Virus record (IMG/VR): IMGVR_UViG_3300031957_001682
Span: 43,633-107,632 of that record
DNA length: 64,000 nucleotides
Reading direction: 5' to 3' (one strand)
DNA from: a virus
Part shown: positions 1 through 64,000 of the stretch, in pieces
Layout: each line of letters starts with the position of its first letter
Numbering within the stretch: position 1 is the first letter of the stretch
Made by a program: the position numbers and the translations under genes
The notes under the pieces: generated by a model
Database searches by the model: none
Told to the model about the DNA's origin: nothing
What the model saw: the letters and a program-made list of their open reading frames with translations, nothing else

Positions 1-392
1 CGCACTCTTTTGAACGCTTGTCCTCCAATGGAAAATCCTTGCAAATTACCCTTACGGATTTCTGCGGCCACTTCACGAGCCTTTTCAATGTCGTTGCGAA
101 GTGAAACAACCACAAACATACCAGTATCGTCAACTTCGGATTTCCACATCCTTCCGTTTGAGTCAACATAGGAGTCAATAACTTCTCCCACTTGAATGTT
201 AGAGTGAGCGAGTTGCACATTGCGGAACTTGTCACTCTTCATAAATCCGCCAAAAGCATCCTTTAGTGCTGAACGGGTAATGAGGTCGCCTTGCTTGTCC
301 ACCAGTTCAACTGATGCGTAGCCAGCGATAACCATGTCGGAACTGCCCTTGATGAGAGCAATGCCGGAGGTAGGTCGCTTGAGGGACAACAT
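1..392 (-). CDS. HK97-type prohead maturation protease (partial, runs off the window start)
   Basis: Hand translation from ATG 392 (SD GGAGGGT): MLSLKRPTSGIALIKGSSDMVIAGYASVELVDKQGDLI...QLAHSN...GNLQGFSIGG. The GYAS/DxxGD, His and GFSIGG (catalytic Ser) motifs match the Caudoviricetes prohead protease family. Confidence 0.85.
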   Translation of the reverse strand, partial: MLSLKRPTSGIALIKGSSDMVIAGYASVELVDKQGDLITRSALKDAFGGFMKSDKFRNVQLAHSNIQVGEVIDSYVDSNGRMWKSEVDDTGMFVVVSLRNDIEKAREVAAEIRKGNLQGFSIGGQAFKRV

Positions 393-432
393 TACCCTCC
401 GATTCATTGTCATGGTATATAGAATGATACTA

Positions 433-3400
433 TTACACTGAAAGAGTTGGAGTATCGTTTTCATCGTCATAAACGATGGACTCGTCTTCATCGGTCTTCA
501 TTTCAATGTGTTTTATTGGCTTTTTCTTTTTTTCTGCGGAATCGGGTTTTATTTCCCCTTCATCCGGTCTTTTCTTTCCGTCATAATCCGGTAAGTTGCT
601 TTCTTCGGTTAATTTTGTAGGACCGCTTGGAGATTCTATAGGTGTAGCCATATCAATTCCTAAGCCTCTCGGTCCAGTCCAAGTCAATTTTTCTTTAGCA
701 AGTTGGTCTAAAGCCCTACTGATTACTTCAAGTGCCTTTTTTGTTGAAGGTTTAAGCAAACGATTGTCGTCTTTTTCATCCAACACCCCTGCCGATTGCT
801 CATCTTGTTTTTTACGACTCGGTACATCTTTTTCATCCATTTCTAACTTCATAAGATGACCTTCAATCATCAATGGAGCAACGGTATGCCAATACGGGTG
901 AAGACTTTCTGCTAATGTAATTGAGTAATTTGACTTTCTCAAATCACCCAAAGCGGAAGAAGGTGTGTGTAAATACCAATTTTCTCCAATTCTTTCAACT
1001 TGATATGTCACTGTGTCGATATTTTTCAAAATTACTTGAATAGTATTGTTGTGATATTCTAAATCGTGTGGTATGAGTATAGGTGAAAATGATTTTGTAA
1101 GTAAGTCGAGGGATTCTGTGCTGGCCGCACCTTCACCTTCACCTTCACTTTCTATTTGTCCCACTTGTACATTGTACACATCTCGACTTTTTCTTCGTTT
1201 TTTAGAAACACCAGTGATAGTTGCTCGAACAATATCGCCAACTTTGAATGCCTTTTGTTGATTGTGTGCTGTTCCTACATCCATGTAAAATTTGTTTTTA
1301 TGTGTCACAGCCCGGTTGCCCAATGATTCACCATCAAGAATTGGACCAGCACCAAGTTGGTATGAGAATGGACCATTACCCTTACGGTTAAGGATAATAA
1401 AATTGAAGTCACGAGTTTTACGCAGTAATAACCACTTTGGATGACGACGCTCTCCTTTCATGTATGTAGATTTGTTGTCACGCAGAAGTACAACTTTATG
1501 TTCATTCTGCAAAATTTTAACAGCATCTTCAAGTCCTTCTTCATCAGTCATTTTAGTGTCATGCGGGCCGGGAATAATGACATTTTCATGGCTATCAAAC
1601 TGCCCTCTTAGCACTTTCATGCGTTCATGCATCAACATTTCACTCACATTAGTATCATCATAATTGATAATGTCGATGATGTTCAAATCTTTTTCACCTA
1701 CAATACCATCAATAACAAAATTATTGTCATTTAGTTCTGCAAGGCTTTCTTTGAAGGCTTTCTTCAATCCTACTTTACGGCCATTCTCGTCGTAAGTGGT
1801 AATTTCATTGTCTTTTTGTACGATAATAACACGCTTACCATCGTACCATTTACTTACAACCCAAGAACCACTGAACCCTCTTAAGTGTTCAAGGTCGCTT
1901 AAATCAAAGATACGATGCATGGGTCGTACAGGTGGAACCCATTCAGCATCACTACTCTTTGTTAAAAGAACATCCGGGTTCAAAAGAGAAGCAATATATT
2001 CTCCCATCTCCCCCAAAGCAATACGGTCTTCTGCTGTTTCGTAAGTTAATGGATTCATTGCTAAAGCCGGTGATGTGGCATTTTGTACTGGTATGCTTTC
2101 TAAACTTTGAAGCACTTGACTACCTACTTCTTTCCCGTGTAAACCAGTAATTGCATCTTGCCATGTATTTTGAAACAACTTTGGTTCAGTAAAAGTTCCG
2201 ACTATGGGTTCACCATCACTTGAAAAATCAATTCCAAATGTTGATTGTTGAGGATTAGCCACTGAATGTACTACACCGGCTCCGGTGTGTGTTGGAATAA
2301 TACCATAGGTATCGGGGTTTATTCCACCTACAGGTACAGGTTCTTCATTAAAACCAACAGACAGTGTGGTTTTTTCTTGAGGTGCTATATTATCAATGTT
2401 AATTTGATTTTGATTCAAGGCAACAATACTATCAAGTCGGTTTTTTGAAGCACGAGTCTTGTATTTTTTCTCCCCCGAACCAACACCAAAACGATTGTGA
2501 ATGTCAAATTGCTTACCACCAGCATCAAAGAACGATAAACCAGCAGGTGACATAAGTGAGTCATCGGCTACAGTGCGTACAACATTGCTTGTAATACTGT
2601 GAACTGGGTGTTGCTTCCATTTTTCGTGTTTTGGTTGTGCGTTTTCCATTGCAGTGTGGAAGCCTTCTTTTACACTGTCTTGTAAAAATTCATCATCACC
2701 AGCAAGGTGATGCAAAAAGAAATCATCATCAAATTTACCGCTTTCCATAAGTTGGCCCACGGTACTCACATGCAAGGGTTGGTTTGTATTGTTAGATTCG
2801 TCAATTATTCGTTGAACATGTGAAGCCATGCGGTTTTTTTGTTCTGTGGTTTTTGGAGTAAGACCAAGACCTTCTAAAACTTCATCGGTGTTCATAGTAC
2901 CGTCAACGGTAAAAATTTCGTCACCTTGCAGGTGTTCGGTTATTTTTGGATGTACACCCTTTTGTCGTTGGGGTACTTTTTCAGTTGTATTACCAAAACG
3001 GTATGCTTGAGTTTTGATACCGTGTACATCATGCGGTACTATACCCAACATTCTTTCAGCCTCAAACATCAGTCGATTGTGATTTGCAAGGAACTGTTGA
3101 GGGTCTGTTTTTGCTAATTCTTCACTAAAGTGATTTGGGTCATGTTCCAATACACGAGGTAGTAAAAATTGTGCGGCTTGAAATACAGACTCACGGCTTG
3201 CTTTGAGTAAGTTATTGAAAACTTTAGCATCTGCCTCAACAGGATTGGTTTTACCAAGTGCCCTCTTTGCGGCTTTACCTTGTAGTTGATTAAGTTCAAC
3301 TGTGAGTTCTTGTATTTCATTCATAATGCGCTTTGCCCCTTCGGGACTAAACTCTCCTTGTGCCGCAGGGTCATAGAGTGTTGATTGAAGTTTTTCAATT

Positions 3401-6369
3401 TCTGTACGAATATCTTCTTCTCTTTGAACAGAAGGGTACATACCACCCATTGATAACGCTCTATGAATAGTGTGAGCATCAAATGGTAGTAGATTACCTT
3501 CCTTATCAAGAGTTTTAATTTTACTCTTGCCAGTCAAACTTTCTTTTATGTTTTCTTTTCTTTTTTCTTGTGCCAGTTCATAACGGTGGTTTGTCAGCCA
3601 GTTATGTAAACCTTCAATGTCGCCAGTATTGAGTGCTACATCTTGTTGAGTAAGAGCATCCTTAAGTTGTTGAAATTCTATGTTATTTTCATCGTCATCA
3701 ATATCCCCATGAAGGTGATTAAAAACTTCGGTTGCTGAATTGTTGTTCAATTTTGCTAATGCAGTTAAAATCCTCATATTTTTAGCATCATCGGCGTTTC
3801 TAATGTACCGCTTAGTATGTGTAAACGATGGTTGTGTTTGCCCCATTCCTTGAAAATCTATGAAATCGTCATGGTCAGCACCATAAGTGACAGGTACATT
3901 TCCATCTTTTAATGCCTTGAGTTGTTCTATTGAAGTTTTGTTGGGTGCATGGGGTGAATTACTTCGACCGAGCATAGTTTTGAGGTAATGTAGTTTTCTT
4001 TTCTTTGCTAATATAGGCGTATCACCGCTATGTGATGAATATGCTTGTTCGGGATGAGTAGTTTTCATAGCGTTAGATGTAATGGATGGATGGAAATACC
4101 GTGTTTTAAATTTCTTCCTTTCTGCACTGTTCATATTCCTTATTGCATATTCTGTTTGAGGTGAAAGCGTTGTTTTATGAAGAGTCCAGTTATGTTTTTC
4201 ACCTGCTAATGTTTTTGTAAATACATTGGCTGGTGAAAATATGTTTTCCAACAAAGTGCGTTTATCACCTTTATCGAACTTTTTTGTGACCGGGTTCCAA
4301 GTACCAACAGGATTTGCTTTTCCAGTACCAAAATGTAATCCCAATGACATATTTTCGGGGTTTACATTTAATGGTTCATACTGTTTTGAACCTGTCATCG
4401 TATTAGTGTGCGGTATAGTTTCAAACATTGAAGAAAACTCCGGCATAGTATCGTCTTCCTTTATGCTTGAAGTTTGTACTGGTTTTTGACCTTCACCGGT
4501 AAAGGGGTTAAAAGGCTCATCAGCATCTATGGAAGCAGGTAATAGTTCATCGAGTGTTGATTGCATTCCGGGCGATAAACTGTGAATTATTTCGTTGTAA
4601 GCAGAATGAGTCATACCTGCTCCACCACCTACATCAAAACCTTGACTCCAAAATTTAGCCGGTCCTACGGTGAAATTACCATTACCACCAAGTTGCCAGT
4701 GTTTGGGTACATCTTCATCGGGATGAGGGCCATGTGGGGATTGAAGGAAAGTAAGGTGTTCCCTCATTTCCTTTCCTCTTGATGCGATATTACCGCTTAA
4801 TTTTGCTTCTTCTTCCATATTTTCTATGTCTTCTAATGGTATAATAGGACCATCCATGTTTCCGTAAATAGGGTGTTTTAACAGTGGTTTACGGGTTTTA
4901 GGGTCATAACCGGCAAGGAAAAGAATATCTTCCATTGACATAAATGTTTCATGTGGACCTTGCATGATACTTTTCTTTTTTGGTCGATGGTTTCTTGATG
5001 ATGCCCATAGACCCTTTACTCCATCTTTTGTTTCAAGAGGGTAAGATTCCGCCATGTCATTTTTGTCAAGATTCAATTTTGGTAAGAAACTGAATGGTTT
5101 ACCTACCCACTCACCGTTTTGGTCTTCTTCGATACCATGAGCATCATGCAACGCTTCAATGATATAATCAGCAATAGAACCAGTTGCTTCTTTTTTATCA
5201 TCTAAAAGTTGGTATGTATGTACGCCTTCACCAAAGGCATTTTGCAAAAATCTGTTATTACCTTGACTATAATCTTCCATACTTTCCATACGATGATGTG
5301 CATTAGCACCTCTATGTTCATCACCTCGTGTAGCCCAATTTAACTCCGGTGTACGACGAATTAAGTTATTCCAAGCAATGCGAGCAGAAGGTATTGTTTC
5401 ACCGTTAGGTAATTTTAGAAGAGGGCTTTTATCAAGACCACCTTCTTCATGTATTCGACGCATAACTGCTGTACGCTCAACAGGGTTTAGCCATTCAAGA
5501 CCATACATGTACCCCTCATGACCAAGTGCTGATGGGTGTTTATCACCATTTTCATCAACAACATAACCGTCACTTACCCATTGCTTGGCTCTTGCTTCAA
5601 AATGAGCAACTCGCAAGCGATTCTCATTTTCTTCTGCCGAACGACCCTCGGAAAGATTTGCCTCATTCATTTTGATAGCATCAATGTTATTTCGTTTCCA
5701 TCGTTGATAATCTCGTTGATACAAGTCATCTTGATGAGAAACATTGCTACCATTTACTCGGATTGGTCCTAAAAGTGTTTTTTTGTTGTGACCAAAAATA
5801 AGTGGACTTTTGACCTTTTCAAGTTCATCGTGTAGTAAACCTTCCATTCGTGCTTCTTCTTTTGAGTGTCCGTTGAAAATGTGACTTCTAAACTTCTCAA
5901 CAAAAGCCGGATAACCACTTGTGGAATTAGTATGCAATAAAGGATAAACGGAAGAATGGAATGGAAAATGCATTTTTGTGTAGGGTGAGCCGGGTTCGGG
6001 GGTAAAAGAAGGCCATACAGCATGAGAATGCATTATGTCTTTTGCACCACGCAGACCTTTATTCCAAATATGATTTGTAGGTTCATTGTAAATTTCTTGA
6101 CGACCAAGAAGCATACCCGGTCCTTCTGCTACTCCCGCTTGGGTATTTACCGTAGCAATATCTTGACTTGCTATTTTTTCTCGTTGTGCGTCATCTTTGA
6201 CAATCATTTCAGCACTGTATTTCAAAGTACGAAGAGTGTCATCGGTAGGTGCTTTTTCTAAAGACTCCCACGCTATAATGTATTCTGCGGCATTAAAGGC
6301 TAAATCCTTACCATCGGCTAATGACAAAAGAAAGTCATCTTTTACAATGTTGAAATTTTCTGCCACCAT
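433..6369 (-). CDS. Giant (1978 aa) putative virion protein with C-terminal degenerate ATP-dependent DNA ligase (NTase+OB) domain
   Basis: Ligase-like motifs lie at about nt 1090-1930 (SKWYDGKR, FVIDG, IDIINY, YMKGERRHPKWLLLR, OB-like region), but key catalytic residues look substituted. The gene sits between portal and protease. Confidence 0.7.
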   Translation of the reverse strand: MVAENFNIVKDDFLLSLADGKDLAFNAAEYIIAWESLEKAPTDDTLRTLKYSAEMIVKDDAQREKIASQDIATVNTQAGVAEGPGMLLGRQEIYNEPTNHIWNKGLRGAKDIMHSHAVWPSFTPEPGSPYTKMHFPFHSSVYPLLHTNSTSGYPAFVEKFRSHIFNGHSKEEARMEGLLHDELEKVKSPLIFGHNKKTLLGPIRVNGSNVSHQDDLYQRDYQRWKRNNIDAIKMNEANLSEGRSAEENENRLRVAHFEARAKQWVSDGYVVDENGDKHPSALGHEGYMYGLEWLNPVERTAVMRRIHEEGGLDKSPLLKLPNGETIPSARIAWNNLIRRTPELNWATRGDEHRGANAHHRMESMEDYSQGNNRFLQNAFGEGVHTYQLLDDKKEATGSIADYIIEALHDAHGIEEDQNGEWVGKPFSFLPKLNLDKNDMAESYPLETKDGVKGLWASSRNHRPKKKSIMQGPHETFMSMEDILFLAGYDPKTRKPLLKHPIYGNMDGPIIPLEDIENMEEEAKLSGNIASRGKEMREHLTFLQSPHGPHPDEDVPKHWQLGGNGNFTVGPAKFWSQGFDVGGGAGMTHSAYNEIIHSLSPGMQSTLDELLPASIDADEPFNPFTGEGQKPVQTSSIKEDDTMPEFSSMFETIPHTNTMTGSKQYEPLNVNPENMSLGLHFGTGKANPVGTWNPVTKKFDKGDKRTLLENIFSPANVFTKTLAGEKHNWTLHKTTLSPQTEYAIRNMNSAERKKFKTRYFHPSITSNAMKTTHPEQAYSSHSGDTPILAKKRKLHYLKTMLGRSNSPHAPNKTSIEQLKALKDGNVPVTYGADHDDFIDFQGMGQTQPSFTHTKRYIRNADDAKNMRILTALAKLNNNSATEVFNHLHGDIDDDENNIEFQQLKDALTQQDVALNTGDIEGLHNWLTNHRYELAQEKRKENIKESLTGKSKIKTLDKEGNLLPFDAHTIHRALSMGGMYPSVQREEDIRTEIEKLQSTLYDPAAQGEFSPEGAKRIMNEIQELTVELNQLQGKAAKRALGKTNPVEADAKVFNNLLKASRESVFQAAQFLLPRVLEHDPNHFSEELAKTDPQQFLANHNRLMFEAERMLGIVPHDVHGIKTQAYRFGNTTEKVPQRQKGVHPKITEHLQGDEIFTVDGTMNTDEVLEGLGLTPKTTEQKNRMASHVQRIIDESNNTNQPLHVSTVGQLMESGKFDDDFFLHHLAGDDEFLQDSVKEGFHTAMENAQPKHEKWKQHPVHSITSNVVRTVADDSLMSPAGLSFFDAGGKQFDIHNRFGVGSGEKKYKTRASKNRLDSIVALNQNQINIDNIAPQEKTTLSVGFNEEPVPVGGINPDTYGIIPTHTGAGVVHSVANPQQSTFGIDFSSDGEPIVGTFTEPKLFQNTWQDAITGLHGKEVGSQVLQSLESIPVQNATSPALAMNPLTYETAEDRIALGEMGEYIASLLNPDVLLTKSSDAEWVPPVRPMHRIFDLSDLEHLRGFSGSWVVSKWYDGKRVIIVQKDNEITTYDENGRKVGLKKAFKESLAELNDNNFVIDGIVGEKDLNIIDIINYDDTNVSEMLMHERMKVLRGQFDSHENVIIPGPHDTKMTDEEGLEDAVKILQNEHKVVLLRDNKSTYMKGERRHPKWLLLRKTRDFNFIILNRKGNGPFSYQLGAGPILDGESLGNRAVTHKNKFYMDVGTAHNQQKAFKVGDIVRATITGVSKKRRKSRDVYNVQVGQIESEGEGEGAASTESLDLLTKSFSPILIPHDLEYHNNTIQVILKNIDTVTYQVERIGENWYLHTPSSALGDLRKSNYSITLAESLHPYWHTVAPLMIEGHLMKLEMDEKDVPSRKKQDEQSAGVLDEKDDNRLLKPSTKKALEVISRALDQLAKEKLTWTGPRGLGIDMATPIESPSGPTKLTEESNLPDYDGKKRPDEGEIKPDSAEKKKKPIKHIEMKTDEDESIVYDDENDTPTLSV

Positions 6370-6381
6370 AATTTCACCGCC

Positions 6382-6549
6382 TCATTGTAGCGGTTGAAAT
6401 TTAGGACAAGCAAAAATATCCATACCGGGATGTAATTTACAACCTTCTCGTGGATTACCCCCACAAGTTAGGCAAGTCATTGGTTTACCCTGCTCGACTT
6501 CTTCACGAACTGCCGCTTTGGGTGACTTGATTACCATGATGTAAGCCAT
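6382..6549 (-). CDS. Small Cys-rich hypothetical protein (55 aa)
   Basis: Hand-translated ORF MAYIMVIKS...CLTCGG...C..H...CPKFQPLQ that fills the gap in the operon. Confidence 0.5.
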   Translation of the reverse strand: MAYIMVIKSPKAAVREEVEQGKPMTCLTCGGNPREGCKLHPGMDIFACPKFQPLQ

Positions 6550-6558
6550 GTGACCACA

Positions 6559-7014
6559 TCACTCGCCTTGATTATCTTCTCGCTCAACACCAGTACCAAC
6601 ATGTGGGTTCATACGACCGCCAAGTTTACCCAAGTCAACTTTTTTGTCATGCTTGTCACGCTTTGGTTTACCATCTTCATATTCAATGGTGTTGCCATTT
6701 GTGGTGTAGTAAGCGGTTTTGGTTTGCCCACCGGATTCGGTGACCAAGTGAGGGTTCACATCGGTGATTTTTTCTTTTGGAAGTGGCTTTGGGTTTTTGA
6801 TTGCGGCTTTTGCCATCTTTCCACCACAACCCATTTTCATGCAACCCATCTTGTTCATTTTAGAACCGCACTTAGGACAGTCTTTACACTTACAAGGTTT
6901 TTTTCCACAGTCACACTTGCCTTTTTCAAGAAGACCTAAACGATTGTTCATTTCTTCTGCTTTTTCAAGTATCTGCTTAACTTCATAACTTATTGCTTCA
7001 AATCTTGGCTTCAT
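6559..7014 (-). CDS. Hypothetical head-module protein with Cys/Lys-rich segment
   Basis: 151 aa ORF with SD GAGGTG and segment CDCGKKPCKCKDCPKC. Confidence 0.6.
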   Translation of the reverse strand: MKPRFEAISYEVKQILEKAEEMNNRLGLLEKGKCDCGKKPCKCKDCPKCGSKMNKMGCMKMGCGGKMAKAAIKNPKPLPKEKITDVNPHLVTESGGQTKTAYYTTNGNTIEYEDGKPKRDKHDKKVDLGKLGGRMNPHVGTGVEREDNQGE

Positions 7015-7016
7015 AC

Positions 7017-7352
7017 TTACACCTCGGTTTCTTTTGCTGATTGTGCCATTTCATGAATATCTTCCCACGACATATTGTGGAACTCTTCATTTGTTTGCGG
7101 CACAGAAGAGTTTACACCTTTCATAATTGAATCATCATTCATGTCATTACGAAAAGCATCGCCAGTGACATTTTCAGTAAATGGTGTTGTTGCTTTCACC
7201 ATGCCCATTTTTTTCAACATAATAGTTGGATTGTTAATCATCTTACGAAGGCGCATGTTTTCTTGCTTGAGTGATTCAAGGTCGCTGTCCATGCTTTCCA
7301 TCTTTGTAATTAAAACACCCATCAATCGTTCCGCATCCGATTGTTCAGTCAT
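7017..7352 (-). CDS. Hypothetical coiled-coil protein (head module)
   Basis: 111 aa ORF with SD GAGGTGA and an N-terminal heptad pattern. Confidence 0.6.
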   Translation of the reverse strand: MTEQSDAERLMGVLITKMESMDSDLESLKQENMRLRKMINNPTIMLKKMGMVKATTPFTENVTGDAFRNDMNDDSIMKGVNSSVPQTNEEFHNMSWEDIHEMAQSAKETEV

Positions 7353-7362
7353 TTAAATCACC

Positions 7363-7719
7363 TCATTGAGAGTGTCGGCCAAAGGTTCCGGTGACACGGG
7401 TATAGTTTGATGGTCGAACTCCGTTTGAAACAGTACCAGTAAGTCGTTGTCCTTGAAGGGATTGAGCCGAAGCAGGTCGATTATCGAACTTCATAACAGG
7501 TGCGCCACCAGCGTAAATATCGTTAGGACCAATAGTAAGACCACTTTCAGCCTTAGCAATAGCGGCAGACAAATCTTCCGAAAGATAGTCTGCTACCTTA
7601 CGCAATTCATTCAATTGTTGCTTTGCTAAGTTAGCATCACCATCTGTCAAAGCACTAATGAATGCTTTTTGATGTTGTTCCATCTTTCTTGCCATTGGGT
7701 CCATTTTGATTAAATCCAT
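7363..7719 (-). CDS. Hypothetical head-module protein
   Basis: 118 aa ORF in the operon directly after the portal. Confidence 0.6.
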   Translation of the reverse strand: MDLIKMDPMARKMEQHQKAFISALTDGDANLAKQQLNELRKVADYLSEDLSAAIAKAESGLTIGPNDIYAGGAPVMKFDNRPASAQSLQGQRLTGTVSNGVRPSNYTRVTGTFGRHSQ

Positions 7720-7762
7720 GTTCAGCCCTACCTTATCCCATGTTGTTGCTCTTTAAGAGTCT

Positions 7763-9550
7763 TTATGCACCTTTGAAATTTCTTGCATTCAAAAGAGCAT
7801 TGCTATTCTGTTGCCCAATAGAGGGTTGTGGACCTCTTTGTTGCACACTTGTTATTGGAGAGCCACTACCAGCCGATGTACGGCGTTGTGGAGCGGCTGG
7901 TCCTCGATTACGGATTCCCATACCTTGACCGCCGGGTTGTGGTGGCGGCATCGGCATACCACCCATTGGCATACCCGGAGGCATACCTCGCATCATTGGT
8001 GCGCCACCCATTGGCATACCCATTGGCATACCCGGTGGTGGCATTCCTCCACCCGGCATAGGTGGTGGCATTCCTCCACCCGGAGGTGCGCCACCCGGAG
8101 GTGCGCCACCCGGAGGTGCGGCAGGTTGTGGTGGAGGCTTACGATACACAAACCGAATATCGCTACTCGACTCTCCATCAACCAAGTCGGCTACAAAGCC
8201 AAGTTGAGTCATTCGCTGTGCTACATTGAGTTCTTGCTCATCACGGCGTAGTCGAGTAATTTCATCTTCTTCTTCGTTTGGATAAAGAGTGAGTTTCCAA
8301 TCATGAACCCCCATTTCTTTCAGCATCTTAGGGAATAAAACATCAGTGTAAATTTTTTGTCCAAATTCAACAGCACGATTTGTGACAAGAATTTGCATAC
8401 CTTCATTACTCAAGCCACCCGACTTACCGCTATCAACCATGAATACACTTGAAACACCAAAGTAAGCCGCAATACGATTACGAATTTCATCCCGAACTGC
8501 AATGTACTGCATTTCTTCAAGAGTGTCCATAAATTTAATCCAATTCACACCACCACGGCCAGTTTGACTTTCAATACCGACCTTTGGAATATAATGCGGG
8601 TCACGCTCCATTTTTTCATCAACAGACTTCCAAAATGATTTCATTGACTCAAGGTTATCAGTCGTGACTGAAATAATACCCTTTGGCATTCTTCGCTTTT
8701 GATAAGCAGTGTACATGTAGTTATCCATCGCTGTAAGTGTCATTGCTTGTCGCCACATTGTATTAACTGGTGAACGACCGTACAATTTAGATGGATTGTA
8801 TTTACTCAAGTGAAGAACTTCACCTTCAATGAAATACTGTGTTTTACCACTACCAGCCATATTGACATAGTGAACATCATGTAAGTCCATTCCGCATGTT
8901 TCACAGGTATCACTTTCGCTGTGTGTTTTTACTTGGTCCCTGTGTATTCTGCAAACTTTGTATCGCCCACCACGGACACCACGCTTATCAGCAACAATAC
9001 GCATAAAGATGGGGTCACCCCGAATCATTTCTTTAACACGGAAAAATGCAACTTCTTTTGATTCCGGGTCAATGTAGTATTCTTTTACCAAAATTAAGAA
9101 TGCATCATCAACAATGTTTAGGTCGTTTTCAACTTCATTAAGAATGTGAATGAATGCTTGGTCCATGCTATTGTTTTGATTTAACAACCATTTGACATAG
9201 GTAATTTCATCATGGTCGGGGTCACGCACCGGACCCTCGCAAACATTACAAACTTGAACTTCGTGTTGGTATTCTTCACCACAGTCAGTGCATTTTTTAT
9301 GAAAACGCTTTTCAAAATAGTGTCCTCTTCGGAACATTTCTTGTCGAATTTTTGAAAGAACCGTTCTTAAAATCAAACACTCGGTACTTACTGCATAAAG
9401 CGCAGGTATGGTAATACCCTGTGCCATGACTGGTTCTTGAATACCACTTGTCCAAAGTGGCATGGTTGGAGTTGGAGATTGCTTACGCTTGAATGGTTTT
9501 CCAAGCGCACCCAAAAATCGGCTTATTCTGCTATCGTCATCTGCCATCAA
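7763..9550 (-). CDS. Portal protein with two Zn-ribbon inserts and a Pro/Gly/Met-rich C-terminal tail
   Basis: Position between terminase and protease. Portal-like motifs YGRSP, PKGII and IAAYFGV. CxxC pairs present. Confidence 0.75.
   Translation of the reverse strand: MMADDDSRISRFLGALGKPFKRKQSPTPTMPLWTSGIQEPVMAQGITIPALYAVSTECLILRTVLSKIRQEMFRRGHYFEKRFHKKCTDCGEEYQHEVQVCNVCEGPVRDPDHDEITYVKWLLNQNNSMDQAFIHILNEVENDLNIVDDAFLILVKEYYIDPESKEVAFFRVKEMIRGDPIFMRIVADKRGVRGGRYKVCRIHRDQVKTHSESDTCETCGMDLHDVHYVNMAGSGKTQYFIEGEVLHLSKYNPSKLYGRSPVNTMWRQAMTLTAMDNYMYTAYQKRRMPKGIISVTTDNLESMKSFWKSVDEKMERDPHYIPKVGIESQTGRGGVNWIKFMDTLEEMQYIAVRDEIRNRIAAYFGVSSVFMVDSGKSGGLSNEGMQILVTNRAVEFGQKIYTDVLFPKMLKEMGVHDWKLTLYPNEEEDEITRLRRDEQELNVAQRMTQLGFVADLVDGESSSDIRFVYRKPPPQPAAPPGGAPPGGAPPGGGMPPPMPGGGMPPPGMPMGMPMGGAPMMRGMPPGMPMGGMPMPPPQPGGQGMGIRNRGPAAPQRRTSAGSGSPITSVQQRGPQPSIGQQNSNALLNARNFKGA
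8075..8120. repeat. 15-bp tandem repeat x3 (CCACCCGGAGGTGCG), encoding APPGG in the portal tail
   Basis: Seen directly in the sequence. Confidence 0.8.
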
Positions 9551-10845
9551 AGTCCCTCCGCATATCCACCTATGGTATCAGCATCCAAGCCCCACTTAGT
9601 CAAGAGGTTGTCGGCCTTCTTTTTATCATCTTTCCAATTACTGAAAGTGACAAGTTTTTGTAATTCGTTTTTTCTCATTTTATCTTTAGAGTCAATAAAA
9701 GTCAAAACAGCCTTTGCTTGCAATGATTTCATTTTCAAGTGAGGTAAGATTCCTTTGAGTAATTGTCGTAAATCATCCTTTGATTGAAAAACCAATCTGT
9801 GAAGACTCCGATTACTGTTTTTATGAATTTTTTGATTCAAAACTAAGCGACCACAACCAAGGGCTTTGTGTAAGTTTTCACAGTGGTCTTTACCCCTTTC
9901 TCCTGTAGCAACAAATGTTGCTCTTGGCTCACCTCTTTCGCTAATAAAAATACTTCCATCAGCATCAAGAAAACCAGCCGCATACGCCCAAATATCCTTG
10001 ATAATTAAACCATCAGTGCCCATTTTTAAAAATTGTCCACGAGTCGGTGAACGATAAATGTCGAGTTCTTCGCCGTACATTTTGATAAGCATACCAAGTT
10101 TACTGGGAGTAATGGACTTGTTTAAGACACCAACACCACGACGCACAATCTCACGGCTACTTAATTCACCGCTTTTTTCTAATTGCGTCGAAGCAAACTC
10201 TAAAGTTGTTTTATCGTCTTTTGAAATAGAATCAATTTGATGCAAAGTTTTTCTCCACATCTTTTGAGCATCTTTACGCATTTGCATTGCGTCAACCCAA
10301 TTTTCTTGTTCATCAGTACCCCAATCATCAAGTTCGTTTAGCATTGAAAGTACAGAAGTAGCCTTCAAAAACATTTGACATGCTTGTTGTAAACCGGTAC
10401 TTCTTGACTCACCAAACTTTCGCAGTGATTTTAGTGAGCGGTCATTTATTCCCATGTATCGTATGGTGTCTTGCAAACCGTCACTCCAAGTTAAATTATT
10501 GATTGTTGCTTCAACTTCCATTGCTTTAATAGTTCTCACATCATCAATAATAGCATCAATCATATCTCGATTACTTTTGTCGTTTCTACGCATTTTTCGA
10601 CACATACGAATAATTGAGTCGGCATCTTTACCGTATGTAGCCTCAAGCCACCCATCACCATTTTTTGGAAAACCGTATGATTTTATGTCTTCTTTGATAA
10701 ACAAAGACGACTCCTTGACTACAGGGATTTGTTTATTGTAAAAATGTGGATGTTGTGCTAATGTGTTAAACACGCTTTTGGTGAAATCATCGCCATTAAT
10801 TTGTGGAGTATCATACTCATCACCGACAATTGCACTACCCCACAT
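9547..10845 (-). CDS. LAGLIDADG-domain protein with long helical N-terminus
   Basis: WAYAAGFLDADGSI motif followed by the typical LAGLIDADG fold ending (ILPHLKMKSLQA). Confidence 0.75.
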   Translation of the reverse strand: MWGSAIVGDEYDTPQINGDDFTKSVFNTLAQHPHFYNKQIPVVKESSLFIKEDIKSYGFPKNGDGWLEATYGKDADSIIRMCRKMRRNDKSNRDMIDAIIDDVRTIKAMEVEATINNLTWSDGLQDTIRYMGINDRSLKSLRKFGESRSTGLQQACQMFLKATSVLSMLNELDDWGTDEQENWVDAMQMRKDAQKMWRKTLHQIDSISKDDKTTLEFASTQLEKSGELSSREIVRRGVGVLNKSITPSKLGMLIKMYGEELDIYRSPTRGQFLKMGTDGLIIKDIWAYAAGFLDADGSIFISERGEPRATFVATGERGKDHCENLHKALGCGRLVLNQKIHKNSNRSLHRLVFQSKDDLRQLLKGILPHLKMKSLQAKAVLTFIDSKDKMRKNELQKLVTFSNWKDDKKKADNLLTKWGLDADTIGGYAEGL

Positions 10846-10870
10846 ATTGGCTACCTCATTGTCCTATCAT

Positions 10871-11605
10871 TTAGAGATTCCTATGATGTTGAAACACAGG
10901 AATTTTAGTATCTCCATGACCCATTTGACGAAGGGCTTCCATACGATGACCACCTTCTTGCATTCCAGTGTAATTATTATTGTTAAAACTTAACTCCGGC
11001 ATACCTATTGGCATCCCTGCTTTTATTCCCTCTATGATTCGAGCGATGTTTTCACGGCTTCCTCCTTGTGAGGTAAACTGGCGACCATCCCATCTGTATT
11101 CAGCATCTCTTCCCCCTACGGGTGGTTCATTGTGTTCTTCTGCACCTTGTCCTACAATGTCAAAATAATCATTCGGTGTCATTTGAGTAATTTTATCATT
11201 TTTACCATAAGCATAAGGTTGACCACCAATCACGGGTTCGGAGAAATCCATATTGTAAGCCATTCGTACACCCGGTATATCAGTATCAACAATAGGTGCT
11301 TTGACTAAGACGCTCTTGACAATTGTAGGTTTACCGCCTACGCCTTGTTTTTTTGCACGCTTGCGTTTGGTAGCGGCTTGCTTTTGACCCTCGGACATTG
11401 AGCCGCTGGTCTTAGGTGTTTTACTTGATACTTTGACGGAAGGACGACACTTTGGATAACCCTTGCTTGATTTACTTGCTTTAGAACGCCCACATGGTGG
11501 GTGCTTGCCGTCTTTGTCTTTGCGTGACACATCAACCCACTTTTCTTTGAACCAACGGTTCAAATCCTTAACGATGAGAACATCGTAGCAGGTACATCGA
11601 GTCAT
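10871..11605 (-). CDS. Two-domain protein: basic phage domain (RWFKEKWVD..CGR..YPKCRP) fused to a ParB/Srx-like domain
   Basis: The N-terminal basic domain is common in marine viruses. The C-terminal QEGGHRMEAL resembles the ParB-N GxHR motif. The linker is IVKSVLVKA. Confidence 0.55.
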   Translation of the reverse strand: MTRCTCYDVLIVKDLNRWFKEKWVDVSRKDKDGKHPPCGRSKASKSSKGYPKCRPSVKVSSKTPKTSGSMSEGQKQAATKRKRAKKQGVGGKPTIVKSVLVKAPIVDTDIPGVRMAYNMDFSEPVIGGQPYAYGKNDKITQMTPNDYFDIVGQGAEEHNEPPVGGRDAEYRWDGRQFTSQGGSRENIARIIEGIKAGMPIGMPELSFNNNNYTGMQEGGHRMEALRQMGHGDTKIPVFQHHRNL

Positions 11606-11770
11606 TCAAAGTACACCGACCATTTTCTTAATGTCTTTTTGCTTGTCAATAAGAGCGTAACAGGGACACTTCGGAGAAGAAGCAGAACACTGCATAACAC
11701 CTTTAATCATGCAAACACATGGTGTTTTTTCGGTTCCACCACAGCAACAAGATTTTCTTTTAAGTTTCAT
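11606..11770 (-). CDS. Small Cys-rich (metallothionein-like) protein, 54 aa
   Basis: Hand translation MKLKRKSCCCGGTEKTPCVCMIKGVMQCSASSPKCPCY...; ATGA overlap with the upstream gene. Confidence 0.5.
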   Translation of the reverse strand: MKLKRKSCCCGGTEKTPCVCMIKGVMQCSASSPKCPCYALIDKQKDIKKMVGVL

Positions 11771-11958
11771 TTTTTCTTCCCCTTCTTCTTACCTTTGAAC
11801 TTACCTTTGCAATATTGAACAGCCCATCCATTTGCATAGGCTGATGGGTAAACATCGAACTTGCGCTTTGCCGCCGCTTTACCAGCGGGACACAGTTTCT
11901 TTTCTAATGCATCCCACGCTGTTGTCATTCCGACACAGTGACCGCAATAGCAACTCAT
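11767..11958 (-). CDS. Small basic phage protein (AKRKFDVYPSAYAN type)
   Basis: Motif seen in marine virus proteins, preceded by AWDALEK tag. Start moved to ATG 11958. Confidence 0.6.
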   Translation of the reverse strand: MSCYCGHCVGMTTAWDALEKKLCPAGKAAAKRKFDVYPSAYANGWAVQYCKGKFKGKKKGKKK

Positions 11959-11959
11959 A

Positions 11960-12448
11960 TCAATCACTTCTTTGCGTAAAAGGATTTGGTGGGTCACTAA
12001 AATCTAAGACTCTTTCTTTAGCATGTTGCGGAGGGGGTGCTTGTGGCATCGTACTTCGAGTCATCTGTCTTTGTTGAGCGAAAGATGCTGGATTGATTGT
12101 ACCGCCGGGCGTTGAAGGTGTGGTAGGTACATCATCACCAAGTTCCGGTGATTTAGTTTCATTCTTTTCTGCATTAGGGTCATTTACATTTCCCATTTGC
12201 ATACGGGCTTGTTGATGTTCTTCTCTCCCTGCTCGCATTCGTGCAATAGGAGTTGAAAATGGTTTACCTGTTTTATCAGTTTCTTTCATCTTCAAAAATT
12301 TCCAAGCGTCACCCATTGGGATTGCTTTCTTTTTGCTGTCCGGGTCTGCTGTTTTTTCCGGCGACTTAGGCGGCTTACCACCAAGTGCAATTACAACAAC
12401 CATGCCTTTCTTTTTCTTTTTATCGTCTTCTTTCATGGTACTAACCAT
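11960..12448 (-). CDS. Hypothetical low-complexity protein carrying the PMGDAWKFLK tag
   Basis: 162 aa ORF directly downstream of the terminase. Confidence 0.55.
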   Translation of the reverse strand: MVSTMKEDDKKKKKGMVVVIALGGKPPKSPEKTADPDSKKKAIPMGDAWKFLKMKETDKTGKPFSTPIARMRAGREEHQQARMQMGNVNDPNAEKNETKSPELGDDVPTTPSTPGGTINPASFAQQRQMTRSTMPQAPPPQHAKERVLDFSDPPNPFTQRSD

Positions 12449-13923
12449 CCGTCGCCAGTTCCTTTATTTCGATGTGGCATACCACCGATGTACTCATCGA
12501 GTCCCGGTAGTATGTCATCGAGTAGTTGCACTGAACCTTTGAACTCTTTTGTTCCCCAGTTCGCTAAAGCAAGTGCCATTGCCAAGTCATCGTGAGTACC
12601 GACCGATTCAAGTCGCCCATTCTTTTGCATACCGAATCGGTTCAATTCTTCTTCTAATTTGTGAGTGAATGTACGACTTCGCTCATCACCATACGGCAAT
12701 TGAATGTGTCCTTGTTCAAAAGCCATAAGCAAAGACATGAACATACTTTCTTTGCGCTGGCGTGTTGTCATAAAAGTACGAATAGGAATATCGTTTCTCA
12801 TGTCTTGAAGTTCAGCGGCAAACATTCGCTGGAAGTTGTTTCCTTCAAGTTCAATCAAATCCGGCTGGAAGCGATTGTTAAGAGTGAGAATGTGTTTTTT
12901 CTGTGCTAATCCACCAAGTCCTTTTTCGTGAACGATACCGACAATTTGCTTTATGTTTTCACCGGGTGGTGTACGAAGCACAAGCATGGCTGTGTAGTCA
13001 GCGTTCTTATCCGAAGCAATCGCTGTGTCCCATCCAATGAAGTGCTGTCCGAACACACCAGCGGGATTACCTTCTTCGTCGTATTCGGTATCAGCCCTGT
13101 CAAGTAATACCAGTTCATTGTTGCGAGCCTCATTTAGAATTGTAGCAGGGAACATACTCGCAACATCGTGAATAGGTTCACACAAATACTCACGGCTGAA
13201 TTGGATAGCGGGCATGGACATACGCCGTTGCTCAAGTGCCTCAAGATTCCACCGTTCCGGCCAAAGCGCATTACCTTCCCCATCAATAGCAGGGTATGTT
13301 TCGACACGGAATGTTTCTTTTTGCTCAAGTTCTGCGTACAAATCGTTGTACGAAAACGGTGTACCGACCATCATCAAACGAGAAGAGTGGTGCAGAACAG
13401 GCAAAAGAACACCATAGAACCAGTCAGCGGCACGCTGTAGTTCTCCACCTGTAGTACCCCAAAGAATATCGTCGCAAACGACCACATCGGGGTGGAAACC
13501 ACGGGTAGCACCACCAACGGACTTAGCCATCAATCGGCTACCGTTAGTGAACTCAAAGTACGACTTAGCCCACGGTCGGCCACCTTCGGGCTTGAGGTGT
13601 CGAAGAATATCGGATGATTCAATGTTGTTGCGAATAAATCGCATGTGTTCAAGCGTCTGTTCAAGAGAGTGAGAAAAAATCATGATGTGTGTACCGGGTT
13701 TGAAAGCGGCAATCCAAAGAGCATAGGCCATGAACAAAGTGGATTTACCGTGGTCACGACTCGCTTTAACACAGTAGTATCGGTGTTCGTTCAATCCTGT
13801 TTCCCAAGACTCGTGGTGATGACTGTAATGAAAGCCCAAAATTTCTGTAAAGAAATACTTGAATGACTTGGCCGACATTTTGCTATCCATCTCGTGGATA
13901 AACGCATTCATGTCCTCTCCCAT
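12433..13923 (-). CDS. terL: Terminase large subunit
   Basis: Walker A SRDHGKST, Walker B VVVCDD, coupling motif GTP, and RNase H-like nuclease motifs (GWDTA, HDDLAMALALA). Start likely ATG 13923 after SD GGTGA. Confidence 0.92.
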   Translation of the reverse strand: MGEDMNAFIHEMDSKMSAKSFKYFFTEILGFHYSHHHESWETGLNEHRYYCVKASRDHGKSTLFMAYALWIAAFKPGTHIMIFSHSLEQTLEHMRFIRNNIESSDILRHLKPEGGRPWAKSYFEFTNGSRLMAKSVGGATRGFHPDVVVCDDILWGTTGGELQRAADWFYGVLLPVLHHSSRLMMVGTPFSYNDLYAELEQKETFRVETYPAIDGEGNALWPERWNLEALEQRRMSMPAIQFSREYLCEPIHDVASMFPATILNEARNNELVLLDRADTEYDEEGNPAGVFGQHFIGWDTAIASDKNADYTAMLVLRTPPGENIKQIVGIVHEKGLGGLAQKKHILTLNNRFQPDLIELEGNNFQRMFAAELQDMRNDIPIRTFMTTRQRKESMFMSLLMAFEQGHIQLPYGDERSRTFTHKLEEELNRFGMQKNGRLESVGTHDDLAMALALANWGTKEFKGSVQLLDDILPGLDEYIGGMPHRNKGTGDGWLVP

Positions 13924-13927
13924 TGTA

Positions 13928-14758
13928 TCACCGTGTCTTAATATACATGAAAGCGGCGAGTTCACCAATTTCATTTGGTGTCATTTTGTAAAGATTATCG
14001 GGTCCGAGTAAGTCGAATAACATTCCATTAAACGCTTTGGTGGGCATCAATACAGGTCTTGGTTGTCCGGTCACGGGGTCTATGGATGCTTGATACTGCG
14101 CCATCCCCGATGGATTCATTTGTTGTTGAACGGTACTTGCCATATTTGACTGATTCAATACATTGGGAGGTAGTGGTGGATTCATTTGTTGTTCAACGGT
14201 ACTTGCCATATCTTGCTGATTCAATACATTGGGAGGTAATGGCACAGCAGGTGCGGCAGTTGCGGCAGGTTGGGGTAATGCAGGTATGGGTGCGGCAGGT
14301 GCAGATGCTACAGGTGCAGGTACGGATGGTGAAGTTGATACATTTACAAGACCAGTGGATGAAGGTAATGGTACTCCACCTTCATTTGCCGCCATACCCG
14401 GAGCGGGTAATGGGATAGAATTGGGTTTAACCCCGACATGAGAATTTCCTTCAATTTGTCTTGCTGTGAATGCCCCTGTTGGGTCAAGTCCTTGATAGGT
14501 GTACCCTGCTCCAAGTGGAGCGGCTATGTTGCCACCTTGCATTGCATCAGCGGTGCTTAAAGCAGTAGCCCCTAAAGCCGCACCTTTACCAGCAAGTCCA
14601 GCAAGTCCAACCAATCGACCTGTTCTGCTAACTTTGGAACCGGGTTTTGTACCACGACCACGAACCGCATTGAACAAATCCATTGCCGAAGGACTACCTT
14701 GACCCACTGTTTGAAATTGAGTCACATCTGCTTTTACCAAAACTTTGTTGCTCACCAT
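13928..14758 (-). CDS. Hypothetical Gly/Ala/Pro-rich putative virion protein
   Basis: 276 aa ORF with a glycine-zipper-like segment, an internal repeat and an N-terminal VLVK/A site. Confidence 0.6.
   Translation of the reverse strand: MVSNKVLVKADVTQFQTVGQGSPSAMDLFNAVRGRGTKPGSKVSRTGRLVGLAGLAGKGAALGATALSTADAMQGGNIAAPLGAGYTYQGLDPTGAFTARQIEGNSHVGVKPNSIPLPAPGMAANEGGVPLPSSTGLVNVSTSPSVPAPVASAPAAPIPALPQPAATAAPAVPLPPNVLNQQDMASTVEQQMNPPLPPNVLNQSNMASTVQQQMNPSGMAQYQASIDPVTGQPRPVLMPTKAFNGMLFDLLGPDNLYKMTPNEIGELAAFMYIKTR
14111..14238. repeat. 66-bp-period direct repeat x2 (PPNVLNQxxMASTVxQQMNP)
   Basis: Seen directly: 14111-14172 and 14177-14238. Confidence 0.85.
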
Positions 14759-14759
14759 A

Positions 14760-16961
14760 TCACCCCATGTTTGTTTTTATGACTTTGATAATCTTAGCAT
14801 CAACATTGTAGGACTTAGCGATGTTGTGCCAATCTCCCATTGTTTGATTGATTGTCACGACCTCACTTGCGGTTAGCCCGACATGTTTCGCCAGTGCGTG
14901 TGGATTGTTAAGATTACTGTTAATTTTAATCCCCTCGAATCCGGCTTCTTCTTGTTGCATTCGCTCTAATGCTTTCATCACTCGGTCCATTACCGGTAGG
15001 TGTGCATCTTCGCTTCTTAGGTACTGGTCAAGTAATTGCTGTCTTGGGTCGGAAAGTGATTGTTGCGCCCTTCTTTCAATCGGTGTTAAAAATTCATCCG
15101 GTGCTGGACTTGCTCGACCTCCACCACCAGCAACCATCATTTCTCTAAATTGCTGTGGTGTTTGATTTGCAATCTGTGGTCTAACTTGCTGGAACCGTGG
15201 GTCAAGAGGCGTAGCCGGTGGGCCTTGTGGTCTTACCGCTACAGGAGGAAGAGGTGCCGCACCGGAGGGAGGTGGTGAAGAAACCGGAACCTGCGAAAGA
15301 GCGGAAGCAGGGGATTCCGGTGCGACTGTATCACCACTTGGGCGAATTGGCATGGCTGTACTTTCTGCAAAGTCTTCCATAGGGTGTAGGTATGCATCCA
15401 TGTGAGGGTCGAGTGTGGCATCAACTCCTTCTTCGGGATAATCTAAAAATTGCATATTTTTTGCTGGTTCTGTTTTTATGTCACCAATGGGCATTTTTAC
15501 TGGCAAACCCTGTGATTCTGCTTGGTGGTCGGCTAATGCTTCGATAATACCACGAAAACGCTCGACTTGACCCATAAGCCGCTCATCGTATCGTACACCA
15601 AATGCGTTTAACTGCTCACTGTCAATTGAATGATTACTCAAATTACTTCGCTCGGAGTCATCATCACTTAGACCGGACCTGTGAGCGAGTGCCATAAGAC
15701 GGGCGGCAGTGGTGTCTTTTCCTTTGCTACCACCCCTACCGGGTTTGAAATGACGACTTTGTTCATCATAGGACAAACCTTCTTCTCCTTCACCATAGAT
15801 ACCCATGAGGCTATTGAAATGCTTGTTAAAATCACCTTGACCCGGCCTACCAAACAAATACATCATTGCTGGTACATTTGCCATATCTTGAATTAAACTT
15901 CTTCGTAGTTCACTATCTTGAAGAATGACACGAAGTGGGCGTTGAATCATTTCGGGACTCGCTAAAGTGCCCACATTGATTGTAGCGGGTACATCGGGAA
16001 TTGCATCTATGTTGCCCAAAGCGTTTGTAATGGCCCTTTCAGCCATTTGATATAATCCATTTTTGTGTTCCCAACTACCTTTTTTTCCGGCTTTTTGTCC
16101 ACTTGCTTTTGTGTTAGGATAAAAGAAAATGTCCGGTAGGTGGTGAGTAGTTGATTCAGTGTGTACCGCAGTTTGTTCACTGAAATAATCATCGGGTGCC
16201 CTTGACATGTGTTGTGTGCTTATTTGATTCGGATGTTCTTGATATGAAGCATCAACTCGACCTTTAGGTGCTGTTTCACGAGCGTAAATGTAAGGTCTTT
16301 TTACAAAAGTTAAATCCGATGATACTTCAAATGGAACTCCATGTTCTCTTTCAAGAATTTGACCAAGTTCGTGATTAAAAGGAATAGAATATGATTCAAT
16401 AAAACGACCCATTGGGGTATAGTTTTTGTCACCGGGGGTGAAATTTTTGTTAGTGTAAGTGGTAATCAAAGAACCATTTTTGGTTTTTGTTGGGCGTTCG
16501 GAGTGGCCTTCTGTGCTGTCACCCGGAGGTAGCATTCCAGCCCTAATTTTTCTCCACGCCATGTTGTCAAAAGGTGGTAATGCGTGCATTCCATTATTCT
16601 TATCATCATCACCTTTGTGACTTGTATGGTTTTGATTAAACAATTGAATTGCTTTGTTAATCAAATCGACAGGATGTGCTTTGATACCATGTTTTTCTAA
16701 AAACCACCCTAAGCGTGTAGCCGCCGCATCAATACCGTGTTGATAACTTCCCATTGGTGTGTTGTAGTGTAGTTCACCGTGGTCACCCGGAGCAAACTCA
16801 CCTTCAAGAATTTCTCCTTGAGCATGTGCAAAGGCGGGTACATCTTCTTCTGTAGGTGGTCGAAACGCTGTTGCCGGTGGGTTGCGAATCATTGCCGCAC
16901 CCTGTGGGGTAAAATGCTTCATTCCCCATGCTTTAATCAATGGAAAACGAACAGGTATCAT
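14760..16961 (-). CDS. Large hypothetical protein (putative internal virion protein)
   Basis: 733 aa ORF in the late operon with an N-terminal LIK/A site. Confidence 0.65.
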   Translation of the reverse strand: MIPVRFPLIKAWGMKHFTPQGAAMIRNPPATAFRPPTEEDVPAFAHAQGEILEGEFAPGDHGELHYNTPMGSYQHGIDAAATRLGWFLEKHGIKAHPVDLINKAIQLFNQNHTSHKGDDDKNNGMHALPPFDNMAWRKIRAGMLPPGDSTEGHSERPTKTKNGSLITTYTNKNFTPGDKNYTPMGRFIESYSIPFNHELGQILEREHGVPFEVSSDLTFVKRPYIYARETAPKGRVDASYQEHPNQISTQHMSRAPDDYFSEQTAVHTESTTHHLPDIFFYPNTKASGQKAGKKGSWEHKNGLYQMAERAITNALGNIDAIPDVPATINVGTLASPEMIQRPLRVILQDSELRRSLIQDMANVPAMMYLFGRPGQGDFNKHFNSLMGIYGEGEEGLSYDEQSRHFKPGRGGSKGKDTTAARLMALAHRSGLSDDDSERSNLSNHSIDSEQLNAFGVRYDERLMGQVERFRGIIEALADHQAESQGLPVKMPIGDIKTEPAKNMQFLDYPEEGVDATLDPHMDAYLHPMEDFAESTAMPIRPSGDTVAPESPASALSQVPVSSPPPSGAAPLPPVAVRPQGPPATPLDPRFQQVRPQIANQTPQQFREMMVAGGGGRASPAPDEFLTPIERRAQQSLSDPRQQLLDQYLRSEDAHLPVMDRVMKALERMQQEEAGFEGIKINSNLNNPHALAKHVGLTASEVVTINQTMGDWHNIAKSYNVDAKIIKVIKTNMG

Positions 16962-18625
16962 CCCATGTGCCCCCGCTTTGAAGTAAGATAACCAGCGGGG
17001 TCAAGTCCTAAACGACTTGAATTGGTTTCAAGATTTTGAGTAGGACCGTCATTCTTCTCATCTTCATCTTCATTCTGTTGCACACCGGCTGGATGCGCTG
17101 GCACTGCCCCTTCTTCAAAAGCCGACGCTGTACCCGCTTTTTTCATATTGGCTTTTTTTCTTTGAAGTTCAATTAACTGCCTCATCAATTGAAGCATTTC
17201 AACACGATTAGCGTGACGATTACCTTTGAGTAAATCACTTTCAGTACGCTCTTCACTCATCATCATTGTTGACGATGGTGCTGGCATACTCGGAACGCTA
17301 CTCATCGGTGGAGCCATCTGTGGCATTTGTGGCATGGCTGGCACACGAGGCATACGAGGCACACGAGGCATACGAGGGCGGCGCATTCTTCGGAGAGAAG
17401 GCTGTCGCATTTGTCCCGATTGACCCGGTAATAGACCAGTTAAACGCCCAGCACCAGTTGGTCCAGCAGTAAACGACCTTGCGCTGTGACGAGCGTGTGG
17501 AGAATATGTGTTGCGAACACCACCAAGAATTTTTTGTGATTCTTGCTGGCCCATGTATTGACGGTATTTTTGTGGGTCTTTACTCATGGGTTGCTTAGTC
17601 GCAATACCACGGTGACTCATTTCAACAGACAAGTGAGGCTTCATCAAACCTGTTTTCTTTCCACCCTTGATACCACGCATTCTTGCTTTAAATCGCTTCA
17701 TGGTTGCACCAACACCACCGCTTTGCCCACCCGGTGGTTTCTTGAATTGTCCAGTTGAAGGGCGGAACTCTCTTCGTTTTTCACGGCGACGACGAGCCTC
17801 TATTGTACCCATTGTGTCACGCTTAAGTAGTGTACTCCAAGCATCAGCCATTGGTTCACTCATGGTAAAACTTGTTTCATCATTAAACGGTACATCAGTA
17901 AAATCACGATATTTACCTTCTATATCATCAAACGGAGGTTGTGCATCATCAACTTGAAAATTATGTAAATCATATAATTTCTCAAAAAAATCTTCACGAG
18001 ATGTAGCACTTGCTAAGTGGTTTATGTCGGGTTGTTGGAAATCATCTGCAAGACCCTCATACAAATGGGGGTTATCTATCTGTTCTTGAATCCAATTATA
18101 CCATTCGGGGTGAACATCATTACGATTTGGCATTTTGTAATCGTGTTTGTATTGATTTTCACCGGGATGAACCGTAGGTTCTTCTTTCAACAATGTACTC
18201 CAAGCACCATCCATCGGCTCGCCTGTTCTTACGGCTGAATTACCCGTACCCATCGCTGAACCTGTACCTGTCTTTGCACCTGTGGCTAAATCGAGTAAAT
18301 GTCCACGACTACCAGCCGGTCCACCTTGAAGCCCTATCTCACGCTCATCATCACGCTTGTTACCGTCATCAAGACCGGGTTCTGTTTCCAATCCCGCCCC
18401 TTGACCTAACCCTTGAGATGGTTTAATTTTGATGTGTTTGATTTCTTTGGCCTTTTTCTTAGCCTCTTCTTCTTTGAGTTTTTTTGCTTCTGCCCGCTTT
18501 TCATTATCTTCGGGTGAAGTAGGGTTGTATTTACCCTCATCTTCATTAGCAGAAGAATACATGTGAGATGATTCACTACGGGGTGCATACATGCGTGTGT
18601 CCGAACCTCGACCCATAACCATCAT
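16958..18625 (-). CDS. Modular, largely disordered protein with two EPMxxAWSTLLK tags
   Basis: 555 aa ORF. Tags at about 18185-18220 and 17822-17857. A 9-bp repeat (PRM/PRV) lies at 17340-17377. Confidence 0.65.
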   Translation of the reverse strand: MMVMGRGSDTRMYAPRSESSHMYSSANEDEGKYNPTSPEDNEKRAEAKKLKEEEAKKKAKEIKHIKIKPSQGLGQGAGLETEPGLDDGNKRDDEREIGLQGGPAGSRGHLLDLATGAKTGTGSAMGTGNSAVRTGEPMDGAWSTLLKEEPTVHPGENQYKHDYKMPNRNDVHPEWYNWIQEQIDNPHLYEGLADDFQQPDINHLASATSREDFFEKLYDLHNFQVDDAQPPFDDIEGKYRDFTDVPFNDETSFTMSEPMADAWSTLLKRDTMGTIEARRRREKRREFRPSTGQFKKPPGGQSGGVGATMKRFKARMRGIKGGKKTGLMKPHLSVEMSHRGIATKQPMSKDPQKYRQYMGQQESQKILGGVRNTYSPHARHSARSFTAGPTGAGRLTGLLPGQSGQMRQPSLRRMRRPRMPRVPRMPRVPAMPQMPQMAPPMSSVPSMPAPSSTMMMSEERTESDLLKGNRHANRVEMLQLMRQLIELQRKKANMKKAGTASAFEEGAVPAHPAGVQQNEDEDEKNDGPTQNLETNSSRLGLDPAGYLTSKRGHMG

Positions 18626-19302
18626 TCCACCCCCATGTTTGCTTCAAGTTGCTTTTTAATTCGAGTCCATGTTTCCGGGCTTTCTTTACTTAATTCGATT
18701 GACAACACATTGATTGTTTGATTAATTTGTTGTCCGTCGCTTTGTGCGCCCCATTGGTCTTGGAACCGAAGTAGGTCTTTGACTGTTTCTCGCACTTCTT
18801 TATGCAATATAACAGCATCCCTTACGAAGCCATCTTCGTGTACACTCCCCTCATCAAGTAATTCGGAAAGTTTATGATTTAATTTTTGAGCGTTTGAGCG
18901 TAGTAATTCAATTTCTCGACCTGCTGTAAGTGCTACTTCTAACGCCGCTGTTTTTTGCACCAGCGGTTGAAAGTGATTTTTCATGTGACTATACACTACA
19001 CTTTCACTTATTTCAAGAGCCGTAGCAATGGCATCAGTAGTTCCTCCATTGTTAAAATACTCAAATTCGTATTCAGCCCGATTAGGTGAAGCACATACAG
19101 GGCAAGATGGATTTGCCGCCATGTGGTATTCACCCATGTGATTACGATAATGACGGTCAGCGGTATTGGCTCGCCATCCCATGTTTTTATCCATTTCTTT
19201 AGGTGTGATGTGACCTTGTAAGAGTTGTTCTTCTAACTCATCACGGTCTTCATGAATGCACATTCGGCAAGAGCGTTTGACAACTTTATCACCGCCCTCC
19301 AT
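18622..19302 (-). CDS. Tandem CxxC...HxxxH / HTH protein with C-terminal coiled coil; candidate terminase small subunit
   Basis: Two repeats (CRMC...HYRNH and CPVC...HMKNH), each enclosing an HTH-like segment. It heads the operon that leads to terL. Confidence 0.45.
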   Translation of the reverse strand: MEGGDKVVKRSCRMCIHEDRDELEEQLLQGHITPKEMDKNMGWRANTADRHYRNHMGEYHMAANPSCPVCASPNRAEYEFEYFNNGGTTDAIATALEISESVVYSHMKNHFQPLVQKTAALEVALTAGREIELLRSNAQKLNHKLSELLDEGSVHEDGFVRDAVILHKEVRETVKDLLRFQDQWGAQSDGQQINQTINVLSIELSKESPETWTRIKKQLEANMGVE

Positions 19303-19362
19303 GACAGTGCTACGAGTTGCCTTTAGAAAACTGTTATGGTAAATGTAGTGTTCGCAAAAAAC

Positions 19363-19653
19363 ATGTGGAGGGTAAAAAGAGTAGCAGGTGTGCCGCTTAA
19401 CAAAGAAAGTATTCGTAGCCTTACACAAGCCGCTAAGGATGTTGTAAAAGGTGAATACGCACCTACAAATTTAGTGAAAGAAAGACTTCGTATATGTGGC
19501 ACTTGTCCTCACGGTGGTACAAAATGCTCACTTTGTGGTTGTTTTTTGAAGTCTAAAACAGCATTGCTTAACTCGCAATGCCCAATACACAAATGGCCGT
19601 CAGCGAGTGATACGGGAATAAACACCAGTGAGCATAAGGAAACTACCAAATAA
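19363..19653 (+). CDS. Small Cys-rich phage protein (RLxICxxC...CxLCGCF..K...CPxxKW type)
   Basis: Characteristic Cys pattern common in viral genomes. Confidence 0.6.
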   Translation: MWRVKRVAGVPLNKESIRSLTQAAKDVVKGEYAPTNLVKERLRICGTCPHGGTKCSLCGCFLKSKTALLNSQCPIHKWPSASDTGINTSEHKETTK

Positions 19654-19851
19654 TCCTACAAGGTAATAAGAAACGCTGGCTGAATCCATTGTTCCTCCTT
19701 TAAAAATTAAAATCATAAGCATAGTCACAATAATAGAAATTAGTTGCACCATTACCATATCAATTATAATGCTTCGATTTGGATTTAACATATCGAGTGT
19801 AGTAGCGGCAAAGGAAGTTGGAATGTACCCTGTATAATCATATTCTTTCAT
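19600..19851 (-). CDS. Small two-TM membrane protein
   Basis: 83 aa with two hydrophobic stretches; SD GAGGTGA. Confidence 0.6.
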   Translation of the reverse strand: MKEYDYTGYIPTSFAATTLDMLNPNRSIIIDMVMVQLISIIVTMLMILIFKGGTMDSASVSYYLVGLFGSFLMLTGVYSRITR

Positions 19852-19855
19852 AATA

Positions 19856-20479
19856 TCACCTCATACCAATAAAACTGCGACCAAGACTACCAAGCCCTCC
19901 GCCGACTTTTTCCATTACACCTTCATTAGCAAGAGCCGCTGAAAGCGCACCACCCATCATAGACTGTTGAGCGAAAGTTGACAGTTGTTGTTGTTCCATT
20001 TCTGTTTGACTTACTTTCTGTGTAGCGGCGGCTTGAAGATTGGTAAATTGTCCCGTCACATTTTCTGCGCTCATAGTTTGCAAATTTGATGGAAGTGAAG
20101 TCACATCCATTTTCATTGTACCACTTTCTTCGTCAATAGTAAAAGTAGCATTACGAAGAACTTCAAGAACACTGAAACTCACAAGGTTGCTAAACATTTC
20201 AACAAGAGTTCCCATTTGTGGGCTGGCAACATATCGCTCAATAGGAGTAATACCTCGTAAAAGCATAATTTGAATTTCAAGTTCACTTGGAGGTGCTACC
20301 GGTTGTTGAGTAAATTGATTTTGTTGACCACCAAACATTCCTTGCATAATAGGGGCTTGACTCACACCCATCATTTGCTGATTAGCCCACGGATTTTGTT
20401 GTGTTGCGGGTGCGCCTAAATTCAAAGCACCGTTATTCATTGGTGTCGCACTTCCGCCTAATCCCAACATCTCACTCAC
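19856..20479 (-). CDS. Hypothetical Gln/Gly-rich protein of the GTPase operon
   Basis: 207 aa ORF with a C-terminal amphipathic/glycine-rich tail. Confidence 0.6.
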   Translation of the reverse strand: MSEMLGLGGSATPMNNGALNLGAPATQQNPWANQQMMGVSQAPIMQGMFGGQQNQFTQQPVAPPSELEIQIMLLRGITPIERYVASPQMGTLVEMFSNLVSFSVLEVLRNATFTIDEESGTMKMDVTSLPSNLQTMSAENVTGQFTNLQAAATQKVSQTEMEQQQLSTFAQQSMMGGALSAALANEGVMEKVGGGLGSLGRSFIGMR

Positions 20480-21425
20480 CTACCCCAATACTTTCTTGCT
20501 CAAGAGGGTTTTGATTGACTACTTGGGCTACTTGTTGTTGTACAAGTGCTTGAAAAGCCGGTGTTGCTTGTTGTTCTAACGCTAATTCATGTTGAAATAT
20601 ACGCAAATCAAAAGAAACCGTAGTAATGTCATTTTCTCCTGTAATTGGGTTGGTGTAATGATTCACATTGATGCCTTTTGTTTTGCGAGAATCTTTTTCC
20701 AGTTCAGCAAAAAAAGGCTCATATTTTTTCAACATAGTAGGAGTAGGGTCTTTTTTGGTGACAGCCGAAACAGGAACAGTCACAATTGATACACCCTGCT
20801 TGACTCTATCTCGTAGTCGTTTTGGATTTGATTCGTTAATGCGGTCTTCTTCTGCTTCCCACTTAACGAGTAAATGGTATAGATGCATGTGTTCGGGGCA
20901 ATAAGTTCCTCTCATTTTACGACCACTGGTGACTCGCTCTAAAGCCACAAACGCTTCCGGCTCACCTGTCACTGGATTTTGCCAATACATTTCCCAAAGA
21001 CTTCGCCCTGTATCTTCATCGCAAATCTTAGCGTACAAATTATCATATTGAATTAAAGTAGCACAATCACACCCATCGACTACACACACACTTGTTTGTT
21101 TATTGTAGTGGTATTTTCTTCCAAATACCCATCGTAAAGGATTTAAAAGCCCTCGCTTTGAGGGTGTAAGAAGTTTGTACGCTTGCTTAATATCTTTTTT
21201 TCTTGCTTTTTGTGGGTCGGGATGACGACTTGGGTAAAAATTAACTTTAGGAACTTGCAAATTATTTTGACTTGCAACTTTTTGCATTGCGCCTTGTGCT
21301 GTTGCTTGTTCCATTAAAGCGGCATACGAAAGAGTATCATTACCCTGTTGACTTAACGCCATTAAATGTGCTTGGTTTACACTACCGAGATTTGCTTGGT
21401 TTTGTTGACTAAACTGTGGTATCAT
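20472..21425 (-). CDS. Hypothetical Zn-binding protein of the GTPase operon
   Basis: 317 aa ORF with CVVDGCDC and YCPEH motifs. Confidence 0.6.
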   Translation of the reverse strand: MIPQFSQQNQANLGSVNQAHLMALSQQGNDTLSYAALMEQATAQGAMQKVASQNNLQVPKVNFYPSRHPDPQKARKKDIKQAYKLLTPSKRGLLNPLRWVFGRKYHYNKQTSVCVVDGCDCATLIQYDNLYAKICDEDTGRSLWEMYWQNPVTGEPEAFVALERVTSGRKMRGTYCPEHMHLYHLLVKWEAEEDRINESNPKRLRDRVKQGVSIVTVPVSAVTKKDPTPTMLKKYEPFFAELEKDSRKTKGINVNHYTNPITGENDITTVSFDLRIFQHELALEQQATPAFQALVQQQVAQVVNQNPLEQESIGVGE

Positions 21426-21604
21426 TGTTTTTCACCTTTGTACATTTTAAGATAAAAACCATTTTGTAAGTCACCGCAAAGTTCCCATTTGATTTTATCA
21501 CCTGCTGATAATTCTAATAATTCTGCCATTACCGCTGGTATGACGGTTCTAACACATTTACTTTTTTTATTCACGGCAATTACAGTTGTAGTTTTGTTTA
21601 ACAT
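21422..21604 (-). CDS. AbrB/SpoVT-like swapped-hairpin DNA-binding protein
   Basis: RTVIPAVMAELLELSAGDKIKW matches the AbrB pattern. Confidence 0.65.
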   Translation of the reverse strand: MLNKTTTVIAVNKKSKCVRTVIPAVMAELLELSAGDKIKWELCGDLQNGFYLKMYKGEKQ

Positions 21605-21613
21605 ATTTTTCCC

Positions 21614-22330
21614 TCAAGTTGTTAATAAGTCAATCATGGTTTCTTCCACATTCCATCCTATTCGTGTAGCCATAAAAGACCTGCGAGTAGGTATGTTTGC
21701 TTTTTGAAGTCGAATTAAATCATCTCGAAATGCATCAAAGATTTTGTGTTCACCAATGCGGTTTTGTTGCCAAAGCATAGCGGCATTTTCATCAAAAAAT
21801 CGGTCGGCTTTGTTAGCCACAAGCATAACTAAACGAGGTGCGTACTTTTTACCCTTCCAACGACTTTTGAAGTTTCTATACCGATATGAGCGATTGATTA
21901 AACTATCAACAAGATACTTGAAGCCAGCAATTTGTTGCAATGCTTCTTCACCACCTTTTATTGCCCTGTCATCAAAAACAAATAAAACGGCTTCAACTTG
22001 TCTTCCTACCATATCGTCAATCCAAAGATTCCAAAACCGTTCTTGTCCTCCTACATCGGATGAATACACCACTCGCTTTTGTCCTTTCCAAGAAATGCGT
22101 TTACGAGTTGCTTTAGGCATCATGTATCGACCAAGTAATTTCATGTGTGAAGTTCGCTCTTCATCACTTATTTCTTCCATTTCACCCGGAGTTGTCATGT
22201 ATCGGTCAAGTGTAGTTTTACCTACCATTGCCGCTCCATAGACACCTACTTTTCTTGGTCGCCAAGAGTTGTATAACATTTGACCATAAAGAGCCGCACC
22301 TACAAGTGCTGAACCTGCTGGGTCAACCAT
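21614..22330 (-). CDS. Ras-superfamily small GTPase, Arf/Sar1-like
   Basis: G1 GAAMVGKTT, G3 DVGGQERFWNLW, VLFVFD, G4 NKAD; N-terminal hydrophobic/amphipathic helix. Confidence 0.85.
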   Translation of the reverse strand: MVDPAGSALVGAALYGQMLYNSWRPRKVGVYGAAMVGKTTLDRYMTTPGEMEEISDEERTSHMKLLGRYMMPKATRKRISWKGQKRVVYSSDVGGQERFWNLWIDDMVGRQVEAVLFVFDDRAIKGGEEALQQIAGFKYLVDSLINRSYRYRNFKSRWKGKKYAPRLVMLVANKADRFFDENAAMLWQQNRIGEHKIFDAFRDDLIRLQKANIPTRRSFMATRIGWNVEETMIDLLTT

Positions 22331-22583
22331 TTAACTTCCCCCATATCCAATCTGCAAGATTTTGTACTTTTTTCCAAACCCATTCAACGGTGTTTTCCCA
22401 AAAAGATTCACCTGTGGTTAGTTCCCATAGACTGATTATCAATGCAGTAATAAAACAAAAAAAGACTGTTCTTATCCAACCGATTCCTTTTTCGTAATAT
22501 GTGTCAAGAGTGTTTTGAGTGTGCATTGCACGAAGTGTGGCCTCGGTTGAATCATCAGTAGGGGTTTTGAAGATACGACCCAT
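22323..22583 (-). CDS. Small membrane protein
   Basis: 86 aa with one TM helix and a Trp-rich amphipathic C-terminal helix; overlaps the GTPase start. Confidence 0.6.
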   Translation of the reverse strand: MGRIFKTPTDDSTEATLRAMHTQNTLDTYYEKGIGWIRTVFFCFITALIISLWELTTGESFWENTVEWVWKKVQNLADWIWGKLNG

Positions 22584-22592
22584 TTAACCAAC

Positions 22593-23123
22593 TCACTTTT
22601 TCTTTTCTTCTTCTTCTTTTATACCAAGATTAATTGGTTGTTTTACTTCTGCTTCATGATTTGGAATACCCGGATTAAATTTTTCAGCGTCATGCTGTGA
22701 AATTAACGACTGTGAACCACCCGGTACACCCCAACTTGGAGGCATTTTACCGGGGTTCATTTCCATCCAGCGCAATTCTTGTTCAAGTTGTGCTTCTTGC
22801 ATACGCATTTCCATATCATTGCGTCGATTATCAAAACTAAGTTGCATTTGGCGGTATCGGTCTTGCCTACTCTTCTCAACTTGTGTTGTTCGTACTCTTT
22901 CTTGCATGTTTTGTTCAAAAAACATCTTAAAAAAGTAATATGCAATACCTTGAACAAAAAATGCCGCCATAGCATAAGTAAAACCATTTAACATTGGTGT
23001 ATCGCTAATTAACCATAATTCTGCATCAAAAACACCAATTGCGATACCTACTAATGCCGATTGAGCCAAAATTAGCCCCATAAGTCGTATTTCTGCGTCC
23101 GAGTCTTGCCTGTTGCCTTGCAT
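22593..23123 (-). CDS. Two-TM membrane protein with coiled-coil cytoplasmic domain
   Basis: 176 aa with two N-terminal hydrophobic helices followed by a Q/E/R-rich coiled coil. Confidence 0.65.
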   Translation of the reverse strand: MQGNRQDSDAEIRLMGLILAQSALVGIAIGVFDAELWLISDTPMLNGFTYAMAAFFVQGIAYYFFKMFFEQNMQERVRTTQVEKSRQDRYRQMQLSFDNRRNDMEMRMQEAQLEQELRWMEMNPGKMPPSWGVPGGSQSLISQHDAEKFNPGIPNHEAEVKQPINLGIKEEEEKKK

Positions 23124-23171
23124 GTTGCTCGTTATTGGTCAATTTGGAAGCCAATATAAGCATTTCGCTAT

Positions 23172-23303
23172 AATTGTCATCATTGTCATAATACCATTCA
23201 AAATAATGAGTAGTATTACTATATATTTAGTGTAGGGGGGTGAAAATGACAAACATTAGTCAATTTGTTGACTACGATGATGACAATTATGACAATTGAC
23301 AAT
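23172..23303. repeat. Non-coding TGACAA/TTGTCA iteron-like element A around an AT-rich core
   Basis: TTGTCA at 23174 and 23183; TGACAA at 23247, 23281, 23290 and 23297; AT-rich centre. Confidence 0.6.
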
Positions 23304-26011
23304 CAAAGTAAGGTTCCTTTGTCCTTGAAATGCCTCGCTCGGTTGGTATGAGGGTCTTCGGGAACAATAGTGTGCTGGCTGGTGTGGCTCATGTCCGGTC
23401 CACCCTGTCCCATAATGTGTCGTTGTCGGCGTTCACGGTTAAGTTCCTCTCGATACTTCACACGCTCCGGGCTGGACTCGTACTTCTTGTCGTACTCCAA
23501 CTTATGCCGCTTGGCTTCGGGGCTTACACGCTCTTTAAGTAATCGCATAGCAATCTCCATTGGTTCGCCTTGCTGTATCATTTGCGGTTGTTGAGATTGT
23601 AAATGATTCCAATACTCATAGGTATCGGGTCTATGTTGTAGCATTTCATTAACCCCCGTTTGATTTGATTGGTCCGATTGATGTGCACCATATTCATGAG
23701 CATACACTCTTGCTTGATTAGCCAACGCAACTCTTTGTTTTTCAGCATCCATTTCGGCTTGGTTTGTAGGTTTGGTCTTTAATCTTTGTAAAAAAGAGGC
23801 TCCTTGCATATCTGTAGGATATTCGGGTTTTACTTGAGATTGTAATGGCCCATGTTGTTGTTCTGCCCATTCATTTATTTCGGGGTTAATTAGACTGTGC
23901 GTATATTCATGCCCAAGAGTGTTTGCTAATCCTTGTATAGATTCATCACTGTCGTTTATACCACGCACATCAGCCCCAATAAAATCCCCATTTGATTGAA
24001 GTCGTGGTTGAGAGCCACCGGTTGTGTAATCACCTTTATTTTGAATTTCTTGCACAGTATTTTTATCCACTCCACTCATTCGATTCATAGTTTGATTGCG
24101 AGGTATTGATAGCAATGCTTCATTGCTAATATCGGCAGGTGTATAAAATCCCTGCATACCTTCTTCGTCATCACCAATATAGAACTCTTTGAGCAAACGC
24201 ATAGCAATATCCATTGGTTCGCCTTGCTGTATCATTTGCGGCTGTTGTACTTGCGGCTGTTGTACTTGCGGCTGTTGTACTTGCGGCTGTTGTACTTGCG
24301 GCTGTTGTAATGGTAATTGTTGTTGATTTGGGTCTGTTGGTTGTACAACTGGGTTAGGTTGCATGTATTGAGCCATTCGTTGATTATAGTCATCCGTAAT
24401 TTGTTCACGATTTTTCCCCCATCTCATTCTGTATGGCTCTTTAGGTCTAACTTCACCTCTTTGATTTGTTTGTTGAAGATTGGGTGTATCAATTTCTGTA
24501 TTTTCTCTTTGTGCTATTTGCCCTCCTATTGATAAAGCGGGTTGTGACATGGCTGTATTTATCTCATTTTGGTTATTTGTTCTCGCATGTGCTGTGTTTT
24601 CTAATACTGAATTTGTAATGGGTGTATTGGTTAAAAATTGTCTTGGTATATTTCCACCGTAATGTGTTGCATCACTAAAATCAACTGTTTGTCCTTGCGC
24701 TGTTTTAAAATTATGACTTGGGCCTATGAAATTTGGATGGTTTTGGTCGAAAGCGGCTTGTCTTATTGCTAATAATTTAGGTTTGGAGTGTGTACCTCCA
24801 CCATGATGACCCACACTTCTATCAATTGCATAACTAAGTGCTTCCGAAGGATTTGTACTCATGGTGCGGTAATTATCACTATGTGTTTTTAAACCATCTC
24901 CACCCATTATTTTTCTTGCATCATCACCCGTAGTTCCGTGATAAGCAACTACAGGGCCGTAAGGTGAAGGAAAGTCTTCATGATGCTCGCCTAAATTAGT
25001 TTGATATTTAAGCAACCGCATAGCGAGGTCCATTGGTTCGCTTCTATAGAATTGTGTTGGGTTTTTTAATGCACCCGGAATTGCAGTTAATTGGTCATCG
25101 AGTAATTGCATTTGTTCGGGCGAAGTATGTGTTTCATCTAATTCTGCTACACGCCCCGATGGTCCCATAGTTCGTTCCCATTGTTGAAAAGTACCATGTA
25201 ATGGGTCCATACCCCCACCTATGTTTCCTGTTAAATCGTTGAGGTTTTCTGTTATAGAAGAAATTACTTTTCCATCCGGTCCTATTTTTGTTGGTACAAT
25301 ATCTTGGAATGATTTTATACCATAGGCTCTTGCTGTTTGTGGGTCAATTAAAGCACCCGGAATTTCAGCATCCATTATCATTTGGGCAAGTTCACGAGCA
25401 CGATGACGCTGTGCTCCTTCCAGTCCTATTCTTGATGGAGGGGCATCTTTACTTCTTGGTAAAAACATACTTGCGGCTCTTTGAAGGTCATAAAGCATAA
25501 ATGGGTTTTTGTTAAGTCGGCGTACACTGTCTTCTTCTAAATCACCATAAATGATTCCTTCGGGGTCTTGATTTTTACCGTATCTTTCCGGTGTACTTTC
25601 AAAACCATACAAATTTAAAGGCCATGCTCTTTTACTTTCGGGTACATCAACAAATTCGCTACCTTGTCTTGGTGTTAAACCCATTGCATGACTCGGAAAA
25701 ACAAACCTTCCTCCAAGTGGCTCATCAGTCATTATGGTTTCAAGTGGTAGTTCTTCCCCTCGACCCATTTCTAAATTATGGTCCCTAAAACTTGTATTTT
25801 CACGATTGGCAAGTTTTCTTGCTAAATGTAAATTTTTACTTGGGTGGTATTTACTGGTATTTTGTGCAGAAGTTAATCTAAGTGACCTATTTGGAGAGTA
25901 TCTTTGGTGAAAACCAGCCATAAGTTCATCGAATTTTCGCTCATTATACTCACGAATAATTTCATCCCAACGCTCATTTTGGTTTTTAAGAAGGAGGAAA
26001 GCCTGTTCCAT
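23303..26011 (-). CDS. Tag-delimited polyprotein: unknown module, ADP-ribosyltransferase-like, zincin metallopeptidase-like, HNH-like
   Basis: Four EPM(D/E)xA(M/F)xLLK tags. Module motifs: YHGT...STNPSEALSYA; HEYTH plus HEYGAH; DMSH...NRARH. Start is ATG 26011 or upstream, up to 26038. Confidence 0.75.
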   Translation of the reverse strand: MEQAFLLLKNQNERWDEIIREYNERKFDELMAGFHQRYSPNRSLRLTSAQNTSKYHPSKNLHLARKLANRENTSFRDHNLEMGRGEELPLETIMTDEPLGGRFVFPSHAMGLTPRQGSEFVDVPESKRAWPLNLYGFESTPERYGKNQDPEGIIYGDLEEDSVRRLNKNPFMLYDLQRAASMFLPRSKDAPPSRIGLEGAQRHRARELAQMIMDAEIPGALIDPQTARAYGIKSFQDIVPTKIGPDGKVISSITENLNDLTGNIGGGMDPLHGTFQQWERTMGPSGRVAELDETHTSPEQMQLLDDQLTAIPGALKNPTQFYRSEPMDLAMRLLKYQTNLGEHHEDFPSPYGPVVAYHGTTGDDARKIMGGDGLKTHSDNYRTMSTNPSEALSYAIDRSVGHHGGGTHSKPKLLAIRQAAFDQNHPNFIGPSHNFKTAQGQTVDFSDATHYGGNIPRQFLTNTPITNSVLENTAHARTNNQNEINTAMSQPALSIGGQIAQRENTEIDTPNLQQTNQRGEVRPKEPYRMRWGKNREQITDDYNQRMAQYMQPNPVVQPTDPNQQQLPLQQPQVQQPQVQQPQVQQPQVQQPQMIQQGEPMDIAMRLLKEFYIGDDEEGMQGFYTPADISNEALLSIPRNQTMNRMSGVDKNTVQEIQNKGDYTTGGSQPRLQSNGDFIGADVRGINDSDESIQGLANTLGHEYTHSLINPEINEWAEQQHGPLQSQVKPEYPTDMQGASFLQRLKTKPTNQAEMDAEKQRVALANQARVYAHEYGAHQSDQSNQTGVNEMLQHRPDTYEYWNHLQSQQPQMIQQGEPMEIAMRLLKERVSPEAKRHKLEYDKKYESSPERVKYREELNRERRQRHIMGQGGPDMSHTSQHTIVPEDPHTNRARHFKDKGTLL
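24236..24309. repeat. 15-bp tandem repeat x5 (TTGCGGCTGTTGTAC), encoding a QQPQV linker
   Basis: Seen directly in the sequence. Confidence 0.9.
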
Positions 26012-26091
26012 TGGCTCTAACTCTCTACGCATACGCACCAGTTGGTGGTAAAAAGCGATACCATTTAGAATGCTCGCCCGCTACGAGAGTC

Positions 26092-27609
26092 ATGGGCCGA
26101 CATGTTGCTGTGCGTAAAGCACCTACTCCGGCTGATGCTGGGGGTGCAGTTGCAGGTCGAGCCGCCGGAGGCGGTATAGGTAGTGCCATAGGTGGTGTTT
26201 TAGGTTCTATTATCCCCGGTGCTGGCACTGCGGCTGGTGCTTCTGCTGGTGGTGCAGTTGGTGGTGCAGTTGGTGGTGCAGTTGGAAAAGTTGGTGCTAA
26301 GAAAATTGCTGTTGGAGCCGCTGAAATGGCACAAAATCAAGCCAATGCTCAAGCCGCTCAATCACAACAAACCATGCAGAATAACATTCAAAGCGCAAAG
26401 GACACGGCTCAACAAGCCAAAGACCAAGCCGGTATCGAAAAGGCTTGGAAGTTTCCAGCAAGAATGATGCACCCGGAATTTAAATCATATCGGGATAGCA
26501 TTATTGAGCGGGCTAAAAAAGCACCTCGACAAGATGAAGATTTTCGTCAAAACCAGCATTGGAATGAACGCATGGGTCATAAAGAAGGCAGACCCCAAGA
26601 GGCTCGCTACATTCCAAACCAACACTTTGAACATGAAGATGAAGTACACAACATTACTCCATTTCAAGTTGCTTATGCTACATTGCAACACATGAAAGAA
26701 AATAGGTTAATTGATGAAGACAATCACGATGCTGTAGCATTGCGGGAATTACTTCATACTGACCAACCACACCCCGACCCTAATCAAATGGAAAGTGGTA
26801 TGGCTCACATATTTTCTCCTGTAATGGATATTAGGACTATGAGGGGTAAATCAGCACACGCTCAACCATTTATTGACCCAAAGGGTGCAAAAACACAGCA
26901 TATTTACGCACAAGATGTAGTAAAACCCGATAATCTTTCATATTCATCACAAGAAAAAATTGCTGTGCGACCAAAATCAATTGTAAATGAATATATGCCC
27001 GGTAAAAGAGCAAAACCAAGTGAAGAAGAACTTATTGACAGTTTTATTGACACTCCGGCAAGTAAATTACAAAGAAATTTTGGTATTGAAGACAATAGAC
27101 TTGCAGGGCAAGAATATATTGCTCAAAGAAAATATGAAAAAGAACAAGCCAAACAACAAGCGGCTCAACAGGCTCAACAAGAAGCACAGGCTAAAGAAGA
27201 ACAATTTCAACAACAACCAATAACAGTAAATGATATGGGCGGTGTGTACTTTGTCACAGACCCCGCTTACGGTTATAATGGTGAAATGATGGATTATCAA
27301 CAATTAGTTCAAGGTGGGTATGACAAATATCTTAACAATGATAACAAAAGTGAACCAATGGACTTAGCGTGGCAAATGTTGTTTAAAGCGGGTGTTGAAG
27401 TTCACCACGATGAACCACTGCCGCAAGAGTTTACTCAAGACATTACTACACTTGACCGTCAACACAAAATGGTTCCAACAGAAAACGGCACTATGATTGA
27501 CAATATCAGCCCACACATGCTCCGTACCATTGAACTAATGGCGCAAAATCACAAAGATGATGATACTTTCACACCTAAACCATTTAAAATGCCTACAACT
27601 TTTCATTGA
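26092..27609 (+). CDS. Modular protein: N-terminal glycine zipper, unknown module, EPMDLAWQMLFK tag, short C-terminal module
   Basis: GxxxG repeats at the N-terminus; tag at 27352-27387; transcribed divergently from the polyprotein. Confidence 0.65.
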   Translation: MGRHVAVRKAPTPADAGGAVAGRAAGGGIGSAIGGVLGSIIPGAGTAAGASAGGAVGGAVGGAVGKVGAKKIAVGAAEMAQNQANAQAAQSQQTMQNNIQSAKDTAQQAKDQAGIEKAWKFPARMMHPEFKSYRDSIIERAKKAPRQDEDFRQNQHWNERMGHKEGRPQEARYIPNQHFEHEDEVHNITPFQVAYATLQHMKENRLIDEDNHDAVALRELLHTDQPHPDPNQMESGMAHIFSPVMDIRTMRGKSAHAQPFIDPKGAKTQHIYAQDVVKPDNLSYSSQEKIAVRPKSIVNEYMPGKRAKPSEEELIDSFIDTPASKLQRNFGIEDNRLAGQEYIAQRKYEKEQAKQQAAQQAQQEAQAKEEQFQQQPITVNDMGGVYFVTDPAYGYNGEMMDYQQLVQGGYDKYLNNDNKSEPMDLAWQMLFKAGVEVHHDEPLPQEFTQDITTLDRQHKMVPTENGTMIDNISPHMLRTIELMAQNHKDDDTFTPKPFKMPTTFH

Positions 27610-27675
27610 GGGATAGTATGGAATGGCGTTATTGGGCTGATGCTGTACTTGCTGTTTGTTTAATTCCTATTTTAC

Positions 27676-28521
27676 TCATTGCAATAACGGTACTTTATGT
27701 TCCTTTTCGTTTAATGCAATTTGTTGTGCGATAGTTGATGCAACTTTAAGTGTGTCAATGCACACACCGGTTTCAAAACCCCATACATTAAGATGCAATA
27801 CCAGTGTTTCGGTTGACAAGTTTGCTCCACTATTGTCAACAAACGGACAACCGCCGAGTCCACCGATGCTTGAGTCAAACTCACGAACACCAGCCATAAG
27901 ACCCGCACGAATTAGTTGCAATGCTTTTTCTTCGTCACCTTTGTGATGTAAATGCAATGCGGGAGTCATACCTTCGAGTATAGCCATCTCGGACCACAAA
28001 TGTACCTCTTCTCTTGTTCCTACCCCCACTGTATCAGCAAACACTACAGTATTGCCAAACATTTTTGCATCTTTAATGCACGATTGCATGGTTAATGGGG
28101 AAACTTGACCACTGAATGGACTACCAAACGCCATGCTGATGTACACACGCACATTTTCCTTTGGTGTTTTATCCAAGAATGTTTTGTACATCAACACAAG
28201 TTCACTTCGGGTTTTTCGCATGTTTTTCATGTTGAAGGTTTCACACGGGCTAATGACTATGTTGATTTTTTTAGCACCAACAGCAATGGCTCGGTCAAAA
28301 CCACGCTTGTTCATGACAAGCGCACCGCCACGCTGATACACTTTTTCAGCATCAGCCATTTGCGGCACAAGTTTTGGGTGTGCAAAACTAACTTCTTCAA
28401 TTTCTGTCAAGCCAGCGTCGTATAATGCATCAATAAGTTCGGTTTTTTTAGAAGTGGGTATTGGAAATTTAAGTGATTGCAAACCGTCACGAGGGCCAAC
28501 CTCGTACACGGTCACTTTCAT
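27676..28521 (-). CDS. hmgL: Hydroxymethylglutaryl-CoA lyase (auxiliary metabolic gene)
   Basis: EVGPRDGLQ, SFxHPKLVPQMAD, ADTVG, metal-binding HxH (LHLH) and GLGGCPF (catalytic Cys): the DRE-TIM HMG-CoA lyase signature. Confidence 0.9.
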   Translation of the reverse strand: MKVTVYEVGPRDGLQSLKFPIPTSKKTELIDALYDAGLTEIEEVSFAHPKLVPQMADAEKVYQRGGALVMNKRGFDRAIAVGAKKINIVISPCETFNMKNMRKTRSELVLMYKTFLDKTPKENVRVYISMAFGSPFSGQVSPLTMQSCIKDAKMFGNTVVFADTVGVGTREEVHLWSEMAILEGMTPALHLHHKGDEEKALQLIRAGLMAGVREFDSSIGGLGGCPFVDNSGANLSTETLVLHLNVWGFETGVCIDTLKVASTIAQQIALNEKEHKVPLLQ

Positions 28522-28673
28522 TCAATTCCCTTCCTCATACCGTTCCAGCACCCTTCTTCCAATTCTTCTTTAGTAGAAAAGTAAATTACATCACTACCGA
28601 GGTCATCAAATAAAAACCATACAAAAGCAAAACCCGCAATAAAAGCAAGTCCAAAAAAAAGCCACAAACTCAT
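28518..28673 (-). CDS. Small single-TM protein
   Basis: MSLWLFFGLAFIAGFAFVWFLF...; ATGA overlap with hmgL. Confidence 0.45.
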   Translation of the reverse strand: MSLWLFFGLAFIAGFAFVWFLFDDLGSDVIYFSTKEELEEGCWNGMRKGIE

Positions 28674-28714
28674 GTTGTAAGACAGTGCGGTGTAGAAATT
28701 AAACCTTTCGCTAA

Positions 28715-37512: not shown

Positions 37513-40082
37513 ACACCGTCGCAGTACACCGAATGATTCGAGTCTTCACTGGCTACGGCTCACCCGACTTGGGTAAGGATGGCGTGGGTCCAAACAAATC
37601 CGATTGGTCTTTCTTCTCCGGCGTGGCACATCAAGATGGGATGCAAGACCATCAGTTGCTTGAGGCGGCTGAACGATTCCACAAGTATCGCAACACACAA
37701 CTACCATCCATCCTCACTGACGCTGGACTGATTGAACAGAAGGAGCAAGTAAGTTCCTTCTTACTTGACATGAAGAAGGAGGGCGAGCGAGGTAAGCGTG
37801 AGTATGAAAGGATGCAACAGCAACGAGCCGACAAGTGGGAGCGTGAATCAAATGGTGACCGTGTACTTAGCAAGTCAATGCTCTCTCGCAAGAATGTATT
37901 CGATGACATGGTTGTCGAGGCTATCATGTACGCTCGTGAATGTGATGAGGCTACTGCCAAGCACTACATCAAATCATACATGGAGTCATGGCAACCACCA
38001 TCATCAGTGCGTGTGTCTGTACAGCAAGTCGATGATGTGTGGCGCAACAAGTGGGGCAAGGAGATTAAGTCTTCACGCATCGCTTTGTCATACACATACA
38101 ACCCTGCTTTCAATGCGGCCCTCAAGGGTGCGCTGTCATTCCCTCAAGTCAAGTTCGATGGGCGCACTAAGATGTGGAGCATCATGGATGATGAAGCGGT
38201 ACTCAACAAAGCAGTGAAGGCGTTGGAAGATGCCGGTGCTTTCTTTGACGACACCCTCACTCAACTACGGGGCGACCATACTTTCACTGCTAAACCACAG
38301 GGCAAGAAGGTCACTGCTACCACTGCTACCTTGCGTGGTTCATCGGTGGTCTTGCAGTGGCCCTACATCAGTGAGCCTCACATTCGTACTGCTGTCATGG
38401 GTGCAGTGAAGCAGACACAAGGCCGCAAGTGGAACCCCGACAAGAAGACATGGAGCGTGGCTCTTAGTGAGGCGGCTCCCCTTATCGACAGGCTTCGTAA
38501 GTTAGAACTTACTCAAGCAACTGCGCTGGCACAAGCCATCGAAGTTATCCCCGAAGTTCACACAGTCATGGAAGAACGAGCCAACCGTATTGCTATCAGC
38601 AGTGCGGCTCGGCTTGATGATACCATGCTCGTGAGTGAGATGCGTAATGCACTGGCTGAACACTTCCCTGCTGGTCGTGAACTGTACCCCTTCCAATATG
38701 TCGGTGTGCAGTTCGCACAACTGGCTGGTGGTCGTTGCCTCATCGGTGACGACATGGGTATTGGCAAGACTATCCAAGCCCTTGCTTACATCGCACTGAA
38801 CCAAGACAAACTACCTGCGCTGGTAGTATGCCCTGCCAATGTCAAGTACAACTGGGCGAAGGAGGTCAAGGCTTGGCTACCTAACTTGAGTGTGAATGTT
38901 ATCGAGGGTCGTAGCAAAGGAACCATCGAACCTGCTGACATACACATTTGCAACTACGACATTATGAAAGGGCGACTCCCTCAACTGTTGACACATGGTA
39001 TCAACATCGTAGTGTGTGATGAGTCACACTACCTCAAGAATGCTAAGACGCAACGCACTGCGGCTACCCTTGAGATTGCAGAAGAGAGTGAGTCGGTTCT
39101 GTGCTTGAGTGGTACAGCCATCACCAACAGACCGATTGAGTTCTTCACTACACTCAACCTGCTTCGACCCAATGAGTTCAGTTCATCCTATCAGTTCGGA
39201 CAGTCGTACTGTGATGCTCACCACAATGGATGGGCATGGGACTACTCCGGCTCAAGCAACTCCGCCGAGTTGCACGAGCGCACTCGTGACTTCTGTATTC
39301 GCAGACTCAAGAGTGAGGTGCTGACTGAACTACCCGACAAGCAACGCACACTCCACACAGTCAAGCCATCCAAGCAACAACTGTCACACTACAACGGTGT
39401 GCATCAAGCGTGGCTTGATGAGTGGGCTGGCTACCGTGAAGCATACAATGTACCAGCAGGGTTCGTACTGAATATGCTGACCGACCTGCGCCACGAGTGC
39501 GGGAAGATGAAGGCGGCATCAGCAGTGGACTACATCATGGAGTACCGAAACATCACAGGCAAACAAATCGTTGTCTTCGCACATCACAAGGATGTACTCA
39601 AGGCAGTGTACGATGGACTCCAATCACTCAAGGAAGACATACCAAAGACAGCCGCCATCACCGGAGAAGTAGCCGCCGATATGCGACAGATGCGAGTCGA
39701 AGCATTCCAAGCAGGGCACATAGATGTATTGCTGTGCAGTACAGTGGCGGCGAAGGAAGGACTCACTCTCACTGCGGCAGACACAGTGCTGTTCGTTGAA
39801 AGAGAATGGGTTCCAGCATGGGAGGAACAAGCCGAGGACCGTGTGTACCGCATCGGTCAAGACAGTGACTCCGTACAGGCAGTGTACCTTACAGTAGCAG
39901 GTACGATTGATGAGAAGTTCAACGCTGTCATTGAAGCCAAGCGAGCAGTGGTCAAGGCTGTGCTTGATGGTGGAGATGTGGATGAGCGCATGGGTATAGC
40001 CAGCGCACTCATCGAAGCGATGATGGATGCAGGTGACCTACCTGCTGACTTCAACAAGAAGCAAAACAAAACAAGGAACTGA
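37509..40082 (+). CDS. SNF2-family helicase with HARP-like N-terminal domains (SMARCAL1-like)
   Basis: DDMGIGKT, DESH, LSGT, EGLTL and QAEDRVYRIGQ motifs; two HARP-like repeats (FDGRTKMW, WNPDKKTW). Confidence 0.88.
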   Translation: MNTVAVHRMIRVFTGYGSPDLGKDGVGPNKSDWSFFSGVAHQDGMQDHQLLEAAERFHKYRNTQLPSILTDAGLIEQKEQVSSFLLDMKKEGERGKREYERMQQQRADKWERESNGDRVLSKSMLSRKNVFDDMVVEAIMYARECDEATAKHYIKSYMESWQPPSSVRVSVQQVDDVWRNKWGKEIKSSRIALSYTYNPAFNAALKGALSFPQVKFDGRTKMWSIMDDEAVLNKAVKALEDAGAFFDDTLTQLRGDHTFTAKPQGKKVTATTATLRGSSVVLQWPYISEPHIRTAVMGAVKQTQGRKWNPDKKTWSVALSEAAPLIDRLRKLELTQATALAQAIEVIPEVHTVMEERANRIAISSAARLDDTMLVSEMRNALAEHFPAGRELYPFQYVGVQFAQLAGGRCLIGDDMGIGKTIQALAYIALNQDKLPALVVCPANVKYNWAKEVKAWLPNLSVNVIEGRSKGTIEPADIHICNYDIMKGRLPQLLTHGINIVVCDESHYLKNAKTQRTAATLEIAEESESVLCLSGTAITNRPIEFFTTLNLLRPNEFSSSYQFGQSYCDAHHNGWAWDYSGSSNSAELHERTRDFCIRRLKSEVLTELPDKQRTLHTVKPSKQQLSHYNGVHQAWLDEWAGYREAYNVPAGFVLNMLTDLRHECGKMKAASAVDYIMEYRNITGKQIVVFAHHKDVLKAVYDGLQSLKEDIPKTAAITGEVAADMRQMRVEAFQAGHIDVLLCSTVAAKEGLTLTAADTVLFVEREWVPAWEEQAEDRVYRIGQDSDSVQAVYLTVAGTIDEKFNAVIEAKRAVVKAVLDGGDVDERMGIASALIEAMMDAGDLPADFNKKQNKTRN

Positions 40083-40112
40083 AACCGATTTGGTATAAAG
40101 AACAAAAGAAAA
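40078..40112 (+). promoter_or_regulatory. Early promoter copy 4
   Basis: ACTGAAACCGATTTGGTATAAAGAACAAAAGAAA. Confidence 0.8.
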
Positions 40113-40117
40113 AAGAG

Positions 40118-40576
40118 ATGAGAACTATGGCAATTAATACAGAAGCAATAGAATACAAAACAGAACGAGAGATTGAAGAAGGCGTACCCATGCTACAAGC
40201 AAGGGTGAACGCAGGGAGTGGTACACTTCACCTACAAGGGTGGAGCAATACATTCACTGTGAACAGAAATTATGGATGGGCGGCTAAGTTCAATGTCCCT
40301 GCTCAACTGACAACATGGCTGGCAAAGCATGAGCCGACTCACACTTCTTTCGCAAGCAGTGAGAGAGTGTATGTTCGTGGACTGACAGTTAGAGAATTTA
40401 CGGATGGCATTCAGTTGCACATCTATACGGGTGGTGAAGTGCCGGGTGCAAATTACAACGACACTACATTCGTACTGGACATGAACCCAAACAAACCATT
40501 GGTTGCGGAGATGCTTGACTTCCTACGAGGCAATGACCTCATCGAAACATTCGATGAAATGAGGTGGACACAATGA
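40118..40576 (+). CDS. Hypothetical protein
   Basis: ORF after promoter 4; start may be 40127. Confidence 0.65.
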   Translation: MRTMAINTEAIEYKTEREIEEGVPMLQARVNAGSGTLHLQGWSNTFTVNRNYGWAAKFNVPAQLTTWLAKHEPTHTSFASSERVYVRGLTVREFTDGIQLHIYTGGEVPGANYNDTTFVLDMNPNKPLVAEMLDFLRGNDLIETFDEMRWTQ

Positions 40577-41187
40577 ACCATGCGTTTCAATCGGTAGTTG
40601 ATGCACTGACCGAGTTGCACGAGTTGATGACCAATGATGTAGTGTCATGGCAAACATGGACTGATGAGTTCACCACTGCTTATCAGTTTAACAAGAGTGC
40701 GGCTGGTCTTCTTGAAGAGAGGATGACAGCAGACTCACCATACCACTCCTTGTGGATAGATGGCTACACGGCAGTACATGGTAGCAGTTCGTTCGACGCA
40801 GGGTTTTGGATTATGTCTTTCAAACACTTGGCGAAGATATTCGATGTTCCTATGTCATGGATGGCGGCACTACGCTTCACTGCTATTGCTGACCCTACCT
40901 CCGGTTATCGTTGGGGGTTGAAAGGACTACCATCATTCGTTGATGAAGAGGGGTACTGTAATGAATCACTATGGGCATCACACCGTGACGGTGTAGCGGC
41001 TGGTCTTATTGAGAACACCGAGTTCCCATTCCTACGCAAGCCCGACGCAGTGGCGATAAGTGACATTGCTATGAAATCAGCAACGGAGGCGGCGAAGTCA
41101 CTTGACCTATCGTTGAGTCAATACCTTGAGCATCTCACGGACACGAGCATGGACATGACGCTTCCCGCACGAGGTGATGATGAATGA
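40573..41187 (+). CDS. Hypothetical protein
   Basis: SD GAGGTGG and ATGA overlap. Confidence 0.65.
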   Translation: MNHAFQSVVDALTELHELMTNDVVSWQTWTDEFTTAYQFNKSAAGLLEERMTADSPYHSLWIDGYTAVHGSSSFDAGFWIMSFKHLAKIFDVPMSWMAALRFTAIADPTSGYRWGLKGLPSFVDEEGYCNESLWASHRDGVAAGLIENTEFPFLRKPDAVAISDIAMKSATEAAKSLDLSLSQYLEHLTDTSMDMTLPARGDDE

Positions 41188-41657
41188 TGATAGTCACTGA
41201 TGAGCAGATGAAACAGGATTGGTATGACAACTTGACGAATGCGTATGACCTACAGGCGATTGTTCTTGCTCATTATGATGCTGGAAGTTTTGGCTTTGCA
41301 GACTACGACGAGGCACAGGATAACTTAGCCAGCGAGAACTTCCTCGTGTACACAGACGAAGAGGCTGACGAAGCAGTGCGTGATTACATAGAGGAATCAG
41401 TATGGGCTTTCACTCCATCGTTCTTACGAGCACATACAGACCACAGGGCAAGAGTCACTGTTGAAGCAATTGCGAAACTACAGGAGATGTGTGAGAGTGC
41501 AAACGAACCACTCAAGGCGATGATAAAGGACTTCGATGCCTTTGTTGAAGACGCAGTATCATGCGACGGGCGAGGACATTTCCTTGCTCCATACGACCAT
41601 GAAGAGAACGAGATTACTTTCAATGGCATAACATACTACATTTACCGGAGGAATTGA
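41184..41657 (+). CDS. Acidic hypothetical phage protein
   Basis: 157 aa, D/E-rich, with DGRGHFLxxYD segment. Confidence 0.65.
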   Translation: MMIVTDEQMKQDWYDNLTNAYDLQAIVLAHYDAGSFGFADYDEAQDNLASENFLVYTDEEADEAVRDYIEESVWAFTPSFLRAHTDHRARVTVEAIAKLQEMCESANEPLKAMIKDFDAFVEDAVSCDGRGHFLAPYDHEENEITFNGITYYIYRRN

Positions 41658-41863
41658 AATGAGCGTACTGAAAATTAGGATTGAAACGGAAGAATACATT
41701 TACGAAGAATACTTGGAGGCATAAGAATGAAACTAAGTGAAGCAGAAAACATGGATGATGAAGATTTTAGAGAATGGTGGATAAATGAAGTGAGTGGTAT
41801 TCCCAAAGGCGAATTGATTCAACTGTTTATGACTGACGAATGGCAACTCATAGAGGTGGACGC

Positions 41864-42100
41864 ATGAAACTAATCATAGGCACAGACCGATACATTATGC
41901 TTGAAAGTATTCCCGACCTTGAATGGTATCAAGTGACCGAATCAATTCGATGCCAGCACATCACCGACGCAGGTGACATGGTGCGGAGAACACAACGAGG
42001 ATGGGAGTTTTTCTCATCGCTCACAGATAACAGTCCAAGATATGTGCTACCCAGTAGGGCGGCAATACTTGACACACACACGGAAGGTGAAGAAGAATGA
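41864..42100 (+). CDS. Hypothetical protein
   Basis: SD GAGGTGG; ends in GEEE. Confidence 0.55.
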   Translation: MKLIIGTDRYIMLESIPDLEWYQVTESIRCQHITDAGDMVRRTQRGWEFFSSLTDNSPRYVLPSRAAILDTHTEGEEE

Positions 42101-42666
42101 ACAATAAGAAAGGAAAATGGACAGATATAGAAACGAATGCACTGCTACGAATGCGTACTGCTGGTGTTCCCTACAAGGAAATCGCCAAGCAACTGAATCG
42201 TAGCGCACATGCTTGTACACAACAGTACAGCAAGGTGAAAGATACTTTGGCATATCACACCGATAGAACAGTTAAGTCACCGGAGGTGCAAAGGAATCAC
42301 GATATGATAAAGATGTTAGCCAACCCTAAGCAACAACCTTACACCCCATCAGTGCAACCACTATCCACAGAACGCAACAACAAGGCATGGACCGGCAAAG
42401 AAGACCGACTACTCAAGAGCATGGTAAGACACAAGGCAACCATGCTTCAACTCATGACCGCATTGAAGCGTACTGAAAAGGCCATTGATTCAAGAATCCG
42501 TACTCTTGGTAAGAAAACACGCAAGCCAAGACCTGCTAAGGTTGAAACCACTACGGACATTGGTATCGAAAATCTCATTGGGTTCATTCGTGGACTCCAA
42601 GAAGAGAACAAGCAACTACGAGCCAAGTTGGAAAGCATTCGTGACGCATTGAAAAACAATGACTGA
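42097..42666 (+). CDS. Two-repeat Myb/SANT-like HTH DNA-binding protein
   Basis: KWTDIE..LL...IAKQLNRS and AWTGKEDRLL...LKRTEKAI repeats; C-terminal coiled coil. Confidence 0.7.
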   Translation: MNNKKGKWTDIETNALLRMRTAGVPYKEIAKQLNRSAHACTQQYSKVKDTLAYHTDRTVKSPEVQRNHDMIKMLANPKQQPYTPSVQPLSTERNNKAWTGKEDRLLKSMVRHKATMLQLMTALKRTEKAIDSRIRTLGKKTRKPRPAKVETTTDIGIENLIGFIRGLQEENKQLRAKLESIRDALKNND

Positions 42667-43315
42667 AAGTGCTTTCAATCACATTCAAAGTAGTGATGTA
42701 GCGGGAATATACATGGGGGGTGGCACTGGGGCTTTGCTCCACTACACTCCCTATGGCCGTTTCGTTGAGAAGCGGGGTAGGAACTCACACCATGTACACA
42801 ATGAGTGGTGCATGAACAGGTTCCTCGATGCACTCGGAGTGTGTGTCCCACAGGCTACCTTACATCTTGACACTCACTTGAATTATGTCATGCTCACGGA
42901 GTATGAAGAGGGTGCTACTCGCTATCAACCTAAACGGGATGCTGAACAGGTCACGCATGACTTCGTACCCCACGCACTAATAGCAAATTGGGATATGCTT
43001 GGGCTGGACAATGACAACATACTACGCCGACCCGATGGTAGGCTAACCTATGTTGATGTAGGAGGTTCGGGTCCGTTCCGAGCAGAAGGGAAACCCAAAG
43101 GTGAAATGTTCACAAGTACAGTAGGTGAACTCGATACGCTACGGGACAAGAACCCATACGAATTAGGACACATCACCGAACAGGACATAGCGCAATCATT
43201 CGATAGGTACGGTGGCGAGGATGCCATGTATGATGCACTGCGACACATACAAGATGGACGGACACGAAAGATTATGCGACAACGAATACAAGATGTTGCG
43301 AGAAGAGTTGCTTGA
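42659..43315 (+). CDS. HipA/PI3K-like kinase-fold protein
   Basis: NE..MNR..DALGV, IANWD....DNIL and YVDVGG..FRAEG motifs. Confidence 0.55.
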   Translation: MTESAFNHIQSSDVAGIYMGGGTGALLHYTPYGRFVEKRGRNSHHVHNEWCMNRFLDALGVCVPQATLHLDTHLNYVMLTEYEEGATRYQPKRDAEQVTHDFVPHALIANWDMLGLDNDNILRRPDGRLTYVDVGGSGPFRAEGKPKGEMFTSTVGELDTLRDKNPYELGHITEQDIAQSFDRYGGEDAMYDALRHIQDGRTRKIMRQRIQDVARRVA

Positions 43316-43324
43316 AAAAACAAC

Positions 43325-43359
43325 ACTGAAAGCAATTTGATATAAAGAGTAAAAGAAAC
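43325..43359 (+). promoter_or_regulatory. Early promoter copy 5
   Basis: ACTGAAAGCAATTTGATATAAAGAGTAAAAGAAAC. Confidence 0.8.
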
Positions 43360-43367
43360 GGTAATTG

Positions 43368-43643
43368 ATGGAATCGAATACCGACACCCCAACCCCCCAA
43401 GAGAGCGCAACAGCAGATATGATTGACAGCATGGCTTTGTACAAAGCGATGATGGAACAAGCAATGTTCATGCGGCCACAACTTACGATGGAACAAGTGG
43501 ATGAAGTTATCATTCGTACACTGAAAGACTGTGAAGATGAAGATGAAGATGTTGTACTCCGCTTGGAGTTCCATGCAGATGATGTGCTTGGCTACGGCGA
43601 CGATGAGTACGCATTCCCAAAGAAGGTGAAGAAGAATGATTGA
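43368..43643 (+). CDS. Acidic hypothetical protein
   Basis: ORF after promoter 5. Confidence 0.6.
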   Translation: MESNTDTPTPQESATADMIDSMALYKAMMEQAMFMRPQLTMEQVDEVIIRTLKDCEDEDEDVVLRLEFHADDVLGYGDDEYAFPKKVKKND

Positions 43644-43797
43644 CACAGACAAATACGAATACATGGTGACACACTTCAAAAGTGGAGAGTCCGATGGGGC
43701 ATTTGCTACTTACGAAGAAGCAAAGGCTCACTATGATTCACACGATGAAGAATGGCGTGAAGCACATTACATTGAGGAAGTGAGAAGAAATGATTGA
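43636..43797 (+). CDS. MIDTDKY-family mini-protein 1 (N-box only)
   Basis: Hand-translated, 53 aa. Confidence 0.6.
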   Translation: MIDTDKYEYMVTHFKSGESDGAFATYEEAKAHYDSHDEEWREAHYIEEVRRND

Positions 43798-44053
43798 CAC
43801 AGACAAATACGAAGGAGTCAAAGGCTCTTTGGTGCATATTATTCCACATGAAGTATGGGTGACACTCACACCTGCGGCTCAAGCATTGATAGCAGACGCA
43901 CCACTCCTCCTCGCAGAAGTTAAGCGGTTGCGTGAAAATTTGAAGCGTATTCGTCACACCGTGTTTTATGATATTGAAGAGAACTTCACTGACGAACAAG
44001 CGTATGACCCTGTGCTTATTGAGATAATGGAAAAGATGAAGGCGGTGTTGTGA
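43790..44053 (+). CDS. MIDTDKY-family protein 2
   Basis: MIDTDKYEG...DAPLLLAEVKRLR. Confidence 0.7.
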   Translation: MIDTDKYEGVKGSLVHIIPHEVWVTLTPAAQALIADAPLLLAEVKRLRENLKRIRHTVFYDIEENFTDEQAYDPVLIEIMEKMKAVL

Positions 44054-44386
44054 ATGATTGACACAGACAAATACGAAGGACACACAGAAGGAGTATGGGA
44101 TTTACATTCGATGGGTGATGGTTGGACAATTGGACAATTGAAAAAGATTGACAGAACTTTGATGCAAGACGCACCACTTCTCCTTGAAGAAGTCAAGCGT
44201 TTGCATTTGTTAAGCGTTCACTATCGTGAAGTAATTTCAAGAGCAATCGCTACACTACTCTCCAACCCACCGGAGGAAATGTTTGAATCATCAAGCCCTA
44301 CTTTGACTCAAGACACAGGTGACCTTGTAGGATTTTACACACAAGCAATGGGACATGCTATCGGAATTTTGGAGGGAACAGAATGA
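44054..44386 (+). CDS. MIDTDKY-family protein 3
   Basis: MIDTDKYEGHT...DAPLLLEEVKRL. Confidence 0.7.
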   Translation: MIDTDKYEGHTEGVWDLHSMGDGWTIGQLKKIDRTLMQDAPLLLEEVKRLHLLSVHYREVISRAIATLLSNPPEEMFESSSPTLTQDTGDLVGFYTQAMGHAIGILEGTE

Positions 44387-44652
44387 TTGACACAGACAAA
44401 TACAAAGGACACACACCTGCGCCGTGGACAGGAGTTACAATCGACACCATGCGTCAATATCCCGATAGCCCGACCATGATACTTGCACAAGACGCACCAC
44501 TACTTCTCGCAGAAGTTAAGCGGTTGCGTAAGTTGCGTAAGCAACTTGAGGATTGTAAGCGACAAATACAATTTACTGCTGATTGGATAAGGGATAGAGG
44601 CGAGGACACTCATGCAAAAGAGTTGGATGAATTTTTGGAGTGGATGGAATGA
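44383..44652 (+). CDS. MIDTDKY-family protein 4
   Basis: MIDTDKYKGHTPAPW...DAPLLLAEVKRLR. Confidence 0.7.
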   Translation: MIDTDKYKGHTPAPWTGVTIDTMRQYPDSPTMILAQDAPLLLAEVKRLRKLRKQLEDCKRQIQFTADWIRDRGEDTHAKELDEFLEWME

Positions 44653-45026
44653 TTGACACAGACAAATACGAAGGACATACAAAAGGACCGTGGTTTCTTA
44701 ATGAAGAATACGCTTACGAGTTATTCATTTGTGCAGGTGATGTAAGGCATGGTAATGTCGAGTTTGTGTTGAACAACGCTTCCGTAGATGTAAATGCACA
44801 ACTGTTAGCAGACGCACCACTACTCTTAGAACATGTCAAGCGTTTGACTAAGACACTTGAACTGATAGGAAAGAACATGGAGTACGACCCATGGATGCAC
44901 ACTCTCATCAAAGATGTGATAGGCTACGAGAAAGCAGAAGTCAAGCAGTTGCGTGAGCGAGTCGCTACATTGGATTCGCTGATGGAATACATTGCGGAAG
45001 ATTATGAAGAGAAGGTGATTGAATGA
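44649..45026 (+). CDS. MIDTDKY-family protein 5
   Basis: MIDTDKYEGHTKGPW...NAQLLADAPLLLEHVKRL. Confidence 0.7.
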   Translation: MIDTDKYEGHTKGPWFLNEEYAYELFICAGDVRHGNVEFVLNNASVDVNAQLLADAPLLLEHVKRLTKTLELIGKNMEYDPWMHTLIKDVIGYEKAEVKQLRERVATLDSLMEYIAEDYEEKVIE

Positions 45027-45268
45027 ACGACCATCAAGACAGCGAGAACTTTTCTTACAATCGTACATGGGTAGAGATTCAAGACCTACTACATGAAGCC
45101 GAGCGCAAACAGAACCAACACCTACTCGCACTACAGAACACACGACTCACGAAGAAACAGAAGGTACAACACATGAGGGACTTCAAGGGATTGCAGGGTG
45201 TCATCCACGCACTACGCTGGACACTCGGTGACCTACACATGCCTCGTGACAAGGTACTTGGAAAGTAA
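45023..45268 (+). CDS. Hypothetical protein
   Basis: SD AGGTGA and ATGA overlap. Confidence 0.6.
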   Translation: MNDHQDSENFSYNRTWVEIQDLLHEAERKQNQHLLALQNTRLTKKQKVQHMRDFKGLQGVIHALRWTLGDLHMPRDKVLGK

Positions 45269-45275
45269 AAACAAC

Positions 45276-45310
45276 ACTGAAAGCAATTTGATATAAAGAA
45301 CAAAAGAAAC
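45276..45310 (+). promoter_or_regulatory. Early promoter copy 6
   Basis: ACTGAAAGCAATTTGATATAAAGAACAAAAGAAAC. Confidence 0.8.
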
Positions 45311-45344
45311 AGAAGATGAAACAAACAAAATGGAGATGAATAAC

Positions 45345-46946
45345 ATGGCCCGAAAAATAACATATAGAGCATACAGAAAAGCAGACACATGGCAAGAGCA
45401 AGGATTGATTGGTGATACACTACTGTTCACGGATGATGAGATTGTGACACAACAGGCGATTGGGTACACCAAACAACTGTGTGATTATAACTGTCCGATG
45501 GACATTGCTGTGGTGTACAGCATGTTGAACCGAGGACAAGGTGCTACACCCACAGCAAGGGAACTACTCAACGACCATACACGAACCGCATATTACTTTG
45601 AGGCGGGACTCGTGGCAGATGGTTGGGTGTACGAACCAACAGAAGAATTGTACACTTGTACACCCACCGTGGACTTCCCTCAATTGGAATACAGTGAAAG
45701 TTCATACGGTAATTTAAGACATTCACCTGCGCTTGACCCTGCTAAGTTGGAAGGGTTCATTGCCAAGATACTTGAGAAGAAAGATTTGGCACTCATGAAT
45801 GCACTTCTTGATGCGTACAATTGGGAAGGTGGTCCGAGGTATACTTTCGCAGGGGCCGCACAAGGTGACTACAAAGATTTCTTCTTGTTCAAGCGGGATG
45901 GTACAGTCAACAACCAACCATTCCAAGACATGATGAAAGCACAGCGTGATGAAGGTGAAACTGTTCGTGCATCCACAGTCATTGCACTCATCCAAGAGTA
46001 TGTACCGTGGGAAATTAACACGAATGATAGGTGTGGTCGTTATGCAGACGAGGAAGAATACTGTACTACCCACAACCCGAAGAACTTTTACAACAGGGCT
46101 TGGGTGTTTAACCCCAACTCCAATAGGCGGTTGTACACAAACGAGCCTGTGAGTTCATGGGATAATCGTGGTACTCAAATTGGTAAGAACCACAGTGATA
46201 CAATGTCGATGGTTAGGTTCAGCGACCACAAGCGACGGCTTATCCAAGAGGTCAATGACAAAGAGGTTCTCAAGTTAATCAACAAGTCATTGACTCGTAT
46301 GGCAAAGCGTGGTACTGTTCGTCAAGTATCATCGGGCCGAGGGCGCATGTTCGAGTGGACCGCATGGACATGGTTAGAGCGTATTCGTACACGCATCCTT
46401 GCTTCCAATGCCAAGCAACGAAAGATTGGGGATGAGGTCAATGGTTGGAAGTACACCACTGGAAGAACCATCGAGTCATTCGGTATGGAAATCCACGACC
46501 ATGATTGGCAACCTGTGGAAGACCTATACTACTGGACAATTGAATGCAGGTTCCCATCGACAGACACATGGAATGGGCAAAATGGCCGTATGAATAACCA
46601 GCGTTTGATTCTCCCGATTGTCTTCTTTGATGAAGCGTCGGCAGAAGCACACATGAGTCAAATGGAATCCTTTTCCATGTACTCACCCACAGAAGTAGGG
46701 CTTAACTGTGTACCAACACAACGGCTACTCGACAGTGACTACAATGTGTCTTCTCCCGAACCAACTTGGTCGGTGAAAAAGATTAGTGTGTCTATGTCCG
46801 TTGATGGCACCGCTGTCATTGAAGACTACGATACACCACAAGTCATGTACAAAGCAATGCAGATGGGTAATACATCCGCTTGGGAAAACATGGCCGAATT
46901 GCTTCGTGATGTTCCAAGACGACTTACAAAGTTGGTGACACAATGA
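45345..46946 (+). CDS. Large hypothetical early protein
   Basis: ORF of about 533 aa; start set after the GGAGATGA SD. Confidence 0.7.
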   Translation: MARKITYRAYRKADTWQEQGLIGDTLLFTDDEIVTQQAIGYTKQLCDYNCPMDIAVVYSMLNRGQGATPTARELLNDHTRTAYYFEAGLVADGWVYEPTEELYTCTPTVDFPQLEYSESSYGNLRHSPALDPAKLEGFIAKILEKKDLALMNALLDAYNWEGGPRYTFAGAAQGDYKDFFLFKRDGTVNNQPFQDMMKAQRDEGETVRASTVIALIQEYVPWEINTNDRCGRYADEEEYCTTHNPKNFYNRAWVFNPNSNRRLYTNEPVSSWDNRGTQIGKNHSDTMSMVRFSDHKRRLIQEVNDKEVLKLINKSLTRMAKRGTVRQVSSGRGRMFEWTAWTWLERIRTRILASNAKQRKIGDEVNGWKYTTGRTIESFGMEIHDHDWQPVEDLYYWTIECRFPSTDTWNGQNGRMNNQRLILPIVFFDEASAEAHMSQMESFSMYSPTEVGLNCVPTQRLLDSDYNVSSPEPTWSVKKISVSMSVDGTAVIEDYDTPQVMYKAMQMGNTSAWENMAELLRDVPRRLTKLVTQ

Positions 46947-47407
46947 AGAAGATTAACATGGTATCTCACGGTACGAACAAACCATTACCGATTGGTGGTG
47001 GTACGCTTACACTGTGTGGGCTTGATGACTTTAGGGACACACTGCGGGGCTACCATGAGGTAGTAACCCTATGTAAGTGGGAACCTACTTACCCGAAGGG
47101 GAGTGAGAACAAAGCGTATCACAGTTATTTTCGTGCCTTCCATGATGATGAATCGAAGTGGCGGGATGCGATACAACTGGTGGAGGTTTTACTTTCACAG
47201 GGAAAGGATGTGTTGCTTCATTGTATTCATGGTCGTGACCGGACTGGTGGGGTAGCGTATGTTGTCCTTCGTAATACCGGCAAGGACCATCGTGAAACAT
47301 GTACACTACTCAACAAGATTCGACCACGCATGGCGTTGGAATGGAAAACAATAATGCAAGACCGGCGAGTGTTCCACGAGAGTTTGATGTGGGGTGAAGA
47401 AGAATGA
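46943..47407 (+). CDS. Dual-specificity (CX5R) phosphatase
   Basis: VLLHCIHGRDRTG and IRP motifs. Confidence 0.82.
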   Translation: MKKINMVSHGTNKPLPIGGGTLTLCGLDDFRDTLRGYHEVVTLCKWEPTYPKGSENKAYHSYFRAFHDDESKWRDAIQLVEVLLSQGKDVLLHCIHGRDRTGGVAYVVLRNTGKDHRETCTLLNKIRPRMALEWKTIMQDRRVFHESLMWGEEE

Positions 47408-47580
47408 TTAACACAGACAAATACGAAGGATGCACAGACCAAAGGGCAACCGTGTTTGACAAACATGGGAGTGGTATCGGTGGGTGGATTGATTGCACCC
47501 AACAAAAAGGTAGCAAGTCCATAGACTCAGGCAATTGGTGTCGCGCTTGCTTCAAGTATTACGGAGGCGAAGAAGAATGA
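47404..47580 (+). CDS. MIDTDKY-family mini-protein 6
   Basis: Hand-translated MINTDKYEGC...CRAC...GGEEE. Confidence 0.55.
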   Translation: MINTDKYEGCTDQRATVFDKHGSGIGGWIDCTQQKGSKSIDSGNWCRACFKYYGGEEE

Positions 47581-47846
47581 TTGACATAGACAAATACGAG
47601 AACCACGACATGATACGAATTGCCAAACAACTGTTGATTGAAGACGCACCACTTATCCTTGAAGAACTCATCAAATACAAGAAGTTGTATGAATACCGTG
47701 TCGCTCGGACCCGTGAAAACTGGGCAGAAATCGAGCGGTTGCGTGAGCAACTAAGGCTTGCGAAAGAATGGGTAGCGAATGAACATCTAAATTGTCTTTC
47801 CACAATGGACATATTTACAGAATACATAGGAGGCGAAGAAGAATGA
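47577..47846 (+). CDS. MIDTDKY-family protein 7
   Basis: MIDIDKYE...DAPLILEE...AEIERLR. Confidence 0.65.
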   Translation: MIDIDKYENHDMIRIAKQLLIEDAPLILEELIKYKKLYEYRVARTRENWAEIERLREQLRLAKEWVANEHLNCLSTMDIFTEYIGGEEE

Positions 47847-48046
47847 TTGACGATGCAGGGCAAGAGATTGAATTAGGAATGTGGTATAAATTGTTAGAAG
47901 AAAAACAAGACCTGCTCGCAGAAGTTAAGCGGTTGCGCTTTCATTTGGAAAGTGTAGTGGATGAATTAGCAACTCATCTCGGTGACTACGAGAATGAGAT
48001 GTATGATTGGGTTAGAAAAATGCACAAGTTATATGGAAGTGATTGA
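47843..48046 (+). CDS. MIDTDKY-family protein 8 (divergent)
   Basis: MIDD...LLAEVKRLR. Confidence 0.6.
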   Translation: MIDDAGQEIELGMWYKLLEEKQDLLAEVKRLRFHLESVVDELATHLGDYENEMYDWVRKMHKLYGSD

Positions 48047-48073
48047 ATGATTGACACAACGGAGAAGAATAAC

Positions 48074-48108
48074 ACTGAAAGCAATTTGATATAAAGAACA
48101 AAAGAAAA
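48074..48108 (+). promoter_or_regulatory. Early promoter copy 7
   Basis: ACTGAAAGCAATTTGATATAAAGAACAAAAGAAA. Confidence 0.8.
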
Positions 48109-48143
48109 AAGAAATGAAAGAAAACAAAATGGAGATGAATAAT

Positions 48144-49190
48144 ATGGCACACAATATAGCACAAACGAAAGACGCAGAATGGATGACAGCATGGAGCGGT
48201 AGTACACCGTGGCATGGCTTAGGAACACAAACAGAAGGACTGATGACAAGTTATGAGGCGTTAGAAAAAGCGCATCTAAATTGGCAAGTCGAAAAGATAC
48301 CACTGATGTACATTGATGGTACGAACGGCTTGGAAGTTGTACCGGAAACCTACGGTGTATTCCGCAACGATGGAGAGAAACTTGTACCACTGACACGCAA
48401 CGGCAAAGCAGTGGGCAAGGTATGGAAGGCGTGGCAGAATGCTGATGCCTTCTCCTACATTGACGACCTCTTCCAAACACAGGAAGGTAAGATTGAGGTT
48501 TGCGGTGCGCTTGGTAATGGTGAGAAGGTATGGGTCTTGGCCCGTATGCCAAACAACATCGTGCTTGGCGGAGTTGACACAATCAATCAGTTCCTCCTTA
48601 TCACGAACACTCACGATGGCACAGGTTCACTTGTCATCATGCTCACACCTATCCGTGTGGTATGCCAAAACACATTGAACATGGCACTCCAACAGGGTAG
48701 CGATTTCATTTGGCGAGTACGACACACCGGCAAGAAGGGCGAACACTTGGAGGCTATTCAAAAGGTATTCAACCAAGCCAACGAAGCCTTCTTTGCATGG
48801 GGTGAGCAAGCGGTTGAACTGCTTGACATTGAGATGACATTGGATGAGGCGAAGGAATACTTCATTGATACACTACAACTCAAACGCAACGAAGAAACCG
48901 GCGACCTCGCCGCTCGTGGAAAGGGTATGCTCAACAAGTGCGTGGCCCTGCTTGCTGGCGACAACAACAAGGTCGGCAACATGGAGGGTACAGCATGGGC
49001 CGCTTACAATGCACTGACTGAATACATTGACCACCACGCTACTGAACTACGCAACGGTGACAAGAGCATCAAGCGTATGGAGAGCGCACTGTTCGGGCTA
49101 CTGGCACGACGCAAGCAAGCGGCATGGACCAACGCATTCGAGGACTACTCCGAGGCGGCGGCACTACAAGCAGTGGTGGTTGAAGAATGA
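48144..49190 (+). CDS. DUF932 (phage/plasmid TIGR03299-like) protein
   Basis: PWHGLG, QNxxAF, NTHDGT, TPIRVVCQNTL and GTAWAAYNALTEYIDH motifs. Confidence 0.85.
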   Translation: MAHNIAQTKDAEWMTAWSGSTPWHGLGTQTEGLMTSYEALEKAHLNWQVEKIPLMYIDGTNGLEVVPETYGVFRNDGEKLVPLTRNGKAVGKVWKAWQNADAFSYIDDLFQTQEGKIEVCGALGNGEKVWVLARMPNNIVLGGVDTINQFLLITNTHDGTGSLVIMLTPIRVVCQNTLNMALQQGSDFIWRVRHTGKKGEHLEAIQKVFNQANEAFFAWGEQAVELLDIEMTLDEAKEYFIDTLQLKRNEETGDLAARGKGMLNKCVALLAGDNNKVGNMEGTAWAAYNALTEYIDHHATELRNGDKSIKRMESALFGLLARRKQAAWTNAFEDYSEAAALQAVVVEE

Positions 49191-49318
49191 ATGTAATCAA
49201 GAGATGCTGTATGGATTGTATCTATACGCTATTTATTTTAGGTAAAGGGCATGTACCATACGACCACATGGTTTGTGATGTATGCAACGAAAGAATGGAT
49301 TTCACGGAGGAAGAGTGA

Positions 49319-49687
49319 ATGTGGGTGGCATTGACAGAAGGCTGGTTGAGCATCGTTGCTCACCGACACAAGCCCGACCACTTACTGGTGCGGGCACGCA
49401 ACCCTAAGCACATCACTCGTACATTCCGTGATGCGGAGTTGTACATCAATACTGACGCAGACTATCCGTTTCGTGCTGATGTACCACGAGAAGATGTGAT
49501 TGAGTTCATGTCCCGTCGCTTGGAACACATGTCCTATGACAACTTCAAGAACACAATCGACAAGCAAGACTACGGGTACAGGGAAGTGGCGAATACCGTT
49601 TGGACTGCCCTGTATCAGTATGGCATACCTTACCGATTCGACAACTCATCATCATACTTCACAGAAGATAGCAGTGATTCGATTTGA
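49319..49687 (+). CDS. Conserved hypothetical phage protein
   Basis: MW...GWLSIV...LLVRAR...DYPFRA...YDNFK pattern. Confidence 0.65.
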   Translation: MWVALTEGWLSIVAHRHKPDHLLVRARNPKHITRTFRDAELYINTDADYPFRADVPREDVIEFMSRRLEHMSYDNFKNTIDKQDYGYREVANTVWTALYQYGIPYRFDNSSSYFTEDSSDSI

Positions 49688-49706
49688 TATAAAGAACAAA
49701 AGAAAC
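49673..49706 (+). promoter_or_regulatory. Early promoter copy 8
   Basis: GATTTGATATAAAGAACAAAAGAAAC. Confidence 0.75.
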
Positions 49707-49721
49707 GAGAGTTGAGAAACA

Positions 49722-50009
49722 ATGAAAGAAAAACAAATAGAACAAAACATACGAGAGCAAATGCTTGCTCTTGAATCACAGATGAAACGACTACAAGAGT
49801 GGCGTGACACAGGCTACTCCGCTACGGTGTGTGCTGATGATAAACACGCATGGTTTGATATTGATACAGTGAAACTGAAAGAAGGTATCAGTGTAGTAAG
49901 TCAATGTAAGTGGTGCGGTATTAAGCGACATGTGTATTATGCAATGAACGATTCAATTACTCTTAGCGATGAGTGGTCGGATTTTAGAGAAGGCGGTGAA
50001 GAAGAATGA
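49722..50009 (+). CDS. Hypothetical Zn-binding protein
   Basis: ORF after promoter 8 with CKWC; ends in GGEEE. Confidence 0.6.
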   Translation: MKEKQIEQNIREQMLALESQMKRLQEWRDTGYSATVCADDKHAWFDIDTVKLKEGISVVSQCKWCGIKRHVYYAMNDSITLSDEWSDFREGGEEE

Positions 50010-50131
50010 ATGAAGAAGAGTGCGCCATTTGTGCAGACGACTACCATGACAGTGACCAGTACATTTGTGACGATTGCCACAACGAACTTGAGGCACTACA
50101 AGCAGACCAACAAGCATCGAGGTGGGACTGA
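50006..50131 (+). CDS. Small Zn-finger protein (41 aa)
   Basis: Hand-translated MNEEECAIC...ICDDCH; ATGA overlap. Confidence 0.5.
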   Translation: MNEEECAICADDYHDSDQYICDDCHNELEALQADQQASRWD

Positions 50132-50364
50132 TGAAGAAAAACAAGCACGATTGGGAAATCGTCGCACACGATTTTCGATGCGATGTCATCATAGTTGATG
50201 CCAAATGCACGAAGTGTGGAGCATTACAGTACCTAACGGTGGACCTCGACAACCCCTCCGCATCATGTTGGCAAAGGTGGCACCCGAAATCGGGCGACAC
50301 CCACTTTGATACAATTGAAGAGGAAGAGGAATGCACTGTGTCATCAAGGAAGGTGGTAGTATGA
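50131..50364 (+). CDS. Small Zn-binding hypothetical protein
   Basis: HDW...CTKCG motifs; SD GAGGTGG. Confidence 0.5.
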   Translation: MKKNKHDWEIVAHDFRCDVIIVDAKCTKCGALQYLTVDLDNPSASCWQRWHPKSGDTHFDTIEEEEECTVSSRKVVV

Positions 50365-50960
50365 ACATCTTCGTACTTGACACCGACCCTACCGTTGCGG
50401 CTCACATGCACTGCGACAAGCATGTGCCCAAGATGGTCGTAGAGGCCGCACAGATGATGGCATCAGCCTTGCGCCGACATGGTGCGACTGATGAGGACAT
50501 GCCACTCACCAAAGCGGGTAAGCCCTACAAGGGCGGCTACGCTCACCACCCATGCACAGTGTGGGCTGGTGACAGTCGTGCTAACTTTTGGTGGCTGGCG
50601 ACACATGCCCAAGCACTATACTGTGCCTACCAATTGAGGTTCGGCAAGAAACATGCGTGTGCTGACCCTATTGACCAAATGCAAGCACTCGCAGATAGCA
50701 TTCCCGAATACACAGGGACCAACCACACTGGACTCACACCATTCGCACTGGCTATGCCCGATGAACACCGACCTATGTGGGTTAGTGGGCATAAAGGCAT
50801 CATGTTCCCCGACGACTATGCCGATAAAAGAATTACTCATGCTTCACATCAAACAGCAGTTAAAGCGTACCGTCGCTACTACCATTCCAAGCAGTTCGCC
50901 AAGTGGGAGAAGGGTACACCTGCTCCCGATTGGTGGCGAGGCGTGGAGGTGAAGGCGTGA
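50361..50960 (+). CDS. Pyrimidine dimer DNA glycosylase / endonuclease V-like protein
   Basis: MNIFVLD...HCDKHVPKM..E..QM, HPCTVW and AYRRYY...KW motifs. Confidence 0.8.
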   Translation: MNIFVLDTDPTVAAHMHCDKHVPKMVVEAAQMMASALRRHGATDEDMPLTKAGKPYKGGYAHHPCTVWAGDSRANFWWLATHAQALYCAYQLRFGKKHACADPIDQMQALADSIPEYTGTNHTGLTPFALAMPDEHRPMWVSGHKGIMFPDDYADKRITHASHQTAVKAYRRYYHSKQFAKWEKGTPAPDWWRGVEVKA

Positions 50961-51148
50961 GAGATTGGGAGCATGAAGTCTTGATGTTTATTGACAGAAC
51001 AGGTAGGGATTTTTCCTATGACTATTTTCTTTGGTTGGCAACTAATGCCGCATGGTGCCCTAAGTGTAATAAAGTCAATGATGACGAAGGTGGTCCACAT
51101 ATTGGAAACGATGTGATTTGCGATGAATGCGTGGAGGTGACGGCGTGA
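50957..51148 (+). CDS. Cassette mini-protein (Zn finger CPKC..CDEC)
   Basis: GTGA overlap, SD present, ends in CVEVTA. Confidence 0.6.
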   Translation: MRDWEHEVLMFIDRTGRDFSYDYFLWLATNAAWCPKCNKVNDDEGGPHIGNDVICDECVEVTA

Positions 51149-51249
51149 CCGACGCATACCTATTCAGTGAATGGCAGTGCGGCAACTGCGGTCGTGGCTT
51201 CCCCGACAAGAACGATGCAGAAGAATGTTGTAAGGAGGTGACGGCTTGA
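51145..51249 (+). CDS. Cassette mini-protein, 34 aa Zn finger
   Basis: MTDAYLFSEWQCGNCGRGFPDKNDAEECCKEVTA. Confidence 0.6.
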   Translation: MTDAYLFSEWQCGNCGRGFPDKNDAEECCKEVTA

Positions 51250-51422
51250 AGTGCATACCCAAGATGAACAGCCGAGCGTATTCTAATACAAGCCAAGTTG
51301 ATTGGTTGTTGGACATTGACTGTGATACTTGTAGAAGTCGGACATCAATGTGTAGAGTCAAGGTGACAATGGATGAGATGGAAGATTGGATTGCTGAACG
51401 AGGCGTGGAGGTGAAGGAGTGA
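51246..51422 (+). CDS. Cassette mini-protein, 58 aa
   Basis: TTGA overlap; CDTC; ends in GVEVKE. Confidence 0.55.
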   Translation: MKCIPKMNSRAYSNTSQVDWLLDIDCDTCRSRTSMCRVKVTMDEMEDWIAERGVEVKE

Positions 51423-51538
51423 AGTGCAATTGTGACGCTTACCCCTTTCAGCATTACAAATACCCCGATGGGCTTTGTGATTCGGTGGGGGAATGTTTGC
51501 ATGAAGAAGATTGTAAATGCGTGGAGGTGACGGTATGA
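51419..51538 (+). CDS. Cassette mini-protein, 39 aa, Cys-rich
   Basis: MKCNC...CKCVEVTV. Confidence 0.55.
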   Translation: MKCNCDAYPFQHYKYPDGLCDSVGECLHEEDCKCVEVTV

Positions 51539-51663
51539 AACCAAAAGTTGAGATAGAGATGCACAGTGATGGTACATTATATGTTTGGATATACCACGAT
51601 GGTAAGAAATATATGAATTGTTGGTGGGAAGAAGATTGGCAAGAATGGGAGGTGACGGCGTGA
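51535..51663 (+). CDS. Cassette mini-protein, 42 aa
   Basis: MKPKVEIEM...WEVTA. Confidence 0.55.
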   Translation: MKPKVEIEMHSDGTLYVWIYHDGKKYMNCWWEEDWQEWEVTA

Positions 51664-51842
51664 TGTTGAAGAAAGATTATGAAGAAATGACGAAGGCTCT
51701 TATTGATGAATTGAATAGGATTGACCCGAAAGGACATTACATGAATTGCACAGGGAGTCATTCGTACAATGCACACCGACAATATGTTGTTGATAGTGTT
51801 AGAAGCATCATGAAATCCTATGGCGTGGAGGTGAAGGAGTGA
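51660..51842 (+). CDS. Cassette mini-protein, 60 aa
   Basis: Ends in YGVEVKE. Confidence 0.55.
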   Translation: MMLKKDYEEMTKALIDELNRIDPKGHYMNCTGSHSYNAHRQYVVDSVRSIMKSYGVEVKE

Positions 51843-51997
51843 TTTACAAATGCAAAGCAAATCAAAAGACTTACACTCGTACTAAGAAAAGGAAGAGTGA
51901 GAACTATTGGAATGGTCACTTCACTCATGCTACTTCTTATGGAGTATGTTGGAATTGTGGGCAGGGGTATTGTTTGAAGAATGAGGTGAAGGCGTGA
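51839..51997 (+). CDS. Cassette mini-protein, 52 aa
   Basis: MIYKC...CWNCG...NEVKA. Confidence 0.55.
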   Translation: MIYKCKANQKTYTRTKKRKSENYWNGHFTHATSYGVCWNCGQGYCLKNEVKA

Positions 51998-52377
51998 AGT
52001 ACGGAGAACTACTTGAAAATATGCTTGCTGAATCTCGTGGTAAAATCACGGCAAGCGTCCTTGCACGCTATCGCTACCGTTTAGATGAGAGTGATGGGCC
52101 ATTCTTGGAAGACCCCGACTGGTGGGGTTCTATGCGGGAAGCAAAACAGTTTGAAGAGGCTTGGGATGATGTTGAAGAATGGTTTTGCGGTCAGTGCGGC
52201 GTACAATACGATGACATAGATTACAAAGCATTCAAGTCTTGGAAAAAGCGTTTTACTCTCAAGGTAGGTTGGCACACTGATGGTACATGGTCCCACCCGT
52301 GGTGTTTCAAACACAAGGGCAAGAAGTACAATATCCAGTGGCCTTCGCTTGATGCAGAAGTGGAGGTGACGGCGTGA
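51994..52377 (+). CDS. Cassette protein, 127 aa
   Basis: CGQC; ends in EVEVTA. Confidence 0.6.
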   Translation: MKYGELLENMLAESRGKITASVLARYRYRLDESDGPFLEDPDWWGSMREAKQFEEAWDDVEEWFCGQCGVQYDDIDYKAFKSWKKRFTLKVGWHTDGTWSHPWCFKHKGKKYNIQWPSLDAEVEVTA

Positions 52378-52670
52378 GTAAAGCAAGTATGATGAAGAGA
52401 TTAGAATGGAGTATGATTCAAAACTCAAATCAATGGTTCACAGCAAAGGAGATGATGGACCTCCTTCTTACACATAGAGATACTGATGTGAATAAGAAAT
52501 ACCAAAGGGATAATGGTATGAAGTCAAGAATCCCTCCCAAGTTCTCTCATGGTCCTCCAAACACTGTATCTCTTGCCTATATGATTACAAAAACTAAGCG
52601 ATATGAAATGAAGTATGTTAGTCGAAGTAGCAGAAGTATTCGAGCGTACAGATTGAAGGTGGAAGCATGA
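52374..52670 (+). CDS. Basic hypothetical protein (possible winged HTH)
   Basis: QWFTAKEM segment; GTGA overlap. Confidence 0.55.
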   Translation: MSKASMMKRLEWSMIQNSNQWFTAKEMMDLLLTHRDTDVNKKYQRDNGMKSRIPPKFSHGPPNTVSLAYMITKTKRYEMKYVSRSSRSIRAYRLKVEA

Positions 52671-52927
52671 GCAAAGATATAGTGATACCGGAAACGGCTG
52701 GTGATTTGATGGGGTACGAACTTCTCATCAATGACGAGTGGCTGACTATCGTGACTGAAATGAATGCAAAGGACATAGAAATGAACTGCCCTACTTGTGG
52801 AGAACTTCACGATGAAAGTATTCTGTATCTTTTAGATGGAGGACAGCACCTTTACAAAGGGTTGTGCTGTGGGATGTTTGGAGTCTTAGTGACTAATGGT
52901 GAGGACAATGGATTGGAAGCCGAATGA
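52667..52927 (+). CDS. Small Zn-binding protein
   Basis: CPTC...CC. Confidence 0.55.
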   Translation: MSKDIVIPETAGDLMGYELLINDEWLTIVTEMNAKDIEMNCPTCGELHDESILYLLDGGQHLYKGLCCGMFGVLVTNGEDNGLEAE

Positions 52928-53618
52928 AGAATTGATTGCTTGGGGAAAGGAACACTTGGGAGCCATACCTGTTGATGGTATATGGTCACCGGAAGGCAGT
53001 GGTGTACAATACAGGAAGATGGGCGAACATACTTTCGCATTGATGTTTATGTACAATCATCCTACTTCTCAAGAACAACATACCAAATTCAAGATACTTA
53101 TGGAGAACTGTGACTACACAGTTCTCGAAGGTGATGATGTTGAAATGGTCACACCTGCTCTTGACCCATCACGCCAAATGCAAGATGAGTATGAACGCAA
53201 GCAAGCGGTGGCTCAAGGATGGGCTTGCCCCGAATGTGAGTACCCTCTCGCTAACAGTGAGTTGGAGTATCGTGTTGACGAGTTCGTTGAAACAACCGAA
53301 ATGGAATTGTCCAATGGTGAACATGCAGAAATTGAACTGTGGCGTTGCCTCATCAACTGTGGTGGTTGCGGTACAGTGATTCCTATGGAACCCGATGACT
53401 ACCACTTGATTGCTGGTGATGGCCTCTTCATGTCGTGGCGAAGTAAAGACTACAGGTTCACTGCTTTGACACGAGGCGACATGAAAGACTTGGCTGATGC
53501 TGGCGTACAAACAGGTCATGTACTTGGGAGCAAGTACGATGGACAACGAGTACCTCCGTGGATGTGGGGTATTTATGCCATCAAGACTCAACTACGAGAG
53601 AGTAGTGAAGAAGAGTGA
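52908..53618 (+). CDS. Hypothetical Zn-ribbon protein
   Basis: CPEC and CGGC; SD GGTGA. Confidence 0.65.
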   Translation: MDWKPNEELIAWGKEHLGAIPVDGIWSPEGSGVQYRKMGEHTFALMFMYNHPTSQEQHTKFKILMENCDYTVLEGDDVEMVTPALDPSRQMQDEYERKQAVAQGWACPECEYPLANSELEYRVDEFVETTEMELSNGEHAEIELWRCLINCGGCGTVIPMEPDDYHLIAGDGLFMSWRSKDYRFTALTRGDMKDLADAGVQTGHVLGSKYDGQRVPPWMWGIYAIKTQLRESSEEE

Positions 53619-53902
53619 AGCGGAACACCGAGCGGGATTACTGGGTGGACGATTCCAAAGTCCAAAAGTGGTCAGCCGGTAAGGGGAAGATTCGTCTTGC
53701 TTGGACTAAATGGTTAGGTCGTAATTGGATTGACCTGCGTATCATGCGGAGAGAGGATGATGGATATGTACACACACGACATGGAGTTCGCATTTCACCC
53801 GACCAACTACGCTCAATGCTACCAGCACTCAACGAGATGCTTGAACACATCGACAACACAGAAGAAGAAGAGAAAAGGAAATCCCCACCCAATGAAGATT
53901 AA
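53615..53902 (+). CDS. PC4/YdbC-like ssDNA-binding protein
   Basis: WIDLRIM....GYVHTRHGVRIS pattern. Confidence 0.7.
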   Translation: MKRNTERDYWVDDSKVQKWSAGKGKIRLAWTKWLGRNWIDLRIMRREDDGYVHTRHGVRISPDQLRSMLPALNEMLEHIDNTEEEEKRKSPPNED

Positions 53903-53912
53903 GGGTGAAAGT

Positions 53913-54248
53913 ATGAGAGCGTATCGTTTAACTTGGCAACAAAGAAACAGGGTGTGGGTCTTCAAAGACGGACCACTGCGAGGCGAGCCGTTGTTCTATG
54001 GCTTCGATGGTGTCATCACTAAGATGCTCACCAAGTTAGGTGCAGTGAAGTACCGTCGTGCGTTGAATGATGGTTGCCACCTTCTCTTAGGCGAGCGACC
54101 ATTCCCTGCTTCTTTCGCAATGAAAGTAATGTTCAAGGAGAACACGGGCGCACGCTACGAGCATGATGAACTTGGTACTGGTTGGCTTGAATGCGAATTG
54201 CTTGATGCTTGTTATGATGTACTCCATGTCGCCGTCGAGGTGAAGTAA
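53913..54248 (+). CDS. Hypothetical phage protein
   Basis: WVF.D..L..EP...G.D...GWL pattern; SD GGTGA. Confidence 0.55.
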   Translation: MRAYRLTWQQRNRVWVFKDGPLRGEPLFYGFDGVITKMLTKLGAVKYRRALNDGCHLLLGERPFPASFAMKVMFKENTGARYEHDELGTGWLECELLDACYDVLHVAVEVK

Positions 54249-55462
54249 TGCTCCTATCACGAGCGACTATCATCGTTTCAAAAATGCCTCACCGACTCTC
54301 GGTGGAGGACTTAACGAGGGAGGAAGCCCACGAAGTGTGGGCCTTCTTGTCAAGTGAAGACAGGCTCTCAATGACACGGCAAGCAGTGAAGGTACAACTC
54401 GCTAAGGAATGCGGAGTGTTCATCGAACAGATGGATGCGGTAGCCAACGGTGCTACACTCACCGAGTTGTTGGTATGGGAATCATCCGATAGCGAGGGTG
54501 GTACACTCACACTGGAAAACATCACTGCTATGTTTCGTAATCCTAATCAAGATGATGAATGGGTGATTGAACTATGTCGCATGATGAATCCATACGAAGG
54601 AGAACTGGCTTGGCGTTGGGCGTTGGGTGAACGACTCATCATGCTCCGCAATAGAATGCGTACATGGAGCAAGAAGGTTTCTGTAAAAAATGACACACTA
54701 CTACCAACTGAAACACTTATCGACATAGCGTTTGGTGAGGTCGATGCAGAAGTAGTCACTGATACATCGGTCTTCAAACGACTACGCAAATGGGTAGGTG
54801 ATGAGCCGGATGCTTGGTGGCTTGTACCCGATTGTGCTACACTACTCCACATCAGCGATGGTGCGGTACGCAATCGCAGGGGTGACATTGACATTGAGTT
54901 CACTCCGCTCACTGGTGATGCTGAACCCTGTTGGTCATGGGTGAATGCAGTGGGAACGCTAAGGCATCATACCGTCAATCAACAACTTTCATACTCAAAG
55001 TATCAAGAACCCATGTCACTGTCGTGGGCTGAATCAATGACAGTGCTACAAAAGTACCCGAAGAGTGGGTACATCATACTCCATGAGGGTGAGTACCACC
55101 TGCTAACAAGCGGCTCAATCACCCTCTATGCTCAAGCCCTCACGGTGAGGCGCATCAAGAACATCGGCTACGAGTTCACGATAGGCTTCAAGGATGGGCT
55201 GGACATTATCGACACTGCTACTTTTAGAATGAAAGAAATGGTGTACGACCTTGAGAGTTCGTTGAAGATGCGTGGCATCACACTACACAACTCTCACACC
55301 ACCCATGACATTCCCGATGGCTTAGTGCTGTCACTGGTGTACACTTGGAGTCCGAGTGATGATTGGCACTTGCGCTACGCTGGTACTCATCGTGACATGG
55401 GTATCAGTGATGTGGATGAGATAGTGGACTACTACATGCTGGTGGGTGAAGACAATGAGTGA
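54248..55462 (+). CDS. Hypothetical protein (possibly a highly diverged ligase-like fold)
   Basis: 404 aa ORF at the head of the replication module; no intact catalytic motif recognised. Confidence 0.55.
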   Translation: MLLSRATIIVSKMPHRLSVEDLTREEAHEVWAFLSSEDRLSMTRQAVKVQLAKECGVFIEQMDAVANGATLTELLVWESSDSEGGTLTLENITAMFRNPNQDDEWVIELCRMMNPYEGELAWRWALGERLIMLRNRMRTWSKKVSVKNDTLLPTETLIDIAFGEVDAEVVTDTSVFKRLRKWVGDEPDAWWLVPDCATLLHISDGAVRNRRGDIDIEFTPLTGDAEPCWSWVNAVGTLRHHTVNQQLSYSKYQEPMSLSWAESMTVLQKYPKSGYIILHEGEYHLLTSGSITLYAQALTVRRIKNIGYEFTIGFKDGLDIIDTATFRMKEMVYDLESSLKMRGITLHNSHTTHDIPDGLVLSLVYTWSPSDDWHLRYAGTHRDMGISDVDEIVDYYMLVGEDNE

Positions 55463-55850
55463 AACAATGCGAAGCGTCGGATTGGGTATTATCATAATGA
55501 AAGTAAGATTCCAAGTGTCCGTATCGAAGGTGACATGGGGATTTGGTTTCCGTACTAACATGTATGTTGACTTGGGTGAAATGAATGAGCATCAACGACT
55601 CGCCATGCAATTATGGTGCGATGAAAACGACTTGCTCTTACAGTCAAGGGTGCAAGAAAAGGAAGCACTGAAAGCATGGGTGGATGCTCTTACCCCCTAC
55701 GAAACGCTACTGTGTGACACACGGGGCTGGGAACGCATGAAATGGATGATGGCTACGCCAATGCCCCAAGCAAGGAGCAAATCATGGAATGACTTCTATG
55801 AATGGGCCGAGCAATGGGACAATCTAAATGATGGACTGAAACCGAACTGA
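55455..55850 (+). CDS. Hypothetical protein
   Basis: SD GGTGA; overlaps the previous stop. Confidence 0.55.
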   Translation: MSETMRSVGLGIIIMKVRFQVSVSKVTWGFGFRTNMYVDLGEMNEHQRLAMQLWCDENDLLLQSRVQEKEALKAWVDALTPYETLLCDTRGWERMKWMMATPMPQARSKSWNDFYEWAEQWDNLNDGLKPN

Positions 55851-55869
55851 TATAAAGAACAAAAGAAAC
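55835..55869 (+). promoter_or_regulatory. Early promoter copy 9 (replication operon)
   Basis: ACTGAAACCGAACTGATATAAAGAACAAAAGAAAC. Confidence 0.8.
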
Positions 55870-55883
55870 AGAAGTTGAGAACA

Positions 55884-64000: not shown

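Follow-up and report, generated by a model that had tools for sequence, protein, structure and literature searches.

A seven-gene cassette in a magrovirus-like genome

The window analysed here, a stretch of 64,000 nucleotides, comes from a complete 107.6-kb magrovirus-like tailed virus whose host is Marine Group II archaea, an abundant group of ocean archaea. Seven genes on one of its strands encode a small GTPase, three small membrane proteins, a Cys/His protein, a Gln-rich protein and a 60-aa protein of the AbrB/MazE type. Since neighbouring genes on this strand overlap by up to 8 nt or stand no more than 9 nt apart, their co-transcription is plausible. Inspection of the 179-nt intergenic region 5′ of the cassette (23124..23302, minus strand) revealed A+T-rich TATA-like boxes, AAATATATAG and, about 35 nt upstream of the ATG, GCGAAATGCTTATATTGG. 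Archaeal promoters have a BRE/TATA layout, and by analogy with it this region is a candidate promoter. At the other end, a convergent 105-aa Cys-rich ORF (19336..19653, plus strand) marks the downstream limit of the transcription unit. It overlaps the 3′ end of the last cassette gene by 54 nt and is kept in 42 of 83 loci, on the opposite strand every time; its likeness to DUF6171 (PF19668; E 1.3e-4, 22.7 bits) does not reach the Pfam cut-off of 27.

The gene order is conserved in 80/80 related viral contigs and is also retained in relatives whose GTPases are 36-40% identical. A second lineage (lineage 2), with a GTPase 32% identical, has a five-gene core composed of a 2-TM coiled-coil protein, a 1-TM protein, the GTPase, the Cys/His protein and the Gln-rich protein, its analogous 2-TM and 1-TM genes occupying the matching positions. 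To this core the window lineage adds a further 2-TM protein and often the AbrB-type protein. The neighbours that the initial annotation had listed for the GTPase are all present, and the proposed operon with membrane proteins is strongly conserved, across the 80 loci and two distant lineages.

The proteins encoded next to the GTPase

The first gene (22593..23123; minus strand, as for all cassette genes below) encodes a 176-aa protein in which hydropathy delineates a hairpin of two hydrophobic helices (14-32 and ~46-68), a charged coiled coil (~70-125) and an acidic/basic tail, with both termini predicted to be cytoplasmic. It has a homologue in 79/80 loci (median identity 54%) and belongs to no Pfam, PHROG or PADLOC family; in the relative L084 and in lineage 2, a protein with 2 TM helices and a coiled coil is encoded at the analogous position. 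The 86-aa product of the second gene (22323..22583), likewise found in 79/80 loci, combines 33 highly conserved N-terminal residues (IFKTP.DDS.E.TLRAMH..NT.D..YE) with a single TM helix (34-56) and a C-terminal tail rich in Trp. Its counterpart position in lineage 2 is filled by a 74-aa single-TM protein with a similar N-terminal motif. The last gene of the unit (19600..19851) encodes an 83-aa protein with TM helices at 27-50 and 58-78 and a short basic C-terminus; it is present in 80/80 loci and in L084, and was not seen in lineage 2.

The Cys/His protein (317 aa, 20472..21425) occurs in 80/80 loci with a median identity of 64%. Its alignment contains the invariant residues C114 and C176-P-x-H179-x-H181-x-x-H184, a pattern that probably corresponds to a metal site. 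None of its 767 homologues carries a name, no PDB sequence matched, and no known fold could be recognised, the AlphaFold2 model having a pLDDT of 61 and a best structural Z of 4.8, which is noise. The lineage 2 gene after the GTPase is homologous to it (hhalign 95.5%, E 1.6e-8). The Gln-rich protein (207 aa, 19856..20479), also present in 80/80 loci, has an N-terminus rich in Gln, Gly and Met and, in its centre, a conserved domain (PPSE..., ...TSLP..LQTMSAEN...). Because its homologues begin with MLGLGG, translation probably starts from the ATG at 20470. The profile match to its lineage 2 counterpart is weak (67.7%, E 5e-5), and searches for notable family or PDB matches gave none. The 60-aa protein (21422..21604) is of the SpoVT-AbrB/MazE swapped-hairpin type: PF04014 was matched by 6/6 family members scanned (best E 1.2e-5; the window copy alone, E 0.03). 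Its presence in the cassette varies: it was detected in 22/80 loci at E≤1e-5 and is absent from the relatives L083 and L084 and from lineage 2. In none of the GTPase partner proteins did we recognise a lytic, pore-forming or coat fold, which counts against the late membrane role favoured below.

A Ras-superfamily GTPase with a hydrophobic N-terminal helix

The gene at 21614..22330 (minus strand) shares 8 nt at its start with the stop end of the 86-aa gene. Its product is a genuine Ras-superfamily small GTPase (TRAFAC class) under strong constraint. The 238-aa protein has a Ras-like α/β fold and the motifs G1 (G32-AAMV-GKT39), G3 (D92-VGGQ-ERFWNLW103) and G4 (N173-KAD176), all listed in the initial annotation, which had rightly seen a virus-encoded small GTPase with Arf-type hallmarks, together with an intact G5 (M220-A-T222). 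Residues G32, G37, K38, T39, D92, G95, W103, N173, K174 and D176 are invariant in 75 distinct homologues. The switch I region is long (47-75), with invariant R59-T60-x-H62 and P72...T75-R-K-R, and G3/switch II spans 92-103. A conserved Gln in DVGGQ is ruled out, position 96 being Q in 40, E in 25, D in 8 and H in 2 of the 75 homologues; since the catalytic position varies in this way, classical GAP-assisted hydrolysis is uncertain. With a median identity of 73% and a minimum of 64% in 80 loci, the GTPase is conserved more strongly than any other gene of the block. Its AlphaFold2 model (pLDDT 88) shows the Ras-like fold with a helix (4-23) ahead of it, and produced at least 500 Foldseek matches in the PDB at E≤0.001, the top ones all small GTPases.

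This helix precedes strand β1, as in Arf, Sar1 and ArvA. It is hydrophobic (mean hydrophobicity ~0.6), as had been noted, and the protein has no Gly2; the Arf-type expectation attached to it did not stand in full, the helix being only weakly amphipathic (μH 0.20; family median 0.30, range 0.20-0.48). As a membrane-spanning segment it can be dismissed, the summed Hessa ΔG being +8.4 kcal/mol versus −2.6 to +0.7 for the TM helices of the neighbours. The same value, together with an SRPRB match in 1/13 family members (E 0.19), led us to reject an SR-beta (PF09439) identity. Residues 1-20 are modelled with low confidence (pLDDT 50-65), and this and the weak amphipathicity count against the membrane-linked switch favoured below.

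Resemblance to the Arf family

Structure comparison places the GTPase next to Arf proteins. The top 16 VIA-align matches all belong to the Arf family (Arl8b, Arf6, Arf1, Arl1, Arl6, GerdArfR1, HodArfR1), with Z 17.8-16.2 and an rmsd of 2.3-5.2 Å over 151-175 residues; outside it follow RagA-like (Z 15.9) and Rab (Z 15.5) proteins. The single AlphaFold2 model resembles Arf structures in the GTP state; in Arf proteins an interswitch toggle ties release of the N-terminal helix to the bound nucleotide. A search of PDB sequences with the family profile ranked GerdArfR1 (E 1.3e-6) before Arl8 (1e-4) and Rab33B (2.5e-3) and aligned the N-terminal helix to the amphipathic helix of GerdArfR1. Switch II reads DxGG[QEDH] with an invariant Trp at +7 (W103, 75/75), the position at which Arf (W78 in Arf1), Sar and G-alpha proteins also carry a Trp.

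Other Arf features are missing. Arf proteins have an aromatic residue ahead of the G3 Asp (W66 in Arf1) and a switch I motif PT(I/V)GFN. In a comparison for which 32 giant-virus Arf copies served as the Arf set, all members of the magrovirus family have S, A or T instead of the aromatic residue before D92, and PT(I/V)GFN is replaced by a stretch of 28 residues, some of which are invariant within the family. The window GTPase has no match to PF00025 at E≤1, and 7/13 family members match it below the gathering threshold (best E 0.0048). In favour of the Arf resemblance, the closest non-viral clusters in the ESM Atlas are bacterial G domains with PF00025 in 17-67% of members.

A maximum-likelihood tree of 48 rows (LG+C20+F+G4), in which copies of Arf and Rab from giant viruses and ArvA from Thermoplasmatota were the only references, recovered the magrovirus family, Arf, Rab and ArvA each as a starred clade. 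The best tree joins the magrovirus family to Arf with a support of only 69/33, with p-AU 0.38 for the alternative with Rab and 0.34 for that with ArvA; the family forms its own long-branch clade outside crown Arf. Between our Arf and Rab sets, hhalign scores were 91 for magrovirus-Rab, 70 for magrovirus-Arf and 183 for Arf-Rab. The GTPase is thus Arf-like by resemblance, not by membership: the family assignment lacks support, with PF00025 below threshold, a tree that leaves Arf, Rab and ArvA equally possible and hhalign scores favouring the Rab set. As the family is roughly equidistant from Arf and Rab, the suggested bearing on Arf evolution is weak. That neither phylogeny nor hhalign backs a specific Arf affinity counts against the membrane-linked switch favoured below.

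Weak sub-threshold Pfam matches to Roc (8/13 family members), MMR_HSR1, Gtr1/RagA and EF-Tu would also fit a cytosolic regulatory GTPase, acting for instance in translation, replication or, with the adjoining AbrB/MazE-type DNA-binding protein, transcription, the membrane-gene neighbourhood being gene packing only; that the N-terminal helix is not a TM segment agrees with this. We regard such a role as improbable: the order 2-TM, 1-TM, GTPase is retained down to 32% GTPase identity, a membrane-protein gene runs into the GTPase start, the AbrB gene is the least conserved of the cassette and the nearest structures are membrane-recruited Arf-type GTPases.

Genomic setting and possible function

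The GTPase does not look like a host gene. At E≤10, no cellular GTPase was found in a search of 5.8 billion proteins with the magrovirus GTPase. A Poseidoniales single-cell genome holds a distant relative of the virus, and among 201 Poseidoniales genomes one has a match to the GTPase family, the matching sequence being the viral contig itself. The 200 others have no homologue, and a grouping with host GTPases, which would have spoken against the initial annotation, was therefore not observed. No description of a magrovirus cassette with an Arf-like GTPase was found in the literature searched.

The genes for the large terminase (12433-13974) and the portal (7763-9550) follow downstream of the cassette on the same strand. 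In lineage 2 the cassette begins two genes past the major capsid protein. The flanking genes (23303-26038 and 16958-18625) bear repeated EPM..A...LLK tags of a type typical of the late proteins of this virus. Embedded in the structural module in both lineages, between tagged genes and with a helical Gln-rich protein that could be scaffold-like, the cassette might form a platform or checkpoint, anchored in the membrane, at which capsids are assembled or DNA is packaged; the GTPase would then gate a step of assembly instead of acting on the membrane itself. We consider this unlikely, since no cassette protein carries the tag or matches a PHROG head, tail or packaging family, the cassette shifts as one unit relative to the structural genes between lineages and tailed-virus assembly is not known to require membrane proteins or small GTPases. 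The position inside a morphogenetic module nevertheless fits an assembly role as well as egress, and to that extent counts against the latter.

The roles put forward in the initial annotation (membrane remodelling, egress, superinfection exclusion), like membrane binding itself, are inferences from the gene context. That context leads us to favour, tentatively and at somewhat less than even chances, a membrane-linked GTP switch that acts late in infection to reshape or breach the membrane for progeny release. In this model, the GTPase would be a nucleotide-dependent switch at the cytoplasmic face of the host membrane. The GTP state would free its hydrophobic N-terminal helix, and the protein could then dock to the membrane, to cytoplasmic portions of the two membrane proteins encoded upstream, or to both. 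In the 176-aa protein the candidate docking surface is the coiled coil, in the 86-aa protein the conserved 33-residue N-terminal stretch. The Cys/His and Gln-rich proteins might serve as regulator or effector. The cassette would be transcribed together with the head and packaging genes, so that the complex would act late, and GTP hydrolysis could provide a timing or commitment step. The cassette is a candidate for how marine archaeal tailed viruses act on, or exit through, the host membrane.

Comparison with known systems

With Arf1/Arf6, Arl1/3/6/8, Sar1 and Asgard ArfR (for example GerdArfR1, PDB 8OUN/8OUM; bioRxiv 10.1101/2024.02.28.582541), the magrovirus GTPase shares a Ras-like G domain behind an N-terminal helix and, with the Arf family, a DxGGQ-type G3 with Trp at +7, NKxD and an SA-type G5. 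It differs in being enlarged by extra inserts (238 versus ~180 aa), in its variable catalytic position (Q/E/D/H) and in being encoded by the tailed virus of a euryarchaeon alongside membrane-protein genes. Giant viruses also encode Ras-superfamily GTPases (Rab, Ras, Ran and Arf), and their small GTPases are the only viral structural neighbours of the magrovirus GTPase in the BFVD library. These are, however, close copies of eukaryotic host genes, the fetched Arf copies retaining MG... myristoylation starts and PTIGFNVE, whereas the magrovirus family lacks close relatives in cells and is encoded by a tailed virus of the prokaryotic type.

The archaeal small GTPase ArvA, which has an N-terminal amphipathic helix, has been shown by experiment to drive vesicle budding in Haloferax, and its system (ArvA/OapA) includes ArvB (PF09846) and ArvC (PMC10927574). 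ArvA and the magrovirus protein are both small GTPases of the archaeal world that begin with a helix, and small partner genes, among them one for a Zn-type protein, lie downstream of each. The hhalign match (94.6%, E 7e-8) covers only 76 columns, from the helix end through the P-loop ((V/I)G(I/V)YG....GKTTL) to switch I; the G3 of ArvA is DTPGI, unlike that of the magrovirus protein, and its C-terminal half is Era/Der-like. All profile-profile probabilities of cassette proteins with ArvB/ArvC (OapB/OapC) were below 1%, and Pfam found neither PF09846 nor PF09845 among them. The different G3, the short match and the missing partners lead us to reject an ArvA/OapA identity. ArvB, whose gene marks the Arv vesiculation operon, was found in 123/301 Thermoplasmatota genomes versus 0/151 Poseidoniales genomes searched, so a vesiculating GTPase supplied by the virus is conceivable. 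This absence, and the partial ArvA similarity, could suit a cassette that alters the host envelope for superinfection exclusion, receptor masking, vesicles or decoys, or transport, not for release; small membrane proteins are typical of exclusion systems. Genes of that kind are usually early or lysogeny genes that differ between relatives, whereas this cassette, located in a late module, ranks with the best-conserved parts of the genome, its GTPase staying at or above 64% identity in 80 loci. No PADLOC match was found in the cassette and the ArvB and ArvC partners are absent, which makes this alternative rather unlikely.

In lambda, the holin-type S-R-Rz cassette is sited just before the terminase genes, and the small membrane proteins described here similarly lie in a late operon beside packaging genes, a likeness of position only; in both size and topology, the 83-aa 2-TM protein resembles class II holins. 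The magrovirus cassette nevertheless lacks an endolysin, a spanin and any sequence similarity to holin families, and contains a GTPase and two orphan soluble proteins; we know of no lysis cassette with such a combination. Pfam, PHROGs and NCBIfam yielded no hydrolase or holin family for the cassette proteins. The earlier statement that the window has no recognisable holin or endolysin stands for these and for the ~30 other window proteins scanned against Pfam and 5 against PHROGs, that is, for a partial scan; a negative holin search carries little weight because holins are too diverse. For archaeal tailed viruses, the machinery of egress is stated outright to be uncharacterised (PMC10791045). 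It is doubtful, but were it true, the long-sought exit machinery of marine archaeal tailed viruses would be the five-gene core, an egress machine working by GTP-timed membrane disruption or budding, unlike holin-endolysin, pyramid (VAP) or ESCRT systems and evolved independently of the eukaryotic Arf/Sar1 coats.

The GTPase: motifs, fold and N-terminal helix

The small GTPase that the initial annotation had described from its motifs is real. In the 238-residue translation of ORF 21614-22330 on the minus strand we read G1 as G32AAMVGKT39, G3 and switch II as D92VGGQERFWNLW103, G4 as N173KAD176 and G5 as M220-A-T222, and the nucleotide-binding residues together with W103 are invariant across 75 distinct homologues. 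The DVGGQ form of G3 holds for the copy in the window but not for the family as a whole: at the catalytic Gln position 40 homologues have Q, while the other 35 carry E (25), D (8) or H (2). Switch II around this variable residue is almost frozen, following D[IVLM][GA]G[QEDH][ED]R[FY]WNLW[IV][DE]DMV. Sar1 has His at the same position, and each of the four residues, being polar, could position a water molecule. From the sequence, GTP hydrolysis is thus plausible, perhaps outside the Ras/Arf-GAP scheme, which may not apply.

The AlphaFold2 model (13-sequence alignment; pLDDT 88, pTM 0.85) has a Ras-like fold following a helix at residues 4-23, with inserts at about 154-160 and 181-188 and a long switch I segment at 47-74. 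Two patches of switch I, R59-T60-x-H62 and P72-x-x-T75-R-K-R (residues 59-62 and 72-78), are fully or nearly invariant, and the basic TRKR patch could contact lipids or a partner. The N-terminal helix is hydrophobic as first described, but the amphipathic character expected of an Arf-like helix is weak (muH 0.20; 0.20-0.48 in the family). With a summed Hessa dG of +8.4 kcal/mol, versus −2.6 to +0.7 for the helices of the neighbouring proteins, it is not membrane-spanning, which led us to reject a reading of the protein as SR-beta. A non-spanning helix would be compatible with a purely cytosolic regulator, a role that we consider improbable.

The virus and its host

The window covers bases 43633-107632 of a 107,632-bp virus record, which has direct terminal repeats and is rated complete. 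In window coordinates, it encodes a phage-type portal (7763-9550, minus strand), a large terminase (12433-13974, minus strand) and a family B DNA polymerase (60244-62634, plus strand), whose best hits in a set of 50,697 phage records belong to haloarchaeal tailed viruses (~24% identity). The plus strand of the window also encodes an SNF2 helicase and a DUF932 protein; no tRNA genes were found. The great majority of GTPase homologues are from marine metagenomes (Tara among them), where their contigs reach ~100-150 kb. A 106-kb contig from a Candidatus Poseidoniales single-cell genome encodes a 36% identical relative, followed 9 kb downstream by a terminase homologue of 45% identity that is transcribed from the same strand. 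Magroviruses are viruses of Marine Group II archaea (PMC5434244). Taken together, the marine sources, the gene content and the single-cell contig make a host in this group probable, and the virus fits the magroviruses.

G+C content is ~39-47% in the minus-strand late half (1-30000) versus ~44-52% in the plus-strand replication half (30000-64000), and the sign of the GC skew flips near 30-36 kb of the window. Two minus-strand genes lie between terminase and portal, one for a 432-aa protein with an HNH-endonuclease-like C-terminus (9547-10845; phrog_5046, E 2.8e-9) and one for a DUF5872 protein (10871-11605; E 1.2e-10). A 281-aa protein (27676-28521, minus strand) matches Pfam HMGL-like with E 3.4e-19, a TIM-barrel family of the HMG-CoA lyase and isopropylmalate synthase type; its gene is a possible viral auxiliary metabolic gene.

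Isolation of the family and its relation to Arf and Rab

A phmmer search of 1.84 billion cluster representatives returned 77 clusters at E<=0.001, no cellular GTPase family among them, and a profile run against 5.8 billion proteins returned no cellular relatives, the family itself being the sole return even at E<=10. By tblastn no relatives were found in the 50,697 phage records, and a search for a viral-contig relative of the distant member P0164 found none. None of 200 other Poseidoniales genomes contains a match, which speaks against a grouping with host GTPases and led us to reject recent capture from the host. The Pfam Arf model PF00025 finds nothing in 101 Poseidoniales genomes, yet it fires in 12 of 14 control genomes and is a poor discriminator. 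Two ~8-kb contigs carrying the cassette and binned with alphaproteobacterial MAGs (Maricaulis and Parvibaculum), with GTPases 72% and 40% identical, are most likely misbinned viral contigs. Some JGI records are automatically labelled "GTPase SAR1 family protein"; the magrovirus and archaeal tailed virus literature that we searched makes no mention of a GTPase.

The likeness to Arf is one of fold and switch II. The top 16 VIA-align matches are all of the Arf family (Z 17.8-16.2; Arl8b, Arf6, Arf1, Arl1, Arl6, Arl3 and the Asgard proteins GerdArfR1 and HodArfR1 among them), followed by a RagA-like protein (Z 15.9) and Rab (Z 15.5). Against PDB sequences, the family profile ranks GerdArfR1 first (E 1.3e-6), ahead of Arl8 (1e-4), Rab33B (2.5e-3) and KRas (0.01), and aligns the N-terminal helix with the amphipathic helix of ArfR. 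Outside viruses, the closest ESM Atlas clusters consist of bacterial G domains, some of them with an Arf label. The DxGGQ...W signature is held in common with Arf, Sar and G-alpha, whereas the viral family lacks both the PTIGFN switch I of Arf and the aromatic residue that precedes the Asp of G3. Membership in Arf does not follow: PF00025 stays below threshold, matching 7 of 13 viral members with a best E of 0.0048, and Roc is matched by 8 of the 13.

For the phylogeny, 32 Arf and 106 Rab genes were fetched by DNA pattern from giant-virus contigs and ArvA sequences from Thermoplasmatota genomes, where they were located via the arvB neighbour; these reference sets were picked by G3 motifs, with Sar1, SR-beta, G-alpha, Rag, MglA and ArfR absent. 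In the resulting 48-row ML tree the viral family, Arf, Rab and ArvA each form a strongly supported clade, the viral one on a long stem. The best tree joins the viral family to Arf with support of only 69/33, and placements with Rab (p-AU 0.38) or ArvA (p-AU 0.34) are equally allowed. Since hhalign scores are 91 for the viral family with Rab, 70 with Arf and 183 for Arf with Rab, the distance of the viral family to either of them is far greater than that between Arf and Rab. Our reading is that of a deeply divergent, new small-GTPase family, most Arf-like in fold and switch II, whose specific ancestry is left undecided by the tree and the hhalign scores. The suggested relevance to Arf evolution is weak: the data give no specific tie to the origin of Arf.

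The cassette and its conservation

The six same-strand neighbours already described for the GTPase are spaced at −8 to +9 nt. The first gene is preceded by 179 nt of A+T-rich spacer in which TATA-like boxes occur, and at the other end a 105-aa DUF6171-like Cys-rich ORF (19336-19653, plus strand; E 1.3e-4) runs convergently into the gene for the 83-aa membrane protein, overlapping it by 54 nt; 42 of 83 related loci have kept this ORF, always opposite to the cassette. Given the tight spacing, the upstream spacer and the convergent gene at the end, 19600-23123 looks like one transcription unit.

The order 176-aa, 86-aa, GTPase, (AbrB in 22 loci), 317-aa, 207-aa, 83-aa, 268-aa and 555-aa is kept in 80 of 80 related IMG/VR loci, and no member is better conserved than the GTPase (median identity 73%, minimum 64%; neighbours 50-64%). 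Two relatives with GTPases 36-40% identical retain the order GTPase, 317-aa, 207-aa, (83-aa), 268-aa; in one of the two, L084, genes for a 2-TM coiled-coil protein and a 1-TM protein also precede the GTPase. In a second large lineage of 140 loci, a 2-TM protein, a 74-aa 1-TM protein, the GTPase, a Cys protein and a Gln-rich protein follow one another in the same order, the first of them two genes beyond the major capsid protein. The N-terminus of its 74-aa protein, DESTLAYDLQRAH, is reminiscent of the one in the 86-aa protein, DDSTEATLRAMH; hhalign shows its Cys protein to be a homologue of the 317-aa protein (95.5%, E 1.6e-8), and its Gln-rich protein matches the 207-aa counterpart at 67.7%. 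As this order persists with a GTPase only 32% identical, the deep core, judged by gene order, is five genes that move as a unit and are always found among the late, structural genes. Such a location would suit a role in assembly or packaging, which we nevertheless regard as unlikely.

The adjacent 268-aa protein (18622-19428, minus strand; true start probably near 19302) is kept in 80 of 80 loci and in distant relatives. It has two CxxC pairs and weak helix-turn-helix matches to GerE and HTH_40, and may be a DNA-binding protein, e.g. a regulator or small terminase. The large flanking gene at 23303-26038 (minus strand) contains a repeated motif (EPMEQAFLLLK, EPMDLAMRLLK, EPMDIAMRLLK, EPMEIAMRLLK), and the one on the other flank (16958-18625, minus strand) has the same short motif as EPMDGAWSTLLK and EPMADAWSTLLK; this repeat is absent from the seven cassette proteins and the 268-aa protein.

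The positive-inside rule predicts a cytoplasmic location for the 176-aa protein's coiled coil, the conserved N-terminal part of the 86-aa protein and the two termini of the 83-aa protein, which would place them on the GTPase's side of the membrane. Complex prediction for the GTPase and the 86-aa protein with GTP and Mg gave 0.00 and 0.13 (mark 0.32), no verdict for or against binding. The 317-aa Cys/His protein gave a poor AlphaFold2 model (pLDDT 61) with a best structural Z of 4.8, which is noise, and its PDB profile search was empty. The same search returned nothing useful for the AbrB-type protein and, for the Gln-rich protein, PTS IIA alone (E 0.025), taken as chance. PADLOC has no match for the cassette, and we rejected a defence-system reading on this ground. 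Modification of the envelope or exclusion, the latter among the initial proposals, seems to us somewhat less likely still than assembly or packaging.

Discussion

The initial interpretation, a GTPase module for membrane remodelling, egress/lysis or superinfection exclusion, is supported in part. The genomic context tentatively suggests, as the best supported of the models, a membrane-linked GTP switch that would be active late in infection, and release of progeny would be its most plausible task. This reading draws on the Arf-like architecture, the fixed linkage to small membrane proteins with start-stop overlap, the position in the late module, the absence of the GTPase from the host and the precedent of GTPase-driven membrane budding by ArvA in Euryarchaeota. 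No egress system is known for archaeal tailed viruses, in which the main players of lysis and exit are "completely uncharacterized" (PMC10791045). A strictly conserved late cassette combining a GTP switch with membrane proteins is a clonable candidate for this step. At the least, it would represent a new use of a small GTPase by a prokaryote-type virus. Magroviruses count among the most abundant surface-ocean viruses.

It is instructive to compare the cassette with the Haloferax system, where the small GTPase ArvA/OapA, which has an N-terminal amphipathic helix, drives vesicle formation with ArvB and ArvC, a Zn-ribbon protein (PMC10927574). The ArvA profile matches the viral family with hhalign (94.6% probability, E 7e-8), the match being limited to 76 columns that cover the helix end, P-loop, switch I and beta2-beta3. 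Unlike the viral GTPase, ArvA has DTPGI as G3 and an Era/Der-like C-terminal half, and none of the cassette proteins resembles ArvB or ArvC. On these differences we rejected the cassette as an ArvABC operon. ArvB (PF09846) was found in 123 of 301 Thermoplasmatota genomes versus none of the 151 Poseidoniales genomes searched, so that the virus supplies a helix-bearing GTPase, belonging to a different system, to an order that appears to be without Arv. What we describe is a new viral small-GTPase family within a new kind of membrane cassette. This virus-borne lineage joins ArvA and the Asgard ArfR among prokaryotic small GTPases with an N-terminal helix, and is relevant to the question of how many times membrane work driven by GTPases has arisen outside the eukaryotes.

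Follow-up and report, generated by a model that had tools for sequence, protein, structure and literature searches.

A single ORF in the genome of a tailed virus of ocean archaea encodes a string of four unrelated modules, each headed by a copy of an 11-residue helical peptide, hereafter the tag. By analogy with the capsid targeting sequence (CTS) of phage T4, the tag may act as an address and processing signal for virion cargo; we put the probability of this reading, in which both loading and cleavage are proposed, at about 45%. The analyzed window was a stretch of 64,000 nucleotides (positions 43,633 to 107,632 of the IMG/VR record IMGVR_UViG_3300031957_001682), and the coordinates below refer to it unless stated otherwise. 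The polyprotein ORF contains the following features:

23303-26038, minus strand: polyprotein ORF, 911 aa, organized as tag-module 1-tag-module 2-tag-module 3-tag-module 4
25985-26017, minus strand: tag 1, EPMEQAFLLLK (aa 8-18), at the N-terminus of the polyprotein
25040-25984, minus strand: module 1 (family F1, about 315 aa), in most cases the one that comes first in these polyproteins
25007-25039, minus strand: tag 2, EPMDLAMRLLK (aa 334-344)
24221-25006, minus strand: module 2, a predicted PARP-like ART-fold domain followed by a Gln/Asn/Pro-rich linker
24226-24330, minus strand: 15-nt repeats in tandem, encoding (QQPQV)n, within the linker that precedes tag 3
24185-24247, minus strand: 63-nt direct repeat, copy 1, covering linker QQPQMIQQG and tag 3
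24188-24220, minus strand: tag 3, EPMDIAMRLLK (aa 607-617)
23567-24187, minus strand: module 3, putatively zincin-like, with HEYTH at 23897-23911 and a second helix with AHEYGAHQSD at 23681-23698
23534-23566, minus strand: tag 4, EPMEIAMRLLK (aa 825-835)
23531-23593, minus strand: 63-nt direct repeat, copy 2, covering linker and tag 4
23306-23533, minus strand: module 4 (family F0, phrog_6437), with basic helices and, after them, D-M-S-H ... N-R-A-R-H

The ORF is uninterrupted and begins with GTG; ATG codons at residues 3 and 10 are alternative starts. The modules comprise about 315, 260 (including the Gln/Pro-rich linker of module 2, with five of the 15-nt repeats), 205, and 76 aa. The tags follow the pattern EPM(D/E)xA(M/F)xLLK. 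A preliminary description of this DNA had divided the ORF into four parts by its tags, and the division was supported by the occurrence of four strict matches to this pattern versus 0.00015 expected from residue shuffling. A six-frame search of the genome returned eight matches, compared to none in 30 triplet shuffles. The motifs quoted in that description were also found at their positions: besides HEYTH, these are YHGT (24932-24943) and STNPSEALSYA (24827-24859) in module 2 and DMSH (23384-23395) and NRARH (23330-23344) in module 4. Search of the whole 911-aa protein against Pfam revealed no family at E<=0.1, and PDB sequence and profile searches gave no match. Assignment to the MuF-domain polymorphic toxins was not supported, since no N-terminal MuF (SPP1 gp7-like) domain was matched in this Pfam search; MuF was likewise not listed among the Pfam families found in 89 related polyproteins.

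Two neighboring ORFs contain the tag internally, and at least six further late genes have it at their head. The tagged ORFs around the polyprotein gene include:

26011-27609, plus strand: second tagged protein, transcribed divergently, with a glycine-zipper region, an internal tag (27352-27387), and a 75-aa last module
16958-18625, minus strand: 555-aa ORF, part of the same conserved gene block and carrying internal tags at 18185-18220 and 17822-17857
28715-29659, minus strand: 314-aa ORF with the N-terminal tag MVAPFNQAWMLLK
29769-30797, minus strand: 342-aa ORF with the N-terminal tag MEGPFNSAWALLK

All tagged ORFs of the genome are located in the late/structural stretch of 10-74 kb, where they are spread over the head, tail, and packaging regions, and none occurs in the replication module.

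Search of 1.8 billion representative proteins yielded 441 relatives carrying from zero to seven tags each, with the wider consensus phi-x-x-[S/G]-E-P-M-[D/E]-I-A-[M/F/W]-[R/Q]-L-L-K. In a logo of 268 tag contexts, conservation is sharp from -5 to +9 and collapses past the lysine. The tag is restricted to viruses: its DNA pattern was matched in 40 viral contigs and in none of 185,579 prokaryote genomes. From one relative to another, modules are added, lost, or replaced, and these changes fall precisely at the tags; such swapping had been expected in the preliminary description. The tags are near-identical at the DNA level and could act as a substrate for recombination. Breakpoints of similarity to the related polyproteins P0001, P0002, P0003, P0005, and P0006 lie at the tags, and in the closest IMG/VR relatives, whose flanking genes are 80%–92% identical, the only shared modules are F1 (36% identity) and F0 (81%–88%). 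More than 100 module families were distinguished in 150 representatives, with architectures differing even among close relatives. The median distance between tags is 162 aa per module, and most modules had no Pfam match; among the 89 related polyproteins, Pfam detected DUF5872 in 10 members and DUF3293, SAM lyase, and HD_4 once each. The family also includes modules of the glycine-zipper, zinc-finger DNA-binding, DUF5872, SAM-lyase-like, and HD types, which would fit ejected or anti-defence proteins. In about 20 relatives, module 2 is a free-standing protein with an N-terminal tag. A literature search on the tag strings returned no match and no published description, and the magrovirus papers do not mention the polyproteins.

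The genome is complete, 107 kb in size, and belongs to a magrovirus-like tailed virus. The earlier assignment to an archaeal virus is supported by a capsid protein 35%–37% identical to those of haloarchaeal siphoviruses and by the presence of thermosome, SNF2 helicase, and PolB genes, a set known from group A magroviruses (PMC5434244). The virus encodes a capsid protein of the HK97 type (genome positions 41477-42586) and a prohead protease of the same type (S78) with a fused scaffold-like tail (genome positions 42609-44123; Pfam Peptidase_S78, E 1.1e-9; PHROG head maturation protease, 2.8e-15). Sites of the phi-phi-K type, resembling the end of the tag, occur on either edge of the protease domain (ALIK|G and RILK|E) and near the N-terminus of the capsid protein (ELLK|AD, aligned with MSK|AD of HVTV-1), although this resemblance is weak because such triplets are common by chance (about two expected per protein).

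These data are consistent with the following scheme. The ORF would encode a string of independent cargo modules, each behind a portable helical tag that may direct it to the assembling head like the T4 CTS. The prohead protease could cut at or beside the tag, freeing the modules, which would then enter the host together with DNA and act early in infection on host defence or host machinery. The presumed cargo consists of a PARP-like ART domain without the catalytic Glu, a domain of zincin-like type, and a small end module that is basic and conserved. The cargo reading is based on the tag statistics, the 441 relatives, the breakpoints at tags, and the free-standing tagged module 2, together with the late location of tagged ORFs, the S78 protease, the HK97-type capsid protein, the phi-phi-K sites, the sharp conservation of the tag, its restriction to viruses, and the module types that fit ejected proteins. 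Several observations argue against it. No tag was found in the structural region of HVTV-1, the nearest cultured relative, and Pfam analysis of the 89 related polyproteins revealed no fusion of a tagged module with portal, MuF, or capsid domains. Proline directly follows the conserved glutamate of the tag, and would be an unusual P1' residue if cleavage occurred on that side. In addition, the tag could have another partner encoded in the same genomes.

Such a partner is suggested by gene order: the polyprotein gene opens a conserved operon that also encodes two membrane proteins and a GTPase of the Arf-like type, an arrangement kept in 70-73 of 81 loci. The tag may then be a docking peptide for a non-virion machine, either this cassette, sorting the modules to the host membrane or across it, or the viral thermosome, assisting their folding and assembly; in both cases, the modules would act in the producing cell. 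A Cpn60/TCP1 chaperonin is encoded in all four complete tagged genomes, and T4 propeptides have been reported to recruit GroEL (as cited in PMC10052503). On the other hand, tagged genes occur across the head, tail, and packaging regions rather than only beside the GTPase cassette, hypervariable cassettes are seen more typically with effectors aimed at the host than with substrates of a housekeeping chaperone, and synteny by itself does not prove interaction. We consider docking a possible but clearly less probable function, with roughly one chance in four.

The DNA at the module joints offers a different explanation. The two copies of the 63-nt repeat are 92% identical and flank module 3 on both sides, and the tags of one genome share common codons at synonymous sites. 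The protein might stay uncut as a multidomain polyvalent protein, the tags being conserved inter-domain helices that mainly supply homologous DNA and a joint tolerant of shuffling; packaging without processing has a precedent in the N4 virion RNA polymerase (PMC5512222). However, many proteins with a single module start with the same peptide although they have nothing to join, and the amino acid motif is retained where the DNA has diverged (tag 1 has 21-23 of 33 nucleotides in common with tags 2-4). An uncut protein is rather unlikely.

An ART-like nature had been proposed for module 2. The core of this module aligns to a sister family (hhalign probability 97.3%, E 2.7e-11, 81 columns), one member of which (L089:8456-8833) matched Pfam PARP with E 1.1e-4 at 22.2 bits, below the 26.7 cut-off, and further matched ART-PolyVal (E 0.048) and Tpt1 (E 0.3). 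Module 2 itself matched only PTS_2-RNA (Tpt1) in Pfam, with E 0.09-0.12 in 3 of 16 homologues. Among the clusters listed from 30 matches in a protein atlas, the only Pfam families were PARP and Tox-ART-HYD1 (score 0.87), the PARP annotation covering 16% of the members of one cluster. Ten suspected distant ART-like relatives gave nothing in Pfam, and in a search of the genome with Pfam PF01885 all candidates were lost at the first filter. As judged from these sequence comparisons, module 2 is probably homologous to a PARP-like ADP-ribosyltransferase family. The histidine of YHGT and the tyrosine of an NY motif are invariant in the 16 homologues, but the His-Tyr-Glu triad is incomplete: the glutamate of L089 (FTEGIP) aligns to Gly/Asn (GGNIP) in the whole module 2 family. 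The module could be inactive or perform mono-ADP-ribosylation by another route. Its AlphaFold2 model, built from a 16-sequence alignment, has a mean pLDDT of 37.5, too poor for assignment of a fold.

The zincin proposed for module 3 is retained at the level of motifs, namely a family-wide HExxH and a Glu-bearing second helix, but found no profile or fold match. In an alignment of 11 homologues with identities as low as 41%, the two histidines and the glutamate of HEYTH show no or almost no variation; they lie on a predicted helix (pLDDT 70-87). AHE(Y/F)GAHQSD occupies a second predicted helix in 8 of the 11 homologues and is missing in the two most distant ones. This arrangement matches the metallopeptidase core described in PMC5512222, and the module, which may bind metal, is putatively zincin-like. 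It had no Pfam match at E<=1 and no PDB sequence match at E<=10, and no further relatives were found in IMG/VR beyond one contig. An AlphaFold2 model of modules 3 and 4 has pLDDT 53, with low confidence in its N-terminal half; Foldseek search against PDB with this model gave nothing below E 1.8, and VIA-align in wide mode found only generic helical hairpins (Z<=6.2). With its conserved motifs, module 3 might itself cut the polyprotein in place of the prohead protease, a role proposed for metallopeptidase domains of polyvalent proteins (PMC5512222), but self-processing is very improbable because module 3 is present in only about 9 of 150 representative polyproteins and so is not the general tag-processing enzyme.

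Module 1 gave no usable match in the protein atlas. Its interpretation as an embedded protease was rejected, since 27 aligned homologues contain no conserved Ser/Cys/His/Asp set or protease-like triad. Module 4 is the most conserved module, usually the last in the chain, and also occurs as a free-standing protein in cyanophages. Its suggested relation to HNH nucleases was not supported beyond the residue pattern: no Pfam match at E<=1 was obtained with 29 members and no PDB match with a 21-sequence profile, and hhalign comparison to the HNH proteins gp109 and gp111 of HVTV-1 gave a probability below 1%. The sole profile match was phrog_6437, with no function assigned. AlphaFold2 predicts a helix-helix-short strands-helix arrangement (pLDDT 55-77), in which the invariant D, S, and H are located at the strands, whereas the last helix bears the invariant N, R, A, R, and H; neither Foldseek nor VIA-align reported a structural neighbor of this part of the model.

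A close parallel to the proposed cargo tag is the T4 CTS, carried by the internal proteins IPI-III and Alt and removed by the prohead protease gp21 (Mullaney and Black 1996, as cited in PMC10052503; PMC3012670, PMC9026906). It is likewise a short conserved N-terminal peptide on unrelated accessory proteins that evolve fast; the T4 cargo Alt is an ADP-ribosyltransferase, and an assemblin-type prohead protease is encoded in our virus too. Unlike the CTS, to which it has no sequence similarity, the tag also joins modules inside long ORFs, up to seven times, and belongs to viruses of archaea. The polyproteins also resemble the polyvalent proteins (Iyer, Burroughs, Anand, de Souza, Aravind 2017, PMC5512222), being large and combining several unrelated effector-type domains, including ART and zincin-like ones, both putative in our protein, with composition varying among relatives; for polyvalent proteins an early-infection role has been proposed, and some are processed proteolytically. 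However, no common tag at every domain boundary has been reported for them, whereas here the modules are small, mostly without Pfam matches, and the tag also heads single-module genes. In SPN3US and PhiKZ, many head-internal ejection (E) proteins are matured by one prohead protease at a short recurring motif, A-X-E, and their propeptides are thought to target them to the prohead (PMC10052503, PMC5694885); that three-residue motif lies in long non-conserved propeptides, in contrast to the whole portable helix of 11-15 residues found here. The Dar anti-restriction proteins of phage P1 are head-packaged cargo against host defence, some processed before or during packaging (PMC12810830; DdrB, PMC5512222), but they lack a common address tag, and their loading follows a hierarchy in which specific proteins depend on one another.

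In the surface ocean, few archaeal viruses are as abundant as the magroviruses, whose hosts are uncultured. Somewhat more tentatively than for this genome, EPMDIA(M/F/W)(R/Q)LLK may be a general portable code for cargo addressing and cleavage in marine archaeal tailed viruses, with cassettes recombined at the tag renewing the injected anti-defence arsenal. If the tag marks hypervariable accessory proteins, it would provide a sequence rule for listing probable virion cargo and effectors straight from metagenomes, together with a presumed loading and cleavage signal directly testable without a cultured host. Recombination at a conserved joint would be a concrete route to rapid renewal of the effector set, comparable to the internal-protein loci of T-even phages and to polyvalent proteins, but organized differently.

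The ends of the 107,632-bp contig, of which the window is the final 64 kb, overlap by 76 bp, and the viral genome is therefore complete. The virus is tailed, and its encoded proteins include the following (genome coordinates refer to the whole record):

Window 12433-13974, large terminase
Window 7763-9550, minus strand, portal
Genome 42609-44123, minus strand, S78 prohead protease with a long fused C-terminal tail
Genome 41477-42586, minus strand, HK97-type capsid protein

PolB, an SNF2 helicase, and a Cpn60/TCP1 chaperonin were also encoded. The capsid protein shared 35-37% identity with its counterparts in three haloarchaeal siphoviruses (HVTV-1, HCTV-1, and HCTV-5), and no bacterial match for it was found. 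Group A magroviruses of Marine Group II archaea combine halovirus-like capsid proteins, a thermosome, SNF2, and genomes of about 100 kb (Philosof et al.; PMC5434244). Since the same combination occurs here, the assignment to archaeal viruses made in the preliminary description is well supported. The portal ends with about 110 low-complexity residues rich in Pro, Gly, and Met, with repeated GGAPP and MPPP units. Between the terminase and portal genes lie a DUF5872 gene (window 10871-11605, minus strand) and a 432-aa ORF (window 9547-10845, minus strand), the C-terminal part of which matches a PHROG labelled HNH endonuclease and looks LAGLIDADG-like. Among 89 related polyproteins, 10 also carry DUF5872 as a tagged module.

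The polyprotein ORF (23303-26038, minus strand) comprises 911 open codons and contains four copies of the tag EPM(D/E)xA(M/F)xLLK, at residues 8, 334, 607, and 825; the motif coordinates reported earlier proved correct on checking. This strict pattern is expected 0.00015 times per shuffled copy of the protein and did not occur in triplet-shuffled genomes. A 63-nt direct repeat, 92% identical between its copies, flanks module 3; each copy consists of one tag (3 or 4) and its QQPQMIQQG linker. A (QQPQV)n linker is encoded by five 15-nt repeats. The tag was also found in other genes of this virus:

Window 26011-27609, divergent 532-aa ORF, internal tag
Window 16958-18625, 555-aa ORF, two internal tags
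Window 28715-29659 and 29769-30797, two ORFs, tag at the extreme N-terminus
Genome 9916, 10548, 11195, and 39378, genes upstream of the window, tag at the extreme N-terminus

The tagged genes are confined to the late/structural region; the replication module contains none. Upstream of the window, the tail region contains a single 6,359-aa ORF (genome 11527-30606, minus strand), with three small tagged genes after it. Among these three, the gene at genome 9916-10545 is a module 2 paralogue with 23% identity. A separate leader-like family is present in the genome's replication half, where at least six small early-region ORFs (window 44054-48046, plus strand) start with the motif M-I-D-T-D-K-Y-E-G-H-T or variants such as MINTDKYEGCT and MIDIDKYENHD.

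When 1.84 billion representative proteins were searched in full with HMMER, 441 relatives were recovered, of which 333 had E<=1e-10; the best 150 carried 0 to 7 tags each. The logo built from 268 distinct contexts has the form phi-x-[A/K/T]-[S/G]-E-P-M-[D/E]-I-A-[M/F/W]-[R/Q]-L-L-K, and conservation collapses immediately past the Lys, which is most commonly followed by Glu or Ala. The modules delimited by tags range from 57 to 480 aa, with a median of 162. Three complete relatives contained 8, 4, and 3 canonical tags and no match to a reversed control pattern. At the DNA level, the most frequent forms of the tag were present in 40 IMG/VR contigs and absent from all 185,579 prokaryotic species genomes, and the structural region of HVTV-1, the nearest cultured relative, lacked the tag. 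The tag is thus a family-wide, portable element.

When the 150 representatives were cut at the tags and the pieces clustered, more than 100 module families were obtained. The typical architecture is F1 (the family of module 1), a variable set, and F0 (the family of module 4). Close relatives shared some modules at 76-97% identity while others were entirely different, and in every such pair similarity ended at a tag, as the predicted swapping implies. Shared stretches covered residues 10-344 and 601-911 with relative P0001, 10-344 and 819-911 with P0002, and 280-618 and 821-911 with P0003. In the three nearest IMG/VR genomes (L006-L008), neighbouring genes were 80-92% identical, and the polyproteins shared only F1 (36%) and F0 (81-88%). 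ORF length in 80 IMG/VR loci ranged from 91 to 1,226 aa. Given this swapping and the free-standing occurrence of module 2 and F0, the modules are neither invariant nor dependent on one another.

Module 1, the common first module, has conserved linear motifs (LPL, NLYGF, PEGIIYGDL); neither a conserved catalytic set nor a database neighbour was found for it. Conservation is highest in module 4, where about 20 residues are invariant across 21 sequences; it is mostly, with exceptions, the last module. Its only match was phrog_6437, a family without assigned function. In the AlphaFold model, a pair of basic helices is followed by short strands and then by a last helix bearing N-R-A-R-H, an arrangement compatible with a beta-beta-alpha finger. 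The HNH-like label given to this module was not borne out: neither Pfam nor PDB profile searches nor hhalign runs against genuine HNH proteins gave a match, and the resemblance is one of sequence pattern only. Free-standing F0 homologues of about 87 aa (41-56% identical), all annotated as hypothetical, were found in Synechococcus and Prochlorococcus cyanophages, e.g., Synechococcus phage S-CRES3 gp107, so the family spans bacterial and archaeal viruses.

In about 20 relatives, module 2 stands alone as a protein of some 250 aa that carries the tag at residues 3-12. Pfam gave no match at the usual thresholds, scanning of 16 homologues revealed only Tpt1/KptA (E ~0.1) across the YHGT region, and AlphaFold produced no usable model. 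IMG/VR contains a large superfamily of small tagged proteins with the common leader 'tag-RQTELGEFHPDFPSSYGPV-x-x-YHGT' and divergent sequences beyond it. One member, on viral contig L089 (8456-8833), matched Pfam PARP (E 1.1e-4), followed by ART-PolyVal and Tpt1. With tag and leader removed, hhalign aligned the module 2 family with the L089 group over the whole domain (probability 97.3%, E 2.7e-11). The PARP-type His and Tyr are retained and invariant across module 2 homologues, and the Glu position, FTEGIP in L089, reads GGNIP (Gly/Asn) in module 2. The ART fold suggested earlier is therefore probable, but by this alignment the canonical catalytic Glu is absent.

In module 3, HExxH was kept in all 11 aligned homologues and the second motif, AHE(Y/F)GAHQSD, in 8. 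AlphaFold placed both on a helical hairpin (pLDDT 70-87) preceded by short low-confidence strands. This predicted layout matches the minimal zincin core of polyvalent proteins, with HExxH on helix one and Glu on helix two (Iyer et al.; PMC5512222). The conserved motifs thus agree with the zincin proposed for this module, but profile, PDB, and fold searches did not confirm it. Being rare (about 9 of 150 representatives), module 3 cannot be a general processing enzyme.

The polyprotein gene is the first of a block kept in 70-73 of 81 loci. Directly downstream, a cassette (window 19600-23123, minus strand) encodes a Roc/Arf-like GTPase (E 0.0036 to Pfam Roc) together with two small membrane proteins, an AbrB-like protein, and several further small proteins. 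Next come the 555-aa protein with its two tags, one of 733 aa, and then the terminase. Amid the tagged genes lies an HMG-CoA-lyase-like gene (window 27676-28521, minus strand; Pfam HMGL-like, E 3.4e-19), whose homologues (~70% identical) are close to the polyprotein in 37 IMG/VR loci.

The best-supported reading, to which we assign a probability of about 0.45, is that the tag would serve as an address peptide for loading, like the capsid targeting sequence (CTS) of phage T4, and that tagged proteins would be processed by protease cutting. The location of the tag at the extreme N-termini of single-module proteins, its confinement to late genes, the hypervariable cargo expected for host-aimed proteins, and the ejection-protein character of other modules in the family (glycine zipper, DNA-binding zinc finger, SAM-lyase-like, and HD domains), together with the virus-encoded prohead protease, argue for this reading. 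Candidate maturation sites that look like the tag's end flank the protease domain on either side (ALIK|G, 46-48; RILK|E, 199-201), and a further one lies near the N-terminus of the capsid protein (ELLK|AD, residues 34-39). The capsid site is conserved among three relatives and lines up with MSK|AD in HVTV-1. Since about two phi-phi-K triplets per protein are expected by chance, these sites lend the reading little weight. It is also possible that the tag's partner is the GTPase and membrane-protein cassette, which shares an operon with the polyprotein gene, or the viral chaperonin, encoded in all four complete tagged genomes.

The closest known systems include the T4 CTS and internal proteins, among them the packaged ART Alt, as well as polyvalent proteins, giant-phage ejection proteins, and the P1 Dar proteins. 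A literature search found no paper containing the tag strings, and the magrovirus papers checked mention neither polyproteins nor a shared peptide. What is new is that, in archaeal viruses, a single portable helix serves both as the head of genes and as the joint between cassettes.
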